A stretch of 64,000 nt of DNA from Alphaproteobacteria bacterium UBA3650 (GTDB taxonomy: Bacteria > Pseudomonadota > Alphaproteobacteria > CAAHEQ01 > UBA3637): positions 2,376-66,375 of the forward strand of contig DFKH01000083.1 in assembly GCA_002373815.1 (NCBI GenBank), in the 5' to 3' direction. The notes beneath the pieces are model-generated. The model was not told the DNA's origin. It saw only the letters and a program-made list of their open reading frames with translations, and searched no databases. A program made the position numbers and the translations under genes. How positions within the stretch are numbered: position 1 is the first letter of the stretch; each line of letters begins with the position of its first letter. Positions 1-64,000 of the stretch are shown one piece after another.

Positions 1-772
1 TTTTCAGTCAGACATCATTAAGTTAAATGAAGCTGACAAAGGTCGCTTAGGTTCTTCTGTAACAGCATTTTCATTTTTACAAAAATTAAATTATTTGATT
101 AAGGCTGGAATTGAAATAAAATCTTTTTCTTCCATTTTAACAAATGTTAATACCTCATCTACAATGCATCTTCCTACTCCACAATTGATGTTTATAGATC
201 AATTAACTCGCGAACTCGAAAAGAGGCCTGACTTACTAGCATCTGTTGTAGAAGAAGTACAAAAAGTTGATCTTGGAATTTCAAACTTGACTCCCTTCAC
301 AGTAAAGCCAAATAATAATTTACAACCTCAACCAGATTTGAAATTATTACTTGCTGAACATAAAGATGGACATTCTACTGTTCGTTTACCATTATTACAA
401 GAGTCAGCAGGCACAGTTAATTATATTATTCTATTTGCTAAAATTAGAGATATTTTAACAACAGGCGGTATTTTAATTGCAGATGAATTAGAAAATAGTT
501 TACATACAGATTTAGTCGAAAGAATTTTGACTTTATTTATAAGAAAAGAGTCAAATCCTAACAATGCACAGATTGTATTTTCTACTCACAATCCTTGGTT
601 TTTACAATTTTTAAGGAAAACTCAAATTTTTATTGTAGAAAAAGATCATGCGCAAGCTACTGATATGTACAGGTTGGATGAAATAAAAGAAGTCCGCAAT
701 GATGAGAACTACTTTATCAAGTATATCAATGGCGAATATGATGGTAGGCCCAAAATCAAAGAGTATTTATAA
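1..772 (+). CDS. 5'-truncated AAA_21/AAA_15-type ATPase (AbiLi-like), C-terminal part; ORF is open to the window start
   Basis: Frame is open from nt 2. Motif ILIADELENSLH (Walker B/D-loop-like) and QIVFSTHNPWFL (H-loop region) are typical of AAA_21 abortive-infection ATPases. Stop overlaps the next start (ATGA). Confidence 0.6.
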   Translation, partial: FQSDIIKLNEADKGRLGSSVTAFSFLQKLNYLIKAGIEIKSFSSILTNVNTSSTMHLPTPQLMFIDQLTRELEKRPDLLASVVEEVQKVDLGISNLTPFTVKPNNNLQPQPDLKLLLAEHKDGHSTVRLPLLQESAGTVNYIILFAKIRDILTTGGILIADELENSLHTDLVERILTLFIRKESNPNNAQIVFSTHNPWFLQFLRKTQIFIVEKDHAQATDMYRLDEIKEVRNDENYFIKYINGEYDGRPKIKEYL

Positions 773-1392
773 TGAAGAAACGCTATAGGAAAAAGACATG
801 CTATTATATATATGAAGGAAAGACAGAAGGTTATTTCCTTCATTATTTAGCATCTCTGTTTCCCAATGCTTCTGTAAAAGAAGTTTCTCCTTTCTCTGGT
901 CGAGGAGGAACGGCCGACTCTATTGTTTTAAATGCATTATCTTGTCAATATTATGATAGATTATTTGTTCTTTTGGATGAAGATTTTGAATCTAAAGCTG
1001 CCGAATATCGCATTTCAAATGAGACTCTAAGAAAATTAGAACAACAATGGAATATTGATCCAGGAGCACTCTCTGAAGTTAAATATAGAGACCTCCATAA
1101 ATATAATATAAATCATAGAAAACCTGTTATCATTGTCTCAAATCCTCAAGCAATAGAAGGATTATTATTACAAATTTTAGGTTATTCTAAACAAAAATTA
1201 GAAAATAAAACAACAGATGAGCTTAAAAGCATGATTCAAAACTTTCTCAAATCAATAACAGACACTTATCCTTGTTATACAACCCCTGAGGCGTTATTGC
1301 ATTTATTTAAACAAAAAATGTCATTAGCCATATTACAAGAAAAGCGCAAAATAATTCCAGAACTAGATACACTTTTAACTTTTTTTGAATAA
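772..1392 (+). CDS. RloB-like protein (AbiLii-like partner of the ATPase)
   Basis: N-terminal CYYIYEGKTEGYF resembles the RloB/Toprim-like signature (vCEGekTE..YF). Translationally coupled to the upstream ATPase. The ATPase + RloB pair is the known AbiL architecture. Confidence 0.55.
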   Translation: MKKRYRKKTCYYIYEGKTEGYFLHYLASLFPNASVKEVSPFSGRGGTADSIVLNALSCQYYDRLFVLLDEDFESKAAEYRISNETLRKLEQQWNIDPGALSEVKYRDLHKYNINHRKPVIIVSNPQAIEGLLLQILGYSKQKLENKTTDELKSMIQNFLKSITDTYPCYTTPEALLHLFKQKMSLAILQEKRKIIPELDTLLTFFE

Positions 1393-1417
1393 GCTTGTAA
1401 TTTATTCGAATTAATTT

Positions 1418-1990
1418 TTATATTTTTTTAATTGAAAAGAGTGGCCTTTTTGCCAATCGAAATAATTTTGTATATACGCTTAAATTTTTCTTATTATTAT
1501 CCACATGATGTGACAGCACTGAAAACTCTGAAAAATTTACCCCAAGTTCTACCAATTTTTGCAAACACAAGCTTTGTTTTGTCAGACAAGGCATTTGTCC
1601 AATATGTTGCTTTAATCTGTTCTCTAAATTCTGAGATGATCCAACAAACAATGTTGTAAATTCATGTTTGCTATTCAAATTATTCAAAACATCCTCGTTC
1701 AAGCAAAGCATAGAATCTACACCATAAATCTTTTTCCAAACTTCTCGCAATAAAGGTCTATATTTTAATACAACATCAGTGGACATCATGACCATATAAA
1801 CAACATTTTGATTCATATATCGATTTGGAATAACCACAGGCTCATCTATTTTTTGATCCATATAAAAGCCTTGATATCCTTGCGCGCGTCCTACCGCTTT
1901 GATTTCATCCATTGTTTGTGCTATTGGGTGAATTTGCGTTTGAAAAAATACTGTTGTCATTTCATCCATCGTCATACTAACTCCTTTCAT
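1418..1990 (-). CDS. hypothetical protein (island-encoded, no recognisable domain)
   Basis: 190 aa ORF in a very AT-rich region. Preceded in sense orientation by copy A of the recurring TATAAT-containing motif. Confidence 0.4.
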   Translation of the reverse strand: MKGVSMTMDEMTTVFFQTQIHPIAQTMDEIKAVGRAQGYQGFYMDQKIDEPVVIPNRYMNQNVVYMVMMSTDVVLKYRPLLREVWKKIYGVDSMLCLNEDVLNNLNSKHEFTTLFVGSSQNLENRLKQHIGQMPCLTKQSLCLQKLVELGVNFSEFSVLSHHVDNNKKNLSVYTKLFRLAKRPLFSIKKI

Positions 1991-2030
1991 TTAACTCAAC
2001 GAATCGCAGTCTAGCACAATTCAAAACTTT

Positions 2031-2060
2031 TGTGTCTTTTATAAAATTATAGGCGTGAGG
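2031..2060 (-). promoter_or_regulatory. Repeat copy A: TGTGTCTTTTATAAAATTATAGGCGTGAGG (reads CCTCACGCCTATAATTTTATAAAAGACACA on the minus strand; contains TATAAT and TATAAA)
   Basis: 25-nt exact match to 7855-7879. Shares the TTATAAAAGACAC core with copies at 5065-5090 and 6764-6784. Lies 28-70 nt upstream of the minus-strand ORF start at 1990. Confidence 0.45.
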
Positions 2061-2073
2061 ATAGTCTAAATCT

Positions 2074-2709
2074 TTAACTTATTTTTGGCAATCTCTTATC
2101 CTTAAAGTGTTTTTCTACCAATTTTTTGATTTCTTCATCTGGCAAGGACTCTATAAAACTTTTATAAAACCAGTTGCCAGATGGATGACCAAATATACAC
2201 ACATTTACCTTTTCAGGCATGCCTTTCTCTAATTCTTGGTAAAAATAAGAAAATTTTTCAAAATCTTTTCCTAATAGCCACAATTTAATCGATGAATTTT
2301 TTCTTAAGAGATTTACTATAAATTCAGCCATAATTTCTTGAGATTCTTTCTCTTTATCTAACTTGACTGTCCTAGCAGTGGACACAAAACTTTTATTCCA
2401 AAAAATAATCTCATGTTTGCAGGCAAGCTTTGTTAAAAAATCTTTTATATGTTGTGTTCGTCCACAAAAATATTCCTGTTTCTTTAATTCAGTATTCCCA
2501 GGATTATCACCAACAATAATATATTTGATATTTGCAATATTATCAATTTGTTTGGATAAATTTTCTAAAAATGGATTTGCATCTTCTCTTTTCTCATCTT
2601 GTGGATTAGGATTAGGCACCACATTTTCTTCTTGGCTATTATTCATCCAATCCAAAATTTTGTCTTTCAAATCTTCTACTAATGGGTGTAATGTCATATT
2701 TTTCTCCAA
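2074..2709 (-). CDS. uracil-DNA glycosylase superfamily-like protein (divergent family-4-like motifs)
   Basis: GDNPGNTE...EYFCGRTQ resembles UDG motif A (GEAPG..E..G.PFvG). CIFGHPSGNWF resembles motif B (HPSP). Divergently arranged with an XRE regulator. Confidence 0.45.
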   Translation of the reverse strand: MEKNMTLHPLVEDLKDKILDWMNNSQEENVVPNPNPQDEKREDANPFLENLSKQIDNIANIKYIIVGDNPGNTELKKQEYFCGRTQHIKDFLTKLACKHEIIFWNKSFVSTARTVKLDKEKESQEIMAEFIVNLLRKNSSIKLWLLGKDFEKFSYFYQELEKGMPEKVNVCIFGHPSGNWFYKSFIESLPDEEIKKLVEKHFKDKRLPKIS

Positions 2710-2865
2710 TTAAGTAAATTTCAAGCGAATTAAACTGCATTTTTTGCCACAAGTCAAGAATTACATTGCTTATTTTATTACAAAATCAGAATTCTAAAGG
2801 ATGTTTTATACGAAACAAATGACATATATTTTTATGCAACAGTTAATATATTTCAGGAAAACAAG

Positions 2866-3237
2866 ATGAAATTACAAATTGGACAAACTATCAAAGCAAT
2901 GCGCAAACAGCGTAAAATGAGTCAAGAGCAATTGGCCGAAGCGACACAATGTAGTTGTAAAACAATCAGTAATATTGAAAATGGTCACATTCCAGAGCTG
3001 AAACAAGTAGTCAATATTTGTGATGTTTTGAAAATTAGTATGGATGATCTGTTTAATTTACACTATAAACCATCTAATGATACAGAATCATCTGATGGAT
3101 ATTTTACAAATAGAGTACATTCGGATACAGCTTTAACTACAGAACAAATTCAAGATTTGGAAACTATCACTCAAAAATTGCCAACTTTAACAGCAGATCA
3201 ACTGAAAGCACTCCGCTTACTCATCAATTTATGGTGA
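2866..3237 (+). CDS. XRE-family helix-turn-helix transcriptional regulator
   Basis: N-terminal QEQLAEATQCSCKTISNIENG is a classic HTH_3 motif. 123 aa. Confidence 0.8.
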   Translation: MKLQIGQTIKAMRKQRKMSQEQLAEATQCSCKTISNIENGHIPELKQVVNICDVLKISMDDLFNLHYKPSNDTESSDGYFTNRVHSDTALTTEQIQDLETITQKLPTLTADQLKALRLLINLW

Positions 3238-3687
3238 GTTTATATTAAAAAATATAATATTAAAAAAACGATATATATCTATGGGGACATTGCCAAGGTG
3301 TCTTTCATTTTGGCAAATCTCTAATCTCAGATGTGGACTTTATAAGGCTGATTCAGTTTGAATCGGCAATTTGAGTTAGTATTCAGTTAAAAATTATCCC
3401 ATATTTTAATTTTATAAATGAGAAGTAAAAAACGAATCGGCATTAAAGGGAAAAAAGTGGATCAAAAATTGAAAATTTTACCCCCAGAATGGGCAAAATG
3501 GGGGTAAATAAAATTATAATAAAAATTATATATATCACAAAAACAGCATAAATTCTTTTATTATCATATAGTTATACAAAAACATCATTTTATTTTTATA
3601 TAAATTGACATTATATATTAATAAAGTACAACTATGCCATCAAAACACATGGTGTGTTTTGAATTAACTGTCAGGAAGGAGAAAAAA

Positions 3688-4191
3688 ATGACAGAAACTA
3701 ATATGGTTTTGAATGTTGTACCATCAAACAATTTCACCTCAAATGTATCCAATGGATTACCATCCGATGTTCAACAATTAATGGATATCTTAAATCGATC
3801 TTACTCTGGAGATTGGCGCAAATCAAAGGAAAAAACTCGAGTTTTAAACAGTATTTGGGTAAAATTGTTTAAAGGCGAACAAGAGAAACTATCCGTAACG
3901 GTTAATCAATACGCAAATATGCTTCCATTTTCAATTGAGGCAAATTTGAAAAATGTGGCTTTGTTTTTTGAACAATTACAAATGGGGGATCGCATTGCGC
4001 CTTATCTCTATGCGCGTATCTGTGAGGAACTGAATCTGAGTAGAGCAAGCAAATTGATGCCCAAAGAAAAGTTGTTCCAACTTTACCTAGATAAAGTTGT
4101 GATTAAAATTCTGAAAAAATTGTTAGAGTATTACATTTCAGAATTGAACTTCAAACAACGCATACACGGAAGCGAACTTGGGTACAATTAA
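3688..4191 (+). CDS. hypothetical protein
   Basis: ATG at 3688 is preceded by GGAAGGAG RBS. The ORF track start at 3634 is probably an extension. No domain recognised. Confidence 0.4.
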   Translation: MTETNMVLNVVPSNNFTSNVSNGLPSDVQQLMDILNRSYSGDWRKSKEKTRVLNSIWVKLFKGEQEKLSVTVNQYANMLPFSIEANLKNVALFFEQLQMGDRIAPYLYARICEELNLSRASKLMPKEKLFQLYLDKVVIKILKKLLEYYISELNFKQRIHGSELGYN

Positions 4192-5018
4192 TACCCAGCA
4201 GTGACGCAATGGATTGAGCCACCATATTTTGCAATTGTGGTGGCATTCAATCCAACAACAGGCTTTGAAGTATGGCTCTGAATAATTTTCAGAGCTACCT
4301 CATCTGTTGACAAATTGTAGGTTGGCACGATGACAACTTTGCTGGTCTGTAGGAAATTGACATAGATACCATTGGCACTATACCATCCATAGGTTGTTTC
4401 ATCAGAAGGATGATAAGGTAGAGAAATCAATTTTATCTGTGGACATTGTTTTTGAATCAACTTATGTACTTTTTGTAAATATTCAGAATTGGGGGCATTA
4501 ATACATAAAGTGTTATCATCTAAAAATTGAACAATACCATCAGCATGTGCTGTGCGCTCATAAGGTTCTGGAGGCAACCAAACCATTTTTTGAATATCAA
4601 ATACTTCATGTAAAATAAGATTCATTTGATCTTCAGAAAGTTTGTTGAGCTCTAATGGTTTGCGTGTGGCAATACCTATGCCAGAACTATTGGTCACCAG
4701 ATTACCACCATCAAATCGCAAAGGTAATGGCACAGCAATTTTATCAAAAAAGGCGAGACACTCTTTTTGAACTTTAGCACTTTTATCAAAGTGTTGATAT
4801 GGCGGTTGATAAGTCAAAGGGATGTATCCTCTGTCTGTAAAAAATGGAGCAAAATCACGAATCCAAATGTCAGATACAGCTAATGAAATAATGGTATGTC
4901 CATACTGTTTGAGCATACTGGACAACTGATCATAAAATTGGCTATACCCAATATATTGGTGCTCAATTTTGGTGGATGGTTTGACTAAAAAAATAGTATT
5001 TGGGTTGTTGATAAACAT
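4188..5018 (-). CDS. agmatine deiminase / Porphyromonas-type peptidylarginine deiminase family protein (short form)
   Basis: C-terminal GGSIHCVTAG matches the catalytic Cys motif of the amidinotransferase-fold PAD_porph/agmatine deiminase family (GG.IHC.TQ). Also has IWIRDFAP. 276 aa is shorter than typical AguA. Confidence 0.55.
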   Translation of the reverse strand: MFINNPNTIFLVKPSTKIEHQYIGYSQFYDQLSSMLKQYGHTIISLAVSDIWIRDFAPFFTDRGYIPLTYQPPYQHFDKSAKVQKECLAFFDKIAVPLPLRFDGGNLVTNSSGIGIATRKPLELNKLSEDQMNLILHEVFDIQKMVWLPPEPYERTAHADGIVQFLDDNTLCINAPNSEYLQKVHKLIQKQCPQIKLISLPYHPSDETTYGWYSANGIYVNFLQTSKVVIVPTYNLSTDEVALKIIQSHTSKPVVGLNATTIAKYGGSIHCVTAGY

Positions 5019-5064
5019 GGTACTCCTTTTTTCTAACTGGACACTATTTTAGCACAAAAAGAAG

Positions 5065-5090
5065 TCTTTGTGTCTTTTATAAGAAATAGG
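5065..5090 (-). promoter_or_regulatory. Repeat copy C: TCTTTGTGTCTTTTATAAGAAATAGG
   Basis: Shares the GTGTCTTTTATAA core with copy A. Its reverse complement is identical over 21 nt to 6764-6784. Lies 47-72 nt upstream of the deiminase-like gene start (5018). Confidence 0.4.
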
Positions 5091-5215
5091 AATTTTTAAC
5101 CTATCTTATTGTAATACAAAGAAAAATTAAAAAAGTTATCCTGCGGTTGTATATAAAAAATATAAATAAAAAAAATATGATAAATACAAACACAACACTA
5201 AAAAAAGGATAATTT

Positions 5216-6271
5216 ATGATTGAAACATTGAAGAGTAAAAAAACAGGCTTACCAAGATATCGAGCAAGAATTAGGGTAAAAAATGTCATAGATCAGTCTA
5301 AGACATTTAAGTACTATGATGATGCAAGTGCTTGGTACCACAAAATGATGGCTGACATTGAAAATTTTTCTAAATGTAATGGTTATGGTGCTAGTCGTGC
5401 CACTTTAGCAGAATGTGTGGATAAGTATTTAGCAGAAAACTATATCAAACCATCTGAGGCTTATGTTCTAAAATGGTGGAAACAACGTTTGGGCAACAAA
5501 AGATTGAGTGCTATTACACCAAATGATTTGTTGACTCATCGCTTAGAGTTATTGCAAACTGAGTACAAAATTGGACATGTATTTAAAATGAGGCAACCAG
5601 CCACAATCAACAAATACATTATTATTTTAAGTGGACTGATGACAACTGCCTGCAAAGAGTGGCAGATTATTTCAAGCAATCCTTGTCAACAAATCAAAAA
5701 ATTAAAGGAACCAAAAGGCAGAACACGCTATTTAAGTCATGATGAAATTCAAATTTTATTAAAGGCATGTGCTGAATCTAAAATGACTTATTTGTACCCA
5801 ATTGTTGTTTTGGCCTTGAGTACAGGAGCAAGACGCTCTGAAATTGTTAATTTAAAATGGCGGAACGTGTTATTGGATGAACATAGGCTTGTCTTTGAAC
5901 AAACAAAAAATGGGGACACGCGCAGTGTGCCTTTATGCGATAAAGCATTGGAAATTTTAACTCAACTTAAAAATGAACATCCACATACACAAGATTTTGA
6001 GCTGGTATTTCAAGGAAAAATAAAGGGACAACCAGTAGATTTTAAAAAGGCATGGCATACCGCGTTATCTGCTGCAGGCATTCAAAATTTTAGATTTCAC
6101 GATTTAAGACATACAGCAGCAACACATTTGTTACGCACTGGAATTGGCTTGATTCCACTTTCAGAAATTTTAGGTCATCACACCATGGATATGGTAAAAC
6201 GCTATGCGCATGTGATGACTGATTACAAAGAAACCTATGTTGCGCAAATGAATCAAAGTATTTTTCAATAA
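5216..6271 (+). CDS. int: tyrosine-type site-specific integrase (phage integrase family)
   Basis: C-terminal HDLRHTAATHLLRTG...LGHHTMDMVKRYAHV carries the R..H..R..Y catalytic box. Located next to a tRNA gene. Confidence 0.9.
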   Translation: MIETLKSKKTGLPRYRARIRVKNVIDQSKTFKYYDDASAWYHKMMADIENFSKCNGYGASRATLAECVDKYLAENYIKPSEAYVLKWWKQRLGNKRLSAITPNDLLTHRLELLQTEYKIGHVFKMRQPATINKYIIILSGLMTTACKEWQIISSNPCQQIKKLKEPKGRTRYLSHDEIQILLKACAESKMTYLYPIVVLALSTGARRSEIVNLKWRNVLLDEHRLVFEQTKNGDTRSVPLCDKALEILTQLKNEHPHTQDFELVFQGKIKGQPVDFKKAWHTALSAAGIQNFRFHDLRHTAATHLLRTGIGLIPLSEILGHHTMDMVKRYAHVMTDYKETYVAQMNQSIFQ

Positions 6272-6280
6272 GGAGGCAAC

Positions 6281-6739
6281 ATGAAAGAATATGACAAGAA
6301 AGTACGCGCAGAAATGCAAAAGTGGATGTCTGTGCAAGAAGCAAATTACAACATAGGGATTACCGTTGTCTTTAATAAGGATAATATTACAGAACAAGAG
6401 GCTTGGAGATACCTCAAAAATGCTTTTGGATATTATTATCGCAAGACACTTGGAAAAAAATGGTACTTAAAAAAGGACAAACAGTATGCGTTCATTGGTT
6501 GCAAAGAAATGGGCAAATATGGCGTCAATTTGCATTATCATCTTATGTTGGCTTTGGTACCTTATTCTTTTTGTGCCTTTATAAAAATGAATCGGCTCTT
6601 AAATAAGGGGTTGCGTAAATATATTTTGTCTGGCCATGTATTTTGTTGGCCTTTAATGGAAAAAGGATGGGGAGCTTACTTATCAAAAGAGGTTAAGCCG
6701 AACACAATCAGCCTTTTTGCACAAAAAGATTTGTTTTAA
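6281..6739 (+). CDS. small HUH-endonuclease-like (Rep-like) protein
   Basis: Three HUH motifs in canonical order: motif 1-like GITVVF, motif 2 LHYHLML (H-u-H-u-u-u), motif 3-like YLSKE (Y..K). Lies directly downstream of the integrase. Confidence 0.4.
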   Translation: MKEYDKKVRAEMQKWMSVQEANYNIGITVVFNKDNITEQEAWRYLKNAFGYYYRKTLGKKWYLKKDKQYAFIGCKEMGKYGVNLHYHLMLALVPYSFCAFIKMNRLLNKGLRKYILSGHVFCWPLMEKGWGAYLSKEVKPNTISLFAQKDLF

Positions 6740-6763
6740 ATCAATAAGTTATTATTTTATACT

Positions 6764-6784
6764 CCTATTTCTTATAAAAGACAC
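6764..6784 (+). promoter_or_regulatory. Repeat copy D: CCTATTTCTTATAAAAGACAC (inverted relative to copies A/C/B, sense relative to the downstream + strand gene)
   Basis: 21-nt exact reverse-complement match to 5067-5087. Lies 52 nt upstream of the 6836 start. Confidence 0.4.
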
Positions 6785-6835
6785 TTTTGTTTTGGAAAAT
6801 GCTACAATGCGATTCGTAAAAGAAAGGAGCAAATT

Positions 6836-7687
6836 ATGGAATTATTAAAAGATATGTGTCAACGCATGCAAAATGAATTGAAAGGCGCAAAAGTAACAGA
6901 TTTAAAAAATCAGCAAGAAACAATCGCAACAGGTTATCCTAATTTGGATGAGGTTCTAGGTGGTGGCTTACCAGTTGGGAAATTGATTGTTCTTTCTCAC
7001 CACAGAAAAGAACGAATTTACCAATCATACTTTTTTAAGCAGATTATTTGTTTAATTTTAAATCGTTTTCACAAAGAAAACTCAGGCAACAAAAAGCAAA
7101 ACAACCTTGCCTATTTTAGTTATTTACACCCTGAATTTTTTGCACTTGAGTTACTTAAAATTAAAGGAAAGGATAATTGGTTCACTGGATTGACAGAGGC
7201 AACCAACCAATCACAGATAAACTATCCAATTTATCTGCATCAACTTGATAAGACAGAGAATCTACCTGACATTATGGAGCAAACTGTTCACAAATTAGGT
7301 TGTTCCATTGTTTGTTTAGATATGGCTGATATTTGGGTAACACACAATGGCAAAAGTATTCTGGACACTTTAATTCAACTACAAGAACTTGCAAGACAAC
7401 TCAATATTTGTATTTTTGTGTCATTATATAAAGAAGAACACGACTTAAACCACGAGCAAGATATCGCAGATATTGTGTTATCATTAGATGATTTTTGTGC
7501 TCTGCATAGCGACTTAGATGATTATCCAGTCTTTTCCGTGACAGTTTATAACAATATTCGACATAAATGGTATGATCAAAGGTTATGGGCTGAAAACTGC
7601 TATTTTCAAATAAATGACAAATATATTCTACCTTGCCCCCAGCAGTATTATGATAAATTGTTGGAAAAATATATTGATGATGAGTAA
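6836..7687 (+). CDS. DnaB-helicase C-terminal-domain-like (RecA-fold) protein lacking a Walker A motif
   Basis: TGYPNLDEVLGGGLPVGKLIVL resembles the DnaB/RadA TG.p.LD...gGl..g.l.ii segment, but GxxxxGK[ST] is absent. The later LIQLQELARQLNICIFVSLYKEEHDLNHEQDIADIVLSLD resembles the DnaB H4 region. Confidence 0.45.
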   Translation: MELLKDMCQRMQNELKGAKVTDLKNQQETIATGYPNLDEVLGGGLPVGKLIVLSHHRKERIYQSYFFKQIICLILNRFHKENSGNKKQNNLAYFSYLHPEFFALELLKIKGKDNWFTGLTEATNQSQINYPIYLHQLDKTENLPDIMEQTVHKLGCSIVCLDMADIWVTHNGKSILDTLIQLQELARQLNICIFVSLYKEEHDLNHEQDIADIVLSLDDFCALHSDLDDYPVFSVTVYNNIRHKWYDQRLWAENCYFQINDKYILPCPQQYYDKLLEKYIDDE

Positions 7688-7703
7688 GCGGAGCCAATAA
7701 AAA

Positions 7704-7779
<76 letters not shown>

Positions 7780-7851
7780 AACAGAGCTATTATGCCATAA
7801 ATACAAAGAAAAATCAAGGTGTTTTTAAGTTACCGTTTTTTACTGGATTCA

Positions 7852-7881
7852 ACTGTCTTTTATAAAATTATAGGCGTGAAG
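7852..7881 (-). promoter_or_regulatory. Repeat copy B: CTGTCTTTTATAAAATTATAGGCGTGAAGG (putative tRNA-Thr promoter region; TATAAT on the minus strand)
   Basis: 25-nt exact match to 2034-2058. Lies 73-102 nt upstream of the tRNA 5' end. Confidence 0.45.
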
Positions 7882-8055
7882 GTAAAAATAAAGGACATTT
7901 TGAGGACCATTTTTATAAAGTTTTATTAAAAGAATAAGCCTTTCAAATCAAACAATTAAGAACAAATTATGAGTACTTTTCAAAAGACTTGACTTTATCC
8001 ATCAAATCCTATAAACTGGCTTCATTGTTGAGGTGTCAAGAGATGTGAGCAACGC

Positions 8056-8101
8056 ATTCGTAATCAGTAGGTCGTGTGTTCGAGTCACATTCTCGGCACC
8101 A
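8056..8101 (+). repeat. Inverted copy of the tRNA-Thr 3' half (46 nt identical including CCA; weaker similarity extends ~10 nt further 5')
   Basis: ATTCGTAATCAGTAGGTCGTGTGTTCGAGTCACATTCTCGGCACCA is identical to the 3' 46 nt of the tRNA-Thr, which is encoded on the opposite strand 280 bp away. Confidence 0.75.
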
Positions 8102-8116
8102 TTTTTTGGGGGTAGT

Positions 8117-8782
8117 ATGCATTCATATGTTCTCAGTTTTTCTTCTGAACTGTATCCATTGACATTAGAAGAAGTGGCTGCTTTACCAGATGCAACAATT
8201 CCTTTTACTGCAAAGGAAGAAGAAGTTATTATTTTATTAGGCGGCAATACCCTTATCAAAGAAGATTGTTTATTAGCTGGACGTTCAAAAATTAAACAAG
8301 CTATTCAGAAAAAAAACAAAACAGTTTCTGTGCGTATTGCTTTTCCTGTTCCAGCGCATATCGGGGCATTATTTGCCTTAATCAAAAAAGTGCGTTATCG
8401 TTGGAAAACAAATGGGACATGTGTTTATCATCTTGACCCCCATTTTTTACGAGATCATGGTTTGGAACGTTTTAAACGGACGGCAGACAATGCATATCAA
8501 TTTTCCAATCATCGTTGGAAAAAAAGCCCTGCCCAGCAACAGGAGCGATATCACAAATTGTTGGAAAATATGTCTCATGGCTATGACGATTCTTTTCCTA
8601 TGCGTGTTATGCTATGTCGTACAAACGGCTCAAAAGATTCTTTAGATGATGGTCATCATCGTTTAGGCATTTGCATTGACAACCATATTCCTCTTGTCGC
8701 GATTCGTTTTTGCTATGCCTCCTCATGGCAAGCTGTACGTCAGATTTTTTCGTTTTCCAAACGCTATTATACAGATAAATAA
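8117..8782 (+). CDS. ParB/sulfiredoxin-like nuclease-domain protein (putative)
   Basis: DGHHRLGICIDNHIPLVAIRF contains the DGHHR-type motif of ParB-like nuclease domains. Start placed at the ATG after the tRNA fragment; the ORF track's 8033 start runs through the fragment. Confidence 0.35.
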   Translation: MHSYVLSFSSELYPLTLEEVAALPDATIPFTAKEEEVIILLGGNTLIKEDCLLAGRSKIKQAIQKKNKTVSVRIAFPVPAHIGALFALIKKVRYRWKTNGTCVYHLDPHFLRDHGLERFKRTADNAYQFSNHRWKKSPAQQQERYHKLLENMSHGYDDSFPMRVMLCRTNGSKDSLDDGHHRLGICIDNHIPLVAIRFCYASSWQAVRQIFSFSKRYYTDK

Positions 8783-8790
8783 CATTCTTG

Positions 8791-9693
8791 TTATTCTGTG
8801 TAAAACGATTTATCAAAACGTCTATGAATCCACAAATATTGCTCAGGATTCTTTTTAATCCATTCCCAATACAAATTATTCACATCTGTCATGATGGCCT
8901 TAATTGCCTCTTGATAAGGCAATTCTTTTGGGATTTCCAACCTTTTTTCAATAGAAAATGTATAAATATTATCGGGACCTCTGACCCCTTTTACCATTAA
9001 AATTGCCGCACCTTTTTTTATCGCCAAAGAGGCCATAGCTGTTGCCGTCATAGCGGGCTTTCCAAAGAAAGGTATTTCCATACCTTCACGTAATTTCTGA
9101 TCACACAAAATTGCAATAAAATCACCTTTATTCAATGTTTCCAACATCAATCGCGCCCCGACTACACCTTTAGGAATTTTAACACCAGGTCTCCGTTCAA
9201 ATAAAATTTTATTCAGCCACGGATTATTCGCCTTACGATAAACAGGATTTAAATGGAAATCAGGCCCTACTAATTTCGCTACATCAAATTCCCAGCCCCC
9301 AAAATGCGCTGTACAAATAAATCCTCCTTTACCTTCTTGTTGAGCCTTTCGTGCCAATCCCATATTTACTTTACGAGATTGTTTTAAAACTTCAGATCCA
9401 TGTGCAGATTCTGCAAACAACATACCAAAGTGGCGCCACATTTTTTTGACAATTTCGCGATGTTCTGCTTCTGTTTTATCGGGCAGGCCCACAGACATAT
9501 TTTTCATTGCGATTTTGTTGCGATTCCATGCAAAATAATAAATGATACGCCCGATTCCAGATCCCATTGCGCGAGCCATCGGTAACGGCAACAACCACAT
9601 AATGCCACAAATAATACCGACCACCAATCCAACAAATGGGTCCTCAATGTAACGTTTAAACGGTGGACGTTTCGCCTGATGAATCTGAACCAT
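8791..9693 (-). CDS. lipid A biosynthesis acyltransferase (LpxL/HtrB lysophospholipid acyltransferase family)
   Basis: ~300 aa with an N-terminal hydrophobic segment and a TAHFGGWE-type motif. Sits directly downstream of lpxK and waaA as in other Kdo2-lipid A clusters. Confidence 0.55.
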   Translation of the reverse strand: MVQIHQAKRPPFKRYIEDPFVGLVVGIICGIMWLLPLPMARAMGSGIGRIIYYFAWNRNKIAMKNMSVGLPDKTEAEHREIVKKMWRHFGMLFAESAHGSEVLKQSRKVNMGLARKAQQEGKGGFICTAHFGGWEFDVAKLVGPDFHLNPVYRKANNPWLNKILFERRPGVKIPKGVVGARLMLETLNKGDFIAILCDQKLREGMEIPFFGKPAMTATAMASLAIKKGAAILMVKGVRGPDNIYTFSIEKRLEIPKELPYQEAIKAIMTDVNNLYWEWIKKNPEQYLWIHRRFDKSFYTE

Positions 9694-10660
9694 TTAACAC
9701 CCCTTGCAACAAATGCCACACATCTTCTGGCTTATCAAAAATAAATTTGCCAGGCATCACAAATACATTTTGGCGCACATCCTTTGGTAATTTGACGCCA
9801 TCTTTTTCTGTTGTCAACAATGGTAATCCCTTTGCTTTTTTCTTAATATCCTCAATGTCAAAACGTGTATAATAGTAATGATCTGGAAAATCCTCCGTTC
9901 CGACGACAAAAATATCTTTATCCTGTAATGATTGATAAAATTTTTGAGGATTCCCTAGTCCTGCAAAAGCAAAAACATTTTTTCCCTTAAATAAAGAAAC
10001 AACTGTTTCATCTAACTCAAAATGACCAGTTAAAATGGGTAAATTCACGCCATTACGTTCCAAGTAAAATTGAACACCCCAAGTGTCTTTGCCAACCAAA
10101 ATCACAGCATTTGCACGTTTCAATCCTTCTAAGGCAGGTTCACGCAAAGGTCCAGCGGGTAACACACACTCATTTCCAAAGCCTTTTTTACCATCCACGA
10201 CCACAAATGAAAAATCTTTCTGTAATGATGGATTTTGAAACCCATCATCCATAATTAAAGCTTTTGCTCCCCATTTTTCAGCCAATTTTGCACCCTTTGC
10301 CCTTTGATGATTGACGATAGTTGGGGCTGTTTCGCTGAGTAATAGGGCCTCATCTCCCACATCCAGAGCAGAATGGGTGCGTTTATCCACCAAAACATTT
10401 TGTTTATCAGCTTTATATCCATGGTTCAGATAGTAAAAACTTTTGCCTTTGGTATGCAATAATTCACCCAAAGCCAAGCAGACAGGTGTTTTGCCAACGC
10501 CCCCCACAAAAATATTTCCCACACAAATAACGGGAACTGATGCTTTATAACCTTTTTTTGCCACACGTCGGCGTGTTATCATCGCATAAATTGCACTGAT
10601 AGGTTTTAACAGTGTCGTCCAAATACTTTTTTCTTTATTCCAAAATTTGGGGCTATGCAT
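9656..10660 (-). CDS. lpxK: tetraacyldisaccharide 4'-kinase
   Basis: Walker A-like VGNIFVGGVGKTP. 334 aa. Adjacent to waaA. Confidence 0.85.
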   Translation of the reverse strand: MHSPKFWNKEKSIWTTLLKPISAIYAMITRRRVAKKGYKASVPVICVGNIFVGGVGKTPVCLALGELLHTKGKSFYYLNHGYKADKQNVLVDKRTHSALDVGDEALLLSETAPTIVNHQRAKGAKLAEKWGAKALIMDDGFQNPSLQKDFSFVVVDGKKGFGNECVLPAGPLREPALEGLKRANAVILVGKDTWGVQFYLERNGVNLPILTGHFELDETVVSLFKGKNVFAFAGLGNPQKFYQSLQDKDIFVVGTEDFPDHYYYTRFDIEDIKKKAKGLPLLTTEKDGVKLPKDVRQNVFVMPGKFIFDKPEDVWHLLQGVLNGSDSSGETSTV

Positions 10661-10661
10661 T

Positions 10662-11927
10662 TTAAATGATTCCCTTTTGTTTCAAACAATCACACAATCT
10701 TGGCAATACAGCCATCTCGGAACTGGCTGTTCTGTGTCCATTATCCGCTAATTCTTGGCGTTTTATTGGACTTGATAACAATTCGTGAACTGTCGCCGTC
10801 AGGGTCTGTTCATCGGGGACCTCTAACAACGCTGATGTTTCTTTTGCAGACTGTACTATCTCTTTAAAATTAAAGGCATAAGGGCCGATAACAACCGCAC
10901 GCGACAAATTCATTGGTTCTAACATATTTTGCCCACCAAAAGGAATCAACGATCCTCCCACAAATACGATTGGCGCTAAACGATATAGCAACCCCATTTC
11001 TCCGATTGTATCCGCTAAATAAATATCTGTTTCATTTGTGATTGATTCTTTTCTAGAACGACGTGCCACTTTAAGACCTTTTTTTTCAAACATCTTTTCA
11101 ATTACGTCTGCTCGATTGGGGTGTCGTGGCACACACACTGTTAAAATATGTTCAAAACTTTCTTTTAATTTTAAGTGAACATTTGCCATTTTTTCTTCTT
11201 CGTTGTCATGGGTAGAGGCTCCACACCAGCAAGGTCTATCGCCTATTTGAGATAACAATTTTGACAATTCGTTTTCATCAAAAGGTGAAGGAGGAGCGGC
11301 ATATTTAATGTTACCTACACAATCAATTTGAGGACTTCCCAAAACTTGCAATCGACGTGCATTTTCAAGCGATTGCCCCAATGTTAAGGTAAAATTTTGC
11401 AGTAATGGTTTAATAAACCATTTGGCTTTTTGCCAACGTGCAAAAGATTTATCTGAAATACGTCCATTCAATAAAACCAAAGGAATTTTCGCTGCATGAA
11501 TAGAGGCCAATAAATTAGGCCAAAAATCAGATTCAAACCACAACACCGCGTCTGCATGAAAATGACGCACAAAATGGCGAGCGCCCCATGGGGAATCAAT
11601 TGGTATAAATTGATGAAACGCCCGATCGGGCAGGCGTTTTGCCATTAAATCAGCCGATGTAACTGTCCCGCTTGTTACCATAATATGCAAAGCTGGATCT
11701 AGCTCAAGCAATTTATTGATGAGAGGCATCATAGATAGGCATTCCCCCACGCTTGCCCCATGCATCCATATTAATTTGCCTTCGGGACGTTCTATTTTGG
11801 GATAGCCCAAGCGTTCGCAAAACCTTGTTTTACTTTCTTTTCCTTTGATTCTGCGTATCCAAAACCACACAGCCAAAAATGGTGTTATCAATACAAAACC
11901 CAAGCGATACAAAAATAAAGGTATCAT
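10662..11927 (-). CDS. waaA: 3-deoxy-D-manno-octulosonic acid (Kdo) transferase
   Basis: 421 aa with an N-terminal membrane anchor and WMHGASVGE..LIPFGGQN glycosyltransferase family 30 features. Confidence 0.85.
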   Translation of the reverse strand: MIPLFLYRLGFVLITPFLAVWFWIRRIKGKESKTRFCERLGYPKIERPEGKLIWMHGASVGECLSMMPLINKLLELDPALHIMVTSGTVTSADLMAKRLPDRAFHQFIPIDSPWGARHFVRHFHADAVLWFESDFWPNLLASIHAAKIPLVLLNGRISDKSFARWQKAKWFIKPLLQNFTLTLGQSLENARRLQVLGSPQIDCVGNIKYAAPPSPFDENELSKLLSQIGDRPCWCGASTHDNEEEKMANVHLKLKESFEHILTVCVPRHPNRADVIEKMFEKKGLKVARRSRKESITNETDIYLADTIGEMGLLYRLAPIVFVGGSLIPFGGQNMLEPMNLSRAVVIGPYAFNFKEIVQSAKETSALLEVPDEQTLTATVHELLSSPIKRQELADNGHRTASSEMAVLPRLCDCLKQKGII

Positions 11928-11992
11928 TTTTTCTCTCTTTTGATTATAATATACGTACTTATTCTAGCAAATTAAAAACAAAAAGGCAACAC

Positions 11993-12514
11993 ATGATTGG
12001 ATTTTATACACAAAACAAAAACACTTGTGATCAATTTATCGCAATATTATCGGATCTTTCTGTGATTGCATATCAACCAAACAATCAATATCAGGCGCTT
12101 ATCTGGTTATCAGACAAGGCTCCTCCCAAGGACACGCCTGTTTTAAATATTCCATTTAATGAATTACCTTGGACTCGTACTCAATGGCGATTGTTTGTAC
12201 AAAAGTATTTAATAGAAACGAGCCGTTATGAAAATTCCTCTTTTATTTTTGATTCTTCTCAACGCCTTTTGACCGATCTCATTTCCAACAAGTCGATGGC
12301 TTTAACTGAAAAAGAAACCGCTTTTCTGGCCTTTTTGGTTCAAGCCAAAAATCATACTGCCACAAGGGAGGAGATATTGGAACACGTTTGGCAATACAGC
12401 CCTGAGGCTGAAACACACACAGTTGAAAGTCATCTTTATGCCTTAAAACAAAAAATCGGTACCCATGCGGATAAGCTTATCAACGCACAAGAAGGTATAT
12501 TTCGTTTAATTTAA
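11993..12514 (+). CDS. orphan OmpR/PhoB-type winged-helix DNA-binding protein with a non-receiver N-terminus
   Basis: C-terminal LTEKETAFLAFLVQAKNHTATREEILEHVWQYSPEAETHTVESHLYALKQKIG fits Trans_reg_C. The N-terminal ~90 aa lacks the DD/D/K receiver residues. ATG at 11993 chosen over the ORF track's 11879 extension. Confidence 0.5.
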   Translation: MIGFYTQNKNTCDQFIAILSDLSVIAYQPNNQYQALIWLSDKAPPKDTPVLNIPFNELPWTRTQWRLFVQKYLIETSRYENSSFIFDSSQRLLTDLISNKSMALTEKETAFLAFLVQAKNHTATREEILEHVWQYSPEAETHTVESHLYALKQKIGTHADKLINAQEGIFRLI

Positions 12515-13174
12515 TTACTCACTAACTAAATTATCACCTGGACCTTGCGGCGCCATTGGAGAGGCAGGTTGTTGTCTGGCCTGTTGTGGTTGTGCCACCG
12601 GACGGCCTTGCTGTTGTATTCCCTCTTGATCGGGGTTTTGTGCTGCCACCATACCATACAACAACTTATGATTTAAATCATCTTCCAAAGCCGTTTTCCT
12701 GAGAACTGGATTCTTATTTAAATACCACAGCAAATTGCGGCCAAAATCGTCTGTTGCTGATAAGTTAGCACCCGCAGCTTCTAATAACTCCATAATTTGT
12801 TTATTTGGGGCATAATATGCTGCAAACAAAATCAAAGGAATTTGTTTTGGAGCACCTACAATCGGAAACGCATCCAACGGAACAACAGCATTTGCTCGAT
12901 TTTGATCTTGGCGCAAAATAGCTTCTAGCACATCTGGATTTCCACGACGGATTGCCAATTGGGTTAAGGTTCCGCCACAACGCACTTGTTCGTCAAACAC
13001 CACACCCCGTTGAATCAGTGCTTGAATTTCCTCAGCCCCTCTTGCATTTACAATTAAATTTTGAAGCGGCGTTAAAGCACACTCCCCTGCCTTTTGAGCC
13101 AATGAAGGCGTAGCAATCAAAGCACACACAGACAATAATAATAATTTTTTCATGGAATTCCCCCTTTTTATCAA
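12515..13174 (-). CDS. secreted ankyrin-repeat protein
   Basis: Signal peptide MKKLLLLSVCALIATPSLA. Ankyrin-like repeats (GGTLTQLAIRRGNPDVLEAIL..., PLILFAAYYAPNKQIMELLEAAGANL...). Pro/Gln-rich C-terminal tail. Confidence 0.65.
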   Translation of the reverse strand: MIKRGNSMKKLLLLSVCALIATPSLAQKAGECALTPLQNLIVNARGAEEIQALIQRGVVFDEQVRCGGTLTQLAIRRGNPDVLEAILRQDQNRANAVVPLDAFPIVGAPKQIPLILFAAYYAPNKQIMELLEAAGANLSATDDFGRNLLWYLNKNPVLRKTALEDDLNHKLLYGMVAAQNPDQEGIQQQGRPVAQPQQARQQPASPMAPQGPGDNLVSE

Positions 13175-13795
13175 CTAGTCTTTATATGGATTTTGGAACA
13201 TAAAAATCTTTTTGTCAACAGGAATATTTTGTTTGATATCAAAAAGTGATACTGTGGACTTGATTCCTTGTACATCTAACACATCCCATTGTTTTAAAGT
13301 CATTTCATCTTTATCAATGACAAGTGTCAATTCTCCTAACTCCTTTGCCCCTTTTTTATGCGCTGTAATAAAGTATTCATCCAATACATCTTGGACATCC
13401 GTCACCACAAATCCTGGATCATCAAATAACAATTTTTCACGCAAGATCCACTCTACCGGAGTGCTGTTCAAATCAAAATAATTTACCTCTTCTAGATCTT
13501 TATCATGATAGATGAAAGCCCCTTTTGTTGCTACAAATTCCAGAGGAGAGCCTTTTTCATAAACAAGACGCATTTGCCCTGGCTTGGAAATGTAGATTGT
13601 TCCCGTATGCAATTCATCTTTCATTTTGGAATTAAACTGCGCGAATTTAGCTTGCAACGTTTTCATTTTGTTATAGGCCTTTTCAACTTTCGTCAAAATA
13701 GCTCGATTTGCAGGCGTATCAATTTTTTTATCCACCAACGCAAAACTTGGTGTAGCGAAAATCAAAGCTAAACATAATAAAATTAGTTTTTTCAT
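13175..13795 (-). CDS. lolA: outer-membrane lipoprotein carrier protein LolA
   Basis: Signal peptide and LolA-like length and sequence. Downstream of ftsK, as is common. Confidence 0.8.
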   Translation of the reverse strand: MKKLILLCLALIFATPSFALVDKKIDTPANRAILTKVEKAYNKMKTLQAKFAQFNSKMKDELHTGTIYISKPGQMRLVYEKGSPLEFVATKGAFIYHDKDLEEVNYFDLNSTPVEWILREKLLFDDPGFVVTDVQDVLDEYFITAHKKGAKELGELTLVIDKDEMTLKQWDVLDVQGIKSTVSLFDIKQNIPVDKKIFMFQNPYKD

Positions 13796-15999
13796 CCTTC
13801 ACCTCCGGCGTTAGGGGCTAAAATTTCACGTTTTCCAGACACATTTGGCGCAGAAACGATGCCTTCTGCCTCCATTCGATCAATTAAATCGGCTGCCTTG
13901 TTATAGCCGATAGACAAACGCCGCTGAATATAGCTTGTCGTTGGCTTTTTATCACGTAAAACAATTTGAACAGCTTTATCATACAACTCGTCTCCACTAT
14001 TACCAGATCCACCCATTGTTCCCCCAGAAGCCATATTGGCCGATTCGGACACAACGGCATCCACATACTCTGGTTTGCCTTGATGGGTCCAATGGTTCAC
14101 AACGGCTTGAACATCTTCATCTGACACAAAAGGTCCATGCACCCGCACAGGTTTGTTGCCTGCCGGCATATACAGCATATCTCCTCGACCCAACAACTGC
14201 TCTGCCCCTTGTTCATCCAAAATTGTACGTGAGTCAATTTTGTTTCTAACTTGGAAAGAAATGCGTGATGGGAAGTTGGATTTAATCGTTCCCGTAATCA
14301 CATCTACAGATGGACGTTGTGTTGCTAAAATCAAGTGAATACCCACCGCACGAGCCATTTGGGCCAACCGTTGAATCAATGGATCTGCCTCTTTACCGCA
14401 TTGCCCCATTAAATCAGCCATTTCATCAATGATAAATACAATATAGGGCAAGGGCGTTAAATCAAACGGCTTATCCTCCATAATTGGTTCACCCGTCGTG
14501 GCATCAAAACCCGTTTGCACTCGACGTTTTAGTTCAATACCTTCAGCTTTTGCTTGTTTTAATTTTTCATTAAAACCAGTAATATTTCTGACACCCAATT
14601 GACTCATAGAACGATAGCGATCTTCCATTTCGTGTACCGCCCACTTCAACGCCATCAAGGCTTTTTGAGGCTCTGTCACAACTGGTGTCAGCAAGTGTGG
14701 AATGCCGTTGTACACAGATAACTCCACCATCTTGGGGTCAACCAAAATCAATCGACATTGTTCGGGGGTGAAGCGATATAATAATGACAAAATCATTGTA
14801 TTGATACCAACTGATTTACCAGAACCCGTTGTTCCTGCGACCAATAGGTGTGGCATTTTGGCTAAATCTGCATATACGGGATGTCCACCAATATCTTTGC
14901 CTAAAATAATTGGTAAAGCACCTGTATGTTCTTGGAATGATGTCTGTTCAATCATCTCACGAACATACACCGTCTCACGAGATTTATTTGGCATTTCAAT
15001 ACCTATGGCATTTGTCCCTGGAATAACCGCCATACGGACAGATTGAACTTCCATTTCGCGTGCCACATCTTCCGCTAAAGAAATCACGCGCGACACCTTT
15101 ACCCCAGATGCAGGCTCAAACGAATAAAGTGTTACCACTGGACCAGGGGCTACTTTTGTGATTTTTCCTTGTACCTGAAATTCACGCAAGACGTTTTCTA
15201 ATTTTTCAGAATAATGAGCCATCATTTCTTTACTTAGCGCTGGTCCAGAAGATTCTTTGACTGGCGCTAATAATTTGCTTGATGGCAATTCATACATATT
15301 TTCTTCATTTAAATCCGCCATGATATCCGCTTTCTTTTTATTTACAGCTGTTGCTTTTACTTTTGTTTTAGGGGCGGATTTCTTAATTTTATTGACTTGT
15401 GCTTTCACATACATTGCCTTAAATGGTTTTTTAACTTTTTCAGGCACTTTGACAGGTAGTTTTTTGATTCCCCACAATAAACCAGTTCCTGTGAATAACC
15501 CCACTTTCAATACTGGTAATTTTAAAATAACAATAATCAACAGTGTTGCAATTATTCCCATTAGTACGCTCATCATCTTAGATGGAAGATACCATTTTGT
15601 CAGATATCTTCCTACAAAACCACCCAAGCCAGCTTTAAAAAATTCAGATGGTGTTTGATTCAAACTGGCCAACAACCAACTTCCAATTAAGCAAGCAATT
15701 ATTACGCCAAGGGTACGCCAATACATGTGTTCTTTTTTCAAAAACACAAAAATTCCAAATATAAAGCAAGCAATTGGTACAACAATAGCCATTGCTCCAA
15801 AAGATTGTAGCAAGGCATCTGCAATCCACGCGCCAAATGGTCCCAACCAATTTCTTGTTGGCAGGCTGGACGCTGTATTCCATGAGGCATCCCATTTATC
15901 ATAAGCCAAGAGGCTCAAGCCTATCAAAAGCCCCAATGAAATCCAAATACAGCCTTTTATCCAAAACGGCACATTGATCTTTCTTTTCTTCTTAACCAT
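13792..15999 (-). CDS. ftsK: DNA translocase FtsK
   Basis: N-terminal TM segments, Walker A GTTGSGKS, C-terminal gamma domain (SYIQRRLSIGYNKAADLIDRMEAEGIV). Confidence 0.95.
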   Translation of the reverse strand: MVKKKRKINVPFWIKGCIWISLGLLIGLSLLAYDKWDASWNTASSLPTRNWLGPFGAWIADALLQSFGAMAIVVPIACFIFGIFVFLKKEHMYWRTLGVIIACLIGSWLLASLNQTPSEFFKAGLGGFVGRYLTKWYLPSKMMSVLMGIIATLLIIVILKLPVLKVGLFTGTGLLWGIKKLPVKVPEKVKKPFKAMYVKAQVNKIKKSAPKTKVKATAVNKKKADIMADLNEENMYELPSSKLLAPVKESSGPALSKEMMAHYSEKLENVLREFQVQGKITKVAPGPVVTLYSFEPASGVKVSRVISLAEDVAREMEVQSVRMAVIPGTNAIGIEMPNKSRETVYVREMIEQTSFQEHTGALPIILGKDIGGHPVYADLAKMPHLLVAGTTGSGKSVGINTMILSLLYRFTPEQCRLILVDPKMVELSVYNGIPHLLTPVVTEPQKALMALKWAVHEMEDRYRSMSQLGVRNITGFNEKLKQAKAEGIELKRRVQTGFDATTGEPIMEDKPFDLTPLPYIVFIIDEMADLMGQCGKEADPLIQRLAQMARAVGIHLILATQRPSVDVITGTIKSNFPSRISFQVRNKIDSRTILDEQGAEQLLGRGDMLYMPAGNKPVRVHGPFVSDEDVQAVVNHWTHQGKPEYVDAVVSESANMASGGTMGGSGNSGDELYDKAVQIVLRDKKPTTSYIQRRLSIGYNKAADLIDRMEAEGIVSAPNVSGKREILAPNAGGEG

Positions 16000-16645
16000 T
16001 CAGCCCTCCGTTTTGTATCAACTTTTCAATCGCATCCTTTACCAAATAAATTGTAATACGACGTCCTTTGGCCAATGATAGTTCATCCGTCATATTCACC
16101 ACTTTACGTACCGCATCAAATGATCGCGGCACCCGTGTTGCAATATACATCAACACGGCAGGTTCAACAATGGCCTGTTTATCTGCAAACATTTTCGCAC
16201 ACACAGATTGAATTGTTTGATCATCTGGCATTTGAATTTCTGCTTTTGGTGTCATACCTATCCGAGATTGTAAATCTGGCAATTGAAAGGTTGGAATTTC
16301 TTTGGCTGTCATCAACAATCCTCCGCCCATTTCATTTATCCGATTAAACAGGTGAAACAAGGCCTTTTCATCTTTTAATTCTTCCAAATTCTCCACAACA
16401 ACCTTCTGGGTTTGAGGTATAAAATCTTCTGTTAGATCACTTGCTTCAATGCGTTCGTCCGAAAAAATCGCTGCCAAATGTGTTTTTCCGGAACCTGCTT
16501 CCCCATAAATTAGCAAAGCATGCGTTGGCCATTCTGGATATTTATCAATCCACGCAATGGCCTCTTGATTACATGGCGCTACCCAAAAATTGGAGCGTCC
16601 ATATGCTTGACGAGATGGAAAATCAAGTGCCAATTGTTCGGTCAT
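15992..16645 (-). CDS. hdaA: DnaA-regulatory inactivator HdaA
   Basis: N-terminal QLALDF clamp-binding-like motif. Walker A GEAGSGKTHL. DnaA domain III-like. Confidence 0.8.
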   Translation of the reverse strand: MTEQLALDFPSRQAYGRSNFWVAPCNQEAIAWIDKYPEWPTHALLIYGEAGSGKTHLAAIFSDERIEASDLTEDFIPQTQKVVVENLEELKDEKALFHLFNRINEMGGGLLMTAKEIPTFQLPDLQSRIGMTPKAEIQMPDDQTIQSVCAKMFADKQAIVEPAVLMYIATRVPRSFDAVRKVVNMTDELSLAKGRRITIYLVKDAIEKLIQNGGLNG

Positions 16646-17688
16646 TTACTCCCCTTATAAAAATCACTAGATTGATACCATTTAATCAAATGACGAATCA
16701 ACACGCCCAATACCGCCGCAAATGGCACAGCCAACAAAACCCCCAAGAAGCCGGCAACCATACCACCTGCCAACAAAACAAAGATAATCCACACAGGATG
16801 AAGTCCAACCCGTTTTCCCACCAAGTAAGGTGTTAAAAAATAACTTTCAGCAATTTGTCCAATCAAAAAAACGCCCCCCAAGCACAACCATTGTGTCATT
16901 GTCAATCCTTGCAAAAGCCCCAAAAGGACACTTAAAATCAACCCAATCGCATAACCGACATAGGGAATGAAGATCATGACACCGGTCAAAATACCCACAA
17001 GAGCCCCCATTTCTAGTCCGATTACAGACAAAGCTGTTGCATAATAAATCGCTAAAATCAGGCACACACTCGCTTGTCCACGAATGAAACCAGCCAACGT
17101 GGTATTGATTTCTTTCATCAAATTTTCTGCTACCGTCCGTTTTGTCATGGGAATCATCTCCTTTACATTTCGTGATACGTGTGGCCAATCACGCATTAAA
17201 TAAAACAATACAACAGGGGTAATCAATAATAAAGATACCAAACTAAACACAGCCATTCCCCCAGAAATAACATGCATCAATGCGGATCCCAAACCTTGAA
17301 ACACATTTAAGACTGTTCCAGATACTGAATCCGATAATTGATACAACTGTTGCTCAGTCATATTATGGCGACCATAGGTCAAAATATCTTTTAATTTATC
17401 CCAGATTAAATTCACCAATTTGGGAATACGCAATGTAAAATCCATGACTTGCGATTGCAAAATTGGCGTTATAATCAGCACCATCATAATTGCTACCATC
17501 AAAACACCAATGACCAATGTACCTGATGCCACCCCGCGGGGCATTTTATGTTCCATTTTGTTTGCAATTGGATTCAGGGCATATGCTAAAATAAAAGCCA
17601 AAACAAAGGGTAATAAAATACCACTGATTTGATACACCAAAAACCCTAATAATATAACACCTAATAATATCCATATATTTTTATTCAT
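16642..17688 (-). CDS. AI-2E family transporter (PerM/YhhT-like permease)
   Basis: 348 aa polytopic membrane protein with AI-2E-like topology and sequence. Confidence 0.75.
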   Translation of the reverse strand: MNKNIWILLGVILLGFLVYQISGILLPFVLAFILAYALNPIANKMEHKMPRGVASGTLVIGVLMVAIMMVLIITPILQSQVMDFTLRIPKLVNLIWDKLKDILTYGRHNMTEQQLYQLSDSVSGTVLNVFQGLGSALMHVISGGMAVFSLVSLLLITPVVLFYLMRDWPHVSRNVKEMIPMTKRTVAENLMKEINTTLAGFIRGQASVCLILAIYYATALSVIGLEMGALVGILTGVMIFIPYVGYAIGLILSVLLGLLQGLTMTQWLCLGGVFLIGQIAESYFLTPYLVGKRVGLHPVWIIFVLLAGGMVAGFLGVLLAVPFAAVLGVLIRHLIKWYQSSDFYKGSK

Positions 17689-18745
17689 ATTCAGCCATCC
17701 GTGTCAAAGTTGCCCCATTCCCCGAAAAATCTTTTTCCATTTGCCATCCCACTTCACGCAAGCGAGAAGCTATTGTATCCAAATCCCCTTTGTATGCAAC
17801 CTCCACCAACACCTGAGGCAAATATAATCCTTTTAAGCCAACATCATCAAAGAAACTCCACGTTTTCATTTCTTGTTCCAAACGCAACCATTCGGGCAAT
17901 GAATTGACAGGGATTCTCAAATAAAGTGTTTGTTTATCTGACAGACTTGTTGTTCGATCGGCGCGCCACCGTTTTTCCATTTCTGCAAAAACAGCATCAG
18001 CCATTTGACCAGCCGCCAATTTTTGATCTCCATTTGAAAAGCGAAAACGCTTTTGAACAACTTGATTTTGCATTCCTGAGGACGGAGAAAAACTAGATTC
18101 AATTTGCCACATATCATTTCCTTCATGTGTCAGGCGCAAAACCATCACGCGATCTTTTTTATAATCGCCTAACAGCATATTGGCCCCTCCAATATTTTCT
18201 TTTAACACATTCAATTCTTCTTCGGTTCCTTGAGGGACAACCGCTTGATAAAACGGCGCAAAGTCTTTCTTTTCCTTTAAGGCAAGGTACAATGGATTTG
18301 TCGCCTCTAATGTTTGTGTTTGACCATTCGCCACATATTCTGGAATTACCAATAAACTTGGGGCTTGTGTTTTAAGATATGTTACCTGCTCGGTATTTAA
18401 AAACTCTTTTACTGCCTTTGGATTAAACTCCACAGCAATATTCCCTATATACTTTGTAGCGGTTGTTTTCTCATTTTCAATAGACACGCCTTGCACATAC
18501 GGAAGGACTGTTTCTTCTGTTATTTGAGGCAATTGACCTGCACTTTGTGGTGATAACCGCGTTATCAATTGTTTAAAAGCCATCACTTGACCTTCCGCCA
18601 AGGCGGCTTCTTTTGCTTCTAAAGCGGATGAACGTTCGGCCACGACGGGTATATTGGTAACTCTGTATAGATTTGCTTTTACTGTTGTTCCACAGAAAAC
18701 AACACCGCATAGAGTCAACATTTTAATAAAATTTTTCATTTGCAT
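17681..18745 (-). CDS. DUF2066-like periplasmic protein
   Basis: Signal peptide. Resembles the DUF2066 family that neighbours hdaA/AI-2E in Alphaproteobacteria. Confidence 0.45.
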   Translation of the reverse strand: MQMKNFIKMLTLCGVVFCGTTVKANLYRVTNIPVVAERSSALEAKEAALAEGQVMAFKQLITRLSPQSAGQLPQITEETVLPYVQGVSIENEKTTATKYIGNIAVEFNPKAVKEFLNTEQVTYLKTQAPSLLVIPEYVANGQTQTLEATNPLYLALKEKKDFAPFYQAVVPQGTEEELNVLKENIGGANMLLGDYKKDRVMVLRLTHEGNDMWQIESSFSPSSGMQNQVVQKRFRFSNGDQKLAAGQMADAVFAEMEKRWRADRTTSLSDKQTLYLRIPVNSLPEWLRLEQEMKTWSFFDDVGLKGLYLPQVLVEVAYKGDLDTIASRLREVGWQMEKDFSGNGATLTRMAEYE

Positions 18746-18818
18746 TCCCTACCTTTTTCCTATATTCTAATGAAATCAAATGAAATTGCAAGAAAAAACC
18801 GAACAAAAGGAGTTTAAA

Positions 18819-19172
18819 ATGTCATATGATTCCAACAATGTTTTTGCAAAAATTTTGCGTCATGAAATTCCGAACACAACTGTTTACGAAGATGATTTCG
18901 TATTGGCTTTTAAAGATATCAATCCAAAAGCAAAAATTCACGTTCTTGTTATTCCAAAGGGAGCTTATGTGGATTTTCAAGATTTATTGGATCATGCACC
19001 ACAATCTGAGATTGATGGCTTTTTGAAGGGAATTTTGGCCACTGTTCATGCGTTAAACCTAACAAACGGCTACCGTCTTGTCCTTAACACAGGAAAAGAT
19101 TCTGGCCAGGAGGTCCCTCACCTGCACGCCCATATTTTAGCAGGTGAAAAATTATGTGTGAATCAATTATAG
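18819..19172 (+). CDS. HIT-family (histidine triad) protein
   Basis: HVLVIPK...VPHLHAHILAG histidine triad. RBS AAAGGAG before the ATG at 18819. Confidence 0.8.
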   Translation: MSYDSNNVFAKILRHEIPNTTVYEDDFVLAFKDINPKAKIHVLVIPKGAYVDFQDLLDHAPQSEIDGFLKGILATVHALNLTNGYRLVLNTGKDSGQEVPHLHAHILAGEKLCVNQL

Positions 19173-20045
19173 TTCCACAATTTCATAATTGCTTGCGTCT
19201 GCAAACAGGATTCGCAATAGCTGGTTATTATGGAAATGGCCAGATTTATTGCCTTTAAAATGACCAATAATCGGCATACCAGCTTCATACAAATCGCCCA
19301 TTGCATCCAATACTTTGTGTTCTACAAATTCATTCACATCACGCAATCCACCGGGATTTAAGACGCCATCCCCTTGGATGGCAATAGCATTTTCCAAAGT
19401 TGCCCCTTGTGCCAAGCCCATTGCGCGCAACTGTTCCACTTCTGATACAAAACCAAAAGTCCGTGCAGGTGCTATCAATTTTTTAAATGACTCTTCATTC
19501 AAATCAAAACTGATTTTTTGATGTCCAATGATTTTCGTTTGAGGAAAATCAATTTCAAATTCGAATTTCATCCCTGTTTCGGCAGGCAACAAATCTGTGC
19601 TTGCTCCCTTACCATCATCAAAATTAACTGTTTTCAGAACTTTAATGGCCTTCACAGGTGACGATTGCACTTGCACGCCCGCTTGTTCAATCAAAGTTAC
19701 AAAATCACGCGCAGATCCATCCATCAATGGTGCCTCTGGTCCTGAAAGCTCCACTTCTAGATTTGTAATCCCTAAACCTGCCAATGCCCCCATAAAATGC
19801 TCTACTGTGGAAATCACAACACCTGAAGCATTTCCTAAGCACGTATTCATACGTGTATCCACGACGTGATCCCATTTCGCGGGTACTTTGTTATCTTTAT
19901 CCGTTACATCTGTGCGGTAAAAAATTATCCCTGTATTTTCTGTGGCAGGTTTTAAGGTCATATGAATAGGCTTACCAGAATGCAAACCAACGCCTTCTGT
20001 CTTGATTATTTTGGCAATTGTTTTTTGATAAATATGTTCTGTCAT
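19167..20045 (-). CDS. lpxC: UDP-3-O-acyl-N-acetylglucosamine deacetylase
   Basis: MTEHIYQKTIAKIIKTEGVGLHSGKPIHMTLKPA... N-terminus typical of LpxC. AAGGAGAG RBS. Start trimmed from the ORF-track extension. Confidence 0.9.
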   Translation of the reverse strand: MTEHIYQKTIAKIIKTEGVGLHSGKPIHMTLKPATENTGIIFYRTDVTDKDNKVPAKWDHVVDTRMNTCLGNASGVVISTVEHFMGALAGLGITNLEVELSGPEAPLMDGSARDFVTLIEQAGVQVQSSPVKAIKVLKTVNFDDGKGASTDLLPAETGMKFEFEIDFPQTKIIGHQKISFDLNEESFKKLIAPARTFGFVSEVEQLRAMGLAQGATLENAIAIQGDGVLNPGGLRDVNEFVEHKVLDAMGDLYEAGMPIIGHFKGNKSGHFHNNQLLRILFADASNYEIVEL

Positions 20046-20144
20046 TTTTCTCTCCTTTTGATTCATCTTAACATAAACCATAAAAAAAAGCAACATTCCA
20101 AAGAATAGTTGGCGGTTAGTCTTTTCATATTCTATTTAGTTTTT

Positions 20145-21095
20145 ATGAAACAAAAAAAATATACAATTGCTGTCTTAGGGACAAAAACACCTGTTGGCAA
20201 GGAAATTTTGGCAGAGTTAGATCGTCAAAATTACCCCATTGAACAGATTCAACCCCTTGATTTGCATCAAGAGGCGGGAAGTCCCATCTCGTATCAAAAT
20301 CAGGTTATTATTTCTAGCGCCTTAGATTTATTTGATTTAACGCAACCGCATATTTTATTTTTATGTGATTCTCGCATCTTTGAACGGTATCCTCATCATT
20401 TTTTGCATGGGAAAAATTGGTTGATTGATTGTACTGGGAAAATTCAAAAAGCGGCTTGCATTATCCCTGAATTGAATGGCAAGAATATCGGCTGTCTTAG
20501 AACAAAATGTTTATGTGCACCCCATTCTGCTGCCATTGCAATAGCCAGATGCCTAAAACCTATTCATGAAAAATATCATCTGATAAGCGCTCAAACAACT
20601 GCTGTCCTTGGTGCATGGTATGCACAGCCCAACTTGGTTGATCCATTATTACAGCAAACACGTCATTGCTTTGCTCAGACACCTATTACCAAAGAGAATA
20701 TTTACCCTATGCTCGCTTTTAATTTAATTCCAGATTTTTTCAAAGATATTTCTCCTTTGATTTATCATCAATTGAAGTGCTTTTTACCAAGTCCCATTCA
20801 ATTACACACTTGCTTTGCACCTGTTTTAAGGGGCGGTACTTTTTTTGTGCAAGCCATTTTAGAACAGACCCCTCACATCAACGGTATTCGATCCTTGTTT
20901 CAACAAAAAAGTTTTTGCCAATTATTAGATTCTTCTCAACCCATTGGCACCCATGATTTATTGGCTGAAGATAAGCTGTATATTCAAAATATTGAGATTT
21001 ATAAAAATACTGTTTCTTTTTGGTTGATGCAGGATCCACTTCAAACCGGTTTTATTTCGAATGCCGTTCAAATCCTTTCTCTCCTTATTAAATAG
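20145..21095 (+). CDS. aspartate-semialdehyde dehydrogenase family protein (divergent, possibly non-catalytic paralog)
   Basis: N-terminal IAVLGTKTPVGKEILAEL...YPIEQIQPL follows the Asd AVVGATGxVG pattern but with altered glycines. The region around the catalytic Cys/His is degenerate. Confidence 0.4.
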   Translation: MKQKKYTIAVLGTKTPVGKEILAELDRQNYPIEQIQPLDLHQEAGSPISYQNQVIISSALDLFDLTQPHILFLCDSRIFERYPHHFLHGKNWLIDCTGKIQKAACIIPELNGKNIGCLRTKCLCAPHSAAIAIARCLKPIHEKYHLISAQTTAVLGAWYAQPNLVDPLLQQTRHCFAQTPITKENIYPMLAFNLIPDFFKDISPLIYHQLKCFLPSPIQLHTCFAPVLRGGTFFVQAILEQTPHINGIRSLFQQKSFCQLLDSSQPIGTHDLLAEDKLYIQNIEIYKNTVSFWLMQDPLQTGFISNAVQILSLLIK

Positions 21096-21136
21096 GCTCT
21101 TGACTTTTTTCTGTTTTTTTGTCATCAATAGAAACT

Positions 21137-22627
21137 ATGACGAAGTTATTATTAAACAAAATTCAACAACTTTCTGAGCGCTTAAAGGCTTCTCAAACTG
21201 TTATGCGTGAACGATTGTCTACTATTAACAAACAATTTGTTTTGATTGTTTTTCTGTTGGTTTTGTTATGCACTCTTACACTGCCTTTCGTTTTAACCCC
21301 CGTCAACAAAGAGGAACCAGAAATAGAGATCAGCTTAGAAGATGAAATAGAAATTATTCCAGATGACCAATCTTCTTCTGTTCAAGAAGAAACTGCTGTC
21401 ATTGAAGTTCCTGATTTAACTGGTCCTGAGCAAGTTCATGAAGATTTGGGTGATGAACCCGTAGAAGCACAACAAGAACTGTCTTTTGATGAGTTGGAAA
21501 AACGCGCTCTTTTAGGCGAACTGAAAGCCACTTCTCGCACAATGGTAAAGGGTGACAGTTTGCTGAGTTTGTTGTCCGAACAAAATGTTCCCGCCAATGA
21601 ACGTATGGAGATTGTTGAGGCATTAGAATTAGTTCTTGATTTGAAATCTTTGAGACCTGGTCTTACCTTTTTATTTATTCATGATTTAGATGGGCGTTTG
21701 ATGGGACTTTCTGTGCGTCAAAAAGAAAATGAATCTTTGGCAGTTATGCGTGAAAAAGATGATTCTTGGGTAACGTTTTCACAAACAGGCAAAGTGGAAA
21801 CGAAACAAGAACATTTTCAAGTTGTGATTGAGAGAACTTTTTCAGGATCTGCCCAAAAGGCTGGAGTTCCAAGCAATGTCATCAATCAAATTACAGGCGC
21901 TTTTGACGGCGAATTTGATTTTTCAACTGATATTAAACCTGGGGATACAATTGATGTGATTTTGGAAGGGAAGGTCACGCAAGGTGGTTTAGAAATTGGC
22001 ACAAAGCAGGCTGTTTATATTGGTCTTAAAACATCAAAAATGAATATCCATAAATATGCTTATAATGGTACTTTCTATGATGCTAGGGGACGCACCAGTG
22101 AAAAAGTCATTATGAAGCGCCCCTTAAAAGCTCGTCCGCGTCTTTCTTCTCCATATGGAAAGCGGCGTCACCCCGTATTGCAATATGAAATTTTTCATAA
22201 GGGTGTTGATTTAGCCGTTCCTAAAAATACGCCTGTTGTAGCAGCAGCGGATGGTACTGTTGAAATCATTGGTCGTAAAGGATCCTATGGCAAATACATT
22301 CGCTTGGGACATAAGGGAGGATATCAAACTGCTTATGCTCACTTAAACGGCTATCGTCAAGATTTAAAAGTTGGCAGCAAGGTAAAACGTGGCGAAGTGA
22401 TTGCCTATGTTGGTTCAACAGGCAGATCCACAGGGCCGCACTTGCACTTTGAAGTCATCAAAAATGGTAATGTTGTCAATCCTTTTGGCAATAACAAAAT
22501 TTCCAGCACGCAATTGACAGGCTTTGAATTGGAAAAATTCCAATCATGGGCTGAAAGCATACACCCTGATTTTAAGTTGCACCTTGCAGGTAAAATACCG
22601 CCTGTACAACCTGTTAAACCATTCTAG
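21137..22627 (+). CDS. M23 family metallopeptidase (LytM-like)
   Basis: HKGVDLA...GSYGKYIRLGH...AYAHL...GSTGRSTGPHLHFEV zinc-ligand motifs. N-terminal TM segment plus an acidic linker. Confidence 0.8.
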   Translation: MTKLLLNKIQQLSERLKASQTVMRERLSTINKQFVLIVFLLVLLCTLTLPFVLTPVNKEEPEIEISLEDEIEIIPDDQSSSVQEETAVIEVPDLTGPEQVHEDLGDEPVEAQQELSFDELEKRALLGELKATSRTMVKGDSLLSLLSEQNVPANERMEIVEALELVLDLKSLRPGLTFLFIHDLDGRLMGLSVRQKENESLAVMREKDDSWVTFSQTGKVETKQEHFQVVIERTFSGSAQKAGVPSNVINQITGAFDGEFDFSTDIKPGDTIDVILEGKVTQGGLEIGTKQAVYIGLKTSKMNIHKYAYNGTFYDARGRTSEKVIMKRPLKARPRLSSPYGKRRHPVLQYEIFHKGVDLAVPKNTPVVAAADGTVEIIGRKGSYGKYIRLGHKGGYQTAYAHLNGYRQDLKVGSKVKRGEVIAYVGSTGRSTGPHLHFEVIKNGNVVNPFGNNKISSTQLTGFELEKFQSWAESIHPDFKLHLAGKIPPVQPVKPF

Positions 22628-23595
22628 GATTCGTCCTTATTGGTGTTTGGATCGTCTTTATCTTTATTTTGTGCTTCTTCCGATCCCCAAGCGGGTGTAT
22701 CACGGAAGCGCTCACCCCACTCATCAATCACTTTTCGAATTTGTTTATTTGCTTTGTTTGGAACAGAATTATATGCTTCTATTTCAGCCCCCAACATATC
22801 TTTTAATTTAAAACAATCCGTTGCCCGTGTTAGCACCATAAACATGGTCGCATCAAACATTCCCTTTTCTGCAGGGATAATCCGATCATGCAGTTTGTAT
22901 CGACGCAATTCGGCCTCGATTGAGTACGGGCTGCCAATCAAATAGTCCGCTTCTCCATTAAGTAATTTTTTAAAAGCATCTTCCGTTGTTTCCAATGTAA
23001 TAGACATTTCATCTGTGATGTGTTGAGAAAATAATGGATAAATATTTTCCGTTCGGCGAATCATTCCTTTCTTTCCTGCCAAACTGTTGTAGCCTCTTAC
23101 CTCAAATGCACGATCCTTTGGAAAATAAACCGTAAAAACATTTGAAAAAATAGCAGGAAAAACCGTCACAGAACCACGCCCAACCGTTGAATTTGGTGTA
23201 TAAACACCAATCAGCAAATCCAAATCTCCCTTTTTTAGGGCATTGATGGCTTCTTGATCTTTCGTATATCCATATATTTGGTAGCGTAATTTTAATTTCT
23301 TTGCAATCTCCTCAAACATATCTATACCAAAACCTTTGCTCATCAATGTTGTGCCACTAACCGTTCTAAACCATTCAGCCCATCCAAAGGGACGATTGTT
23401 GGATGTACTTGCCACACGAATGGGACGCACGTATCCACAATCTGCAATGCGTGTTTGTTCTACCTTCTTTTCTACCACAGGCTCATCAATCAACACACCA
23501 TTTGCCGATCGACGTGGTTGTTTTGCCGATGTTACAAACGGCAATACGGACGCTGTGGATATTAATAAAATGCCCATCCAAGTTTTATAATTCAT
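22624..23595 (-). CDS. periplasmic substrate-binding-like protein (SBP_bac_3-like) cotranscribed with the sensor kinase
   Basis: Signal peptide. Amino-acid-binding-protein-like fold features. Start overlaps the stop of the upstream histidine kinase. Confidence 0.45.
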   Translation of the reverse strand: MNYKTWMGILLISTASVLPFVTSAKQPRRSANGVLIDEPVVEKKVEQTRIADCGYVRPIRVASTSNNRPFGWAEWFRTVSGTTLMSKGFGIDMFEEIAKKLKLRYQIYGYTKDQEAINALKKGDLDLLIGVYTPNSTVGRGSVTVFPAIFSNVFTVYFPKDRAFEVRGYNSLAGKKGMIRRTENIYPLFSQHITDEMSITLETTEDAFKKLLNGEADYLIGSPYSIEAELRRYKLHDRIIPAEKGMFDATMFMVLTRATDCFKLKDMLGAEIEAYNSVPNKANKQIRKVIDEWGERFRDTPAWGSEEAQNKDKDDPNTNKDES

Positions 23596-25636
23596 GTTTT
23601 ACTCCTTTTTGTTGTCTTTTAATTCTTTTTTTGGGGAAAATTAAAATCATTTTAGTCCCGACACCCAATTTACTTGTCATAGAGACACTGCCTTGATAAG
23701 ATTCCATCAATTTTTTGACTAAAACTAATCCCAATCCAGAACCTTTATGTTCACGTGTCATCACATTTTCAACCTGAACAAATGGTTGAAATAAGGTCTT
23801 TATTTTGTCTTTGGGAACACCAATACCATTATCAGAAACAACAATTCGCAAATCGTGTAAAGAATTTAATCTGGCTGAAATCTCTATCACACCATTATCC
23901 CCTGTAAACTTTACTGCATTAGACAATAGGTTTAAAAATATTTGTCGCATTGATCGATCTTCTGCCTGTAAAACAAGATTTTCTGGTACACGAATGACAA
24001 ATTGTTTCTTATTACCATCTGGATATCCTTTGATAACCTCCACAGTTTCATCAATCAGCTTATGCAAATTCACAGGTCCTTCCTCACGACGCTTATGTTT
24101 AGATTCAACCGCAGATAAATCTAGAACATCATTGATAAGAGATAAAAGGTATTTACCACTTGTGTAAATATAACGATTGTATTCTTTATATCTAGGGTTA
24201 TCCATTGGACCAAATGTTTCTGTTTCCATCGCTTCTGAAAAACCTAAAATAGCGTTTAGAGGTGTTCTTAACTCATGGCTGACACTGGCTAAAAATTCGC
24301 TTTTTACCTGACTTGCCTCTTCTGCTTGATTACGGGCCACAATCATATCTTTCACCATGACGTTCATTTCGCGTGCCTGACGCTTTAAAATACGGCGTCC
24401 CTTTTCCAATTCTGTGACTTGTGTTTTTAGTTGTTTTGCATAATCGGCCAGCGCTTGTTTATTTTCACGACGCCATCTGGCTGCCCCAATTGCCTGAAAA
24501 ACCTCTTGAAATAGCTGATTTAAATGCTGTAATAATTTTGGGGAAAAGAAATTACGCTCAGACCCATATAGTGTTATAACACCTTCTAAATGACGATTGA
24601 TAATGATTGGAAAAGCGCATGTCGATTGTGGTGCTTCTTTATTTGTTTCTCTTAAAAAAGAATAATATGGCAGGGGGGCAACATCGGCATAACCCACACA
24701 TTTTTTTGATTTAACGGCATTTGCAATTGCTGATGTTTTCACAACAGGATCATGTAAATCAAATTGGCTTGGGATAGCAGAAAATTTACCATCCGAATAA
24801 ACTACTTTTGTAATCAACTTCCCTTCATCCAATTGCAAAATTCCTGCCAATATTAAATTATATGCCACACTCACATTCTTTAGCATTTTTTCCAGTTGCG
24901 CCTGTTCTTGTTCTGAATTTTTTAAGCTTCTGAACAATTTTAACGAACTAAACACCACATCATAATATCTCTCCATCGCACCAATTTGATATTCATATTT
25001 GGCATCTTCAACGCTCCATAAAACACCTTGTTCAGGATGGTGAGAATTCAAACAAACGGCCGATAATTCCACAGGATTCAACACCCCATCGACTAAAATA
25101 AAAATTTTCTTTACATAACTTGTTTGAACCCGCAAACGATGTACAATACTTGACAATTTTTGTGGCAAATCTATTTTTGGAAATAAAACTTCTAAGTCAG
25201 ATAAATTTTTAAGTTTCGTTCGAATAAGTTGAATCATTTCATTATTGGACCAAATAATACGTCGCCCTTTTGTAATCGCCATAGGAATATGAATTTTTTT
25301 CAACGCTGAATAAAATTGTTTTAAATTTTTTTCTAATTCTTTTTTTTGTTTTGATAAGCGCCGCCATTTATGTTCAAAAAACAACGCACTTGTCATATCA
25401 GAAATTAAATAGCCCAATCGTAAGGCAATGAACAAAATAAAGGCCAAAAAAGCTGTCACGATTGCTAATAGTACCCATCTTGCCATTATTTGATGCCACA
25501 AAAAACTCCACGAAACTGGGCGTGTAAAAAAAGCACTTGCCCATACATAAAGCAACACGCCCCCTAAAATAATGGCAGAACCAATTAGGCTACCTATTTT
25601 TGCAACTTCATGAAAATATCCTTTTTTTTCTTGCAC
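23585..25636 (-). CDS. sensor histidine kinase (2 TM, GAF-like, HisKA, HATPase_c)
   Basis: H-box FLASVSHELRTPLNAILGFSE. G1/G2 boxes VVSDNGIGV...GSGLGL. N-terminal TM helices. Confidence 0.85.
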   Translation of the reverse strand: MQEKKGYFHEVAKIGSLIGSAIILGGVLLYVWASAFFTRPVSWSFLWHQIMARWVLLAIVTAFLAFILFIALRLGYLISDMTSALFFEHKWRRLSKQKKELEKNLKQFYSALKKIHIPMAITKGRRIIWSNNEMIQLIRTKLKNLSDLEVLFPKIDLPQKLSSIVHRLRVQTSYVKKIFILVDGVLNPVELSAVCLNSHHPEQGVLWSVEDAKYEYQIGAMERYYDVVFSSLKLFRSLKNSEQEQAQLEKMLKNVSVAYNLILAGILQLDEGKLITKVVYSDGKFSAIPSQFDLHDPVVKTSAIANAVKSKKCVGYADVAPLPYYSFLRETNKEAPQSTCAFPIIINRHLEGVITLYGSERNFFSPKLLQHLNQLFQEVFQAIGAARWRRENKQALADYAKQLKTQVTELEKGRRILKRQAREMNVMVKDMIVARNQAEEASQVKSEFLASVSHELRTPLNAILGFSEAMETETFGPMDNPRYKEYNRYIYTSGKYLLSLINDVLDLSAVESKHKRREEGPVNLHKLIDETVEVIKGYPDGNKKQFVIRVPENLVLQAEDRSMRQIFLNLLSNAVKFTGDNGVIEISARLNSLHDLRIVVSDNGIGVPKDKIKTLFQPFVQVENVMTREHKGSGLGLVLVKKLMESYQGSVSMTSKLGVGTKMILIFPKKRIKRQQKGVKHEL

Positions 25637-25706
25637 ACCAATGCTCCCTTGGTTTTATCCTACTAAAAAAAATCAAGAAATGCACGCAAAAAATGAAAAA
25701 AACTAT

Positions 25707-26273
25707 TTAAAACACATAGCGCCAACCAATATACACAAAATGGTGCTGTGTCTTAATTGTTCCATTTTGAGTTTTGATCTTTCCGATATCCATATAGCGA
25801 TATCCCAAATCAATATTGACGGCATTGCTGATGTTCCAGGTCACACCACCACCTACATTATATCCCCATCCTTTGCGTTTTTCTTTAAAGCCATTACGAG
25901 TCAATGTCTTTCCTTCCTTGATGTGTGTCATATGGCGACCAATACCAAAATTAGCAAATGGACGAATCGGAGATTTAAAAGGAATATCGTAATATAGCTG
26001 CGCGCCAATAGTTTCTGTTTCTTGTTCATAAAGCTCATATTTTGCTTTTGTTGAAAAAGTATATTCAGCTTCTAAACGAAAATGACGAATACGCATTCCC
26101 AAAGACAATCCAAATGGAAACACAACATCATCTTTTTTTTCGCCATCACGTTTCATATTGACACGCATAGCGCCAGTCTTTGCACCAATATACAAACCAC
26201 TGCGTAATGGCTTGGCTGCCAAAACTGGGGTTGTCATCAATAAAGCCAATAAAACAAGAATAATTTTCTTCAT
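25707..26273 (-). CDS. outer-membrane beta-barrel protein (OmpA-like/opacity porin family)
   Basis: Signal peptide MKKIILVLLALLMTTPVLA. Alternating amphipathic strands. C-terminal YIGWRYVF ending in Phe. Confidence 0.65.
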   Translation of the reverse strand: MKKIILVLLALLMTTPVLAAKPLRSGLYIGAKTGAMRVNMKRDGEKKDDVVFPFGLSLGMRIRHFRLEAEYTFSTKAKYELYEQETETIGAQLYYDIPFKSPIRPFANFGIGRHMTHIKEGKTLTRNGFKEKRKGWGYNVGGGVTWNISNAVNIDLGYRYMDIGKIKTQNGTIKTQHHFVYIGWRYVF

Positions 26274-26375
26274 ATAATCTCCTCGTTCCATCTAAGAATA
26301 AACAAAACTTTTTGCGATGTCAATAAAAAAAACACCCCAATCGGCGTGGTCGGGATGTTTTTAGTTTCAGATTGA

Positions 26376-26630
26376 TTACTCGGTCATGCCCAATAGCTTT
26401 TTATACTCATCGCGCAAGAATTCTGTTTCAGCACGATCGGCAGGATCCATTTTACGCAAACGCAAGACTTGGCGCATCACTTTGACATCAAAGCCTGCTC
26501 CTTTGGCTTCTGCAAACACTTCGCGGATATCAGCTGCCAATTCGCTTTTTTCTTGCTCTAAACGTTCAATTCTGTCAATAAACGTATTTAACTTGCCCGC
26601 GTCATTAGTGACATTCGTTTCTTCTGTCAT
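26376..26630 (-). CDS. gapR: GapR-like DUF2312 nucleoid-associated protein
   Basis: 84 aa. FIDRIERLEQEKSELAADIREVFAEAKGAGFDVKVMRQVLRLRKMD matches the conserved GapR core. Confidence 0.75.
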   Translation of the reverse strand: MTEETNVTNDAGKLNTFIDRIERLEQEKSELAADIREVFAEAKGAGFDVKVMRQVLRLRKMDPADRAETEFLRDEYKKLLGMTE

Positions 26631-26649
26631 ATTCTCCCCCTTTAGTTTA

Positions 26650-27177
26650 TTATTTTTTAGTTACTTTCACAGCCGTTGCTACCGCTTCATTTAAAGCTGT
26701 TTCAGAACACAATCCCAATGTTACAGGGTTGCGTGCTTGAATGTTATGGTAGTTTTTATGCGTTTTTTCCCGAATAGCCACAATTGTTGGTTTTGTTGTT
26801 TTTAACAACTTCACGATCTGTGCATCAGACAATTCTGGGTGATTTTTTACCAGCCACAAAATACCCGATGGACGATCCAATCTTTTTGATTGTGATACAT
26901 AACGAGAACCTTTATTTAACAATTTATCAATTTCTGGATGTTCAGATAAGCACAAGCCCATATTGGGATCCGCCTCACAACGTTTAATTTCTTCCCATGT
27001 CAATTGCTCATTCGCGATGGGATCCAAGCCACGAATATTGGAAGCCACATCCCCATCTGCTATTGCTTGCACTTCCAAAAAATGCATGCCACAAAAATCG
27101 GCAATTTGTTTAAATGTTAAACTTGTATTTTCAACCAACCAGACAGCTGTTGCTTTTGGCATTAAAGGTAAAGTCAT
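26650..27177 (-). CDS. DUF1013 domain protein
   Basis: MTLPLMPKATAVWLVENTSLTFKQIADFCGMH is a conserved alphaproteobacterial DUF1013 N-terminus. Confidence 0.65.
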   Translation of the reverse strand: MTLPLMPKATAVWLVENTSLTFKQIADFCGMHFLEVQAIADGDVASNIRGLDPIANEQLTWEEIKRCEADPNMGLCLSEHPEIDKLLNKGSRYVSQSKRLDRPSGILWLVKNHPELSDAQIVKLLKTTKPTIVAIREKTHKNYHNIQARNPVTLGLCSETALNEAVATAVKVTKK

Positions 27178-27254
27178 TTGAAGCGCCTTTCATCAAAATT
27201 AAACTGATTTGCAGTATAGCGCTTTGGACTTCAAAAGTCAAGCAAAAAGATTCT

Positions 27255-27617
27255 TTAAGATTTGAGTATTTTATCTATTGTTGTAAAAAACGATCCAATA
27301 GAAATGGGCTTAGAAATGTAATCGTCACATCCCGCCTCTAATGCCTTATCCGCATCTTGTTTTAAGGCGAAGGCCGATACCGCCACAATTTTGGGCTGTT
27401 TTATGGACATTTTCCGTATTTGTTGTGTAATTTCTAAGCCTGAGACAGAGGGCAATTGAATATCCATCAAAATCAGGTCTGGCTTTTTTTTAGCCACCAA
27501 ATCTAATGCACTCGGGCCATCTGTTGCTTCTAAAATCGTATGTTTTCTTGTTGTCAATAAATCCACAAACAAGCGTCTATTTAAATCATTATCTTCCACT
27601 ACTAATACTGTGCTCAT
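27255..27617 (-). CDS. divK: single-domain response regulator, DivK-like
   Basis: VLVVEDNDLNRRLF...PDLILMDIQLPSVSGLEIT...YISKPIS closely parallels DivK. Confidence 0.65.
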   Translation of the reverse strand: MSTVLVVEDNDLNRRLFVDLLTTRKHTILEATDGPSALDLVAKKKPDLILMDIQLPSVSGLEITQQIRKMSIKQPKIVAVSAFALKQDADKALEAGCDDYISKPISIGSFFTTIDKILKS

Positions 27618-28423
27618 CTGACATTTTTCCTTTTCTGTTTTTCATATTCTCGTTGGGCTTGGTACAATTCTCGACCTTTTAATCCTAAAAACTCCTCTTT
27701 TGTGAGTTTCTTTTTTTGTAGCTGCCATCGCTCATCGTTTGGAAAGTGAGTTTTGATCATTTCTTCTTTGTCCGTCAAAAACCACTCATCATTTACAAAA
27801 CGACCAGAGCGAGGCAATTTGACATCTGAATTTTTCTTTTTTCTCTCTTTGATCGTTTTTTTATACTCCTTCGCCTTGGTGGTATCTCCCAAACTATTTG
27901 TCCCCTCTCCATCCATCGCCCATGTTGGATCTACATATTCCCATTCACGATTTATTTGAACAGCATTCCACGCGTGACCTGCCCCATCTTTCATCTCTTT
28001 TAAAGTCATTTCATGTCCTGCGTGTCCGCTAATTACAACAGCTTTCAAGCCTGCCATTTTTGCCATTTTTTCATAAAGTGATGCAATATCTCCACACACG
28101 CCAATACGTGTTTCTAAAATGTCATTGTTGAGAATAAACAAATTTTTATCTTTTTTCTTAGTCCGATCTAAATCATCATCAATCGCATTTGCTTTAAAAT
28201 CATCGTAATCAATGTTATGCACAATCCATGCCAAAATCACACGAGCCTTCTCTGCATCTGTTTTATATGGTTTTGTTAAATATCGCACTAATTGAGGCAA
28301 TCCGCTTTTCGTTCGTAACGGTGGGGCATCATGAGCATACTTATCAATCGCCGCATAATCTACAGCCTCAGCACAAAATGCCCACAAGCACACAATTCCC
28401 AAAAGAAATAACTTTTTCATCAT
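27614..28423 (-). CDS. secreted transglutaminase-like cysteine-peptidase superfamily protein (paralog 1)
   Basis: Signal peptide MMKKLFLLGIVCLWAFCAEA. Transglutaminase core GVCGDIASLY...AGHAWNAVQI...YVDPTW (Cys/His/Asp). Confidence 0.65.
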   Translation of the reverse strand: MMKKLFLLGIVCLWAFCAEAVDYAAIDKYAHDAPPLRTKSGLPQLVRYLTKPYKTDAEKARVILAWIVHNIDYDDFKANAIDDDLDRTKKKDKNLFILNNDILETRIGVCGDIASLYEKMAKMAGLKAVVISGHAGHEMTLKEMKDGAGHAWNAVQINREWEYVDPTWAMDGEGTNSLGDTTKAKEYKKTIKERKKKNSDVKLPRSGRFVNDEWFLTDKEEMIKTHFPNDERWQLQKKKLTKEEFLGLKGRELYQAQREYEKQKRKNVR

Positions 28424-28467
28424 ATTTATGACCATAAACCTCTTTATACCAAAAGGCAAGAATAAAA

Positions 28468-29301
28468 TCAAAGTTGGTCCACAAACTGTTTTAAGGACGA
28501 ATGACAACTTTTTCTTAAAAACTCGTCGAAAGTGACACGTCGTTTTTGAAGTTGCCAACGCCGTTCAAATGGAAAATGGGTTTGAATTATTTTTTCTTCA
28601 TCTACCAAAAACCATTCATCTAATACTTTCTTTTGAACGCCTTTTATGGTATCAACATTTTGTTTTCGCTTAAGTTGTCTTTCAATTTGTTGAGCTTCCC
28701 TCAGGCTATGAGCGTAAATGATACGCCCTTGCAATGCCCATGTTGGATCTATAAAACGCCAAACACCATTTATTTTGACAGCGGTCCACATATGAGCTTC
28801 AGATGTTTCAAAATCTTGTTGCGAATCGCAAGCATAACCTTGAATGATTTCCACCTCTAAACCAGCTAATTGACACATATGTTGGTATAATTTTGCAATA
28901 TCCTTGCATATCCCTTTTCTAGTTTTTAAGGTTTTTTGCAATGTGTTTTCATCATGTAATTCCTTAAGGTTTCCTCGTTTTAGGACAAGTTGTCCTGTAC
29001 GTGGATTTGTTTCAACCTCTAAGGAAATTTCAATATCAGCCGCTTCTTTTCCATCCGCAATCCGCTTTAATCTTTCTTTGTCATAATTGATATTATAAAC
29101 CAACCATGCCAACAAAACACGTGCTTTTTCTTCGTCTGTTTGATAGGGCTTAGTCAAATACTTCACTAATTTAGGCAAGCCATTATCTGTACGCAATGGC
29201 GGAGCATTTTTTGCATATGTATCGACAGCAGCATAATTCGGCTTTGCAAAGCTTGATACCCCCATCAATACTAAACATAAAAATATTAAAACATTCTTCA
29301 T
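28468..29301 (-). CDS. secreted transglutaminase-like cysteine-peptidase superfamily protein (paralog 2)
   Basis: Signal peptide MKNVLIFLCLVLMGVSSFA. GICKDIAKLY...EAHMWTAVKI...FIDPTW. Colinear similarity to paralog 1 at both N and C termini. Confidence 0.65.
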   Translation of the reverse strand: MKNVLIFLCLVLMGVSSFAKPNYAAVDTYAKNAPPLRTDNGLPKLVKYLTKPYQTDEEKARVLLAWLVYNINYDKERLKRIADGKEAADIEISLEVETNPRTGQLVLKRGNLKELHDENTLQKTLKTRKGICKDIAKLYQHMCQLAGLEVEIIQGYACDSQQDFETSEAHMWTAVKINGVWRFIDPTWALQGRIIYAHSLREAQQIERQLKRKQNVDTIKGVQKKVLDEWFLVDEEKIIQTHFPFERRWQLQKRRVTFDEFLRKSCHSSLKQFVDQL

Positions 29302-29523
29302 ATGATGTGTATATATCAAAATTAAACACAAAACTCAAGTTTTCTTTCCATTTTAAAAATACCTTGCTATTTATTTTTTTTCTACCTATAATGACCTTGT
29401 CTTTGACAAAAGACGACCTATAGGTTTTTGATAAAAGTTCTCTTTTATTAATAGGCCTTGATGGCGGTACTGTCGAATTTAACAGCCGATGATAAGGCAA
29501 ATTAATAAAGGAGTATAGACAAT

Positions 29524-29727
29524 ATGTTGTCAGGAAAAGTTAAATGGTTTAATTACAAAAAAGGTTATGGATTCATTACACCAGATGAAGGTGAAAAGGA
29601 TGTGTTTGTACATATCACAGCTGTCCATGAAGCTGGATTGCGTGGTTTGGACGAAGGGCAAGCTATTTCTTATGAATTGAAAGAAGAAAACGGCAAAACC
29701 TGTGCCACAAATTTGACCTTAAAATAA
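29524..29727 (+). CDS. cspA: cold-shock protein (CspA family)
   Basis: GKVKWFNYKKGYGFI...VFVHITAV RNP motifs. 67 aa. Confidence 0.9.
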   Translation: MLSGKVKWFNYKKGYGFITPDEGEKDVFVHITAVHEAGLRGLDEGQAISYELKEENGKTCATNLTLK

Positions 29728-29748
29728 GGACCAAACTTTTAAAAGTTA

Positions 29749-29781
29749 CCCCGCCTATTTTCAGACGGGGTTTCTTTTTTT
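29749..29781. terminator. bidirectional rho-independent terminator
   Basis: CCCCGCC-tattttca-GACGGGG stem followed by TTTCTTTTTTT on the plus strand. Its other face lies downstream of the small minus-strand ORF. Confidence 0.6.
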
Positions 29782-29857
29782 ATTTTTTACTATCTTTTGG
29801 TTTGGACGGCTTCTTTGTACCACAACCGCAACCGCATCCATCTAAATTCATACGCAT
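29780..29857 (-). CDS. small ORF: 25-aa peptide MRMNLDGCGCGCGTKKPSKPKDSKK
   Basis: ATG preceded by AAAGGAG with 6-nt spacing. Ends at the bidirectional terminator. Too short to appear in the ORF track. Confidence 0.3.
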   Translation of the reverse strand: MRMNLDGCGCGCGTKKPSKPKDSKK

Positions 29858-29950
29858 TTTTACTCCTTTCAGACACCTTTTGTGTCCTTTTTCATATAAA
29901 AACAGATAAAACTCTTGTCAATCTAGACTTTTTTTGATATCTTAAAGTTT

Positions 29951-30328
29951 ATGAAGCAAGCGTTGATATTTTCTTTTTTGATTTTAAGTGGGTGCGTTTA
30001 TCGTAATCCATTAGATAAAGCTGATTTTCGCTTTCAAACACTCAATACGCCTCCTTATGTCTTATCAAGTTGGTATCGTATAGATCAAAAAGGCAAACCG
30101 CTGACCATCTATGTTGAAAAAGAGCAAATAGATATGGAACAGCGTACTGCTGCCACAAAGGATACATCTCTCAACGTGGCCTATTTGGGACGTCCTTGTC
30201 AATATTTTCAAACGGATATTTGTAGTGAAAAACAGGATTCTTTAAAGCGCCAAAAGGCCATCCAAAAAGGAATTACGCAGTTACAAAAAAAGGCTGCGAC
30301 AGATACTGTTATTGTGAAAGGATTTTAA
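29951..30328 (+). CDS. putative lipoprotein
   Basis: MKQALIFSFLILSGC lipobox. TTGTCA-17-TATCTT promoter-like sequence upstream. Confidence 0.5.
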   Translation: MKQALIFSFLILSGCVYRNPLDKADFRFQTLNTPPYVLSSWYRIDQKGKPLTIYVEKEQIDMEQRTAATKDTSLNVAYLGRPCQYFQTDICSEKQDSLKRQKAIQKGITQLQKKAATDTVIVKGF

Positions 30329-31276
30329 ATGAAGGTATGGGTTTTGGCAGATGATCGTGCTGGTAACGTAAATCAATTATTGGGTATTGCAGAGGCTTTA
30401 AAAGTTCCCTATGAACGCAAAGAGATTCGTTATAATAGGTGGATTCACTTACCTAACTGGCTACGAGGCCGCACTTTTATCGGATTGGACTCCAAGTATA
30501 AAAAAGATTTATTACACGATTTTCCAGATGTTATTTTAAGTGCAGGACGACGTAGTTTCCCCATTGCAAGAGCAATCAAACGTCTGAGTAAAGGAAAATC
30601 AAAAATTGTGCAATTAATGAATCCTTTAAACGGCGCCTATGGTGCAGATTTAATTGTTTTACCTTTACATGATAACTATCAAGGAAAAGCCCAAAATGTT
30701 ATGCAAGTATTGGGGACACCTCATCGTGTCACAGCTCAAAAATTGGCTGATGAAAAAGCGCATTGGAAAAACATTATGAAACAGTATCCTCCCAAGCGTT
30801 TAAGCTTGATTGTTGGTGGAGCTACTAAAAACAACCCTTTCACCATCGACATGGCCGATGCTTTGGTGCAAGCAGCGAAAGATTTGAAACCTGCTTCCGT
30901 TTTGGTGACGACCTCTCGTCGCACACCAAAAGAGGTGGTGGAAAGATTACAAAAGCAATTGCCTAAACCATGCTTTTTCTATCGCTTTGGTGATAAAACT
31001 GAGAACCCTTATTTTGGCCTTTTAGCATGGGCGGATAAGATTATTGTGACAGGAGATTCCATGTCTATGTGTACTGAATGTTGCGCAACGGGTGTTCCTG
31101 TTTTTATTTATGCTCCTGATGACATGATGAGTGCAAAACACAAGCGTTTCCATCAAAGTTTATACACAGCTGGCGTTGCTGCCCCTGTGGGGGGAAAAAC
31201 ACCTAAAAAAACGCAATCGATTAATCCTGCAGATGAAATCGCGGCACGCATTAAGAAACTGTTCACTAACAAATAA
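30329..31276 (+). CDS. ELM1/GtrOC1-like DUF1022 glycosyltransferase-fold protein
   Basis: N-terminal VWVLADDRAGNVNQLLGIAEAL is the conserved start of the alphaproteobacterial 'mitochondrial fission ELM1-like' family. Confidence 0.6.
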   Translation: MKVWVLADDRAGNVNQLLGIAEALKVPYERKEIRYNRWIHLPNWLRGRTFIGLDSKYKKDLLHDFPDVILSAGRRSFPIARAIKRLSKGKSKIVQLMNPLNGAYGADLIVLPLHDNYQGKAQNVMQVLGTPHRVTAQKLADEKAHWKNIMKQYPPKRLSLIVGGATKNNPFTIDMADALVQAAKDLKPASVLVTTSRRTPKEVVERLQKQLPKPCFFYRFGDKTENPYFGLLAWADKIIVTGDSMSMCTECCATGVPVFIYAPDDMMSAKHKRFHQSLYTAGVAAPVGGKTPKKTQSINPADEIAARIKKLFTNK

Positions 31277-31319
31277 TTCCTTGATTTTTTCAGGCTTTTC
31301 GGATATAATATTGGGTGTT

Positions 31320-31396
31320 GCGCTTGTAGCTCAGCTGGATAGAGTGTCGCCCTCCGAAGGCGAAGGTCGTGAGTTCGAATCTCGCCAAGCGCGCCA
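31320..31396 (+). tRNA. tRNA-Arg (anticodon CCG)
   Basis: GCGCTTGTAGCTCAGCTGGATAGAGTGTCGCCCTCCGAAGGCGAAGGTCGTGAGTTCGAATCTCGCCAAGCGCGCCA. Acceptor stem GCGCTTG/CAAGCGC. Anticodon loop CTCCGAA. Confidence 0.85.
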
Positions 31397-31473
31397 TTTT
31401 CATCGGATGATTTAAATATTCTCTTGCATTTTTTTATAAAATCTGCTAGAATGGTTTTCATCCATGAGATGAT

Positions 31474-31548
31474 TGGGGTGTCGCCAAGTGGTAAGGCAAC
31501 GGTTTTTGATACCGTCATTCGTTGGTTCGAATCCAGCCACCCCAGCCA
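31474..31548 (+). tRNA. tRNA-Gln (anticodon UUG)
   Basis: TGGGGTGTCGCCAAGTGGTAAGGCAACGGTTTTTGATACCGTCATTCGTTGGTTCGAATCCAGCCACCCCAGCCA. Acceptor TGGGGTG/CACCCCA. Anticodon loop TTTTGAT. Confidence 0.8.
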
Positions 31549-31592
31549 TAAGTTTTTATATGGATTGATTTTTTTACAAACATTGAGGGCAA

Positions 31593-32021
31593 ATGAAACA
31601 AAATAATCATAATCGTCAAAATAGACGTTTTAATAATCGCGGAAATCGTCCGGCTCAGGTTATTTATCGCAACACATGTTTAGATTCTTCTGGTCCAGCA
31701 GGCAAATTGCATGGCACGCCATTGCAATTGAATGAAAAGTATGTTGCATTGTCCAAAGACGCCGCGACAGCAAATGATATGATTTTGGCTGAACAATATC
31801 GTCAATATGCCGACCATTATATGCGCCTTCAAAACATCGCTATTGAAAATGAAAATGCTTTGCGTGCTGTAAAAGAAGCCCAACGCACTGTCGAAGAGAC
31901 AGAAACACCAACAGAAGAGGTATCAGAAAACGTTTCCATGCCAGATAACGCTACCGCTGATTTATCTGTTCCTGTTCAACAAATGAGCGAACAAAGTGAT
32001 TCTAATCTCGTGACAGGATAA
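31593..32021 (+). CDS. DUF4167 domain protein
   Basis: Arg/Asn-rich N-terminus followed by LNEKYVALSKDAATANDMILAEQYRQYADHY, the conserved DUF4167 core. Confidence 0.55.
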   Translation: MKQNNHNRQNRRFNNRGNRPAQVIYRNTCLDSSGPAGKLHGTPLQLNEKYVALSKDAATANDMILAEQYRQYADHYMRLQNIAIENENALRAVKEAQRTVEETETPTEEVSENVSMPDNATADLSVPVQQMSEQSDSNLVTG

Positions 32022-32391
32022 CAACGGCACCCGCCATCTTATCATCAGCCAACGACACTTTTATTTTAACGTCATCACCAAATTTGTGTTTTAATCTGGC
32101 CAACATTTTTGTTGATAACTTTAAATCTGGACACCCTTTGCTATCATGAACAACAGTAATATCTTTAAAACCAACAAACTTGCCAATACCCGTTCCACAC
32201 GCTTTTGCAAACGCCTCTTTGACAGCATATCGTTTTGCCCCAAAATTGACTTGCGCAATCGGAGATAAAGTTTTTACTTCTTTGAATTCTGAAGGCGTTA
32301 AAATCTTTTTATAAAAAGTCACACCACCTTTTTCAATAATGCGCTTAAAATGGGCAATTTCCACCAAATCCAAGCCAACACCGACAATCAT
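32002..32391 (-). CDS. acpS: holo-[acyl-carrier-protein] synthase
   Basis: MIVGVGLDLVEI...AVKEAFAKACGTGIG is a typical AcpS. 129 aa. Confidence 0.8.
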   Translation of the reverse strand: MIVGVGLDLVEIAHFKRIIEKGGVTFYKKILTPSEFKEVKTLSPIAQVNFGAKRYAVKEAFAKACGTGIGKFVGFKDITVVHDSKGCPDLKLSTKMLARLKHKFGDDVKIKVSLADDKMAGAVVILSRD

Positions 32392-34310
32392 TTTTCATCC
32401 TTTTCGTGATAGACAGATAAAACATTATTGCTGGCTCGCAATGCATCTAGTACATCCAACAAGTGATCGCGATTTTTGACACGAATAGTTGCCTTTACCC
32501 GTGTCTTTTTGTGTTCTTGTTCCAAGATGACAACAGATTCAATAAAGGCCTTTTCTTTACCTAAAATTGTCACCACTTGCCCCATACTTTCAGGGCTTGT
32601 CTTCCATGTCATATTCAAAATGACAGCCATATTATTATGCGATTTTGAGGCGGTATTCCATTCCACGCTGTACCACCGATCCGCATCAGCAATATATTTT
32701 TTCAAAGCTGGGCAATTTCGTTTATGGATTATCAATTCGCCATTTTCTTCAATGCCTACAATCGGGTCACCCACTTTAGGATTGCACTCCGTATCCATAC
32801 GGTAATTCATACCAGCCGGCACCCCCAACACAGTTGCTTCAACATTTTTTCTGTTCCACAAACGTTTAAAAAAGGACGTTTTTTCTTCCTTTGGACTTTC
32901 AGCAAAATGTGCCTCCAACAAACTACGTGCATGCGCTGTGGTCACAATTTTTAACCACGATTTATCAGCCACAATTTTTGATGCCAATTTAAACTTAACT
33001 TTATCACCATCATGCAAAACTTGTTTTAATAATGCAGGCTCATCATTGATTTCAACACCCACACATTTCAACGCTACCTTAGACCCTTGATAGCATGCAA
33101 AATCCAATGCCGTTGCGCCTTGAGGTAAAGAATACAACATTCCCTTTTCATCAAAACAGAATAATTTATCCGAATACATATGCAACTTTGCCCGATTTAA
33201 AAACTCGCTTGGTGTTTTAGATTTTGAAATTAAATCCAAAAATTCTTTCATCCATGGCAAGTCACGCCCATCATATTTCGTCCCTTGTTTGTATGACCAA
33301 TGTGCCGCTATACCAAACATGGCTTCATCTTCCATTTCTTCCGTCCGAATTTGGATTTCAAGGGGTACTCCCTTTGGAGCCATTACGCTTGTCTGTAAAG
33401 AACGGTATCCGCTATCTTTTGGCGTAGAAATATAGTCTTTAAACCGTCCTGGAATGGCTTTATACATTCCATGAACGCACCCCAATACACGATAACAATC
33501 CGCCACATTACGGACAATGATTCTGAAGCCCAACACATCAAAAATTGATGACATCATGTTTTGGTGGGTTTGCAATTTACGCCACAAAGAGTATGGCATT
33601 TTAATGCGGCCAATGACACGCCCTTTTATTTTTTCTTTTTTCAACATTGCTTCCAGCTGTTTTATAACTGTCTGGACCGTCGCACGTTGTTTTGTTTGGC
33701 TTCTCTTCAATTTTTCAGTTACGTTTGCATAAGCCGTTGGATTGAGTATTTTAAATGAAATATCTTCCAGTTCATTTTTAATTTTATGTAATCCCAAGCG
33801 TTCCGCCAAAGGTACATAAATATCCATTGTTTCTTGGGCTTTCCGTTTTTTCTTTTCTGCGGAGCATACACCCAAAGTTCGCATATTATGTAATCTATCA
33901 GCTAATTTTATCAAAAGAATACGAATATCTTTACTGGAGGCCAAAATCAATTTCTGGAAATTTTCGGCTTGATCAGAATTGATAGATTGCAGCTGATAAG
34001 TTTCTAATTTTGTTAGCCCCTGTACTAAATCAGCTACTTCTCGACTAAACAGCGCTTTCACAGAATCATAAGAAGCTGGAGTATCCTCCACCGTATCATG
34101 CAACAAAGCTGCAATAATGGATGCACTATCTAGTTTATACTCCAATAAAATTTCGGCCACAGCCAATGGGTGAATTAAATATTTTTCCCCCGTTTCACGT
34201 TGCTGGTCGTGATGCATTTTTTCTGCAAATACACAGGCTCGACGTAATGATGTGATGTCAGCTTTCTTGTCATACTGTTTAACAGCCTTAATAATTTCAT
34301 CCGGCCGCAT
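32388..34310 (-). CDS. spoT: bifunctional (p)ppGpp synthetase/hydrolase
   Basis: HD domain HDTVEDT. RelA/SpoT synthetase region, TGS and ACT-like C-terminus. 640 aa. Confidence 0.9.
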   Translation of the reverse strand: MRPDEIIKAVKQYDKKADITSLRRACVFAEKMHHDQQRETGEKYLIHPLAVAEILLEYKLDSASIIAALLHDTVEDTPASYDSVKALFSREVADLVQGLTKLETYQLQSINSDQAENFQKLILASSKDIRILLIKLADRLHNMRTLGVCSAEKKKRKAQETMDIYVPLAERLGLHKIKNELEDISFKILNPTAYANVTEKLKRSQTKQRATVQTVIKQLEAMLKKEKIKGRVIGRIKMPYSLWRKLQTHQNMMSSIFDVLGFRIIVRNVADCYRVLGCVHGMYKAIPGRFKDYISTPKDSGYRSLQTSVMAPKGVPLEIQIRTEEMEDEAMFGIAAHWSYKQGTKYDGRDLPWMKEFLDLISKSKTPSEFLNRAKLHMYSDKLFCFDEKGMLYSLPQGATALDFACYQGSKVALKCVGVEINDEPALLKQVLHDGDKVKFKLASKIVADKSWLKIVTTAHARSLLEAHFAESPKEEKTSFFKRLWNRKNVEATVLGVPAGMNYRMDTECNPKVGDPIVGIEENGELIIHKRNCPALKKYIADADRWYSVEWNTASKSHNNMAVILNMTWKTSPESMGQVVTILGKEKAFIESVVILEQEHKKTRVKATIRVKNRDHLLDVLDALRASNNVLSVYHEKDEK

Positions 34311-34339
34311 CTTCTCCCCCTTTATTTATTCGGCTTGTT

Positions 34340-34711
34340 CTAAGCTTCTGTCCCTTCTACAACTTGGAAAGATTCAGATTCTACGAATTCGTTATCTGCG
34401 TACAGAGCATCCTCTGTTGTAGCCCCTGCCAATTCGGATTCAACTTCCTTTAATTCTTCTGCATCAGAATCCCCTTCAGAAGCCGTTGCATAACGTTGTA
34501 AGCTTGCCACAACACCTTCACGCAACAACTTTAAATCAACAGCGCCTTGACCAATCTCACGCAATGCAACCACTGGGTTTTTATCACCTTCACGGGGAAC
34601 CATAGGATCCGCCCCCGCTTCCAAAGATTTCGCGCGACCTGAGGCCAACAAAACCAATTCAAAATGATTAGGAACTCTTTGAATACAATCTTCCACTGTT
34701 CTACGTGCCAT
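34340..34711 (-). CDS. rpoZ: DNA-directed RNA polymerase subunit omega
   Basis: MARRTVEDCIQRVPNHFELVLLASGRAKSL is the canonical RpoZ N-terminus, with an acidic C-terminal extension. Confidence 0.85.
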   Translation of the reverse strand: MARRTVEDCIQRVPNHFELVLLASGRAKSLEAGADPMVPREGDKNPVVALREIGQGAVDLKLLREGVVASLQRYATASEGDSDAEELKEVESELAGATTEDALYADNEFVESESFQVVEGTEA

Positions 34712-34863
34712 TTTTTAATCCTTTCTGGGTATAAATTTAAACTTGTGGATAAGTATAACTCATTTTTTATCCAAAATCAAGTTTTTAATAAAAAAACATT
34801 CTTGCACTTTCGTTTTGTTTTAGATATAATATGAAAAACAAGTATAATTTTTAAGGATTTGCT

Positions 34864-36561
34864 ATGACGAAAAAGAAATATTTAATTACCTCTGCTTTAA
34901 CTTATATCAATGGCTTACCACATATTGGACACTTGGCGGGTGCGATGTTGAATGCTGATATTTATGCTCGTTATTTGCGCGCCAAAGGAGAGGATGTTTT
35001 ATTTGTTGGCGGAACTGATGTACATGGCACAAAGATTGAAGTTGCTGCAGAACAAGAAGGCATCAGTATCAAAGATTACATCAAAAAATATCATGATGCC
35101 CACACCAAAATTTATGAAGGTTTTAATTTATCTTTTGATGCCTATGGAAACACCGATTCTGACGCCAATAAAGAATTGACCTATCGCATTTTTGAAGGAT
35201 TACGCAAAAATGATTTTATTTTAGAAAAGACAACTAAACGTCCTTTCTGTCCAGATGACAATCAATTTTTGGCAGATAGTCAAGTGGGGGGAACATGTCC
35301 TTATTGTGGTTATGAAAAGGCCAAAGGTGACCAATGCGAAAATTGTACAAAATTATTGGAACCAGAAGAATTAAAAAATCCTTACAGTACCGTTTCTGGA
35401 AGTCACAACATTGTCTTTCAAGATACTAAAAATCTATTTATTCGATTAGATAAAATGCAGGAACAAATTACTTCATGGGTGGAAAGCAAAAAAGGTATTT
35501 GGACCGATATTGCCTATACAACGGCTCAAAAATGGTTGAAGGAAGGGTTGCAACCTCGTGGCATTACACGTGATTTAAAAAATGGTTTTACAGTTCCTTT
35601 GGATGGTTATGATGAAAAAGTCTTTTATTGTTGGTTTGATGCTCCTATTGGATATATAGGCATTACAAAAGAATGGGCCGATAAAGATCCAGCTAATCGT
35701 CATTGGGAAGATTGGTGGCTCAATCCTGATGCAGTTTGGCATACCGAGTTTATTGGCAAAGACAACATTCCATTTCACTCAATTATTTTCCCTGGCATGT
35801 TGTTTGGCTCCAAAGAACCATGGACACAAGTGTCCTTCTTAAAGGCCACCAGTTGGTTGAATTTTATCGGTGGTAAGATTTCTAAATCTGAGCATCGTGG
35901 TGTCTTTTTGGACGAGGCATTGGAGGAATTTCCTGCGGATTATTGGCGCTATTGGATTCCCGCAAACAGCCCTGAATCTGATGACTCTGTATTCGGTTTT
36001 GATTCTTTTCAAGCTTTGGTCAATAAGGATTTAAATGATGTTTTGGGCAATTTTATCAATCGTGTATTGAAGATGACACACAACAATTTTGGCGATCTTG
36101 TTCCACCGCTTGGTTCCATTACAGACAAGGAAAAGACTTTATTTGCTACGTTGGATGATTTAATTCAAAAATACACAGTCCAAATGGATGCCATTGAATT
36201 TAGGAAGTCGTTAGCATTGTTACGTGAAATTTGGACAACAGGTAATAACTATATTGCACAAACAGAGCCATGGAAAGTTGTCAAAGAAAACAAAGAATAT
36301 GCCGGTACTATTTTAAATATTGCTTTGAATTTGATTCCTTTATTTGCGCAACTTACCTCTCCGATTATGCCCGATACCGCAGAAAAAATGTTGGCCATTT
36401 TCGGCAAGAAGCCACCTTTTGTATGGCCCACAGGAAAGGCACAAGATTTGTTGCAGGCACTTAAATCTGGCGACACGTTTACACCAGCAGAGCCATTATT
36501 TAGAAAGATTACAGATGAAGAAAAAAAACTCTTAAAACAAAAACATCATGAAGGGGTCTAA
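34864..36561 (+). CDS. metG: methionine--tRNA ligase (short form without C-terminal tRNA-binding domain)
   Basis: HIGH motif (PHIGHLAG). KMSKS-like KISKSE. Zinc knuckle CPYCG...CENC. TTGCAC-15-GATATAAT promoter upstream. Confidence 0.95.
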   Translation: MTKKKYLITSALTYINGLPHIGHLAGAMLNADIYARYLRAKGEDVLFVGGTDVHGTKIEVAAEQEGISIKDYIKKYHDAHTKIYEGFNLSFDAYGNTDSDANKELTYRIFEGLRKNDFILEKTTKRPFCPDDNQFLADSQVGGTCPYCGYEKAKGDQCENCTKLLEPEELKNPYSTVSGSHNIVFQDTKNLFIRLDKMQEQITSWVESKKGIWTDIAYTTAQKWLKEGLQPRGITRDLKNGFTVPLDGYDEKVFYCWFDAPIGYIGITKEWADKDPANRHWEDWWLNPDAVWHTEFIGKDNIPFHSIIFPGMLFGSKEPWTQVSFLKATSWLNFIGGKISKSEHRGVFLDEALEEFPADYWRYWIPANSPESDDSVFGFDSFQALVNKDLNDVLGNFINRVLKMTHNNFGDLVPPLGSITDKEKTLFATLDDLIQKYTVQMDAIEFRKSLALLREIWTTGNNYIAQTEPWKVVKENKEYAGTILNIALNLIPLFAQLTSPIMPDTAEKMLAIFGKKPPFVWPTGKAQDLLQALKSGDTFTPAEPLFRKITDEEKKLLKQKHHEGV

Positions 36562-36562
36562 A

Positions 36563-37822
36563 ATGGAAAAATCACATAATGCAGGGAATTTCTTGTTTGT
36601 TATTTTTTGGTGGATTGTCCAACATGTAAATATCAGGTGGGCCCATAAACTTTTGTATTGGGGGTTACGTGATGGTTCGTTCCCCTCTGGTCATATTACT
36701 GATCCAGAGTTAGGGCTTGATATGTTTGGGCGTCACTTTCCCTCCCCCATTGGGCTAGGAGATGGCATTGACAAGCGTGGTAACACTTTGGATCAATTGA
36801 TGCAGATGGGATACAGCTTTGGTACATTTGGTCCTTATACTTTGGAAAAAGAAATGCCACCTCAAGAAAAATATTTTTTCAAAAAGGATCAAGCTATTGT
36901 TGTGCAATGTACGGGCTATCGTAATCCAGGTTTATTAAAAATGTTACCTTGGTTTGTCAAACGTCGCTATCTGCCACATTTTGTTGGGCTTGATGTTGTT
37001 ATTCCTGCCGAAAATGAGGAGAATAATATTAAACAGGGCAGACACTTCGCCTATGTGGATGAATTTGTTTTGATGGCTCAGCGCTCGGCGCCTTATTGTG
37101 ATTTTATTACACTAGATTTTTCCCATCCGAACTCTGAATTATGTGTACTGATGGTTGATGCATCCACGATTTTACCTATTATTCGCGCTGTCAAAGAAAC
37201 TGTTAATCAAGCGGCACCGATTCATCCTCCGAAAGTTTTTGTAAAGATTCCTTTAGATTTAAACATGATGGAGGTTCCATTGGTGGCTCAGACTTTGTTG
37301 TCTAGTGGGGCTGATGGTGTTGTTGTGGCAGGGCCTATGTCTTTGGCTAAAAATACGCGCATTCGTTTGCAAGGCGCAAAAGAACATCAGATGTCTGGAA
37401 TGTTGATTGGAAAGCCGACGCATGAATATGCCAATGAACTTATTCGTCGACTTTATGCCGTTTTGCAAAACAAAATGCCCATTATTGCATCGGGTGGTAT
37501 TTTTGATGGGGCTTCTGCCTTTTCGCATATTACGGCAGGGGCGACTTTTATTGCTTTGGATGAAAGTAGCTTGATTTATGAAGGGCCTGTGGTACTTCAT
37601 AAAATTCACAAAGAACTGTCTGAAATTTTAAGAGAGAAAAATTTTAAATCTATTGTGGATGCAATTGGATCTGATTTACAAAAAGATCAACAAATCTCCT
37701 CCTCTTCACAACCGAATGGACAGGCAGTTTCACAGTCACCGCAACAAGCAAGTGCTCCCGTTATTCAGCAAGGGACACCCGTTGCGGGTACTGGTAATAC
37801 ACCTCCACCACAACAGTTATAA
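36563..37822 (+). CDS. pyrD: dihydroorotate dehydrogenase (quinone), class 2-like, with Pro/Gln-rich C-terminal tail
   Basis: PIGLGDGIDKRGN (cf. GLAAGFDKNGE). HPNSE (cf. SSPNT). IIASGGI FMN-binding end. N-terminal membrane-associated segment. Confidence 0.65.
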   Translation: MEKSHNAGNFLFVIFWWIVQHVNIRWAHKLLYWGLRDGSFPSGHITDPELGLDMFGRHFPSPIGLGDGIDKRGNTLDQLMQMGYSFGTFGPYTLEKEMPPQEKYFFKKDQAIVVQCTGYRNPGLLKMLPWFVKRRYLPHFVGLDVVIPAENEENNIKQGRHFAYVDEFVLMAQRSAPYCDFITLDFSHPNSELCVLMVDASTILPIIRAVKETVNQAAPIHPPKVFVKIPLDLNMMEVPLVAQTLLSSGADGVVVAGPMSLAKNTRIRLQGAKEHQMSGMLIGKPTHEYANELIRRLYAVLQNKMPIIASGGIFDGASAFSHITAGATFIALDESSLIYEGPVVLHKIHKELSEILREKNFKSIVDAIGSDLQKDQQISSSSQPNGQAVSQSPQQASAPVIQQGTPVAGTGNTPPPQQL

Positions 37823-37834
37823 AAGGAGTTTTAA

Positions 37835-38608
37835 ATGTCAAAAGTTGCTATTGTTATTCCAACTCGTTTAAATTCTACACGCCTTCCTAACAAGCCATTA
37901 GCAATTGTAAATGGCAAGACGGTTATTCAACATGTGTATGAACATGCGATTCAAGTTCATCCCAAGGAAGATGTTTATATTGCCGCAGGCGATCCAGAAA
38001 TTGTTGAAGAAGCAAAAAAATTTGGGGCACAATGTGTTTTAACTCCGGCTAGTTTACCCTCTGGGACAGATCGTATTGTTTGTGCTTTAAAATCTATTGA
38101 TCCAGACGGCACAAAATATGATACTGTTGTCAATTTTCAAGGGGATGGTATCAATGTAGATCCAAAATTAAATCTTCGCTTGGTTGATTTATTGGAAAAG
38201 ACAGGGGCTGATTGGGTGACCGTCGGTAAAAAAATTACCGCCATCGAAGATATTCAAAATCCAAATTATGTCAAAATCGCTATGGGATTAAAAGAAGGTG
38301 AAGATTTTGGACGCGCTCTTTATTTTTCACGTAGTCCTGTTCCATACAATCGTGATAAGGATCCTGCTAAAGATTTTGCTTATTGGCATATTGGTATTTA
38401 TGTTTATCGTACGGAAGCACTTAAACGTTTTGTAGCCTGTCCTGTTGGTATATTGGAGGCCACTGAAAAATTAGAACAATTGCGTGCTTTGGAAAATGGC
38501 ATGACCATTTATGCCTTAATTGTTCCAAGCATCAAGCTGATTGAAGAGGCCCCAACAGACATCAATACACCCGAAGAATTGGCTGAGGCGCAAAAGTTTG
38601 CATTTTAA
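37835..38608 (+). CDS. kdsB: 3-deoxy-manno-octulosonate cytidylyltransferase
   Basis: VAIVIPTRLNSTRLPNKPL N-terminal signature. 257 aa. Confidence 0.9.
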   Translation: MSKVAIVIPTRLNSTRLPNKPLAIVNGKTVIQHVYEHAIQVHPKEDVYIAAGDPEIVEEAKKFGAQCVLTPASLPSGTDRIVCALKSIDPDGTKYDTVVNFQGDGINVDPKLNLRLVDLLEKTGADWVTVGKKITAIEDIQNPNYVKIAMGLKEGEDFGRALYFSRSPVPYNRDKDPAKDFAYWHIGIYVYRTEALKRFVACPVGILEATEKLEQLRALENGMTIYALIVPSIKLIEEAPTDINTPEELAEAQKFAF

Positions 38609-38628
38609 TACATTATAAAAGGGGGATT

Positions 38629-40605
38629 ATGTTTTATTTAACGGGCTTTCATTTGACAACTACCCACATTAAACGCTTGTCTAAACTGACACAAAGTGTT
38701 TTGTGGCCAAATAAAGATACGCCAATTTTAAATCCCCAAAGTATGCAAAAATTGCCCGGTAATACAGCTGTTCTTGTTAAAGCGCCTTCAGAACAAGATT
38801 TGCAACAACTATCTGCCATTTCCCCTGCGGCCATTATTGACGCAAATGCCTTGGATTCGTCTATTCAAGATTTTTTAAAAAAAATGGAAACGATTAAAGG
38901 CAAAAATAAACTTGGTTTTTTATTGACGTGTCCTGTGATTTATTCTTGCAATGTGGCACAAAATATCACACAGGCATTACAGCAGTTTGTAGTTTTGCCC
39001 TCTGAGCAACAAGAAAGCGTCCATTTCGCTTTGCATGAATCCATCGTGAATGGTTTAATTCATGGTAATTTACAAATCAATAGTTCAATGCGCCAATCGG
39101 CTCGTGATTTTATTGAATATGCCCGTCTTTTGCATGATCGCCTGAACGATCCTAGTTATGCTCAAAAGTCAATTAGTGTGATTGCTGTGTGGACACCTAA
39201 AAAATTAGAAATAAAAATTCGCGATGAAGGTGCTGGATATGCCTCTTCTGCTCCAACTATCAAACAATCAACGACCATCCAACATAAAACAGGGCGTGGC
39301 ATTCGAATTATCGCTGGGGCTGCGGATTCTTGTACAATTGAAGATTTTGGACGAGAGATTACCCTTTCCTTTTTATTGCAAGACCATCCCATTCAACGTT
39401 GGACAGATGGATATCAAGAAGAAGCCTCCTCTCAATCGGCTTTGACCGTTTCCAAAGATTTGTCTTTATCAAAAGTACTCGTTGTTGAAGATAACCCAAG
39501 CACACAAACTGTTCTTGGACGATTATTGAATCTGATCAACATTTCGGATATTTCTTTTGCCTCGGATGGTGTCGAAGGTTTAGAGCTTGCAAAAGAAACG
39601 CATCCTGATTTGATTATTTTGGATATTACCATGCCTCGTATGGATGGCTATGAGGTTATTCAACATTTAAAAGATGACAAAAATACACGTGATATCCCTG
39701 TGCTTATTCAGACAGCCTCTGATAATCGCGAAACGCGTGAAAAAACTTTTAGGGCGGGAGCAACTGATTTTATTACTAAACCTATCAATCCTTTGGAATT
39801 CTTTTCACGTGTTCGTGTGCATTTAGAAAATCGTCTTTTGGTTCGTCACCTTTCTGACCAGTTAAATCAAATTGAAACAGAATTGCATGCAGCCCGTCGG
39901 ATGCAAATAGATATGTTGCCTCGTGATAAAACATTAAATACAATTCAGGAAACATATCACTTAAATATTTCTCACTATTTTGCCCCCTCCTCTTTATTGG
40001 GGGGTGACTTTTGGCAAGTCATTCCTATTTCCGTCAATAAAATAGCTTTTTACATCTGTGACTTTTCAGGACATGGTGTTGCTAGTGCTTTAAATACTTT
40101 CCGTTTACATGCTTTGGTGAGTCAAAACAATAAGCGTTTAACATCTCCTGCAGAGTTCTTATCACAGCTCAATCAGCAAATGCATGTCTTATTGCCTCGC
40201 GGACAATTTGCAACAATGTTCTTGGGTATCTATGACAAAAGATTACATCAATTAGTTTATGCTGGAGCTGGATCACCAAACCCCATGCTCATCCATCACA
40301 AGAAATCAACTCTTTTACATGCGGAAGGAATGCCTCTTGGAATTTTACCGAAACCAACTTATCATGACAACACATTAAAGATTGCCAAAGGTGATGCGTT
40401 GTTATTGTATAGTGATGCTCTGACTGAATCCACAACGACAAAAGGGGTACGCTTGGGCTTCAACAGTTTTAAAAGAATGGCCTTAAAACGCATTTTGGAT
40501 GTCCAGTTAGAGGATCCTTTAAGTATATTGTTACAAGATTTCTTTAAAGCAGTTCCCCCACCACCGCCCGATGATGTTACTGCTGTTTTATTAAAATGGG
40601 AGTAA
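38629..40605 (+). CDS. multidomain signalling protein: RsbW-like GHKL kinase domain + receiver domain + PP2C/SpoIIE phosphatase
   Basis: N-terminal HESIVNGLIHGN...GRGIRIIAG (anti-sigma-factor kinase-like). Central KVLVVEDN...LIILDITMPRMDG...TKP receiver. C-terminal SpoIIE-like block (GGDFWQV...FYICDFSGHGVASAL...LLLYSDAL). Confidence 0.7.
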   Translation: MFYLTGFHLTTTHIKRLSKLTQSVLWPNKDTPILNPQSMQKLPGNTAVLVKAPSEQDLQQLSAISPAAIIDANALDSSIQDFLKKMETIKGKNKLGFLLTCPVIYSCNVAQNITQALQQFVVLPSEQQESVHFALHESIVNGLIHGNLQINSSMRQSARDFIEYARLLHDRLNDPSYAQKSISVIAVWTPKKLEIKIRDEGAGYASSAPTIKQSTTIQHKTGRGIRIIAGAADSCTIEDFGREITLSFLLQDHPIQRWTDGYQEEASSQSALTVSKDLSLSKVLVVEDNPSTQTVLGRLLNLINISDISFASDGVEGLELAKETHPDLIILDITMPRMDGYEVIQHLKDDKNTRDIPVLIQTASDNRETREKTFRAGATDFITKPINPLEFFSRVRVHLENRLLVRHLSDQLNQIETELHAARRMQIDMLPRDKTLNTIQETYHLNISHYFAPSSLLGGDFWQVIPISVNKIAFYICDFSGHGVASALNTFRLHALVSQNNKRLTSPAEFLSQLNQQMHVLLPRGQFATMFLGIYDKRLHQLVYAGAGSPNPMLIHHKKSTLLHAEGMPLGILPKPTYHDNTLKIAKGDALLLYSDALTESTTTKGVRLGFNSFKRMALKRILDVQLEDPLSILLQDFFKAVPPPPPDDVTAVLLKWE

Positions 40606-40606
40606 T

Positions 40607-41314
40607 ATGATTCGCCTGTTCGTTAGCTCTCCTCTTACAGAAAATGCTGTGATTTCTTTGGACGAAAAAAGTTATCACTATTTGGTTCATGTCATGCGTT
40701 GTTCAAATCAAGAAAGGATTTTATGCTTTAATGGTTATGATGGGGAATGGGTTTCAGAATTAAAATTTATCAGCAAAAAATCCGCACAATTGTTTGTGTT
40801 ATATCTCAATCGACCACAAACAACGCCAGAATATTGCGCTTTATGTCCAGCTTTAATCAAAAAAGACAATCTGGATATGGTTTTACAAAAGGCAACAGAG
40901 CTTGGTGTTACGGATATTTATCCGATTCTGAGTGATCATACTGTTCATGGACATTTTAATCGGGAACACGCCGAAGCTGTCATACGTGAAGCCTCTGAGC
41001 AATGTGAACGTTTGACTTTACCCCAACTTCATTCACCTATGAAGTTGGCGGAGGTTATGGCTCATTTACCAGAGGCGTGTTTATGTTGTTGTTTATCCGA
41101 ACGCCATCAAGATTCTGATGTCTTGCCCAAATCAGGGAAAGTTGCTTTTTTTATTGGTCCTGAAGGTGGGTGGAGTGAAAAAGAAAAGCTATTCTTTAAA
41201 AACAAACATTTTAAGTTTTTGCATTTTGATGTGGGTATTTTACGGGCTGAAACAGCAAGCATTGCTATTCTTTCCTGTTGGCAAATTGGTCGAGCGTTAT
41301 ATTCAAAAAAATAG
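40607..41314 (+). CDS. rsmE: 16S rRNA (uracil1498-N3)-methyltransferase
   Basis: RsmE-family length. C-terminal FIGPEGGWSEKE SPOUT motif. Confidence 0.8.
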   Translation: MIRLFVSSPLTENAVISLDEKSYHYLVHVMRCSNQERILCFNGYDGEWVSELKFISKKSAQLFVLYLNRPQTTPEYCALCPALIKKDNLDMVLQKATELGVTDIYPILSDHTVHGHFNREHAEAVIREASEQCERLTLPQLHSPMKLAEVMAHLPEACLCCCLSERHQDSDVLPKSGKVAFFIGPEGGWSEKEKLFFKNKHFKFLHFDVGILRAETASIAILSCWQIGRALYSKK

Positions 41315-41362
41315 CTTGATTTTTTTGAATACGCTTGCTAGTATGATTTTATAGGATAAATA

Positions 41363-42238
41363 ATGAACATAAAACAACTATTTTTTACGGGATTTTTGGG
41401 TGTTCTTGCGGTTTGTTCTGTTTCCGCAAACGCTTCTCTTTATGTCTGTCAAAAAGGACGTTGTGATTATGCAATGGATGATATGAGCTTAAAGCCGTGG
41501 ATTCATCAGTTACACACTTTTTTTAAAACGCCAAATGCTCGTATTGATTTTTGCGAATCTGATACGAAACATGTATGTTTAAAAAGTGGTTTAAGTTGGG
41601 TTGCAAAATCCCCTTTAACCGAGATACATTTTTCCATTCCTGTTGCAAGGACAATTCCAAACAAAAGGACTTTATTGATTGATTATTTAGTCTCTGCGAA
41701 CGCTTATTTGCCTACTTGTAGTTTTAGCCCAAGTACGTTTGAGCCTGCTGACAATCATACCATTCGTCTGGTATCAAATGCTTTTGAATGTCAATTGACT
41801 GGAGTGGGTCGGACAAACCTGCAAAATACTTTTTTCATTGATTTTATTGATTTTGATAACTCTGTCATTGGGGGATCTTATACCATCCAAACACATGGCG
41901 AAATTTCAGGAACTGCTGCTGGTTATACGTTGATGAAATTCAGAGATGGTAATACCTTGCTACCCCTTGTTCCGCAGCCATATTATGGTGAAATTCCTGC
42001 TGCACCAGATGCGCGTCAAGCCAAACAAATTGCAAAACAAATCAATACGCCTGAACAAGTTCAAGAACCTGGTACAATGGATAAGTTTGTAACTGGCGTG
42101 AAAGATTGGTGGACACAATTGAAAGAGTCCTTTAATATGGATAAAAAACACCGGCGTTCCCCACAAGATGAGCCATCATGGTGGGATAATTTCTCAGATA
42201 CTTTTATGAAGATCATTTATTTGGAACCTCTAGAATAA
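41363..42238 (+). CDS. secreted hypothetical protein
   Basis: Signal peptide MNIKQLFFTGFLGVLAVCSVSANA. Several Cys residues. No recognised domain. Confidence 0.45.
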   Translation: MNIKQLFFTGFLGVLAVCSVSANASLYVCQKGRCDYAMDDMSLKPWIHQLHTFFKTPNARIDFCESDTKHVCLKSGLSWVAKSPLTEIHFSIPVARTIPNKRTLLIDYLVSANAYLPTCSFSPSTFEPADNHTIRLVSNAFECQLTGVGRTNLQNTFFIDFIDFDNSVIGGSYTIQTHGEISGTAAGYTLMKFRDGNTLLPLVPQPYYGEIPAAPDARQAKQIAKQINTPEQVQEPGTMDKFVTGVKDWWTQLKESFNMDKKHRRSPQDEPSWWDNFSDTFMKIIYLEPLE

Positions 42239-42247
42239 GGATAGGAT

Positions 42248-43513
42248 ATGTCAAAAAATATAGTTATTTCCCGTTTATCGAATGGTATTCGTGTTGTAAC
42301 AGACACACAAGCTCAAGCTGATTCTGTTACCTTAGGTGCCTGGGTTGGTGTCGGATCAAGGTTTGAAAAAAAATCTGAAAGTGGGATCTCTCATTTTTTA
42401 GAGCATATGGCTTTCAAAGGCACCACTTCTCGTTCAGCCTTACAAATTGCCGAGGAAATTGAGCGTGTGGGCGGTTTTATCAATGCTTATACAGGACAAG
42501 ACGTAACAGCCTATCATGCAAGAATGTTAAAAAAGGATATGGACATCGGCTTAAATATTATCGCCGATATTACGCAACACGCGACAATGGATGAAAAGGA
42601 ATTAAACACAGAAAAAGGTGTGATTATTCAAGAAATCAATATGTATAAAGATCAACCCCATTATGTTGCAGAAACAAATTTTGAGGCCACTGCTTATCCT
42701 AATCAACCCATGGGGCGTGATGTCGCGGGTGATCCCAAAGTTATCCAAGAGATGACACCACAAAAAATGTTGGATTATGTTCATTCTCATTATGCTACGG
42801 ATAGAATTATTATCAGTGCTGTAGGACCTATTCAACATGATGTTTTTACAAAAAAATGCGAAAAATTATTTAGTGATTTTGGCCTCAAAAAAACACCCAC
42901 TCCGGAACGAGCTTGTTATCAAGGTGGTTTTAAGTACGTCAAAAAACCCCATGAGCAAGTCAATTTAATTATGGGCTTTGAAGGTGAGTCTTATACTTCT
43001 CCAGATGTGTGGAAAGCCAAGTTGTTGGCTGCTATTTTAGGAGGAGGCATGACCAGTCGGTTATTCCAAGAAATTCGTGAAAAACGGGGACTTGTTTATA
43101 CTATTCATGCTTATTCTTCAGCTGAAACAGACACAGGGATTTGGGGTATTTATGCAGGTACCGGAGAAAAAGAATTAAAGATTTTAATGCCTGTTCTGTT
43201 GGACGAACTAAAAAAAGCAACACACAAAATTACCCCTGACGAAGTTAAGCAAGCTCAAACACGCTTGGAGGCCGCTTTATTGATGCGCAATGAGGACATT
43301 TCAGAACATGCCGATATGAACGCCATTGAAATGTTACGCTACGGCAAAGTACGTTCTAAGGCTTCGCTGGTTAAAGCCATTCAATCGGTCAGTGCAAAAG
43401 ATGTCCAACATTATGCCGAAAAGTTGTTTTCGACAACTCCAACGGTTTCCTGTTTGGGGCCCATTAAGCATATGATGGATTATAAAGATATTGTCAAAAG
43501 TCTGAAAGGCTGA
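42248..43513 (+). CDS. M16 family zinc peptidase (pitrilysin/MPP-like)
   Basis: Inverted zinc motif HFLEHMAFKGT. 421 aa. Confidence 0.8.
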   Translation: MSKNIVISRLSNGIRVVTDTQAQADSVTLGAWVGVGSRFEKKSESGISHFLEHMAFKGTTSRSALQIAEEIERVGGFINAYTGQDVTAYHARMLKKDMDIGLNIIADITQHATMDEKELNTEKGVIIQEINMYKDQPHYVAETNFEATAYPNQPMGRDVAGDPKVIQEMTPQKMLDYVHSHYATDRIIISAVGPIQHDVFTKKCEKLFSDFGLKKTPTPERACYQGGFKYVKKPHEQVNLIMGFEGESYTSPDVWKAKLLAAILGGGMTSRLFQEIREKRGLVYTIHAYSSAETDTGIWGIYAGTGEKELKILMPVLLDELKKATHKITPDEVKQAQTRLEAALLMRNEDISEHADMNAIEMLRYGKVRSKASLVKAIQSVSAKDVQHYAEKLFSTTPTVSCLGPIKHMMDYKDIVKSLKG

Positions 43514-43514
43514 G

Positions 43515-44135
43515 ATGCCCGATTTTGCACATGAACATTCTTGTGGATCTGGCCTTATTTTTGGTATTGATGAGGCTGGACGTGGTCCTTGGTGCGGACC
43601 TGTTGTCGCGGCTTGCGTTTGTTTTCCTGATTTTAAAATTGATGCAGAATTAGCCTCGCAGATAAATGATTCAAAAAAATTATCTGCTTCAAAACGCGAA
43701 AAATTATTTCCTCTCATTATGAATTCTGGTGCTTATATAGGCATTGGGCAAGCAAGTGCTGAGGAGATTGATCAAAGGAATATTTTACAAGCAACCTTTT
43801 TGGCCATGAAAAGGGCTTTGGATGATTCAGCTTGTAAAGGACATAGGGCTGATTTTGCCTTGATTGATGGTAACCGATTGCCCAAGTGGGAAATTCCTTG
43901 TCAATGTTTGATAAAAGGCGATAGTTTAAGTCTTTCCATCGCTGCCGCAAGCATTGTGGCGAAAGTGACGCGTGATCATATCATGCAAGCTCTTGCAAAA
44001 GAATATCCTCAATATGGGTGGGATAAAAACGCAGGCTATGGTACTGCGGATCATATTGCTGCCCTCCATCAATATGGTGTCACACCACATCACAGAAAAA
44101 CCTATAAACCTATAACTAATTTGTTGATGAAATAA
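43515..44135 (+). CDS. rnhB: ribonuclease HII
   Basis: GIDEAGRGPWCGPVVAACV active-site motif. 206 aa. Confidence 0.9.
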   Translation: MPDFAHEHSCGSGLIFGIDEAGRGPWCGPVVAACVCFPDFKIDAELASQINDSKKLSASKREKLFPLIMNSGAYIGIGQASAEEIDQRNILQATFLAMKRALDDSACKGHRADFALIDGNRLPKWEIPCQCLIKGDSLSLSIAAASIVAKVTRDHIMQALAKEYPQYGWDKNAGYGTADHIAALHQYGVTPHHRKTYKPITNLLMK

Positions 44136-47100
44136 TCAAGGGCTGTATTCTCTTTTTGCAGCGACCACATTAATACAAGGTTTTCCACTTTGACATGTTG
44201 CATTACACGCCTCTGTACAACCAGCATTTCCGTTTGTTACTGAGAAGGTACATTTACCACCATCTCCCAAGAATGAGACATTATCATCGGATGTAGTTAT
44301 CACAGCACGACCACAAGACTCCCCGTCACCGCCTGTACAGCTACTCCCTATCGTACAATATTGGCTGTCATTTGGATTTGTATCTCTCTTTCCACTGTAG
44401 TTGCTACACCATTTTTTAGTTGCTCGCCCAGAACCAGAACTTGTTGTTTTATCTAAAATGGCGCCAGCACATGAAAATTGCGCCCAGTCACCATATCTTG
44501 TCGTTCCTGTAAATTGCAATTGATATAACATATTATTGACTGTGGTAAATTCAAAAAGTGTCGTTGTCTGACATGCTTGTGCCCCACATGCACTTTTTAT
44601 CCCTCCTGAGATGTTGGATGTATTAGTCGCTGTGCATTTTTGTTCATTGCCAATAACACCATATCCACTTTTACACACACACTTTTTGGTAGCCGCATTA
44701 TATGTAGAATTATCGTCACATTGCACGCATTTCTTTTGTGTTGCATCATAATGATGATTTGCAGGACATACCTCGCATTTATGAGATGTCGTATTGCATA
44801 TTGGCAAACTTTGAGGACATGAAGCAGAATCATTGCTCACATAATTTTTGGTACATGTACATTGTCCATTACTGCATGTCGGTGCCTTTTGTGGACATTT
44901 ACCATCTCCATCTGCTTTTGGCGTCGAATAATTATCCTTACATGTACATAAACCGCCACCATCTGTTTTATCACAGTATGGCTTTAATTCATTGCTACAT
45001 TTTCTCGTTCCTGAAGAAGCTCCAAGATTGGCTGTACACTCCACACACTTGCCAGAACTCTCATTAAAATTCGGCTTTCCACTTGGACAAGCGCAAGTGT
45101 GATTTGTGGTATTACATATTTTATCACCCTCACATTCATCATCAGCGGTGCATTCAACACAGACTCCATTTCCATCGGATCCGGCTTCCCAGCAAACAGG
45201 TTTACCCGTAGTTTTTGCTGATTGCCATGGTGAATAGTTTTGTGCAGAACTTTCAGATGCTGTATCTGTTGTTGAAAATGATGCCACCCCATACTCCAAG
45301 GATTCAACTTTATTGCAACCAATATCTGTCCACGCTCCAGAGATAGAATTATAACATGTCACACATTTTTTCGTAAAAATATTAAATACTGGCGTTGTTC
45401 CCGAACAATTGCATTCCCCTGTTTCAGGGTTAAAATCAACGCTACCACAATCTGTACTGCATATACCCTGCTCTCTTAGACAATGCATCCTATCCACTGA
45501 TTTTTCTTTACAATCACCATCGTTGGTGCATTCTGAACATCCGCGTCCATTTGTCTGTTGAACGCAATAAGGCTGTTCCACTGTTTCACCTGCTACCGAC
45601 CCTGTTTTATTTTCACACCCTTTGTTTTTATCTTTTAATTCGGTATATAACACGCACGTCTCGCATGTCCATGAGTTGGGATCACATATCTTTCCTGCGC
45701 CACAATGTGAATCTTCACTACATTCATGACATTCCCCTTCTACATAGTGTGGCAAGCTACCATCCCCAATTTCAGCACACGTCTTACATCCATTTTGTGT
45801 ACATTTTTGCCCCTCTTCACAACTTGAATTCTTACAGGCCACACAAACATGATTTTCAGTATCACAATATGGTTTGGAAGAATCTTGTCCTGCACACCAT
45901 GCGTCTGTCACACATCCATTGATACAAGCACCATCCGCTATACTATATTGTCCTACTTCGCAACCACAATATTTTTGTATTTCCGATTCTGTTGGGGTAG
46001 GCAGTACATCAGACGTATAGCCTGTCATTTCCGTTCCAGAACAGCATATAAATCCCCCTGAAATATCAGTTGGAGCACGAGTTTTACCTTCTCCACAACC
46101 ACAAAGGCGAATGGCTTTGGATTTAGACTCATCAGAATCGTCCATTCCCTCATATGTGCCAGCATCAGTATCGCAACAAACACCCTCCGTTTTGCTTCCC
46201 GATGCACAGCCGCATACGTTGGCATCTACTGTATTATAACCGTTTTTATCCCATTTTTTATGTTTTAAACAACAGTCATTCGTTTCCTCATTTATCGTTC
46301 CTCCCTCTGGGCAACCACATTTTTCGTCTTTACATGTGACGCATAACCATGATATATCTTCTGCCCACTCACCAGATGTTTTATCTTCGTTCCAAATGTA
46401 TTCATGACCATTTTGACAGCAAATGTAGTTACCATCATCCTCCACTGTTACACTGCCTTCTGGACATTGGATAGGACATTCACCTTCCTTACATCCAATC
46501 ACATCTCCACACCAATTAAAGCCCAAATTTTTACATGCTGCTTCCGAACAATTTTTACGTTTTTCATCATTATTACATTTACAATTTTCGTCTTCATTGT
46601 CTGAAACAATCGTTGCACTTTGCATCCGATAATCTCCAACACAGCAATATAACAGCCCATCCTTAAAATCTAATTTAAATAGTTCATCAACTTTATATGT
46701 TGTCTCATTTTTTGTAACCGTCTTTGGGCAATTACACAATGAGCTTTCACCTTTGTCAGAAATGCTATCACTTGCACCCGTTGCAACACTTTCAACTTGG
46801 CGGTGCTCATGACAGCAGACATAATAATTTCCTGGGTTTGATAATATCATAGATTGGTAGATTCCATCTCCATAACAACCACATTGGGGCATCAGCCTAT
46901 TTGATGACCATGAGCCATTTTCATAAATCAGTCCACTTATACTTACACCTGGGGTTGTTGATGTACTACAACAATACTGGTTACTTCTATATGTCAAGAA
47001 ATTTCCGCCTGCTGTTGTACATATTGTTGATGGATCTTCTTCATCCTCAGAAGATGTTTCATTTTCTTCATCTTCGGCAGATGATAGAAATAATGCATCT

Positions 47101-47327
47101 GTTTCTTCTTCTGAAGAAAGCTCAGCAACAACGGGGTCTGTCAAGGAACCATCTGTCTCAACGATAGGAGAACTTAAAGCCATACTAGCCGAACTTAAGG
47201 ATGTGGCGATATCTGTCAATTGTGCTTCCGAATTAAAGCGAAAACGGATTGCATCTACATCAGCTTTTGTAACAGATGCTTCTCCAAAACACAAAAGAGC
47301 CAATAAAATACAATTCCTTATGCGCAT
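44136..47327 (-). CDS. giant secreted cysteine-rich repeat protein (eukaryote-like extracellular Cys-repeat architecture)
   Basis: Signal peptide MRIRNCILLALLCFGEASVTKA. Acidic Ser/Glu/Asp-rich linker. Then ~900 aa dense in CxC, CC and CxxC pairs with recurring ~20-aa units such as GKCVEC, KKCVQC, KKCVTC and GECNCSG. Confidence 0.6.
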   Translation of the reverse strand: MRIRNCILLALLCFGEASVTKADVDAIRFRFNSEAQLTDIATSLSSASMALSSPIVETDGSLTDPVVAELSSEEETDALFLSSAEDEENETSSEDEEDPSTICTTAGGNFLTYRSNQYCCSTSTTPGVSISGLIYENGSWSSNRLMPQCGCYGDGIYQSMILSNPGNYYVCCHEHRQVESVATGASDSISDKGESSLCNCPKTVTKNETTYKVDELFKLDFKDGLLYCCVGDYRMQSATIVSDNEDENCKCNNDEKRKNCSEAACKNLGFNWCGDVIGCKEGECPIQCPEGSVTVEDDGNYICCQNGHEYIWNEDKTSGEWAEDISWLCVTCKDEKCGCPEGGTINEETNDCCLKHKKWDKNGYNTVDANVCGCASGSKTEGVCCDTDAGTYEGMDDSDESKSKAIRLCGCGEGKTRAPTDISGGFICCSGTEMTGYTSDVLPTPTESEIQKYCGCEVGQYSIADGACINGCVTDAWCAGQDSSKPYCDTENHVCVACKNSSCEEGQKCTQNGCKTCAEIGDGSLPHYVEGECHECSEDSHCGAGKICDPNSWTCETCVLYTELKDKNKGCENKTGSVAGETVEQPYCVQQTNGRGCSECTNDGDCKEKSVDRMHCLREQGICSTDCGSVDFNPETGECNCSGTTPVFNIFTKKCVTCYNSISGAWTDIGCNKVESLEYGVASFSTTDTASESSAQNYSPWQSAKTTGKPVCWEAGSDGNGVCVECTADDECEGDKICNTTNHTCACPSGKPNFNESSGKCVECTANLGASSGTRKCSNELKPYCDKTDGGGLCTCKDNYSTPKADGDGKCPQKAPTCSNGQCTCTKNYVSNDSASCPQSLPICNTTSHKCEVCPANHHYDATQKKCVQCDDNSTYNAATKKCVCKSGYGVIGNEQKCTATNTSNISGGIKSACGAQACQTTTLFEFTTVNNMLYQLQFTGTTRYGDWAQFSCAGAILDKTTSSGSGRATKKWCSNYSGKRDTNPNDSQYCTIGSSCTGGDGESCGRAVITTSDDNVSFLGDGGKCTFSVTNGNAGCTEACNATCQSGKPCINVVAAKREYSP

Positions 47328-47369
47328 AATTTCATTCTAATAAAAACTATATAAATTGCAATAAAAAAA

Positions 47370-48497
47370 TTAGCCACCACAAAGGGCCAATAAAATGCCT
47401 GCGGCAATGGCTGAGCCGATACTGCCGGCCACATTTGCTCCCATCGCATGCATTAGCAAGTGATTATTTGGATTTTCTTCTTGTCCTAATTTCTCACTCA
47501 CACGAGCCGCCATTGGAATGGCACTCACCCCAGCAGAACCTATCAATGGATTGATTTTATTTTTCGTAAACAGGTTCAAAAGTCTTGCCATCAAAACGCC
47601 ACTTGCTGTTCCGATACAAAAAGCGACAACACCCAATGTTAAAACTACTAATGTTTGCGTTTTTAAGAATAATTCTGCTGATAGTTTTGACCCCACAGAA
47701 ATCCCAAGCAAAATCGTTACAATATTCATCATTTCATTACTGGCACCTTTGGCAAGCCTATCTGCCACACCTGATTCTTTCAATAAATTTCCAAACATCA
47801 ACATACCGATTAGTGGAATAGCAAGCGGAATAAAGAGTGCTGTCAGCACAATTACCATAATTGGAAAAATAATTTTTTCGCGTTTACTTACTTCCCGTAA
47901 TTGTTGCATTTGAATTGCTCGTTGTTTTTTTGGGGTACACAAACGCATAATCGGTGGTTGAATCACAGGCACCAAGGCCATATAAGAATAGGCGGCCACC
48001 GCTATGGCTCCCAATAATTCTGGTGCTAGCTTACCCGCCAAGAAAATAGAAGTTGGCCCGTCTGCCCCACCGATAATGGCAATACTGGCTGCTTGTTTTA
48101 AGGTTAAAGCTAAATTTGGGAAAAGATGGCTTAACGAAAGCGCCCCCAAAAATGTACCAAAAATGGCAAACTGAGCCGCCCCTCCCAGCAAAGCTGTTTT
48201 TGGATTGGCTAGCATTGGCCCAAAATCTATCATCGCGCCAACGCCCATAAAAATCAAAAGCGGGAAGATCCCTGTTTCAATGCCCGCATGATACATATAA
48301 TACAATAAACCACCTTCCTCGGTCATCCCTGCACCCGGACAATTGGACAGCAATCCCCCAATCGCAATCGGAATTAAAAGCAATGGCTCAAATTGTTTTT
48401 TAATCCCCAAATACAACAGCACAAAGCAAATCAGCATCATGACGCCTTGTCCCATTGTTATATGCATCAAACCCAAGCTATTTATGATTGCGTTCAT
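47370..48497 (-). CDS. oadB: sodium-ion-translocating decarboxylase beta subunit
   Basis: 375-aa polytopic membrane protein with OadB/GcdB-like sequence. Confidence 0.85.
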
Positions 48498-49757
48498 TTA
48501 TTCCCCTTTCAGCCACTTACAAATGGTTTTATAAGATGGCGTTTTACATTTTGGCCCCATAATGGCTACCGTTGGCGCAGTAGAAAACATCTGCTTTGCC
48601 ACACGTTTAACGTCCTTTAACGTCACAGATTTATACATTTTACACATTTCCGCAGTATCAACCAATTTTCCCAAACTGGCAAACCCAACCGCCAAACCAT
48701 CCGCCCCCTTTGACAAGTGATCGTCTTGTAACAACTCTTTTGTCATTATATTCTTTTTGGCCAATTCAACTTCCTGTCTTGTTACTGTTTGAGTGAAATT
48801 AGCATATTCTTTGGACACAATTTTCAAAACGTCATTGACATTTTCTGGGCTAACCTGCAAACGAATTCCATAAACGCGAATGGAATCTTTTATATATCCC
48901 ATGGGCATAATGGAATAAGCCCAACCTCTTCCACGAATCAATCGATATAATCTGGAAGTAAATCCCTTGCCCAAAATATGCAGCGCCACACTCGCTGCAA
49001 AATAATCCTTTGATCCACATTTTGGCGATTCAAACCCCATAAAAATCCAATCTTGATTTTGATTGCGAATTTTGGTTTTCATCCCACCTTCATACTTGGC
49101 CTCGATTCTGGGTAATGTTACTTTTCGCGTAAATTTTGTCAGCAGTTTTTCACACAATCCTACAAACTTTTTATGTGTAATAGCCCCTTGGGCTGCACAC
49201 ACCAAAATATTATTTGCAAAATGTTCTTTCCAATATTTTCGAACTTGTTTTGCCGTCAATTTGGAAACACTTTCTTTGGTGCCTATACATGTATATGCTA
49301 TTTTTGTTCTAGGATAGGCTGTTTTGAGCCATAATTCTCCAAAAACAGTATCTGGTTTATCCCAAACCATATCTATTTCGCGCAAGACAACTTGCTTTTC
49401 TTTTTCAAATCTTTCCTCGGGAAAAGTGCTTTCTTGCAACATCTCTGTCCATAATTTCAATGCTGGCTCCACATCCGATTTCAGCACTCGAATGGGATAA
49501 CGATTTGCCCATGATGATGTCAGTCCATCATAAGCAGCGCCCAAATCCGCTAATTTTTGTGTCAAAACATCCGTCGATTTTTTGTTTGTCCCCTCAAAAA
49601 TCATGTGTTCCATAAGGTGAGTAATACCCTTTTCAGATGTCTTTTCATGAGCTCCGCCACAATTAAAACACAGACACATTCCAACGGCCCGCGCACCTTT
49701 ACGCTCGTCCGTCAAAACACGAATCCCGTTTTTAAGTGTCGTACATTTAATCGCCAT
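48498..49757 (-). CDS. M16 family zinc peptidase (second copy), inserted between oadA and oadB
   Basis: HLMEHMIFEGT inverted zinc motif. 419 aa. Abuts oadB and oadA with no intergenic gap. Confidence 0.8.
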   Translation of the reverse strand: MAIKCTTLKNGIRVLTDERKGARAVGMCLCFNCGGAHEKTSEKGITHLMEHMIFEGTNKKSTDVLTQKLADLGAAYDGLTSSWANRYPIRVLKSDVEPALKLWTEMLQESTFPEERFEKEKQVVLREIDMVWDKPDTVFGELWLKTAYPRTKIAYTCIGTKESVSKLTAKQVRKYWKEHFANNILVCAAQGAITHKKFVGLCEKLLTKFTRKVTLPRIEAKYEGGMKTKIRNQNQDWIFMGFESPKCGSKDYFAASVALHILGKGFTSRLYRLIRGRGWAYSIMPMGYIKDSIRVYGIRLQVSPENVNDVLKIVSKEYANFTQTVTRQEVELAKKNIMTKELLQDDHLSKGADGLAVGFASLGKLVDTAEMCKMYKSVTLKDVKRVAKQMFSTAPTVAIMGPKCKTPSYKTICKWLKGE

Positions 49758-51539
49758 TTATACCTCCGCGATTTTATCTCCTGTTTTGATATTATCACCC
49801 TTTTTCACAAACAGGTGTTTTACTGTGCCATCAGTACTGGCTTTGATGGGCGTTTCCATTTTCATCACTTCCACCACCACCAAAGTATCACCCGATTTTA
49901 CAGGTTGTCCTTCTGATACCAACACTTGTGTTACCATACCTGGCATTGGCGCGGTAATCACACCACCTGTCGCTGTTGGTTCAGCCTTTTGTTCGCTTTT
50001 CGGAGCTTCTGTTTTCTCTTCTCCGATTGTATATTCTTTGCCGTTCACAATGGCTTTGTTTCCATCAAATTTGACTTCAAACTTTTCGCCATTGATTGTG
50101 ATAACAGAATCATTTGACTTTGGTGCTTCTTTAGGCTCATTCAGGCGCACAGCGACTTTGCCTTTGCCAAGCAAAAAGTCTATTCCCTTTTGCCCACAAG
50201 CCGCAGCAATAAAGATATTTTCATTTGTTGTTGGCAATTGAGCGTCTTTTAATTGTTGCACATAGTGTGCTTTAGATTTATTAGGATTTTTATCATTGAT
50301 ATTGAGTACGGTTTCTGTTGTTGGTCTTAACCCCAGCTGGGCTGCTGCCATTTTCACCACCTTTGAATCAGGTGCCACAGGTGTTTTCCCGAAATAGCCA
50401 AGCACCATCTTGCCATAACCTTCCGCCATCTTTTTCCATTTGCCATACATCACATTGTTAAAGGCTTGTTGAAAATAGAATTGACTGACAGGTGTTACAG
50501 AAGTTCCAAATCCACCTTTTTGTACAACCTCTTGCATTGCATTGATAATCTCATTGTATTTGTCCATAATATTGTTATCACGCAACATTTGTGTGTTGGC
50601 TGTCAATGCCCCACCCGGCATAGGTGAAAACGGGATACGTGGATCCACATGTAAGGCCTCAGGGGGCAAATAATATTTACTTAAAGCCTCTTTCAAATCT
50701 TCTTCCACGTGCATGACTTTATCCACATCACACATTAGTTCGTAAGGTTTGCCCCGCAGCGCATGCCACATAGAAACAACATCTGGCTGACAGGTACCTC
50801 CCGATACAGGCGCCAAAGATAAGTCCACCGTATCCGCTCCCGCCTCAATCGCCGCCAGATAACAAGCGAGTCCTGTTCCAGCCGTTTCGTGAGAGTGATA
50901 AGTAATCGGGCATCTTGGCCCCACAATTTTTCGTGCTGCTTTAATTGTGTCATATACTGTTTGGGGTGTTCCCGTTCCACTTGCATCTTTAAAGGCTAAG
51001 GAATCAAAGGGGATTTTTGCCTTGATAAATGCTTTTAATCTATTGGCATAAAATTCGGCTGTATGCGCCCCTGTCAATTTTGGAGGTAGACTCATCATGG
51101 CAATCGCCAATTGATGTTTCATGCCCGCTTTTTTAATACATTCTGCACTATATTTCAAATTATTAGGATCGTTTAGAGCATCAAAATTACGCACCGTTGT
51201 GACGCCATGCTTTTTAAATAAATCAGCATGCAATTTAATCAAATCAGAACTCATGGAATCCAACGCCACCACATTGACACCGCGCGCCAATGTTTGCAAA
51301 TTTGCCTTAGGACCTGCCGCTTTTCGGAAAGCATCCATCACATCAAAGGCATTTTCGTTTAAATAGAAAAAAGCTGATTGAAAAGCCGCGCCACCGCCTG
51401 ATTCTAAATAAGTGAGTCCTGCTTTAACTGCCTCAGATACCACTGGCAAATAATCCTTACTTTGCACGCGCATCCCAAACACAGATTGAAATCCATCTCG
51501 AAAAGCTGTACACATCACATTGATTTTTTTTGTTTTCAT
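49758..51539 (-). CDS. oadA: oxaloacetate decarboxylase alpha subunit (carboxyltransferase + biotinyl domain)
   Basis: N-terminal carboxyltransferase (pyruvate carboxylase subunit B-like). C-terminal biotinyl domain with EVMKMET biotin-lysine motif. Confidence 0.85.
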   Translation of the reverse strand: MKTKKINVMCTAFRDGFQSVFGMRVQSKDYLPVVSEAVKAGLTYLESGGGAAFQSAFFYLNENAFDVMDAFRKAAGPKANLQTLARGVNVVALDSMSSDLIKLHADLFKKHGVTTVRNFDALNDPNNLKYSAECIKKAGMKHQLAIAMMSLPPKLTGAHTAEFYANRLKAFIKAKIPFDSLAFKDASGTGTPQTVYDTIKAARKIVGPRCPITYHSHETAGTGLACYLAAIEAGADTVDLSLAPVSGGTCQPDVVSMWHALRGKPYELMCDVDKVMHVEEDLKEALSKYYLPPEALHVDPRIPFSPMPGGALTANTQMLRDNNIMDKYNEIINAMQEVVQKGGFGTSVTPVSQFYFQQAFNNVMYGKWKKMAEGYGKMVLGYFGKTPVAPDSKVVKMAAAQLGLRPTTETVLNINDKNPNKSKAHYVQQLKDAQLPTTNENIFIAAACGQKGIDFLLGKGKVAVRLNEPKEAPKSNDSVITINGEKFEVKFDGNKAIVNGKEYTIGEEKTEAPKSEQKAEPTATGGVITAPMPGMVTQVLVSEGQPVKSGDTLVVVEVMKMETPIKASTDGTVKHLFVKKGDNIKTGDKIAEV

Positions 51540-51700
51540 TTTCCTCTCCTTGCATAAGCAATTGCTAGGGCAACTTTATCTAAATTATTTCTTTCTTGAG
51601 CAAACAATGCCAATAGTTTCATGGCACCAATAAGCAGAATCAAAAAGGCAAAAACTCCCCCCATGCCTGCTAATGTAATAAATAATGCTTGATTCATCAT
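51536..51700 (-). CDS. oadG: oxaloacetate decarboxylase gamma subunit (small membrane protein)
   Basis: 54-aa ORF MMNQALFITLAGMGGVFAFLILLIGAMKLLALF... with AGGGGGAGG RBS. Stop overlaps the oadA start (ATGA). Not in the ORF track because it is under 60 aa. Confidence 0.5.
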   Translation of the reverse strand: MMNQALFITLAGMGGVFAFLILLIGAMKLLALFAQERNNLDKVALAIAYARRGK

Positions 51701-51844
51701 TCCTCCCCCTATTGACAGATTTTAGGAAAATTTTTGCGCAATGTCAATGATTTTATGAAACAAAAAGGTACCTGTTTTTCCTATTTCTTGACAAATAATG
51801 GCCTTCGTGTTATACTGATTTATGTATTTTTCAAAGGAGGACTC

Positions 51845-53350
51845 ATGCCCCGAAACAAACATCTTCAAAATGGTGATTTTATAAAGCTTGCCCCTTCAGG
51901 ATTGGAAGAACCCAAAGTCAAGTCCTCGGATGATTACATTCATCTTGAGAATGCCCTTTTCCCTCGCTCTCAAAAGCCGCGTCGCACAAAAGGCATCAAG
52001 CGTGTAGCTGGTGTTGCTGCTGCGCTGACTCTTTTGTCCGCAGGAGGCATGAAATCTTGTTCCGATACTGAAAATACACAAGCAACGCAAGAAGCCAGAG
52101 ACAAAGCACGTATCACTTGGCTTGCAGAAACAAGCGGTCAACAACTTCACTTTCCTGCAATTTCGCAAGAGGCAATCTATGACACTTTTCAAGCTTCTGA
52201 GGTAGCTGCTGAACAAAATACGCACAATCACATTTTACGTGTTTTTCAAAATATTCCAACAGCAAAGGGTATAGAGCCTCAACAATTAAACCTTTGTGCT
52301 TCTGCCTTTAAAACCTTTACCACATCACCCAAAGGTGTTTGTTTTGCCCCCAATGTTCCAGAATCTTGTTATACAAATTTTTTAGACATGGCTCTTTGTA
52401 TGCCTTCATCAGATTTACAATATCTAGCCAATAATGAAATTGAAAAAATGTTGTTTGCTCCAGAAATTTTGGCTGCCAAAAAACTTTTGCTTAAAAGTCC
52501 TACAAATACTCAAGACTTTGCGCAACGTTCTTTTGAGTGTGGATTTAGTTACAAATTGCATCAAGCCATGTTGAAACCGATTAAAAAACATGAAGGTAAT
52601 GTATACTTTATTTATTGGGACAAAACTGGCGCTCCAACTCTCTCTTCTGGTATCAATTTATCTGTATATCATTTTCTTTTGAAGTACATTCGCTTTCAAA
52701 ATTCTTCAAAGATACAAAATATTTTATATCCCAATAATCCCGAATTGCGATCAAAAGATCGTTACATAATACTCACACGCGACAATTTAAATACACTTAC
52801 AAAGTATGTCATGGAAAACGACAAAAAAAAGCTTGATAATGCCAACAATTTTAAATCTCTTTATCATTTAAATGTCCACCCACAAGACAGAGCCAAACTG
52901 GACCAATATCTTGATCTTATTTTAAGCGGCGTTATACGGACAGCCGCAACTGACATGGGAATTGGCAGACAAGAACGTGGGCCCGAACTGTTTTTTGGCA
53001 CACCAGATCATCCTATCCCAATTGAAGCTCCGAAAGTTGCTACAGATATCGCTTTCAGAGGAGGAAGTCTTAAAAAATCAAATGATTTTAGGAAAGCTTA
53101 CTGCGAACATGATTGGAAAACAGTTCGCGAAGAATGTGTTCCAGGCTTTTTTAAATCATCCAATTTTTGGCGTCGTCATATACACGGGCATCGTTTTAGC
53201 TGGCGACAATCTCAAATAGCACGCATTATGAATCCAAATTGGTTTACACGAAATACCTGGATTTTTGGTTTGTTAACACTCTCTTTTTTGGTGTCGCAAC
53301 GCAAAAAGATTGTGCAATTCAAGCAAAAACGTTCAAAGGGCAAGATTTAA
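51845..53350 (+). CDS. hypothetical protein with C-terminal transmembrane segment
   Basis: ATG at 51845 preceded by AAAGGAGG. No recognised domain. C-terminal WIFGLLTLSFLVS hydrophobic helix followed by a basic tail. Confidence 0.45.
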   Translation: MPRNKHLQNGDFIKLAPSGLEEPKVKSSDDYIHLENALFPRSQKPRRTKGIKRVAGVAAALTLLSAGGMKSCSDTENTQATQEARDKARITWLAETSGQQLHFPAISQEAIYDTFQASEVAAEQNTHNHILRVFQNIPTAKGIEPQQLNLCASAFKTFTTSPKGVCFAPNVPESCYTNFLDMALCMPSSDLQYLANNEIEKMLFAPEILAAKKLLLKSPTNTQDFAQRSFECGFSYKLHQAMLKPIKKHEGNVYFIYWDKTGAPTLSSGINLSVYHFLLKYIRFQNSSKIQNILYPNNPELRSKDRYIILTRDNLNTLTKYVMENDKKKLDNANNFKSLYHLNVHPQDRAKLDQYLDLILSGVIRTAATDMGIGRQERGPELFFGTPDHPIPIEAPKVATDIAFRGGSLKKSNDFRKAYCEHDWKTVREECVPGFFKSSNFWRRHIHGHRFSWRQSQIARIMNPNWFTRNTWIFGLLTLSFLVSQRKKIVQFKQKRSKGKI

Positions 53351-53424
53351 CTCTTACGCACAAAAAAAGACTTGCTTTTCCTTTTTTTATCTTTTATATT
53401 CAACGGTAGAAGGGGGAAAATTTT

Positions 53425-55230
53425 ATGACAAAATTACCGACAAGAAATAAAAAAGTATTAGATTGGGTCAAAGAAATGACCGCTTTATGCCAACCAGATA
53501 GCGTGTACTGGTGCGATGGTTCGGCACAAGAAAATACTCGTTTGTGCAACGACCTTGTGAAAAAAGGCACATTCATCAAATTGAATCCGAAGAAGCGCCC
53601 GAATTCATTCTTGGCACGCTCTAATCCAAAAGATGTGGCCCGTGTAGAGGCTAGAACTTTTATTTGTTGTAAAAAGGAAATTGATGCTGGTCCGACCAAT
53701 CATTGGGCAGACCCCAAAAAGATGAAAGCCACTTTGAAAAAACTGATGAAAGGCTGTATGAAGGGACGCACAATGTATGTGATTCCTTTCTCCATGGGGC
53801 CACTTGGCAGTCCTATTGCAAAGATTGGCATTGAAATTACAGACAGTGCTTATGTCGTTGCTAATATGCGCATTATGACTCGTATGGGGGCAAAGGTATG
53901 GCCTGTACTTGGCAATCAAGATTTTGTGCGTTGTTTCCACTCGGTAGGCGCACCACTTAAAAAAGGACAAAAAGATGTCGCATGGCCATGCAACCCTGAC
54001 AACACCTATATCACACACTTTCCAGAAACACGTGAAATTATTTCGTTTGGTTCCGGCTATGGTGGCAACGCATTGTTGGGCAAGAAATGTTTGGCTTTGC
54101 GTATTGCCTCCACGATGGCACGTGACGAAGGGTGGTTCTCTGAACATATGCTAATTGCAGGCTTTGAAAACAAGAAAGAAAAGATGAAGGCCTATGTGGC
54201 AGCTGCATTTCCATCTGCTTGCGGTAAAACAAATATGGCTATGTTAATTCCACCCAAGTCTATGCCCGATTGGAAAGTCACAACCGTTGGTGACGATATT
54301 GCGTGGATTAAACCGGATAAAAATGGCGTCTTACGTGCTATCAATCCTGAAGCAGGTTTCTTTGGGGTTGCACCAGGCACAAATCCAGAAACTAACAAGA
54401 ATGCCATTGAATCTTGCAAAGCTAATACAATTTTCACAAATGTCGCTTTAACAGATGATGGCGATGTGTGGTGGGAAGGACTGACGAAAGTACCACCTAA
54501 ACACTTGATTGACTGGCAAGGAAATGATTGGACACCAAAATCCAAAACGCCGGCCGCTCACCCAAATTCACGTTTTACTGCGCCGGCGAAACAATGTCCT
54601 TGCATTGATAAAGATTGGGAAAATCCCGCGGGTGTACCGATTAGCGCCTTTGTGTTTGGTGGACGTTTAGCCACCAATACCCCACTTGTGTACCAAGCCT
54701 TTAACTGGCAACACGGTGTGTATTTAGCCGCTACAATGGGGTCTGAAAAAACCGCTGCTGCTGAAGGTAAAATGGGCGAAATTCGCCGCGATCCATTTGC
54801 TATGCTTCCGTTCTGTGGCTACAATATGGGTGATTATTGGAAACATTGGATGGATATGTTTGGTAAAGTGAAACAACACCCATTGTTCTTCCGCGTCAAT
54901 TGGTTCCGTAAAGATAAAAAGGGCAAGTTTATGTGGCCAGGGTTTGGTGACAATATGCGCGTGATTGAATGGATTATTCGACGTACCTATAACAAAGTTG
55001 GCGCAAAAGAAACAGCTCTTGGTTGGATGCCAAACTATAAAGATATGACATGGCGAGGTCTTCAAATGACCGAGAAACAATTCGACGAGCTGATGTCTGT
55101 TGACAAAAAATTAGCTCTTCAAGATGTCAATGCGCAAGGCGAATATTTTGAACAATTCTTAAAGGGTAATCGCTTGCCATCTGACATTGATGCAGAATTG
55201 GTTTTGCTGGCAAACAGACTCAATCGTTGA
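53425..55230 (+). CDS. pckG: phosphoenolpyruvate carboxykinase (GTP)
   Basis: Kinase-1a motif FPSACGKTN. ~600 aa, typical of GTP-type PEPCK. Confidence 0.9.
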
Positions 55231-55233
55231 TTT

Positions 55234-56754
55234 TTAATATTCAACAGAATTGTTTCGAAGCGTTCTTTTGATCTGCTTACGGTGACGTTGATTAGCAAGT
55301 CTTTCTTCCTTTGTTGGTTTTTTATGCCAATGGACGATTTCTTGTTCTTCCTCAGTCAAATCAGGCATTTCATATGTTAAATAACTTTTCTTTGCCTCAT
55401 GAGGTTGAGGTGCTTGTTGTTTCTTTTTTCTAGATTTAGTTTGGATATTGTATTTGTGTGATTCAAAATTTGACGTTTCAATGAACGGAGAATATACGCC
55501 TAATGCATGGTCTGCCAATTGTTTTGGTAATGGGGTATCATGAATATTGACAATACACACGGATAATCCTGCTTCTTTAGCCTTTTGCAGAGAAGCCATA
55601 AAATCGGTGTCTTTGGTTAACAAATAAATTGTATCAATTGAGGAATCAAAGCGAGCCAATGTCATATCATACACAATTCTGTCATCCACATCATACTGTT
55701 GAATATTCGCTTCAAAATCACTGGCTGTTCTTTTATTATGGGGTGTCATCCATTTAGTTTCTTTCAAAATGGAATAATAAGGTTCCCTTTGCTGGATAAT
55801 ACCTTGACTTACAATCGCCCCGTCAATTTTGTCTGGTACATCCGCTCTTATGTTATCTTTGAGCGATTTTTTAGGATTTCTAATTTTGCTGTGCAATTTT
55901 TTTGTTGCGTAACAAATCTTTTCCAAATTTCCCACACCTAATCGTTTAGAAATTTGATCAATTAACTGAGAAATATTTTTTCCGTTGATTTCTAATTTAT
56001 TATTGTGGAGATATGCCGCAATACATCCCATATCCAACATCAAAATATTTCTTTTTATAGGATTTTTTTTACGCAAATCTTTTAATAATTTGGGCATATA
56101 TTCTTCTAAATAAATACCTAATTTCTCTTGATCTTCCTTTATATTCGATATGGAAGACATCACTGGTTCTTGAGAAGTTAAAGAGGCATCTAATTCTGGT
56201 CTTTTGCCGTAAAAGCGAATCCAATCAACATCCAAACCAAAAGCATTTGTCACATCAGCTGCATATCTCAGATCTTGAGGATTTCCCAATACAAAAACTT
56301 TCTCTACCTTGTGACGAATAGCTGTTTCCGCCATTGCATCCACCAGCTTACTTGTAACTCCTTTTTTGGGGACTTGCAACACAAAATCATCATCTGTCAA
56401 TGTTTTAGGGTCTTTTTCAAAACTTTCAGGCTTCATAATCCAGGCCCCATAATCCATTTTTTGACTCCGCCCCCAAAATGTATTAAATTCCACTGCATTT
56501 GGTATTTTTGCTTTATGTAGTGTTGGTTTCATATCTTCTTCATTAAATTTTCTCTTACTAATGGGAAAAACGGCATCGTATAAAGGACGGGCGCCATAGT
56601 AGTTTACTTTCACCTTCAATTCAGGATCACTTTTTTTAATTTCAGACACAGCCTTATACACAAATTGACAAATTGTTTGTGGTGTGTATGGTTCTTTGGC
56701 TTCTAAAATTTGATTTTTAAGTACTTCTCCGTCTATTAATAATACTGTTTCCAT
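55234..56754 (-). CDS. NYN/LabA-like domain protein with a large N-terminal uncharacterised region
   Basis: C-terminal region IYLLTKDTDFMASLQKAKEAGLSVCIVN resembles the NYN (LabA-like) ribonuclease-fold core. Confidence 0.45.
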   Translation of the reverse strand: METVLLIDGEVLKNQILEAKEPYTPQTICQFVYKAVSEIKKSDPELKVKVNYYGARPLYDAVFPISKRKFNEEDMKPTLHKAKIPNAVEFNTFWGRSQKMDYGAWIMKPESFEKDPKTLTDDDFVLQVPKKGVTSKLVDAMAETAIRHKVEKVFVLGNPQDLRYAADVTNAFGLDVDWIRFYGKRPELDASLTSQEPVMSSISNIKEDQEKLGIYLEEYMPKLLKDLRKKNPIKRNILMLDMGCIAAYLHNNKLEINGKNISQLIDQISKRLGVGNLEKICYATKKLHSKIRNPKKSLKDNIRADVPDKIDGAIVSQGIIQQREPYYSILKETKWMTPHNKRTASDFEANIQQYDVDDRIVYDMTLARFDSSIDTIYLLTKDTDFMASLQKAKEAGLSVCIVNIHDTPLPKQLADHALGVYSPFIETSNFESHKYNIQTKSRKKKQQAPQPHEAKKSYLTYEMPDLTEEEQEIVHWHKKPTKEERLANQRHRKQIKRTLRNNSVEY

Positions 56755-56762
56755 TTTCTACC

Positions 56763-58031
56763 TCATTGATTCATCTTATCAAAAAAATCATCATTTGTTT
56801 TTGTTGCTTTTAATTTTTCAATCAAAAATTCCATTGCATCTGTCACACCCATTGGCATCAAAACACGCCGCAACATCCACATTTTTGGCAATCTATCCTT
56901 GCCCACCAACAATTCTTCCTTACGCGTTCCAGATTTCGTAATATCAATGGCTGGAAAAATACGTTTATCAGAAACTTTACGGTCCAAGATAATTTCACTA
57001 TTCCCTGTTCCTTTAAATTCTTCAAAAATAACTTCGTCCATGCGGGAACCTGTATCAATCAAGGCTGTTCCAAAGATTGTTAAAGACCCCCCTTCTTCAA
57101 TGTTGCGAGCAGCCCCAAAGAAACGTTTAGGACGTTGCAAAGCGTTGGCATCTACACCACCTGTTAAAACTTTACCGCTAGATGGCACAACGGTGTTATA
57201 AGCTCGTGCCAAACGGGTAATAGAATCCAACAAAATAATGACATCTTTTTTGTGTTCCACCAAACGTTTCGCTTTTTCAATCACCATTTCGGCCACTTGG
57301 ACGTGACGCGAAGCAGGCTCATCAAAAGTGGAAGAAATCACTTCCCCTTTAACAGAACGAATCATGTCTGTCACTTCCTCAGGCCGTTCATCAATCAATA
57401 GCACAATCAAGTGCGCATTTGGATAATTGGCAGAAATTGCATGCGCAATATTTTGCAACATAACCGTTTTACCTGTTCTAGGCGGTGCCACCACCAAAGA
57501 ACGTTGTCCAAAACCTTGGGGGCAAATAAGGTCTATAATACGGGCGGTTAAATCTTTATCATCTTCCTTGCCTGTTGGTTCATGCTCCATTTTGATATTT
57601 TGTTCTGGGTAAAGTGGTGTCAAGTCATCAAAATTGATTCGATATTTCAATTCTTCCGGCTTCACGAAATTGACAGTATTGATTTTTTCCAAAGCAAAAT
57701 AGCGTTCATTATTTTTAGGAGGTATAATTTCACCCGAAATTGTATCGCCTGTGCGTAATCCCCAACGTTTGATATGAGCAGGTGCCACATAAATATCATC
57801 TGGTCCCGCCAAATAATTCGCTTCTGGAGAACGCAAAAATCCAAAACCATCTTGCATAACTTCCAACACGCCTTCACCATACAGTGTATTGTTTTCCGTT
57901 TCTGTCAGCTTTTTCAAAATAGCATACATTAAATCTTGCGTGCGCAAACTGGCCGCATTTTCAACGTTCAATTCTTCTGCATAGCGCAACAGCTCTGCTG
58001 GAGATTTTTGTTTCAAATCTTGTAATTGCAT
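56763..58031 (-). CDS. rho: transcription termination factor Rho
   Basis: N-terminal RNA-binding domain. Walker [16 protein letters not shown]. 422 aa. Confidence 0.95.
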
Positions 58032-58113
58032 ATTTGTCCTTTGGAAAAAATGTAAAAGAATGTGATCGACCGACCACGTGATATATTATAGCACAAACTT
58101 TTTATTTGTCAAG

Positions 58114-59418
58114 TCAGAAGTTATCTGAGGACTCACCTACAACAACTACATATTCTATTATATCGCCCCTTGATCGTGCTTCTTCAGCTTTTTGACGCGC
58201 TTGTTCCTCCTCGGCCAACCTTTTAGCATACAATTCTGACGAGCCCTTGGTATAAACACCAATGAAATCCCCATTGTTGATCATAAACACAAACGGCCGA
58301 TCGGCAATAAAGGGGATGGACCAATCTTGACGCTCTAATCTGGACTCAAAAAACGCAGCCGTCAACATATCAATCACTGTTGCGGCACTAGCCTCTGTTC
58401 CTTTTTCATTCACACCAATGTTCGCCTGATGAATAATTTTATCCACATAGTAAGGCTTATCACTCAAACCACCCAATTCAGCTGTCGCTGGATCAAAAAC
58501 CTTCTCAATACCCCATTTTTTAAAGAATTCTGGCATATTTGTAATCTTATAATCCAAATTGAATTTAGGTAATCGCAACATCACAGGCGCTTTATGATAC
58601 TTTAGATACAAATCTCCTGCTTGTAAATCTTGAATGAACTTATTAAAATCTACACCTTCTTTTGGCAAGAAAATGTACATAGCGTCCCCGTTTTTATAAG
58701 GAAGTCGTACAGACTGCATTTGCTCATCTTGATAATAATCCACTATCTGCCCTTCATAACGCATCATATCCACTTTGTCCAACTGTCCATCCAGCGAATG
58801 AAAATCATCGATCAGCGTACCATTTTCATCAAAAAACGTTTCCCACTCATCCTTAAAATACACCGTATTCACCAAAAAAAGACGACCTCCTTGTTCCAAA
58901 TTTTCCTCGTTTAATAAATGCGAAATACGTCCTTTTGTCTTTTCCTGAATCCATTCATTGATAACCGAGGTATTGTGAGGCAGAGGCTTTACCTCAGAAA
59001 ACAACTCATTTTTCATTTTCTCTTGATATTCTGGTTTAAAGTCATTACCCCAGATGGAATTATTGATTTCAAATTGTTTTTTTTGACTTATATAGGATTG
59101 CAACGCCTGATTCACAGATTGTTTTCTTCGACTTATAAAGGGTTGCGATGCCTGATTCACATAGGGAACATTTAAACGTAAAATAATATTACCCAGTTCC
59201 TTTAAACTCTCTCCCTCAGCCCCATTGGTCAACAAAGCTGCGGCAGCATAAACGGATAGTGGCGACACCACAAAATTATCTTTTTTGTTTTCAAAAGCTG
59301 TCTTTAAAAATTTTGTGGCCAAATATAAATCTTGATCTTCTGGCGAAAAACGAAGCTCTTTTGCTTCAATCCCCAATGACAAAAATAATGAACAAAATAA
59401 AATAATTTTTTTAAACAT
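58114..59418 (-). CDS. secreted serpin (inhibitory-type reactive-centre loop) with C-terminal extension
   Basis: Signal peptide MFKKIILFCSLFLSLGIEA. Hinge GTEASAAT followed by the conserved IPFIADRPFVFMI strand. ~45-aa charged C-terminal tail. Confidence 0.8.
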   Translation of the reverse strand: MFKKIILFCSLFLSLGIEAKELRFSPEDQDLYLATKFLKTAFENKKDNFVVSPLSVYAAAALLTNGAEGESLKELGNIILRLNVPYVNQASQPFISRRKQSVNQALQSYISQKKQFEINNSIWGNDFKPEYQEKMKNELFSEVKPLPHNTSVINEWIQEKTKGRISHLLNEENLEQGGRLFLVNTVYFKDEWETFFDENGTLIDDFHSLDGQLDKVDMMRYEGQIVDYYQDEQMQSVRLPYKNGDAMYIFLPKEGVDFNKFIQDLQAGDLYLKYHKAPVMLRLPKFNLDYKITNMPEFFKKWGIEKVFDPATAELGGLSDKPYYVDKIIHQANIGVNEKGTEASAATVIDMLTAAFFESRLERQDWSIPFIADRPFVFMINNGDFIGVYTKGSSELYAKRLAEEEQARQKAEEARSRGDIIEYVVVVGESSDNF

Positions 59419-59559
59419 AACACCATCCCTTTTTTATCCATTATAATTTATGTATCAAGCAAATGTCAATATTCTACCTTCAAAGTCTGGCCATTTTCCT
59501 TCAAAAACTACCTTGACTTTTAGGCGTTTTTTTGCTAATTTCTCCTTATAGGAGGCGTT

Positions 59560-60378
59560 ATGTATTCAGGTATTCCTTTTCCAGAAATCAATCCCGTTTT
59601 GTTTCAATGGGGATGGTTTGCAGTTCGTTGGTATTCATTGGCTTATATCTTTGGAATCTTAGGTGCGTGGTGGCTAGCGCGATTGATGTCAAAGAAATCT
59701 AGCAGTACATTTACTGTTTTAAAAATTGATGATTTTTTAATTTGGGGCACGATTGGTATTATTCTGGGCGGACGTTTAGGGTATTGTTTGTTTTATAACT
59801 TGAGATATTACTCCGAATTCCCGCTTCAAATTTTTCAAGTCTGGCAAGGAGGTATGTCCTTTCATGGCGGCTTATTAGGCGTTATGATTGCGGCTCTTTT
59901 ATTTTCATGGAAACGACAAATTTCATTGCTCACCATGGGGGATATTTTAGTTTGTGTAGCCCCTATTGGCTTATTTTTAGGGCGTTTAGCAAATTTCATT
60001 AACGGGGAATTATTCGGACGTATTACCCACTCTATTCCTTGGGCTATGATTTTCCCAGATGGTGGACCAGAACCTCGTCACCCGAGTCAATTGTACGAAG
60101 CAGGTGTTGAAGGCATTTTAATTTTTTTAATTTTAAATACGTTATGGTGGTTTGTTCCAGCTATTCGTAATCGACGTGGAACCACAACGGGATTATTCTT
60201 TATTCTTTATGGCGTGGGACGTTTTTTCTTGGAATACACACGTGAACCAGATGCTCACTTAGGCCTTATTTGGCACAGTTTTAGCATGGGACAGATTTTA
60301 TGTATCCCTATGATTTTGTTGGGACTCTTTTTTATTTTATTTTCAAAGAAGAATCTTATTTTCCATCAGGAGATATAA
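59560..60378 (+). CDS. lgt: prolipoprotein diacylglyceryl transferase
   Basis: Lgt-like N-terminus and topology. 272 aa. Confidence 0.9.
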   Translation: MYSGIPFPEINPVLFQWGWFAVRWYSLAYIFGILGAWWLARLMSKKSSSTFTVLKIDDFLIWGTIGIILGGRLGYCLFYNLRYYSEFPLQIFQVWQGGMSFHGGLLGVMIAALLFSWKRQISLLTMGDILVCVAPIGLFLGRLANFINGELFGRITHSIPWAMIFPDGGPEPRHPSQLYEAGVEGILIFLILNTLWWFVPAIRNRRGTTTGLFFILYGVGRFFLEYTREPDAHLGLIWHSFSMGQILCIPMILLGLFFILFSKKNLIFHQEI

Positions 60379-60966
60379 ATGGCACAAAGACATACTTGGT
60401 TTCAAAATATTGGCCGTTTATTTAAAAAACGCCTTGTTGTTCCTATTATCCGTTCTCCACATCCACCGGAACATACTGCAAGAGGTGTTGCTATTGGTAC
60501 CATGTGGGCTATGACGCCATTAGTTGGCATTCAGATGTGGTTGGTATCCATGACATGGATTTTTTACAAAAAAGTCCTTAAAAAATCTTTTTCATTGCCT
60601 TTAGGTTTGGCATTTACTTGGCTCACGAATGTTTTTACAATGGTACCCGTCTATTATGTTTTTTACGTCACAGGTCAAATGATGATGGGTAATTGGGATT
60701 CCATCAGTGGATATAGTCATCTCAAAAATATTATTCATCAAACATTTATGTCTGATTTATCTTTTGTTGATGAGTGGGTCTTATTTTTTAAACTTATTTT
60801 ACAAGATTGGGGATTTGCTATGATTATTGGCTGTATCCCATGGATGGTTATTGGTTATTGGTTGGGATCTCATTTAACATTACAGTTTTTAAAAGATTAT
60901 CATCTGATTCGCGAAAAAAGGCGTTTAGCAAAACTTCAAAAACATTTGGAGGAAATACACGAATGA
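60379..60966 (+). CDS. DUF2062 membrane protein
   Basis: RSPHPPEHTARGVAIGTMWAMTPLVGIQM is the conserved DUF2062 core. Confidence 0.55.
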   Translation: MAQRHTWFQNIGRLFKKRLVVPIIRSPHPPEHTARGVAIGTMWAMTPLVGIQMWLVSMTWIFYKKVLKKSFSLPLGLAFTWLTNVFTMVPVYYVFYVTGQMMMGNWDSISGYSHLKNIIHQTFMSDLSFVDEWVLFFKLILQDWGFAMIIGCIPWMVIGYWLGSHLTLQFLKDYHLIREKRRLAKLQKHLEEIHE

Positions 60967-61592
60967 TCTCTGTTTTTCAAGATATTCCTTTTATTCAAGC
61001 TGGATTTTGTAATGCTGAAGAAAGTTTGTCGCTTGAACACCCTATTTTAATGTCACAACAACATGGCACAGATGTACTTGTTTTGACAAGCGATCCTTCC
61101 GATTTACCAGAATGTGATGCTTTGGCAACCGCAGTTCCCTATTTAAGACTTACCGTTAAAACGGCCGATTGCGCCCCTGTTTTATTTGTAGATCCTCATG
61201 CTAAAATCATTGCGGCAGCACATGCTGGATGGAAAGGCGCTTTTCAAGGTGTTTTGGAAACAACCATTTTGACAATGCTGAGAATGGGCGCTTCTTTGCA
61301 AAATATTTGTGCTGCAGTGGGGCCTCATCTGACGCAAAAAAGTTTTCAAGTTCAACCTCAAATGCAGGCCCTTTTTCCCAAAACAGAACATCTTTTTTTT
61401 AAAACGACAGATGATGGCATACATTTTGATTTTACAGGATATATTTCTCATCGATTGAATCGAATTGGTCTTAAACAAATTGAAATAATAAATGTGGATA
61501 CATTTACAAATTTATCCTACAACAGCTTTCGCCGAGATCCACAAAATCCAGCTCGACAATACAGTTTTATTCAACTAACAAAAGGAGTCTAA
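60963..61592 (+). CDS. pgeF: PgeF/YfiH family (Cu-oxidase_4, purine nucleoside phosphorylase/peptidoglycan editing factor)
   Basis: TADCAPVLFVD...AAAHAGWKG conserved motifs. ATG at 60963 overlaps the upstream stop. Confidence 0.75.
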   Translation: MISVFQDIPFIQAGFCNAEESLSLEHPILMSQQHGTDVLVLTSDPSDLPECDALATAVPYLRLTVKTADCAPVLFVDPHAKIIAAAHAGWKGAFQGVLETTILTMLRMGASLQNICAAVGPHLTQKSFQVQPQMQALFPKTEHLFFKTTDDGIHFDFTGYISHRLNRIGLKQIEIINVDTFTNLSYNSFRRDPQNPARQYSFIQLTKGV

Positions 61593-61593
61593 C

Positions 61594-62490
61594 ATGTATG
61601 ATAATATTGAATTTGTTATTTGCGCCGCAGGAGAATGTACCCGCAACTTTCCTCATTCAAAAGCCATTGCTCATAAATCGTTATTACCCATGGGAGATGT
61701 GCGCATCATTGATTATACCTTACAAGATATTGTTCGGGCTGGGGGGCGCCACATTACTTTTGTTTGTTCTAATCAAAAAGTCATTGATGATTTTAAGCAT
61801 GCTTTAGCAACGGATACTCAGACAGAGCAAAAATTGCGTACCAAAGGCAAAAATGACATTGCTGATATTTTAAAAAGCACTTTTTTACCAGAGGATATTG
61901 ATTTAAAGTTTGTGATTCAAGATGAACCTTTAGGTACTGGACATGTTTTATATGTTGCCCGAGAAGCCATTCAAAAGCGTCACGTTGTTTTAATTTTCCC
62001 TGACGATATCATTATATCCAAAAATCAGAAGCAATCCCATTTCAAACGCCTTGTGGATACTTTTTTAAAGAACCCAAAAACAATTTTGATCACAGGTCTA
62101 TGGCGAGAAGATGTTAGTAACAATGCTATATTAGTCAATAATCGCATTATAGAGAAACCCAAAAATCCAACATCTCATATTGCAGGCATGTCCCCCAATG
62201 TTATCCCGAACGAGATTATTCAATTTTTGGCGGAACAGGGACCCGAAAAAGTTCAAAAAGCGCGTGAAGAACATAAAGAATGGATTTATCAAGATTCCGT
62301 CAATAGCTTTTTGGATCAAGGCGGAGAAGCCCAAGGGTTTAAGGTGGAAATGTTTTTAAAGGCGGATGAAGATCAAATGCTGGATACAGGTAATTTAGCT
62401 TTATATGAACAATGTCAACTCAAAATGCTCCTTGAACATTCTCAATACAAAGAACAAAACAAGGAATTTATCAAAAAAATATTGGATTAA
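61594..62490 (+). CDS. sugar-nucleotidyltransferase family protein (GalU/NTP_transferase-like)
   Basis: N-terminal VICAAGECTRNFPHSKAIAHKSLLPMGD resembles the G.GTR..P.TK..PK..LP nucleotidyltransferase motif. Confidence 0.55.
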   Translation: MYDNIEFVICAAGECTRNFPHSKAIAHKSLLPMGDVRIIDYTLQDIVRAGGRHITFVCSNQKVIDDFKHALATDTQTEQKLRTKGKNDIADILKSTFLPEDIDLKFVIQDEPLGTGHVLYVAREAIQKRHVVLIFPDDIIISKNQKQSHFKRLVDTFLKNPKTILITGLWREDVSNNAILVNNRIIEKPKNPTSHIAGMSPNVIPNEIIQFLAEQGPEKVQKAREEHKEWIYQDSVNSFLDQGGEAQGFKVEMFLKADEDQMLDTGNLALYEQCQLKMLLEHSQYKEQNKEFIKKILD

Positions 62491-63020
62491 CGTAACATTA
62501 AACAAACCCTTCCATTGTTCTGATCGCTACAATCTGTTTCACAAGCAGAATAGTCGGATCCGTAGTCATAGGCTGCGTCTGCAGCACTTTTACCATCTTC
62601 AATTGCGACCATATTGGCATAAGACATAATCACCAATCTTGAACAGGCTATATCTGGCAACTCTGTCATCATGATTCCAAATCGATCTGCCTTAGCGATA
62701 CCCTTGTCTGGTGAAATAATTTTTATGGCTCCAAATGGCCCCAGCACACCATCACTATCCATAGGTTGAGCCCCAGATAAAATATCATTGTTTAAAACAG
62801 CGTCTGCAATGGTTTCGGCTTTTGGATACCCTGCACTCCATGAATATAAATCAATGATTCCTTGAGATAATTCTTCTGCATCATTAAAGGTTGCATTGAT
62901 TTTATACATATTCACACCAAAGCCAATCCCCGCAATAGCACCATACATGATAACCCCCATAATGGCCAGAACGCCTAACATTTCCAACATAGTTCGTCCA
63001 GATTCGTTATGATTTTTCAT
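62487..63020 (-). CDS. type IV pilin-like protein with prepilin (class III) leader
   Basis: MKNHNESG|RTMLEMLGVLAIMGVIMYGAI has Gly-1, Glu+5 and a hydrophobic helix. C-terminal Cys pairs. Start trimmed from the ORF-track extension. Confidence 0.55.
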   Translation of the reverse strand: MKNHNESGRTMLEMLGVLAIMGVIMYGAIAGIGFGVNMYKINATFNDAEELSQGIIDLYSWSAGYPKAETIADAVLNNDILSGAQPMDSDGVLGPFGAIKIISPDKGIAKADRFGIMMTELPDIACSRLVIMSYANMVAIEDGKSAADAAYDYGSDYSACETDCSDQNNGRVCLMLR

Positions 63021-63813
63021 GCGTGCAATCTCCTTTTTCTTTTTTATACCCCGAAAATCCAAAAGTTTCAAGCATTTTTTCTAATCCCTTTTCATTTAAG
63101 ATTTTTTGTTGCTTTTTTGAAAAAGGAATCTGCAGCAAATCATTTGTCAATACGCCATATTTTTTCATCATTTTCAATGTTGTGTTCGCTCGAGGGCCTG
63201 TTATTATTTTAAACATTTCATCTCGACGTCTGTCCATTGATAGGGTGGATAGGTATGGTATAATTTTCGGCAGGGCTTGTTCCACTTGTTTATCCATTTT
63301 TTTTGTCCCCATTTTTGCCCAAAAACGAAAATATCTGAGCAATCTTAGATAATCTTCTTGCATCCGTTTGCTTGCATTTCCCACAAAGCGTACATTATGC
63401 GCTTGTAAATCTTTTAATCCATTTACATAATCATAGATTGTGCCATTCACATCTGCATAAAGCGCATTGATTGTAAAATCACGTCGGAGTGCATCAGTTT
63501 TCCATACTTTTGTGAATTTGACGACGGCATGTCGTCCATCCGTTTGAACATCTTTTCTTAAAGTTGTAATTTCAAATGGAGTCCCATTCACTTTGGCCAC
63601 AATTGTTCCAAATACTCGTCCAATTTCCAGATAGGCAATGTTATTTTTTTTCAATTGCTCTATTACTTCATCAGGTGTTAAAGTGGTTGCCATATCTCGA
63701 TCTTGAAAATGTTTATGCATTAAATAATCGCGCACACATCCGCCGACCAAACGCACTTTTCCATCTAGAATATCATATAAAAAAAGTGATTTTTCATCCC
63801 ATAATTTTTGCAT
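63007..63813 (-). CDS. cca: CCA-adding tRNA nucleotidyltransferase (PolyA_pol family)
   Basis: VRLVGGCVRDYLM...DRDMATT...RRDFTINALY head-domain motifs. Start trimmed to MQKLWDEK. Confidence 0.8.
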   Translation of the reverse strand: MQKLWDEKSLFLYDILDGKVRLVGGCVRDYLMHKHFQDRDMATTLTPDEVIEQLKKNNIAYLEIGRVFGTIVAKVNGTPFEITTLRKDVQTDGRHAVVKFTKVWKTDALRRDFTINALYADVNGTIYDYVNGLKDLQAHNVRFVGNASKRMQEDYLRLLRYFRFWAKMGTKKMDKQVEQALPKIIPYLSTLSMDRRRDEMFKIITGPRANTTLKMMKKYGVLTNDLLQIPFSKKQQKILNEKGLEKMLETFGFSGYKKEKGDCTHEKS

Positions 63814-63873
63814 ATTTTCATGATAGACAAAGATTTCTTGCAAATCAAGTGAAAAACGCGTATCATTTAAGCT

Positions 63874-64000
63874 ATGATGATTACAACAACCAAACAACTA
63901 ACAAAAGTCTGTACACGTTTTGCAAAGTATCCTTTTGTCACGGTGGATACTGAATTCATTCGTGAAAAGACGTATTATCCACAAGTTTGTTTGATTCAAT
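63874..64000 (+). CDS. rnd: ribonuclease D, N-terminal fragment (runs off the window end)
   Basis: MMITTTKQLTKVCTRFAKYPFVTVDTEFIREKTYYPQVCLIQ matches the RNase D DEDDy exonuclease N-terminus (VDTEF...LIQ). Confidence 0.55.
   Translation, partial: MMITTTKQLTKVCTRFAKYPFVTVDTEFIREKTYYPQVCLIQ

What the first reader, a model, noticed from the sequence alone, without database searches (positions are those of the whole stretch)
1418..3237. Uncharacterised UDG-superfamily gene plus orphan 190-aa gene, divergent from an XRE regulator: candidate new defence or DNA-modification-sensing module
The 211-aa protein at 2074-2709 has degenerate family-4-like UDG motifs (GDNPG...EYFCGRT; FGHPSG) but is not a canonical Ung. 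It sits between an AbiL-like system and a divergently transcribed XRE repressor-like gene, a classic context for accessory defence cargo. The adjacent 190-aa ORF (1418-1990) has no recognisable domain and its own copy of the island promoter motif. DNA glycosylases acting on modified phage bases are a recently recognised defence principle. A UDG-fold enzyme of unknown specificity here is a plausible new instance.
Basis: inference. Interest (0 to 1): 0.65.

Follow-up and report, generated by a model that had tools for sequence, protein, structure and literature searches.

The report
Island-borne uracil-DNA-glycosylase-like cargo gene
A small mobile island in an uncultured rumen bacterium carries, in a swappable slot beside a repressor-like gene, a rare and unstudied relative of the uracil-removing DNA repair enzymes; relatives elsewhere often sit beside anti-virus genes, so it is a reasonable but untested candidate for a virus-defence enzyme.

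Summary
2074-2697(-) encodes a 207-aa protein (true start ATG 2697, not TTG 2709). It passes Pfam's UDG threshold, models confidently (pLDDT 82), and matches only UDG-superfamily structures. Its motifs (GDNPG..E, YF.G, NK[ST], HPS) fit none of families 1-6 or UdgX. It has no Fe-S cysteines and is not Brig1-like. The family is rare: 51 clusters among 1.8 billion representatives.

The gene occupies an exchangeable slot (2058-2737). A conserved promoter, divergent from the XRE gene, drives that slot. The slot lies inside a low-GC tRNA-Thr island that also carries AbiL. A sister island fills the slot with two membrane proteins plus a paralogous UDG.

Relatives elsewhere lie directly after McrBC/AbiV or a type II restriction-modification pair, or beside HigBA, AbiE/reverse transcriptases, or WYL regulators. 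Others sit in housekeeping-like surroundings.

The 185-aa ORF (1418-1975) is a real gene with its own island promoter motif. It is not a conserved partner of the UDG, and its GIY-YIG resemblance covers only 21 residues. A pentein-fold (PAD_porph-like) gene at 4188-5018 is the more consistent companion.

Best reading: an active glycosylase cargo gene, probably defensive. Its substrate is unknown, and an invariant Glu hints at plain uracil. Nothing here was tested experimentally.

The parts
2074..2697 (-). UDG-superfamily gene, 207 aa. It belongs to a rare uncharacterised clade with motifs GDNPG..E, YF.G, NK[ST] and HPS.
   Evidence: Pfam UDG above the gathering score. AF2 pLDDT 82 and only UDG-superfamily Foldseek hits. 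Invariant residues. Start at ATG 2697 supported by the RBS and homologues. dN/dS 0.15-0.20.
2058..2737 (.). Exchangeable cargo segment. In the sister island L024 it is replaced by 2.36 kb encoding 233-aa and 296-aa membrane proteins plus a paralogous UDG.
   Evidence: blastn homology with L024 runs through 1-2057 and 2738-7688 at 89% and breaks between these points. L024 ORFs are listed.
2729..2757 (-). Sigma-70-type promoter for the cargo slot (TTGACT, 17 nt, TTTAAT), divergent from the XRE gene.
   Evidence: The -35 element and spacing are conserved in the window, L001, L024 and L006, although the downstream cargo differs. Sequence read. Function is inferred, not shown.
2866..3237 (+). XRE-family HTH regulator, 123 aa, divergent from the cargo slot.
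   Evidence: HTH_3 6e-13. PADLOC HTH_VI, control-protein and capH-like hits. dN/dS 0.04. 96% identical in L024, where the cargo differs.
1418..1975 (-). 185-aa conserved ORF of unknown function. It belongs to the island backbone and is not a UDG partner. It carries a 21-residue GIY-YIG-like half motif, LFVGSSQNLExRLKQH.
   Evidence: Relatives at 57-78% identity, dN/dS 0.11-0.14. GIY-YIG hits are below threshold. The AF2 model is unusable at pLDDT 56.
2032..2044 (-). Island motif TTATAAAAGACAC upstream of the 185-aa ORF. It is followed by TGC-TAGACT, an extended -10-like element.
   Evidence: Four copies, at 2032, 5070, 6772 and 7853 (the last with one mismatch), against 0.21 expected. Shared architecture shown by repeats D4, I2 and I5.
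4188..5018 (-). PAD_porph-like pentein-fold enzyme, 276 aa. It is the recurrent companion of this UDG clade and has its own copy of the island motif at 5070-5082.
   Evidence: Pfam 1e-30. It scores 55 bits against the 382-bit agmatine deiminase cut-off. WxRD, HxDG and GGSxHC are invariant. It is present in all island variants and forms a PAD-UDG-WYL run in L015.
1..1392 (+). AbiL system: AbiLi (C-terminal part, 1-772, cut by the window edge) and AbiLii (772-1392). This is separate cargo at the island end.
   Evidence: PADLOC AbiLi 1.1e-41 and AbiLii 4.5e-5. The full 402-aa AbiLi is seen in L021. AbiL is absent from L001 and L006.
5216..7779 (.). Island backbone: tyrosine integrase (5216-6271), Rep-like 152 aa (6281-6739), 283-aa RecA-like protein (6836-7687) and tRNA-Thr(CGT) (7704-7779, minus strand).
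   Evidence: Pfam results. tRNA found by ARAGORN and Rfam. GC is 30-34% here against about 36-41% in the rest of the window. Synteny with L006 and L024.

Best explanation
The 207-aa protein is most likely a catalytically active, monofunctional DNA glycosylase from an undescribed clade of the UDG superfamily.

Proposed mechanism, by analogy with the characterised families (inferred):
- It flips a uracil-type pyrimidine out of DNA.
- F77 stacks on the flipped base.
- N101, at the end of strand 2, reads the N3/O4 edge of the base.
- H171 of the HPS motif stabilises the leaving base.
- N65 of GDNPG positions the attacking water.
- The invariant E70 narrows the pocket around C5.
- The product is an abasic site.

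Genomic setting (shown):
- The gene is cargo in a dedicated slot of an approximately 8.7-kb integrative island at tRNA-Thr.
- It is transcribed from a conserved promoter that faces the XRE gene.

Proposed role (inferred):
- The XRE protein probably represses that promoter.
- The most likely role is anti-phage or anti-invader. The enzyme would excise a base that is abundant in incoming DNA, either uracil or a close derivative. The resulting abasic sites would block replication, as shown for Brig1, Brig2 and Brig3.
- The 185-aa ORF is an island backbone gene, not part of the mechanism.
For: Fold and motifs:
- Pfam UDG scores above its cut-off.
- The AF2 model has pLDDT 82 and pTM 0.83.
- The top 50 PDB hits and the top viral hits are all UDG-superfamily proteins.
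- The profile aligns G63-D64-N65-P66-G67..E70..F77.G79 onto Thermus UDGa G40-E41-G42-P43-G44..E47..F54.G56.
- These residues, plus N101, K102 and H171, are invariant or nearly so in 69 sequences.
- The roles of the equivalent residues in UDGa and DR0022 come from PMC5387724 and PMC9796141.
- dN/dS is 0.15-0.20.

Accessory nature:
- There are only 51 clusters at E<=1e-3 among 1.84 billion representatives.
- Nine relatives were confirmed in a pattern-limited scan of one genome per 185,579 species.
- The gene lies in low-GC island DNA.
- The slot exchange is seen in L024, and tandem paralogues occur in L006 and L028.

Defence-type neighbours of homologues:
- AbiL in the window.
- AbiV, a McrB-like ATPase and McrC directly upstream and co-directional in L029.
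- A type II methyltransferase plus a Bpu10I-like restriction enzyme in L028.
- HigB/HigA in L035.
- Two reverse transcriptases plus AbiEi/AbiEii in L045.
- Toxin-antitoxin pairs in L047.
- An IetA-like ATPase and a WYL regulator in L015.
- WYL/WCX regulators in at least four independent locus groups, counting L019/L020/L027/L009 as one.

Precedent:
- UDG-fold enzymes Brig1, Brig2 and Brig3 act as single-gene defences (PMC11078745; bioRxiv 2025.10.29.685425; bioRxiv 2026.02.25.707755).
Against: - No experiment supports any activity.
- No PADLOC model hits the protein, and there is no meaningful NCBIfam hit.
- It is not related to Brig1 beyond the superfamily level: hhalign probability 0.6%.
- Several homologues lie in housekeeping-like surroundings, namely L016, L044 and L046.
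- WYL regulators also control DNA-damage regulons.
- The invariant Glu gate and Asn suggest ordinary uracil, which is the classic repair substrate.
- The neighbourhood tally covers about 15 loci and has no background control.
- The gene or a paralogue is present in every variant of this island family. It could therefore serve the island itself rather than host defence.
Confidence: 0.5

Rival explanations
1. The protein is a back-up uracil or deaminated-base repair glycosylase carried by mobile elements. It would remove uracil from host or island DNA, for example from single-stranded replication intermediates of the Rep-encoding island. Damage-sensing regulators (XRE, WYL) would induce it. It would have no role against phages.
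For: - The uracil-type pocket residues are conserved: the Glu gate E70, N101, F77 and H171.
- WYL regulators, which in other bacteria drive DNA-damage responses (own knowledge), flank the gene in several lineages.
- Some contexts look like housekeeping regions.
- The island encodes a Rep-like protein.
- A UDG of this family is present in all four island variants.
Against: - The distribution is extremely sporadic, with no vertical conservation.
- Paralogues occur in tandem and the cassette is exchanged.
- Homologues repeatedly sit immediately next to restriction, Abi and toxin-antitoxin genes.
Confidence: 0.28
2. The PAD_porph-like enzyme and the UDG work as a pair. The Cys-hydrolase would first convert or strip a guanidino or amidino-type group on a base or its decoration. 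The glycosylase would then excise the exposed base. This is the logic shown for BapA plus Brig3.
For: - PAD-UDG adjacency occurs in two distant settings. One is the island family, where UDG identity is 42-86% and PAD identity is 53-97%. The other is L015, where PAD, UDG and WYL are co-directional with a 28-nt gap between PAD and UDG.
- In L015 both proteins have diverged by a similar amount: 34% identity for PAD and 36% for UDG.
- The PAD-like protein keeps its catalytic motifs but is far from true agmatine deiminases.
- BapA-Brig3 provides a precedent.
Against: - There are only two independent contexts.
- All other UDG relatives lack a PAD neighbour.
- In the window the two genes are 1.5 kb apart, are separated by two genes on the other strand, and have different promoters.
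- No guanidino-bearing DNA base is known to me.
Confidence: 0.12
3. The UDG and the adjacent 185-aa ORF form a two-gene module, with a glycosylase followed by a GIY-YIG-type nuclease that cuts at the abasic or modified site.
For: - The two genes are adjacent and on the same strand in the window, L001 and L005.
- The motif LFVGSSQNLExRLKQH resembles the YIG..R..H half of GIY-YIG. Supporting scores: Pfam 0.003-0.005, TIGR01453 1.4e-4, SLX1 1.6, and hhalign against I-TevI at E 0.0012 and probability 19%.
Against: - All GIY-YIG hits are below threshold and cover only about 21 residues.
- The 'GIY' tyrosine position varies (Cys, Tyr or His). By ungapped manual alignment to I-TevI, the catalytic Glu position is an invariant Tyr (alignment by eye).
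- The ORF has its own promoter motif.
- It persists when the UDG gene is replaced in L024.
- It is missing next to the UDG in L006, L015 and all distant loci.
Confidence: 0.06
4. The protein is a non-catalytic UDG-fold DNA-binding protein, or one that forms a covalent link with DNA. It would serve the island's own replication, integration or regulation.
For: - A UDG-family gene is present in every island variant.
- UDG-like domains without a known glycosylase role exist fused to phage family-A polymerases (hits 9qhs and BFVD PolA proteins).
Against: - All catalytic-motif positions are invariant across 69 sequences.
- Most relatives are not on this type of island.
Confidence: 0.04

Closest known systems
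Family 4 uracil-DNA glycosylase (UDGa; Thermus thermophilus 1UI0, Sulfolobus tokodaii 4ZBY)
   Same: - It gives the best sequence-profile match (E 9e-4) and the best structural match (E 7e-6).
- Motif 1 has the same layout, G-x-x-P-G-x-x-E, followed by (P/Y)F-x-G-x-x-G.
- The Glu gate, the stacking Phe, the Asn after strand 2 and the His-Pro motif 2 are all present.
   Different: - Motif 1 has the doublet D-N instead of E-G/A.
- There are no conserved cysteines, so no 4Fe-4S cluster.
- Nine residues after N101, where UDGa has the water-positioning Asn N89, this family has an invariant Thr (T110). This assumes no indel; only motif 1 was aligned by a tool.
- Identity is only 14-18% and TM-score about 0.5.
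- There is an N-terminal helical extension of about 55 residues.
Families 2 and 3 (MUG/TDG, SMUG1)
   Same: - Asn occupies the third position of motif 1 (G-x-N-P-G), which positions the water in MUG/TDG.
- There is no Fe-S cluster.
- SMUG1 and TDG are among the structural hits.
   Different: - There is no sequence-level match.
- Motif 2 is HPS, unlike the MUG/TDG motif.
- The Glu gate is a family-4 feature.
Brig1, Brig2 and Brig3 (UDG-fold anti-phage glycosylases)
   Same: - UDG superfamily fold.
- A single small gene.
- Sporadic distribution, AT-rich mobile or defence-island settings, and neighbours such as restriction systems.
- Brig3 has an accessory hydrolase, BapA, which offers a possible parallel to the PAD-like gene.
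   Different: - The protein is not homologous to Brig1 at family level: hhalign probability 0.6%.
- Brig1 has GLNPG, a Glu rather than an Asn at the base-reading position, and no His in motif 2.
- No anti-phage activity has been shown for this protein.
Cargo hotspots of integrative islands and phage satellites (own knowledge: P4/P2-type defence hotspots)
   Same: - A conserved backbone (integrase, Rep, regulator) carries a defined slot whose content differs between otherwise 89%-identical islands.
- A second slot holds AbiL.
   Different: - The slot always contains some member of the same UDG family rather than unrelated systems (4 of 4 variants).
- No capsid-hijacking genes were recognised.

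Membership tests
UDG superfamily (Pfam PF03167) | Profile HMM score above the curated gathering threshold | tested here: met
   28.8 bits against a cut-off of 24.3, E 1.4e-6, residues 60-179. Most relatives carry a precomputed PF03167 hit.
UDG superfamily (Pfam PF03167) | Alpha/beta fold with a four-stranded parallel sheet, structurally similar to solved UDGs | tested here: met
UDG superfamily (Pfam PF03167) | Three catalytic motifs in place: G-x-x-P after strand 1, Asn after strand 2, and His-Pro after strand 4 | tested here: met
   G63-D-N-P66, N101 and H171-P172 are invariant or at least 97% conserved in 69 sequences.
Family 4 UDGa | Motif 1 is GE(G/A)PG | tested here: not met
   The motif is GDNPG, and it is invariant in the family.
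Family 4 UDGa | Four cysteine ligands of a 4Fe-4S cluster (own knowledge of the family) | tested here: not met
   No column is conserved for Cys. The three partly Cys columns are Leu, Ile and Met in the window protein.
Family 4 UDGa | A Glu in motif 1 (E47) forms a tight uracil pocket | tested here: met
   E70 aligns with E47 and is present in 69 of 69 sequences. The role of E47 is taken from PMC5387724, and the A50E result from PMC9796141.
Family 1 UNG | Motifs GQDPYH and HPSPLS; match to UNG models | tested here: not met
   No NCBIfam UNG hit. phmmer against PDB finds no UNG. Motif 1 differs.
Brig1 family | Sequence or profile homology to Brig1 (sequence taken from the paper's supplement) | tested here: not met
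   hhalign probability 0.6% with only 14 columns of motif 1 aligned. BLASTP E 0.21.
Brig2 / Brig3 families | Sequence or structural homology to Brig2 or Brig3 | not testable with these tools
   The sequences are not in the held text or supplements. No such entry appears among the PDB hits.
Known defence systems (PADLOC-DB 2.0) | Match to any defence-protein model | tested here: not met
   Zero families for the UDG, the 185-aa ORF and the PAD-like protein.
GIY-YIG nuclease (for the 185-aa ORF) | Profile score above threshold; conserved Tyr (GIY), Tyr (YIG), Arg, and catalytic Glu | tested here: inconclusive
   Pfam scores are 18.1 and 17.5 bits against cut-offs of 22.4 and 22.6. TIGR01453 scores 22 against 56. 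hhalign against I-TevI gives probability 19% over 21 columns. The Arg and His are conserved, the first Tyr position varies, and no acidic residue is conserved where the Glu is expected. The model is too poor to judge the fold.
Agmatine deiminase (for the PAD-like neighbour) | Equivalog model cut-off | tested here: not met
   55 bits against 382 for TIGR03380. Pfam PAD_porph superfamily membership is met at 1e-30.
AbiL (neighbouring genes) | Matches to AbiLi and AbiLii models as an adjacent pair | tested here: met
   AbiLi 1.1e-41 and AbiLii 4.5e-5. The full-length pair is seen in L021 and L024.

The most novel reading that the evidence does not exclude
The PAD_porph-like Cys-hydrolase and this UDG clade form a previously unseen two-enzyme DNA-targeting system. 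The pentein-fold enzyme would chemically convert a base or base decoration in DNA by hydrolysing an amidine or guanidine-type group. It might even deiminate a normal base in invading DNA. The glycosylase would then excise the product. This would be a bacterial counterpart of 'deaminate, then excise' antiviral restriction, regulated by XRE or WYL proteins.
Probability: 0.1. Interest if true: 0.85.

Novelty: new variant of a known kind. Interest (0 to 1): 0.5.

Why it matters
UDG-fold enzymes have only recently been recognised as stand-alone anti-phage effectors (Brig1-3). Each new clade has revealed a different target base.

This clade is distinct at the motif level. It combines a family-4 scaffold without an Fe-S cluster with a family-2/3-type Asn in motif 1. 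It is rare and repeatedly sits next to restriction, Abi and toxin-antitoxin genes.

If it is defensive, it would add a new specificity. If it excises plain uracil, it would suggest a defence aimed at uracil-containing or dUTP-loaded phage DNA. Such an enzyme would probably be insensitive to phage Ugi/p56-type inhibitors, which target family 1 (own knowledge).

The island also gives a clean natural example of a regulator-controlled cargo slot.

If the enzyme is only a repair glycosylase, it still defines a new UDG family for enzymology and possibly for uracil-detection tools.

Tried and rejected
- **Structure of the 185-aa ORF.** Only three homologues could be submitted for prediction. The model had pLDDT 56, and Foldseek returned nothing below E 0.1. 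The fold remains unresolved.
- **Phage or plasmid origin.** No relative of the UDG was found in INPHARED phages, PLSDB plasmids or IMG/VR.
- **Brig1 membership.** Rejected by hhalign and BLASTP.
- **Brig2 and Brig3.** Their sequences could not be obtained.
- **The 31-nt direct repeat (2033-2063 / 7854-7884) as attachment sites for a smaller element.** Rejected, because homology between island variants continues past it at the same identity. The tRNA fragments bound a larger unit.
- **Conserved AAA-UDG-WYL trio.** The ATPases of L009 and L019 are orthologous. That of L015 is unrelated. This is therefore lineage synteny, not a general three-gene system.
- **Literature on PAD/agmatine deiminase in defence.** Nothing relevant was found.
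- **Known RNA elements.** An Rfam scan of 1-8300 found only the tRNA.
Full report
**What is there.** Window 1-7779 has lower GC (30-34%) than the rest of the window (about 36-41%) and ends at a tRNA-Thr(CGT) gene at 7704-7779 on the minus strand. The genes in this segment are:

| Coordinates | Strand | Product |
|---|---|---|
| 1-772 | + | AbiLi, cut by the window edge |
| 772-1392 | + | AbiLii |
| 2074-2709 | - | UDG-like ORF |
| 2866-3237 | + | XRE-type HTH gene |
| 3634-4191 | + | conserved 185-aa ORF |
| 4188-5018 | - | PAD_porph-like gene |
| 5216-6271 | + | tyrosine integrase |
| 6281-6739 | + | Rep-like 152-aa gene |
| 6836-7687 | + | 283-aa RecA-like gene |

An identical copy of the locus lies on a sheep-rumen metagenome contig. 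The closest island relative in a genome bin is labelled an uncultured alphaproteobacterium.

**Gene models.** The UDG-like gene most likely starts at ATG 2697, giving 207 aa. The TTG at 2709 overlaps a GGAG ribosome-binding site, and the database homologues start at the ATG. The neighbouring ORF likewise starts at ATG 1975, giving 185 aa. Both genes are under purifying selection, with dN/dS 0.11-0.20 against relatives. Both are therefore real genes.

**The protein is a UDG-superfamily member of an undescribed clade.**
- Pfam UDG is passed at 28.8 bits against a cut-off of 24.3.
- With a 69-sequence alignment, AlphaFold2 gives pLDDT 82 and pTM 0.83. The model has a four-stranded parallel sheet.
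- Foldseek against the PDB returns only UDG-superfamily structures among the top 50. These include family 4, SMUG1, TDG, UNG, UdgX and the UDG-like domain of a phage polymerase. The best E-value is 7e-6 and TM-scores are only 0.4-0.55.
- The viral structure library gives the same picture.
- At sequence level, the family profile matches Thermus UDGa at E 9e-4. The alignment pairs GDNPGxxE...YFxG with GEGPGEEE...PFVG.
- Across 69 relatives, I60, D64, N65, P66, G67, E70, G79, K102, T110, L113, G143 and H171 are invariant. G63, N101, T107 and F149 are at least 95% conserved, F77 84%, and P172 and S173 about 85%.
- Against the published motif definitions (PMC5387724, PMC9796141, PMC10776899), the combination GDNP / N-K-[TS] / HPS fits none of families 1-6 or UdgX.
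- No cysteine column is conserved, so the Fe-S cluster of families 4 and 5 is absent.
- Motif 1 combines a family-4 layout, including the Glu equivalent to E47, with an Asn where families 2 and 3 have their water-positioning Asn and family 1 has its catalytic Asp.
- Nine residues after N101, where UDGa has its water-positioning Asn (N89), this family has an invariant Thr. This assumes no insertion or deletion between the two positions.
- The enzyme is not Brig1-like: hhalign probability 0.6%.

**Rarity.**
- A full HMMER pass over 1.84 billion cluster representatives finds 51 clusters at E<=1e-3 and only 3 at E<=1e-30.
- A profile search of 5.8 billion sequences finds 140 proteins. Most are unnamed, and a few are labelled 'uracil-DNA glycosylase family protein' in Flavobacteriia.
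- A pattern-limited scan of one genome per 185,579 species confirmed nine relatives.
- None occurs in phage, plasmid or IMG/VR collections.

**The island and the cargo slot.** Four variants of the same island family were recovered: the window (= L021), L001-L005, L024 and L006.
- All four share the integrase, the PAD-like gene, the XRE gene and at least one UDG-family gene; the Rep-like gene is seen wherever the contig reaches that far (L001-L004 end inside the integrase gene).
- The window and L024 are 89% identical across 1-2057 and 2738-7688. Between these points, the 680-bp UDG cassette is replaced in L024 by 2.36 kb. That insert encodes two predicted membrane proteins and a 225-aa paralogous UDG that is about 27% identical.
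- L006 carries both UDG types, with a fragment of the same accessory protein between them.
- The right-hand boundary of the exchange falls inside a promoter (TTGACT, 17 nt, TTTAAT at 2757-2729). This promoter is conserved in all four variants and faces the XRE gene.
- AbiL occupies a second variable position at the island end. It is present in the window and L024 and absent from L001 and L006.
- A 13-mer, TTATAAAAGACAC, occurs four times in the window, all within the island region, against 0.21 expected. The copies lie at a similar distance and in the same orientation upstream of the 185-aa ORF, the PAD-like gene and the 283-aa gene, and about 75-85 nt upstream of the tRNA. In the three protein-gene copies it is followed by a TGC-extended -10-like element.
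- The UDG gene does not have this motif.

**The 185-aa ORF is not the UDG's partner.**
- It has its own promoter motif.
- It stays in place when the UDG is exchanged (L024).
- It is absent in L006, L015 and all distant loci.
- Its only similarity to anything known is a 21-residue stretch, LFVGSSQNLExRLKQH, that resembles the YIG-Arg-His half of GIY-YIG nucleases.
- The supporting hits are all below threshold: Pfam E 0.003-0.005, TIGR01453 at 1.4e-4, SLX1 at 1.6, and hhalign against I-TevI at probability 19%.
- The position of the first catalytic Tyr varies (Cys, Tyr or His). By ungapped manual alignment to I-TevI, the expected catalytic Glu position holds an invariant Tyr.
- The structure model is unusable.

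**Recurrent companions.**
- A PAD_porph-like protein accompanies the UDG in every island variant.
- In the unrelated contig L015 it lies immediately upstream and co-directional. A WYL-WCX regulator overlaps the UDG stop, and an IetA-like double AAA ATPase follows.
- In L015, PAD identity (34%) and UDG identity (36%) to the window proteins are similar.
- The PAD-like protein keeps the WxRD, HxDG and GGSxHC motifs. It scores 55 bits against the 382-bit cut-off for agmatine deiminase.
- WYL or WCX regulators flank UDG relatives in L015, L019/L020/L027, L009, L007/L045 and L040.

**Neighbourhoods of more distant relatives.**

| Locus | Neighbouring genes |
|---|---|
| L029 | AbiV, McrB-like AAA_5, McrC, then the UDG homologue; all co-directional, 23-nt gap |
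| L028 | N6_N4 methyltransferase plus Bpu10I-type endonuclease, then two tandem UDG paralogues |
| L035 | HigB/HigA directly upstream |
| L045 | Two reverse transcriptases, a DnaB-like protein and AbiEi/AbiEii |
| L047 | Gp49/HTH and ParDE pairs |
| L012 | An IS110 transposase |
| L010 | DUF932 and an SSB-like ORF (by eye) |
| L033 | An SPFH/SHOCT protein |
| L016, L044, L046 | Ordinary chromosomal surroundings |

This is a small, uncontrolled sample. The proportion of restriction, Abi and toxin-antitoxin neighbours is nevertheless high.

**Interpretation.** What is shown: a UDG fold, intact and invariant catalytic motifs, purifying selection, an accessory and mobile distribution, and a regulator-linked exchangeable slot. 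What is inferred: that the enzyme is active, that it flips a uracil-type base, and that it serves defence.
- Published mutagenesis shows that E47 of UDGa shapes a tight uracil pocket. Introducing a Glu at the same position of DR0022 (A50E) abolishes 5-hydroxymethyluracil excision while raising uracil excision.
- By homology, the invariant E70 argues for plain uracil rather than a bulky 5-substituted base.
- It does not weaken a defensive role as such. Uracil-rich incoming DNA is a conceivable target. A non-family-1 enzyme would be expected to escape Ugi-type inhibitors (own knowledge).
- The main rival is an accessory repair glycosylase induced by damage-sensing regulators.
- A third, more novel possibility is cooperation with the PAD-like hydrolase, by analogy with BapA-Brig3.

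**Verdict.** The UDG is a credible candidate defence glycosylase of a new clade. The proposed two-gene module with the 185-aa ORF is not supported. The substrate and biological role remain to be tested.

Noticed in passing
window 7699-7779 and 8047-8106; L021 8353-8382; L001 3328-3370; L006 640-677 and 8374-8449: The complete tRNA-Thr(CGT) gene on the minus strand is followed 288 nt later by an inverted 60-nt copy of its 3' part, 97% complementary. An inverted copy of its 5' half lies beyond the other end of the island. The two fragments overlap at about tRNA positions 22-38 (the anticodon stem-loop), which is a likely attachment core. In L006 the fragment and the full gene are in direct orientation instead. 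This may mean that the island split the chromosomal tRNA gene and carries its own replacement copy, or that it has been inverted.
   Followed up: partly
window 2033-2063 and 7854-7884: A 31-nt direct repeat, 94% identical. One copy lies at the junction between the UDG cassette and the promoter region of the 185-aa ORF. The other lies about 75-105 nt upstream of the tRNA-Thr gene. It contains a perfect TATAAT on the minus strand and overlaps the island 13-mer motif.
   Followed up: partly
L001-L004 (XRE gene, e.g. L001 1414-1781): Four independent metagenome assemblies carry the same frameshift in the XRE gene. Residues 1-84 and 85-123 are in different frames, and the called product is 89 aa. 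These variants also lack the ORF equivalent to window 3634-4191. The cargo slot may be de-repressed in them.
   Followed up: no
window 4188-5018 (-): A short (276-aa) pentein-fold PAD_porph-like protein with intact Cys/His/Asp motifs. It is far from true agmatine deiminases. It is conserved in all island variants and lies in an operon-like run with the UDG in L015. Relatives at 27% identity occur in large Bacteroides phages (DAC19 and others).
   Followed up: partly
L024 7343-9649; L006 6711-8032: An alternative content of the cargo slot. It comprises two predicted membrane-anchored proteins (233 and 296 aa; no family hits) followed by a second type of UDG-family protein ending in ...ELGKNRAQEYFDI. 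L006 has a 160-aa fragment of the 296-aa protein between its two UDG paralogues.
   Followed up: partly
L029 1900-6675; L028 230-5007: UDG-family homologues lie directly downstream of an AbiV and McrBC gene run, and downstream of a type II restriction-modification pair. In L028 there are two tandem paralogues, of 279 and 378 aa.
   Followed up: partly
window 3634-4191 (+) and 3238-3633: A conserved 185-aa ORF with no family hit, 56-70% identical in L006 and L024 and deleted in L001. It is preceded by a 400-bp AT-rich non-coding stretch with terminator-like hairpins at 3219-3239, 3347-3367 and 3475-3499.
   Followed up: no
window 6281-7687: A probable replication module of the island. It comprises a 152-aa protein with a weak Rep (REP_ORF2-G2P) match and a 283-aa protein whose N-terminus matches RecA-like/KaiC-type ATPase models (PAXNEB 2e-7). 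L024 has an extra 715-aa gene between this module and the tRNA.
   Followed up: no

Follow-up and report, generated by a model that had tools for sequence, protein, structure and literature searches.

We detected, in an uncultured gut alphaproteobacterium, a genomic island of about 8.7 kb that is inserted in the anticodon loop of a tRNA-Thr(CGU) gene and encodes, next to a tyrosine integrase, a 152-aa protein with the motifs of HUH endonucleases (hereafter mini-Rep) and a 283-aa protein that has lost its Walker A motif. The explanation we lean towards, with slightly more belief than doubt, is that of an integrative defence island in which integrase and mini-Rep would form the mobility core, mini-Rep would start rolling-circle replication or single-strand DNA transfer, and the 283-aa protein would be a lineage-specific accessory or cargo protein. 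As it stands, the locus is an unsurprising though interesting variant of known integrative elements. The features found in the window (the whole stretch of 64,000 nucleotides that was analysed) are listed in Table 1.

Table 1. Features of the island and its right junction, in window coordinates.
Feature	Coordinates	Strand	Evidence or remark
AbiLi-type AAA ATPase, C-terminal part, defence cargo	2-772	+	PADLOC AbiLi E=1.1e-41
AbiLii-like partner, 206 aa	772-1392	+	PADLOC AbiLii E=4.5e-5
Weakly GIY-YIG-like ORF, box A-driven	1418-1990	-	GIY_YIG_2 0.0027 (Pfam), group I intron endonuclease 1.4e-4 (NCBIfam); both below cut-off
Box A, island-specific promoter-like region	1999-2063	-	contains GTGTCTTTTATAA
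UDG-superfamily-like ORF	2074-2709	-	Pfam UDG E=1.4e-6
HTH_3 (Cro/CI-type) regulator, candidate island repressor	2866-3237	+	Pfam HTH_3 E=6.3e-13; PHROG repressor families
Variable cargo cassette	3389-4186	+	includes ORF185 (3634-4191)
PAD_porph / agmatine-deiminase-like gene, box B-driven	4188-5018	-	Pfam PAD_porph E=1e-30
Box B	5070-5091	+	perfect inverted repeat (22 nt) with 6763-6784; the integrase and mini-Rep genes lie between the two arms
Tyrosine integrase	5216-6271	+	Pfam Phage_integrase E=1.3e-32; PHROG 1 at 4e-67
Mini HUH endonuclease (standalone, Rep-class, single Tyr; predicted)	6281-6739	+	152 aa
Box C and extended -10 promoter for the 283-aa gene	6763-6817	+	TGCTACAAT
Orphan SF4/RecA-fold protein (putative) without Walker A (pseudo-helicase)	6836-7687	+	283 aa
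Complete tRNA-Thr(CGU) within the island	7704-7779	-	ARAGORN, Rfam
Right-end island segment (P arm)	7828-8046	.	unlike the tRNA flanks of relatives; contains box D (7853-7865)
attR core	8047-8063	+	GAGCAACGCATTCGTAA; right junction; direct repeat of the attL core (15/17)
3' half of the resident tRNA-Thr (native); native genes beyond it	8064-8101	+	

The sequence-only reading had likened the two genes, with the adjacent integrase, to modules of phage satellites and integrative elements. The integrase, the insertion in a tRNA gene, direct att repeats of 17 bp, empty sites in relatives and a deviant GC content (0.30-0.36 in the island against 0.38-0.44 in the flanks) are all present and define a tRNA-integrating genomic island. 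The empty sites were found in three related MAGs (L013-L015), where an intact tRNA-Thr lies directly beside the native flank, and in L013 a homologue of the native ORF at 8033-8782 adjoins this intact tRNA. The attL core is located 624-654 nt to the left of where the window begins (nt 14-30 of L025). There, two independent read sets (L025 and L026) show a tRNA 5' half that ends in ...CTGATTCGTAA and continues into island DNA; this left junction is outside the window, and the att model rests on 30 nt that end two short de Bruijn contigs. The excised island is predicted to carry GAGATGTGAGCAACGCATTCGTAA joined to GGAATGGCAAATC as its attP junction; in the restored attB, the tRNA 5' half would continue directly into TCAGTAGG...CACCATTTTTTGGG. 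The att model also predicts that native genes homologous to L013 11960-18116 adjoin the tRNA 5' half on its left side. We infer that the island is competent for excision; its present-day mobility is unproven, since neither a circular form nor an attP or attB junction was observed. All close relatives (84-100% identity) have the same integrated arrangement.

The complete tRNA-Thr inside the island carries 47 nt of native-like upstream sequence (7780-7826), and homology to the tRNA locus of relatives stops at 7826/7827. We read this copy as a replacement for the split resident gene. An inverted tRNA repeat of 60 nt (7699-7758 and 8047-8106) raised the idea that the island is inverted and unable to excise; this was rejected, as the tRNA 5' half in L025 and L026 is directly oriented with the core at 8047-8063. 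We prefer a single canonical insertion by an island bringing its own tRNA copy, and inversion-based histories are possible.

Two of the island genes are homologs of the AbiL defence system, and the AbiLi gene, which begins left of the window, has a full length of 402 aa in L025 (218-1426). The cargo cassette is exchangeable: L027 matches the window at 2066-3388 and at 4187-4886 and encodes an unrelated 297-aa ORF in between. The island-specific promoter boxes occur in four copies that precede island genes, one of them upstream of the 283-aa gene. The perfect 22-bp inverted repeats around the integrase and mini-Rep genes were also considered as the ends of a transposon; because the four box copies precede island genes, the repeats make better sense as a pair of paralogous promoters that face outward.

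Both ORFs lie where the sequence-only reading had described them, right after the integrase gene, and the Shine-Dalgarno sequence AAGGAGG of the mini-Rep gene overlaps the integrase stop codon. As judged from its motifs and predicted structure, the 152-aa protein is a real standalone HUH endonuclease of the Rep class without a helicase domain, and it belongs to a rare family without a name. Searches among 1.84 billion cluster representatives gave only 11 matches. The representative matches P0005 (4650 aa) and P0010 (440 aa) were left out as spurious, being repeat proteins with summed weak matches. The motifs GITVVF, LHYHLML and YLSKE are kept by homologues with just 19-45% identity (motif I, GITVVFN, has Ser in place of Thr in the most distant members). 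Residues G58, E76, N83, H85, H87, Y133 and K136 are invariant in the alignment of 14 homologues, and T28, F31 and N32 are nearly invariant (at least 90% conserved, 11 sequences). In the AlphaFold2 (AF2) model (pLDDT 84.3, pTM 0.79), the HUH motif H85-Y-H87 is located on a predicted strand (84-90), and the downstream YxxK motif, with the catalytic Y133 and K136, on a predicted helix (130-135). Metal is probably bound through H85, H87 and E76, and a nicking activity is predicted. The gene evolves under purifying selection (dN/dS of 0.10 against L005).

Using Foldseek against PDB, we matched the mini-Rep model to HUH nuclease domains, namely parvovirus NS1, the Rep proteins of circoviruses, geminiviruses and nanoviruses, SIRV1 ORF119 and AAV Rep, with modest individual scores (E of 9e-4 to 0.1 for the top matches). 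In BFVD, 88 models matched at E<=1e-3 (TMq 0.45-0.64), among them microvirus replication initiators and ORF2/G2P proteins. PDB sequence searches with the single sequence and with a profile gave no significant match, a profile built from the closer subset of the alignment found nothing in genome contigs, and no significant relative was detected in viral contigs (IMG/VR), INPHARED phages or PLSDB plasmids. The Pfam family REP_ORF2-G2P (PF23343) matches mini-Rep at E=2.2e-4 with 21.9 bits, under the gathering threshold of 27.8 bits, and is matched weakly by nine of the 11 family members (E<0.1; best 1.1e-6). The 152-aa protein is thus a distant relative of PF23343 and not a member by Pfam's criterion.

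The resemblance to ssDNA-phage initiators of 250-500 aa could also mean that integrase and mini-Rep are the decayed remnant of a temperate ssDNA prophage of microvirus or inovirus type, with a truncated and functionless Rep of 152 aa. This is highly implausible in view of the size of 146-226 aa that is conserved throughout the family, of the low dN/dS, and of the capsid and morphogenesis genes, none of which was found in any mini-Rep locus; the phage collections also hold no matches.

The recurring partner of mini-Rep is an integrase, in distant relatives as well, and the loci are usually tRNA-linked defence islands. The window's integrase is 72% identical to one encoded beside the Rep homologue P0004 and 36% identical to the integrase of L006. 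In L016, the integrase (72%) and Rep (45%) are separated by a 9-nt gap, the same as in the window. L006 encodes, in order, tRNA-Asn, the integrase, two ORFs, Rep, and a cargo of KAP NTPase and reverse transcriptase; L007 has integrase, HTH_17, Rep and an AAA_15/OLD-type cargo, and L012 has HTH_17, Rep, a SIR2-HerA cargo and the integrase. The integrase is 1.4 kb from Rep in L019. In L021, Rep is located 1.5 kb from a gene for a family-A DNA polymerase, which fits a replicative role.

A different function for mini-Rep would be that of a relaxase. In that case we would be dealing with an integrative mobilizable element (iMOB): its excised circle would be nicked at an oriT, and the single strand would move through conjugation machinery supplied by a helper plasmid or ICE. 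Rep-related HUH proteins act as relaxases in ICEs and IMEs (the MOBT family; PMC6499999), ICEs and IMEs are described as typically encoding an HUH endonuclease (PMC9345347), and IMEs that have just an integrase, a relaxase and an oriT form an established class (PMC11389934). The lack of genes for a replication helicase, a polymerase or packaging in the island is in line with this. Against it, profile and structure place mini-Rep closest to the initiators of replication in ssDNA phages (PF23343, microvirus Rep) rather than to MOB families, the island has no recognised coupling protein, oriT or gene for conjugation, and one homologue is found beside the DNA polymerase gene mentioned above. We regard the relaxase function as possible but unlikely.

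In the 283-aa protein, the loss of the P-loop can be read directly from the sequence. Residues 22-58 (TGYPNLDEVLGGGLPVGKLIVL) match the segment that precedes Walker A in RecA-type profiles (PAXNEB at 2e-7; weakly KaiC, DnaB-like, UvsX, ImuA and FlaH). After the strand LIVL, the position of GxxxxGK[ST] is occupied by SHHRKERIY(Q), which contains no glycine and is conserved in a homologue with 84% identity (L005). The RecA/SF4-like fold (DnaB, T7 gp4, KaiC) is supported and not proven: all of the top 50 PDB matches of the AF2 model are RecA-type ring ATPases (T7 gp4, Twinkle, DnaB, RadA, KaiC and RAD51 paralogues), with phage T7 gp4 and Twinkle as the best, for a poor model with a pLDDT of only 43.6. 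Using hhalign, residues 149-197 align with the region from Walker B to motif 3 of T7 gp4 (411-464, P=0.005), and Smith-Waterman comparison gave z=3.3 against gp4 and a non-significant z=0.8 against Escherichia coli DnaB. The Pfam families DnaB, DnaB_C and AAA_25 do not match the protein, PHROG 19 reaches merely 0.047 across 30 residues, and PDB sequence searches gave no significant match. The N-terminal helical, primase-binding domain of DnaB is absent, with just about 28 residues ahead of the core motif. Of the DnaB-like RecA fold without P-loop that the sequence-only reading proposed, the missing P-loop is thus confirmed and the fold is made plausible by motifs and a low-confidence model. 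In the Foldseek searches neither protein fell outside the folds it had been assigned, HUH for the one and RecA for the other.

The 283-aa protein is an orphan, with near-identical copies only among 5.8 billion proteins, and IMG/VR, INPHARED and PLSDB contain nothing significant. Its gene is under purifying selection (dN/dS of 0.10-0.15 against L005). The 152-aa and 283-aa ORFs are in the same frame with one stop codon between them, which suggested a split gene or read-through; this was rejected, as L001 and L005 retain the stop codon and as the 283-aa gene is equipped with a separate promoter and ribosome-binding site.

The two genes had been interpreted as one module for replication initiation and helicase recruitment, in which the pseudo-helicase, as an adaptor or loader, would recruit host DnaB, or a different ring helicase, to the nicked origin, as in satellites and PICI. 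In favour of this, the two adjacent genes share a strand and evolve under purifying selection, the promoter region between them shows unusually high conservation (97% in L005, compared with about 85% for the coding sequence around it), the fold resembles hexamer-forming SF4 helicases, and Rep does not bring its own helicase. Against it, every other mini-Rep locus (L006, L007, L012, L016-L021) lacks a homologue of the 283-aa protein, the gene for this protein has a separate promoter, and the near-identical copies and the viral collections offer no wider distribution. Satellite hallmarks were not found either: there is no terS, capsid or interference gene and no satellite-type primase-helicase (Pfam and PADLOC on the island ORFs, PHROGs on six ORFs). 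A joint module is on this evidence distinctly unlikely, and the island is not a demonstrated phage satellite. The PICI-like reading is only partly supported, in its protein and element assignments, while the module and the satellite likeness were not borne out.

The 283-aa protein could instead be a defence or counter-defence cargo, an ATPase-dead mimic that co-assembles with, or titrates, the ring helicase or primase-helicase of an invader in a dominant-negative manner and has no part in island replication. Like its distant relatives, the island is a defence island (AbiL, KAP NTPase, OLD-type, SIR2-HerA, reverse transcriptase), the gene is situated at the island end like a cargo gene with one of the four promoter boxes, the best fold matches are T7 gp4 and Twinkle, and selection has kept this orphan. 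PADLOC gave no match for the protein, the fold comes from a low-confidence model, and we know of no experimental precedent for defence by a helicase decoy. We consider such a function very unlikely. Being lineage-restricted, the 283-aa protein is best assigned to accessory or cargo genes and not to the conserved module.

Iterons had been suspected in the AT-rich region at 3238-3687. The region examined (3238-3700) contains only weak repeats (GAATSGGCA occurs three times, a count reached in 15 of 100 shuffles and not significant), and part of it belongs to the swappable cargo cassette. A 10-bp hairpin is located at 3477-3508 (z=-2.5). No nick site or hairpin origin was identified in the island, the origin search gave no tandem repeats of note, the conserved region between mini-Rep and the 283-aa gene folds no better than shuffles (z about 0), and Rfam detected only the tRNA.

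In the mechanism that we lean towards, recombination by the tyrosine integrase would have placed the island in the anticodon loop of tRNA-Thr(CGU), splitting the resident gene, and the integrase and the co-transcribed HUH endonuclease would be the conserved mobility core. After excision by the integrase, mini-Rep would make a site-specific nick in one strand of the circle and become covalently attached through Tyr133. The free 3'-OH would then prime rolling-circle replication by the host polymerase together with a host helicase, which would be needed because mini-Rep has no helicase of its own. As a result, the excised element could be kept or amplified, or single-stranded DNA could be supplied for transfer. 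The 283-aa protein would not bind ATP through a P-loop; maintained by selection in a restricted lineage, it may interact with ring helicases. Both the replication by mini-Rep and any role of the 283-aa protein are things that we infer. A broader proposition would be that small proteobacterial tRNA-integrating defence islands use an unnamed family of standalone HUH nickases of about 150 aa, always in obligatory partnership with a tyrosine integrase, and so possess a minimal engine that excises and then amplifies by rolling circle, here with an added ATPase-dead SF4 mimic that captures host DnaB or poisons the ring helicases of invaders; we hold this combined scheme to be clearly improbable.

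Many small genomic and defence islands contain an integrase and no recognisable means of replication or transfer. A rare mini HUH nickase that repeatedly accompanies the integrase would provide these islands with a minimal function in replication or single-strand transfer. With about 150 aa, the mini-Rep proteins would form a new subfamily of Rep, and their size would also suit HUH-tag applications. The 283-aa protein would exemplify a mobile-element pseudo-helicase that selection has preserved and, if it acts on ring helicases of host or phage, a new kind of accessory or defence activity.

Among known systems, the initiators of ssDNA phages (PF23343; microvirus/gokushovirus VP4, plectrovirus ORF2 and the inovirus gpII type) have motif I, HUH and YxxK in the same order as mini-Rep. 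They are its best structural matches, and their profile is the one matched weakly across the family. Mini-Rep differs in being half their size or less, with a single Tyr and a score below the gathering threshold, and in being encoded in chromosomal integrase islands and not in phage genomes. SIRV1 ORF119 and the nuclease domains of circovirus, nanovirus and parvovirus Rep/NS1 share with it a compact alpha/beta HUH fold of 100-170 aa in which a helix Tyr faces the HUH strand, but their identity to mini-Rep is only 10-16%, the TM-scores are 0.3-0.5 and the genetic context is another; the eukaryotic viral Reps are, unlike mini-Rep, fused to SF3 helicases.

The combination of an integrase and an HUH nickase in one integrative element is known from ICEBs1 NicK, Tn916 Orf20 and the MOBT relaxases. 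Once excised, ICEBs1 replicates as a rolling circle, driven by its nickase together with a host helicase and an accessory factor encoded by the element. Those nickases belong to the Rep_trans family and are found in Firmicutes within conjugation modules, whereas here the family and the phylum are different and the island has 8.7 kb without transfer genes. Phage satellites (PICI, P4-like and PICMI) and small tRNA-linked defence islands are likewise small integrase islands at tRNA genes, and relatives of the island show a satellite-like order of integrase, AlpA-like HTH_17, replication gene and defence cargo. Compared with satellites, the replication protein is an HUH nickase and not a primase-helicase, genes for packaging, capsid redirection or helper sensing were not found, and there is no known helper.

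The SF4 helicases (the C-terminal domain of DnaB, T7 gp4 and Twinkle, with RSF1010 RepA as the minimal form) share with the 283-aa protein the segment TGYxxLDxxLGGGLxxG before Walker A. The Walker-B-like IVCLDM and the following helix and strand align to gp4, and the size is that of about one RecA domain. The differences from SF4 helicases are the destroyed Walker A and the missing N-terminal domain of DnaB. ATPase-dead RecA-fold proteins, which include Elp4/PAXNEB, ImuA and the Rad51 paralogues, are likewise among the closest known systems for the 283-aa protein.

The AT-rich window carries a tyrosine integrase (a solid assignment), a 152-aa ORF (mini-Rep), a 283-aa ORF and a tRNA-Thr, one after another. 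The Shine-Dalgarno sequence of the 152-aa ORF (TAAGGAGGCAACATG) is strong and is overlapped by the integrase stop codon. Ahead of the 283-aa ORF lie a ribosome-binding site and a separate promoter-like sequence of the extended -10 type (TGCTACAAT). Both ORFs (6281-7687) lie in one frame, with a single TAA between them and a 96-nt spacer that is otherwise stop-free; since this TAA is kept in relatives, the shared frame is probably coincidental.

Features of the island and its promoter boxes
Feature	Coordinates	Strand	Remarks
AbiLi/AbiLii (AbiL) anti-phage system	2-1392		complete; left end of island; 218-2046 in contig L025
HTH_3 regulator	2866-3237
Cassette (ORF185)	3389-4186
PAD_porph / agmatine-deiminase-like enzyme	4188-5018	-	E=1e-30, well below AguA equivalog cut-offs
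Tyrosine integrase	5216-6271	+	Pfam Phage_integrase 1.3e-32; PHROG 1 4e-67
152-aa ORF (mini-Rep)	6281-6739	+
283-aa ORF	6836-7687	+
tRNA-Thr(CGU)	7704-7779	-
Box copy 1	2032-2044		extended region 1999-2063
Box copy 2	5070-5082		extended region 5050-5091
Box copy 3	6772-6784	-	extended region 6763-6817
Box copy 4	7853-7865

The 152-aa protein is an HUH endonuclease. Its sole Pfam match is PF23343 (REP_ORF2-G2P; E=2.2e-4), and at 21.9 bits against a gathering score of 27.8 it counts, by Pfam's own threshold, as a distant relative and not a member. The family is very small: a word-indexed search across 5.8 billion proteins yielded two near-identical sequences, and exhaustive phmmer comparison with 1.84 billion cluster representatives gave 11 hits, to which a profile search added three further members. 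Two of the 11 phmmer hits (P0005 and P0010) were spurious repeat proteins. Seven residues (G58, E76, N83, H85, H87, Y133, K136) do not vary in the 14-sequence alignment, whose members are 19-45% identical to the query, and T28, F31 and N32 are nearly invariant in the 11-sequence mini-Rep alignment. These positions match Rep motif I, the HUH motif, the YxxK catalytic motif and a candidate third metal ligand. PF23343 is matched by nine of the 11 family members (best 1.1e-6). The AF2 model built from the family alignment (pLDDT 84.3, pTM 0.79) has a beta-alpha-beta-beta-alpha-beta topology, in which strand 84-90 carries HUH and helix 130-135 carries Tyr133. Its top PDB matches by Foldseek, although every single one is weak, are HUH nuclease domains (MVM NS1, B19 NS1, SIRV1 ORF119, circovirus, nanovirus and geminivirus Rep, and AAV Rep). 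BFVD gave 88 matches at E<=1e-3, and those that are named are microvirus replication initiators, ORF2/G2P-domain proteins, gene A protein and one parvovirus NS protein. Conserved motifs, PF23343 matches and fold matches therefore confirm the HUH Rep-like protein proposed by the sequence-only reading.

That reading had described the 283-aa protein as a DnaB-like RecA fold lacking a P-loop. It is an orphan, whose sole relative in the 5.8-billion-protein database is one 98%-identical protein. Residues 22-58 match the pre-Walker A segment of RecA-type ATPases (PAXNEB/Elp4, 2e-7; weakly KaiC, DnaB-like PHROG 19, UvsX, ImuA and FlaH), and hhalign places residues 29-53 on E. coli DnaB 206-230, immediately ahead of the DnaB ARPSMGKT. 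The Walker A position itself reads SHHRKERIYQ, without glycine, and an 84%-identical homologue keeps the replacement (LTHHRKERIYQ). Further along, residues 149-197 (LGCSIVCLDMADIW...LNICIFVSL) align with T7 gp4 411-464, from Walker B to motif 3 (hhalign, P=0.005). Smith-Waterman comparison gave z=3.3 with the gp4 helicase domain and a non-significant z=0.8 with the DnaB C-terminal domain. The AF2 model is poor (pLDDT 43.6, pTM 0.48); all of its best 50 PDB matches are RecA-type ring ATPases or recombinases (T7 gp4, Twinkle, DnaB, RadA/Sms, KaiC, archaeal RadA and RAD51 paralogues), 38 of them at E<=1e-3. The best reading of the protein is an SF4/RecA-like fold with a destroyed Walker A, although the model behind the fold is of low confidence. 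The RecA-like, P-loop-less part of the earlier description is thus supported, but the protein is not a DnaB family member, because it lacks the P-loop, the N-terminal domain and any DnaB_C profile match. Its role could be to adapt a helicase to replication, as first suggested, to act as a decoy for the ring helicases of foreign elements, or to serve some other accessory function.

Values of dN/dS are 0.10 for the 152-aa and 283-aa genes alike in comparison with L005, a contig of a close relative (dS about 0.7), and 0.15-0.16 with L001, another such contig; both genes are functional. The 100-nt intergenic region between them (6737-6838, 2146-2247 in L005) is 97% identical, against about 85-86% for the coding sequence on either side. 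It is therefore a constrained cis element, a promoter or operator and possibly more, under much stronger constraint than synonymous sites (dS about 0.7). All four copies of the 13-nt box GTGTCTTTTATAA in the 64 kb lie inside the island, with 0.19 expected. Three are upstream of island genes in paralogous promoter-like regions, each some 35-55 nt ahead of an extended -10 promoter whose gene reads outward, and the fourth is upstream of the island-borne tRNA-Thr. The perfect 22-nt inverted repeat flanking int-rep consists of two box copies. The box probably serves as an operator to which a regulator of the island, for instance the HTH_3 protein, would bind. The distant contig L016 has a similar box after its Rep gene.

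The locus is an integrative defence island in tRNA-Thr. The lpxL-like neighbour gene occurs at 74-84% identity in three Alphaproteobacteria MAGs from gut samples, and in all three a complete tRNA-Thr(CGU) adjoins the homologue of native ORF 8033-8782, with no homologue of window 1-7698 present; these are empty sites. At the right junction, the native tRNA position is reduced to GAGCAACGCATTCGTAA (8047-8063) and the tRNA 3' half (8064-8101). Two Logan contigs, 100% identical to window 1-7728 and reaching 654 nt further left, open with the tRNA 5' half, which stops at the anticodon loop (...GAGCAACTGATTCGTAA); beyond it come island DNA, the promoter of AbiLi and the AbiLi gene at its full length of 402 aa. 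In the att model, the left junction forms a direct repeat (15/17) with 8047-8063, and recombination between the two would restore an intact tRNA. The complete tRNA-Thr is inverted, with 47 nt of native-like sequence upstream, and homology of its region to relatives ends at 7826/7827, which places it inside the island, where it would replace the split resident gene. Three tRNA-Thr-derived segments are present: the 5' half at the left end outside the window (L025 nt 1-30), the complete inverted gene and the 3' half at the right end. The internal gene (7699-7779, -) and the 3' half (8047-8106, +) form a 60-nt inverted repeat (97%, 288 nt apart), in principle open to inversion by Int or RecA. We prefer a single insertion of an island of about 8.7 kb; a more complex history with inversions is possible, as the left junction is seen at contig ends only. 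The island has a GC content of 0.30-0.36, against 0.38-0.44 outside.

Besides AbiLi (1e-41) and AbiLii (4.5e-5), the cargo comprises a weak GIY-YIG-like ORF, a UDG-like ORF, the HTH_3 regulator and the PAD_porph-like enzyme, an unusual cargo in a defence island whose gene is under an island-specific promoter box. The cassette between the HTH_3 and PAD_porph-like genes is wholly different in contig L027, where an unrelated 297-aa ORF (1303-2199) takes its place, in islands otherwise 94-96% identical; it looks like a cargo-exchange hotspot.

Integrases recur at mini-Rep loci elsewhere. In L016 the integrase (72% identical) and Rep (45%) keep the same 9-nt spacing. L006 has tRNA-Asn, an integrase (36% identical), two ORFs and Rep, then T5orf172, KAP NTPase, serine recombinase and reverse transcriptase; L007-L009 have an integrase, one ORF, HTH_17 and Rep, then AAA_15/AAA_21 and OLD-type genes; L012 has HTH_17, Rep, SIR2 with HerA, and an integrase; and in L019 the integrase is 1.4 kb from Rep. 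In L021 (368-4093), the mini-Rep homologue P0008 and the gene for a family-A DNA polymerase of 584 aa are divergent and 1.5 kb apart, and P0008 is followed by an HI1420-downstream-type HTH gene and DUF3768; L021 may represent a different replicative element with the same Rep family. No relative of the 283-aa protein is encoded at any of these loci. What is conserved is therefore the integrase with mini-Rep, in small islands of the defence type of which several are at a tRNA gene, and not the Rep and 283-aa pair previously proposed; the pseudo-helicase is lineage-specific.

From established HUH biology, the excised circle produced by the integrase would be the substrate for mini-Rep, which would nick a specific single-stranded or hairpin-presented site and attach to the DNA via Tyr133; the resulting 3'-OH would prime rolling-circle synthesis by host enzymes, and a host helicase would be required, as with helicase-less Reps. 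A serious rival is that mini-Rep is a relaxase, for which IMEs and ICEs offer precedents (PMC6499999, PMC9345347, PMC11389934); we favour replication over conjugative relaxation because of the polymerase gene near Rep in L021 and the family's ssDNA-phage affinity. The origin search of the island, including the AT-rich region to which the sequence-only reading had pointed, detected no nick site, significant iterons or hairpins, or RNA families. Within 3347-3508, GAATCGGCA is present twice (3360, 3434), and GAATGGGCA (3487) falls in a hairpin loop closed by a 10-bp stem (3477-3508, z=-2.5); ACGAATCG is also present in the leaders of box copies 1 and 3. The stretch is a candidate for protein binding or nicking, with repeats and hairpin that are not statistically compelling.

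The island is not demonstrably a phage satellite, PICI-like or otherwise: it has no hijacking or packaging genes and neither the mini-Rep nor the 283-aa protein has viral relatives. The locus would work like known integrative elements that combine an integrase with an HUH nickase, as the ICE/IME nickases do, and its Rep resembles those of ssDNA phages. It differs from these elements in Rep family and size, host phylum and minimal element size, and in carrying a replacement tRNA and a pseudo-helicase.

Follow-up and report, generated by a model that had tools for sequence, protein, structure and literature searches.

The gene under study occupies positions 58114 to 59418 on the minus strand of the window, i.e., the whole 64,000-nt stretch of DNA that was analysed, and consists of 434 codons from an ATG start followed by a TGA stop (58114-58116), as delimited by the ORF list and Pfam PF00079. 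A putative sigma-70-type promoter (TTGACA-18-TATAAT; 59440..59469, minus strand) is located 21 nt upstream of the ATG and matches the consensus at 12/12 hexamer positions, and a Shine-Dalgarno-like stretch (GGGATGG) lies between the promoter and the start codon. At the orthologous locus L004, the -35 box of this promoter is identical and the -10 box reads TACAAT. We infer that the protein is made from this strong promoter of its own. On the other side, the gene is bounded by the rho promoter (TTGACA-16-TATAAT; 58085..58112, minus strand), which begins one base past the stop codon, also matches at 12/12 hexamer positions and carries a TG extension; a 32-nt block here is identical in L004. With a gene/window GC ratio of 0.986 (~0.99), the gene looks native to the surrounding DNA.

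The ORF product is a genuine full-length member of the serpin superfamily (MEROPS family I4), as the original prediction had proposed for exactly this ORF without giving its strand. It matched the Pfam profile Serpin PF00079 with E = 2.6e-70 (238 bits against a cut-off of 27 bits) over residues 34-382, corresponding to profile positions 7-355 of 370, and 195 serpin sequences of the PDB were matched (best E = 6e-35). The serpin domain (residues 34-382; 58273..59319, minus strand) was delimited by Pfam, AF2, Foldseek and the alignment with human alpha-1-antitrypsin (A1AT). All the usual serpin helices and strands were present in the AF2 model (pLDDT 85.3, pTM 0.80), and its Foldseek comparison with serpin structures gave a probability of 1.00 and E = 1e-29. 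The A1AT sequence used for the alignment was checked at 14 landmark positions; 38 of the 54 family-conserved A1AT positions are identical in the query. Conserved residues include S52, S55 and H330 of the shutter, along with N48 and N184, and W192, K285 and E338 of the breach; S52, S55, H330, N184, W192, K285 and E338 are identical to A1AT S53, S56, H334, N186, W194, K290 and E342, respectively. The s1C/s4B region pointed out earlier was also recovered: the motif IPFIADRPFVFMI (residues 368-380; 58279..58317, minus strand) aligns with VKFNKPFVFLM of A1AT, and its F370, A372, P375 and F376 are invariant or nearly so among 35 clade members. In comparison with an orthologue of 78% identity (the 78% orthologue), residues 367-391 showed a dN/dS of 0.02, a ratio that, like the others given below, is rough because dS in this comparison (about 1.0-1.4) is near saturation. 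The s4B-s5B turn is 5 residues shorter in the query according to the A1AT alignment.

The hinge of the reactive-centre loop (RCL), EKGTEASAAT (residues 338-347, P17-P8; 58378..58407, minus strand), was delimited by clade conservation and the orthologue comparison. It contains the GTEASAAT segment (residues 340-347, P15-P8) that had been called canonical, and rightly so. The clade shares the consensus E-x-G-T-x-A-x-A-x-T, which, with E338, G340, T341, A343, S344, A345 and A346 in the query, fits the inhibitory consensus, and the E, G, T, A, A and T at P17, P15, P14, P12, P10 and P8 are invariant or nearly so among the 35 clade members (35/35 for Ala at both P12 and P10). All the hinge residues (10/10) are identical in the 78% orthologue. 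The query hinge also agrees with the inhibitory serpin motif cited in PMC8233489. The adjoining variable RCL, VIDMLTAAFFESRLERQDW (residues 348-366; 58321..58377, minus strand), is identical to the 78% orthologue at only 8/19 residues (binomial P = 2e-4 against the core identity), with a dN of 0.70 versus 0.118 in the core, and column entropy exceeds 3 bits at P5, P3, P2 and P2'-P6' among the 35 clade members. Such a hypervariable bait beside an invariant hinge is the pattern expected of an inhibitor with changing targets. As to the claim that the protein is a functional inhibitor, the sequence speaks in its favour, with the expected hinge, shutter and breach residues all present.

The variable RCL contains a prime-side insertion of ~10 residues (357-366), seen against both conserpin-AATRCL and A1AT, and the distance from P17 to the RPF proline is 37 in the query versus 27 in A1AT. 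A semi-conserved Leu-Glu motif is found at P7'-P8'. The A1AT alignment that had been suggested for assigning P1 was run, and it placed the predicted scissile pair, by alignment only, at P1 Ala354-P1' Ala355 (58354..58359, minus strand), opposite Met358-Ser359 of A1AT. Ala354 is 17 residues after hinge Glu338, the canonical distance in the alignment, with the 10 extra loop residues on the prime side; because the loop is ~10 residues longer there than in A1AT, the real scissile bond could differ from Ala354-Ala355. A conserved basic residue at P9'/P10' was considered as the real P1 and judged unlikely, since the P side would then be ~26 rather than the canonical 17 residues. The bait V-I-D-M-L-T-A/A-F-F (core MLTA/AFF) is hydrophobic, and the stretch P8-P5' contains neither Lys nor Arg; this points to targets of the elastase, chymotrypsin or subtilisin type rather than to trypsin-like ones. 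Both P1 (Phe) and the loop differ in the 78% orthologue. In the AF2 model, hinge residues 340-348 were modelled as an inserted strand, loop residues 351-365 had pLDDT <50, and the best structural matches were latent or cleaved serpins; this loop-inserted state could reflect either a tendency to a non-inhibitory latent form or a modelling habit.

A signal peptide had been proposed at the N-terminus, and we agree with this assignment, judged by rule (n-region, h-region and small -3/-1 residues). The segment MFKKIILFCSLFLSLGIEA (residues 1-19; 59362..59418, minus strand) has a basic n-region (K3 and K4) and a hydrophobic core (residues 5-17; mean Kyte-Doolittle 2.68) and is followed by KE, with the SPase I cut predicted after I-E-A and before K20. 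The closest clade members also have Ala at -1, and the export signal is kept across the serpin clade. Lipoprotein anchoring was rejected, as there is no lipobox ([LVI][ASTVI][GAS]C): the sole Cys, C9, is preceded by I-L-F and is not shared by relatives. Genes for LPS, LolA and outer-membrane proteins in the 64-kb window mark the host as a diderm; therefore, the Sec signal shows export to the periplasm only and not release from the cell, and the earlier description of the protein as secreted goes too far. The 64-kb window shows no evident route of secretion past the periplasm, and a Pfam scan found no serine protease or type II secretion genes among its 41 ORFs. The final location of the serpin would be the cell envelope, reached via the Sec pathway.

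The identical protein was present on 5 contigs from at least 3 samples and was found in a sheep rumen metagenome (run SRR873603). About 30 species-level MAGs of gut or rumen Alphaproteobacteria carry a serpin. The clade of the query occurs in dozens of such MAGs, and all the clade relatives come from gut or rumen MAGs, including those from caecum, rectum and human gut. Hence the view that serpins are sporadic in bacteria is true generally but not of this lineage, in which they are common. The rumen is a pre-gastric chamber, and proteolysis there is mainly microbial and protozoal. Copy number varies among the relatives, with tandem arrays of 2-4 copies. One sub-branch of the clade is without helix F altogether, and our literature search found no report of natural helix-F-less serpins. 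Only the 78% orthologue retains the lgt-serpin-rho gene order, and in five other neighbourhoods from the clade the serpin gene lies in unrelated housekeeping surroundings. No linked protease gene or operon partner was found in the 6 different neighbourhoods examined, which favours exogenous targets. Recent horizontal transfer from a eukaryote, which the original prediction had proposed to examine by phylogeny, was rejected given the GC ratio of 0.986 and the fact that all named relatives are bacterial; eukaryote-to-bacterium transfer of serpins was also without phylogenetic support in Spence et al. 2021 (PMC8233489). The Ser55 codon is TCC and is uninformative on transfer.

Past the position of A1AT Pro391, the protein continues for 42 residues (393-434), slightly fewer than the ~45 stated before. 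This tail is indeed atypical: 59 residues follow the RPF proline, versus a median of 22 (range 20-28) in 78 outgroup bacterial serpins, none of which (0/78) reaches 33. Charged residues make up 16/42 of the tail (E8, R4, K2 and D2). The Glu/Arg-rich character attributed to the whole tail applies to its first ~25 residues only, with a predicted helix at 395-416 (block-mean pLDDT 84-92 in AF2), and not to the remainder, whose end IIEYVVVVGESSDNF is hydrophobic and then acidic. The proximal tail, GSSELYAKRLAEEEQARQKAEE (residues 392-413; 58180..58245, minus strand), covers most of this helix and is identical to the 78% orthologue at 21/22 residues, with 9 synonymous and 1 non-synonymous change (a rough dN/dS of 0.014); it is constrained like the core and not significantly more conserved than it (P = 0.056). 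The distal tail, ARSRGDIIEYVVVVGESSDNF (residues 414-434; 58117..58179, minus strand), defined by the orthologue comparison and AF2, has 4/17 alignable residues identical and a similarly rough dN/dS of 0.77; an indel of 7 residues and another stop position set it apart from the orthologue, and pLDDT falls to 50-57 at residues 421-434. Under the identity rate of the distal tail, the identity of the proximal tail has P = 1e-12. By this sequence comparison, the tail is made of two parts, a proximal helix under constraint and a distal stretch that evolves almost neutrally. No Pfam or NCBIfam domain matched the tail, a phmmer search with residues 392-434 against 1.84 billion representatives found no homologues at E <= 0.001, and other clade members have unrelated tails or none. 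As the protein ends in Phe, an outer-membrane beta-signal and a PDZ-binding YxF-type C-terminus were considered and then rejected, because there is no alternating hydrophobic pattern and the orthologue end differs (...DIEAE). A type I secretion signal was ruled out by the N-terminal Sec signal, and a coiled coil by the absence of a heptad pattern on inspection.

Considering these features, the query is probably a functional inhibitory serpin that is expressed from its own strong promoter and Sec-exported into the envelope of an uncultured rumen/gut alphaproteobacterium, where it would protect against exogenous proteases. By analogy with the family, a serine protease would attack the exposed RCL near Ala354-Ala355, and the acyl-enzyme would be trapped as hinge P15-P8 inserts into beta-sheet A. 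The serpin would thereby likely shield the envelope or cell surface from exogenous rumen/gut proteases, which might be microbial, protozoal or host enzymes, a protective role likely comparable to that of ecotin, miropin or siropins. Host proteases are no likelier as targets than microbial or protozoal ones. The first ~22 tail residues would form a selected helix with an accessory role; close to the breach it may help to hold the native, metastable state, as the thermopin tail does, or it may act as an exosite; the last ~21 appear essentially unconstrained.

The original prediction had aimed the inhibitor at host proteases. In the strong form of this idea, the serpin would leave the cell and act specifically against host enzymes, e.g., pancreatic or neutrophil elastase, like the Bifidobacterium longum serpin and siropins, which we consider rather unlikely: the identical protein comes from the sheep rumen, with its mainly microbial/protozoal proteolysis, and the gene context points to no target. 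A P1 Ala with small or hydrophobic neighbours does fit elastase-type specificity, MAGs from caecum, rectum and human gut are among the sources of the clade, and host elastases and proteinase 3 are targets of gut bacterial serpins that have been characterised (PMC5127057, PMC8201313). However, the host is a diderm with no secretion route past the periplasm evident in the window, and the Phe at P1 and the different loop of the orthologue indicate that there is no fixed host target. Location in the periplasm of a diderm, housekeeping neighbours (lgt and rho) and a strong constitutive-looking promoter would suit a housekeeping brake on the cell's own periplasmic serine proteases (e.g., HtrA/DegP-type or Prc-type) rather than a means of defence. 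Such a role is decidedly improbable, as none of the 6 neighbourhoods has a linked protease gene, bait hypervariability among close species (8/19 identical) is not what a conserved endogenous partner would lead one to expect, and relatives vary in copy number, with arrays of 2-4 copies.

The protein might instead be non-inhibitory or prone to latency, with a long loop that lets the hinge self-insert, and serve as a binding or structural protein or as a substrate only. The AF2 strand at 340-348, the best structural matches to latent tengpin and cleaved/latent serpins, and a loop 10 residues longer than in A1AT point in this direction, but we regard it as very improbable: the hinge, shutter and breach residues are strictly conserved, as is typical of inhibitory serpins, the modelled loop state is weak evidence because loop pLDDT is <50, and all the extra residues fall on the prime side, whose length is less critical to the serpin mechanism. 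Another question is whether the C-terminal tail as a whole might be former intergenic DNA, lying between the serpin core and the rho promoter, that is read through without function. The ORF reaches as far as the rho -35 box, evolution of the distal 21 residues is nearly neutral, with the indel and altered stop, and the tail is without homologues among the 1.84 billion representatives and unrelated or absent in the clade. Nevertheless, read-through of the whole tail is unlikely, given a proximal part that keeps 21/22 residues despite 9 synonymous changes and is predicted as a confident helix; read-through is an explanation that holds for the distal tail only.

The favoured reading, a Sec-exported envelope inhibitor of exogenous proteases, leaves room for a further proposal, namely that the gut/rumen alphaproteobacterial serpins are a structurally distinct subgroup and that the tail helix is a built-in regulator in the query, which we think quite unlikely. 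This subgroup would be recognised by an insertion on the prime side of the loop, reaching ~10 residues and bearing a semi-conserved Leu-Glu...Trp/Pro motif, by a shorter s4B-s5B turn, by C-terminal extensions that recur but are specific to each lineage, and by the helix-F-less sub-branch. The regulator would hold the metastable state and so compensate for a loop whose length allows self-insertion with s1C left in place, or would act as an exosite for the target protease.

The query serpin is an ordinary, correctly recognised member of an already known protein kind; as it stands, we claim no demonstrated new function for it, and its interest as a family member is modest. To our knowledge, only a handful of gut bacterial serpins have been characterised, and none of them from Alphaproteobacteria. 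The query provides a well-formed and, by its promoter, apparently well-expressed candidate from a lineage rich in serpins. Moreover, the long prime-side loop, the selected tail helix and the helix-F-less relatives offer naturally occurring variation with which the tuning of serpin metastability can be studied. Work is under way to use gut bacterial serpins against inflammation driven by proteases (siropins, PMC5127057; gut serpinome review, PMC8201313).

Among known systems, miropin (Tannerella forsythia), siropins (Eubacterium siraeum), the Bifidobacterium longum serpin and tengpin belong to the same family and have the same fold; tengpin (E = 2e-28) and miropin (E = 9e-27) were matched in sequence, and latent tengpin was the top structural match. 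The bacterial group T serpins (a group of Spence et al. 2021) and the query all have a canonical inhibitory hinge and a signal for export at the N-terminus; their habitats are host-associated or anaerobic, and their genes stand alone, with a presumed protective role against exogenous proteases (PMC8201313, PMC5127057). Their pairwise identity is only ~25-30%. The main differences of the query from known bacterial serpins are, as predicted from its sequence, a longer bait loop and a lineage-specific tail: compared with group T serpins, it has ~10 extra prime-side residues (relative to A1AT), Leu-Glu at P7'-P8' and a 42-residue orphan tail. Its signal is of the SPase I type and not a lipoprotein anchor such as that of miropin; a lipobox is seen in many outgroup relatives. 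Thermopin (Thermobifida fusca) also extends past the canonical C-terminus; its C-terminal region, like that of miropin, touches the breach, at the top of sheet A (PMC8233489). Purifying selection on the proximal tail of the query fits a thermopin-like role in stabilising the native state, although this tail is much longer than that of thermopin, helical, highly charged, without detectable sequence relatives and from a mesophile. With A1AT, the query shares identical residues at S53, S56, W194, K290, H334, E342, G344 and T345 (A1AT numbering), and it differs in its P1 (Ala vs Met), the 10-residue prime-side insertion, the shorter s4B-s5B turn, a 39-residue extension past the A1AT C-terminus, and in being bacterial and exported to the periplasm. 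Ecotin of E. coli is a Sec-exported envelope protease inhibitor that protects against exogenous host proteases. Together with Brucella Omp19, which is reported to be an envelope protease inhibitor (PMC6607954), it would be a functional analogue of the query, both being Sec-exported inhibitors in a diderm envelope that act against exogenous host proteases. Their folds are unrelated to that of serpins, and they act by reversible tight binding rather than by the serpin suicide-substrate trap.

The 434-codon ORF at 58114–59418 on the minus strand, taken from the ORF list of the window, matched the Pfam family Serpin (PF00079) over residues 34–382 (E = 2.6e-70, 238 bits; cut-off, 27 bits). Additionally, 195 distinct PDB serpin sequences matched its product, with conserpin at the top (E = 6e-35), and an NCBIfam search returned no model for the protein. 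The serpin reported in the original prediction was recovered at exactly these coordinates, together with the quoted hinge GTEASAAT (residues 340–347) and s1C/s4B string IPFIADRPFVFMI (residues 368–380). Every defining feature of inhibitory serpins that was checked, in the sequence or in the predicted fold, was found.

In a MAFFT alignment with 11 relatives and human alpha-1-antitrypsin (A1AT; sequence checked at 14 landmark positions), the protein agreed with A1AT at 38 of 54 family-conserved positions. The shutter (N48, S52, P53, S55, N184 and H330) and breach (W192, K285 and E338) residues were all kept. The hinge from P17 to P8 (E338-K-G-T-E-A-S-A-A-T347) agrees with the inhibitory consensus given by Spence et al. 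2021 (PMC8233489) and is near-invariant in the clade of related gut and rumen serpins, bearing out the canonical hinge originally proposed. In the 35 clade members, little or no variation was seen at P17 (Glu), P15 (Gly), P14 (Thr), P12 (Ala), P10 (Ala) and P8 (Thr), and P5, P3, P2 and P2'–P6' were hypervariable (column entropy >3 bits). Alignment with A1AT, suggested earlier as the way to assign P1, paired Ala354 with the A1AT P1 Met both in the MAFFT alignment and in the HMMER alignment to conserpin-AATRCL; therefore, the scissile pair is predicted to be Ala354–Ala355 (V-I-D-M-L-T-A/A-F-F). Compared with A1AT, the prime side carries a 10-residue insertion (357–366, FESRLERQDW), and the distance from the P17 Glu to the RPF-motif Pro is 37 instead of 27. 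This distance had a median of 36 (range 29–41) in the clade and 32 (27–35) in 78 outgroup bacterial serpins. The commonest clade residues in the inserted segment were Leu at P7' (17/30) and Glu at P8' (16/31), and P12' was semi-conserved as Trp or Pro. The s4B–s5B turn is shorter in the clade than in A1AT, by 5 residues.

The gene was compared codon by codon (Nei-Gojobori) with its 78%-identity orthologue in a sister species (locus L004), where dS is near saturation (about 1.0–1.4) and the dN/dS ratios are consequently rough. The core (residues 20–337) was identical at 251/311 positions (dN/dS 0.115, dN 0.118), the hinge (338–347) at 10/10 (dN/dS 0) and s1C–s5B (367–391) at 24/25 (dN/dS 0.02), whereas the variable loop (348–366) retained only 8/19 identities (dN/dS 0.35, dN 0.70), below the core rate (binomial P = 2e-4). 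The orthologue has Phe at the aligned P1, in place of Ala. At the sequence level, a bait that evolves quickly beside a hinge that stays fixed is what would be expected if an inhibitor follows targets that vary.

An AlphaFold2 model built from a 35-sequence alignment (pLDDT 85.3, pTM 0.80) contained all the usual serpin helices and strands, with a disordered loop at 351–365 (pLDDT <50), an additional helix at 395–416 (block-mean pLDDT 84–92) and low confidence at 421–434. The charged C-terminal extension noticed in the original prediction is real, comprising 42 rather than ~45 residues (393–434, past the A1AT Pro391 position; E8, S5, A5, R4, V4, K2, D2). Its proximal part (392–413) was identical to the orthologue at 21/22 positions (dN/dS 0.014; 9 synonymous and 1 non-synonymous changes), whereas the distal part (414–434) kept 4/17 (dN/dS 0.77), with a 7-residue indel and a different stop. 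The proximal identity would be very improbable under the distal rate (P = 1e-12); against the core rate, P was 0.056, so the constraint on this part matches that on the core and does not demonstrably exceed it. At least 33 residues followed the RPF proline in 10/29 measurable clade members and 0/78 outgroup serpins, and the long clade tails were unrelated in sequence, being basic and Pro-rich in P0006, P0008 and P0013 and poly-acidic in P0007. Since a phmmer search of residues 392–434 against 1.84 billion representative proteins also found nothing at E ≤ 0.001, the tail is an orphan common only to the sister species. Judging from codons and model, it is a selected proximal helix plus an unconstrained distal end reaching the rho promoter. 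That the whole tail is functionless is doubtful, and for the proximal part refuted. The C-terminal extension of thermopin packs on the breach, and in miropin the C-terminal part touches it via a Glu (PMC8233489); by analogy, the most economical reading is that the selected helix would control native-state stability or loop insertion, and alternatively it might form an exosite.

Ahead of the predicted cut before KE, the N-terminus (MFKKIILFCSLFLSLGIEA) shows a basic n-region, a hydrophobic core (mean Kyte-Doolittle 2.68) and an Ala at −1 that is kept in the closest clade members. It contains no lipobox, whereas many outgroup Firmicutes and Bacteroidota serpins have one of the form ...GC or ...SC. 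Genes for LpxC, LpxK, KdtA, a lipid A acyltransferase, LolA and an outer-membrane beta-barrel protein are present in the window, indicating a diderm host; the signal peptide thus supports predicted export to the periplasm, and 'secreted', as first proposed, holds only to that extent.

A perfect TTGACA-18-TATAAT promoter (59469–59440, minus strand) lies 21 nt upstream of the serpin ATG, accompanied by a GGGATGG ribosome-binding stretch; the orthologue has the same −35 box and TACAAT at −10. A second perfect promoter, for rho (TTGACA-16-TATAAT plus leader, 58062–58112, minus strand), starts 1 base past the serpin stop codon within a 32-nt block identical in L004. Downstream of it, the leader contains a small GC hairpin (58077–58062) and a T-rich tract; this region, just past the block, is similar but not identical in L004. 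The leader is possibly an autoregulatory element of rho, and may also act as the serpin terminator. The GC content of the serpin gene (0.375) is close to that of the window (0.380). The genes lgt, DUF2062, YfiH and an NTP transferase diverge from it, and rho, an NYN-domain gene and PEPCK lie downstream. The DUF2062 ORF and the mechanically called YfiH/Cu-oxidase_4 ORF (60379–60966 and 60807–61592, plus strand) overlap by 160 nt; the public call for the latter is shorter (209 vs 261 aa), so its true start is probably further downstream. Between rho and PEPCK, the ORF at 55234–56754 (minus strand), whose 506-aa product matches the NYN domain weakly, is missing from the otherwise syntenic L004 and is therefore a lineage-specific insertion.

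Elsewhere, positions 1–7800 form a low-GC stretch (0.30–0.34 vs 0.38–0.41) with an AbiEii-like AAA_21 ATPase (95–772), a UDG-superfamily protein (2074–2709), a PAD_porph/agmatine-deiminase-like protein (4188–5018), a phage-type integrase (5216–6271) and, at its end, tRNA-Thr(cgt) (7704–7779); by its sequence, it looks like an island integrated at a tRNA gene. Pfam gave no match at E ≤ 1e-5 for the ORFs at 44136–47327 (minus, 1063 aa) and 51734–53350 (plus, 538 aa), and none for the 194-aa ORF at 62487–63071 (minus), whose N-terminus (…SGRTMLEMLGVLAIMGVI…, Glu at +5) is similar to the class III signal of a type IV pilin or pseudopilin.

Five contigs, drawn from 3 or more samples, carry the identical serpin; one of these sources is the sheep rumen metagenome SRR873603 of Shi et al. 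2014 (PMC4158751). Its clade comprises ~40 proteins with 36–78% identity, the named ones being "MAG: Alphaproteobacteria bacterium"; outside it, Clostridia, Bacteroidales and other bacteria follow at 28–33%. When a single genome was scanned for each GTDB species, a relative turned up in ~30 Alphaproteobacteria MAGs, from ruminant rumen, omasum, caecum and rectum and from human gut. The lgt–serpin–rho order was retained only in L004, and other clade serpins adjoin RND efflux, AnmK/TsaD, PTS-EIIA/arylsulfotransferase or MerR/RHH genes. Some genomes also have tandem copies. Serpins are therefore widespread and mobile in the lineage, and the gene stands alone as a unit. Tandem arrays of 2–4 serpin genes (L006 8001–10271, L081 3023–11762, L082 8001–11827, L047 and L076) were carried by, among others, an uncultured Rhodospirillales rumen MAG, a Vallitaleaceae MAG and an Ignavibacteria MAG, indicating local gene-family expansion. 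Ankyrin-repeat proteins are encoded at 12515–13174 (minus) and beside a relative's serpin (L087 12680–13155); with the low GC, they hint that these Alphaproteobacteria live in association with a eukaryote (host or protist). The suggested eukaryote-to-bacterium transfer left no sign in this analysis, and the phylogeny of Spence et al. 2021 gives no support for such serpin transfer (PMC8233489).

Eight clade members (P0005, P0007, P0009, P0010, P0012, P0014, P0016 and P0017; for example, L087 6001–7155) lack the ~30–40 residues spanning helix F, and this sub-branch has a bulky residue at P11 (H/Y/Q/K/F). The AF2 model of P0012, from a 180-kb contig of a Hadza human-gut sample, was a confident serpin fold without helix F (pLDDT 84.8), in which hE and s1A lead through a 10-residue loop directly to s3A (pLDDT 91–96 there). 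The literature searched yielded no description of serpins naturally devoid of helix F, and these proteins, outside the window, may be more novel than the window serpin itself.

The window protein would be exported by Sec and would inhibit, as a suicide substrate, serine proteases that prefer a small or hydrophobic P1 residue (of the elastase, chymotrypsin or subtilisin type), and it probably guards a rumen/gut alphaproteobacterium's envelope or surface against exogenous proteases. That it specifically targets host proteases, as originally suggested, is possible but not favoured, the organism being from the rumen. Regulation of endogenous periplasmic proteases would suit the predicted compartment and is considered unlikely; none of the 41 window ORFs scanned with Pfam was found to encode a protease or part of a secretion system, and a protease gene never lay beside the serpin in the clade neighbourhoods examined. 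A latent or non-inhibitory protein is also unlikely. The hinge (340–348) was modelled as a strand, and the top Foldseek matches were latent tengpin (2pef), cleaved serpin 42Da and latent antithrombin chains, with native serpins ranking lower, so the model is in a relaxed-like state, with s1C (368–371) not displaced. Either the modelling tends towards this state by habit or the long loop may be able to self-insert, and the observation counts as weak evidence.

The protein has its nearest characterised counterparts in tengpin, miropin, the siropins and the B. longum serpin (bacterial group T), at ~25–30% identity, and is, judged on its sequence, a serpin of an already known kind with lineage-specific decorations of putative function.
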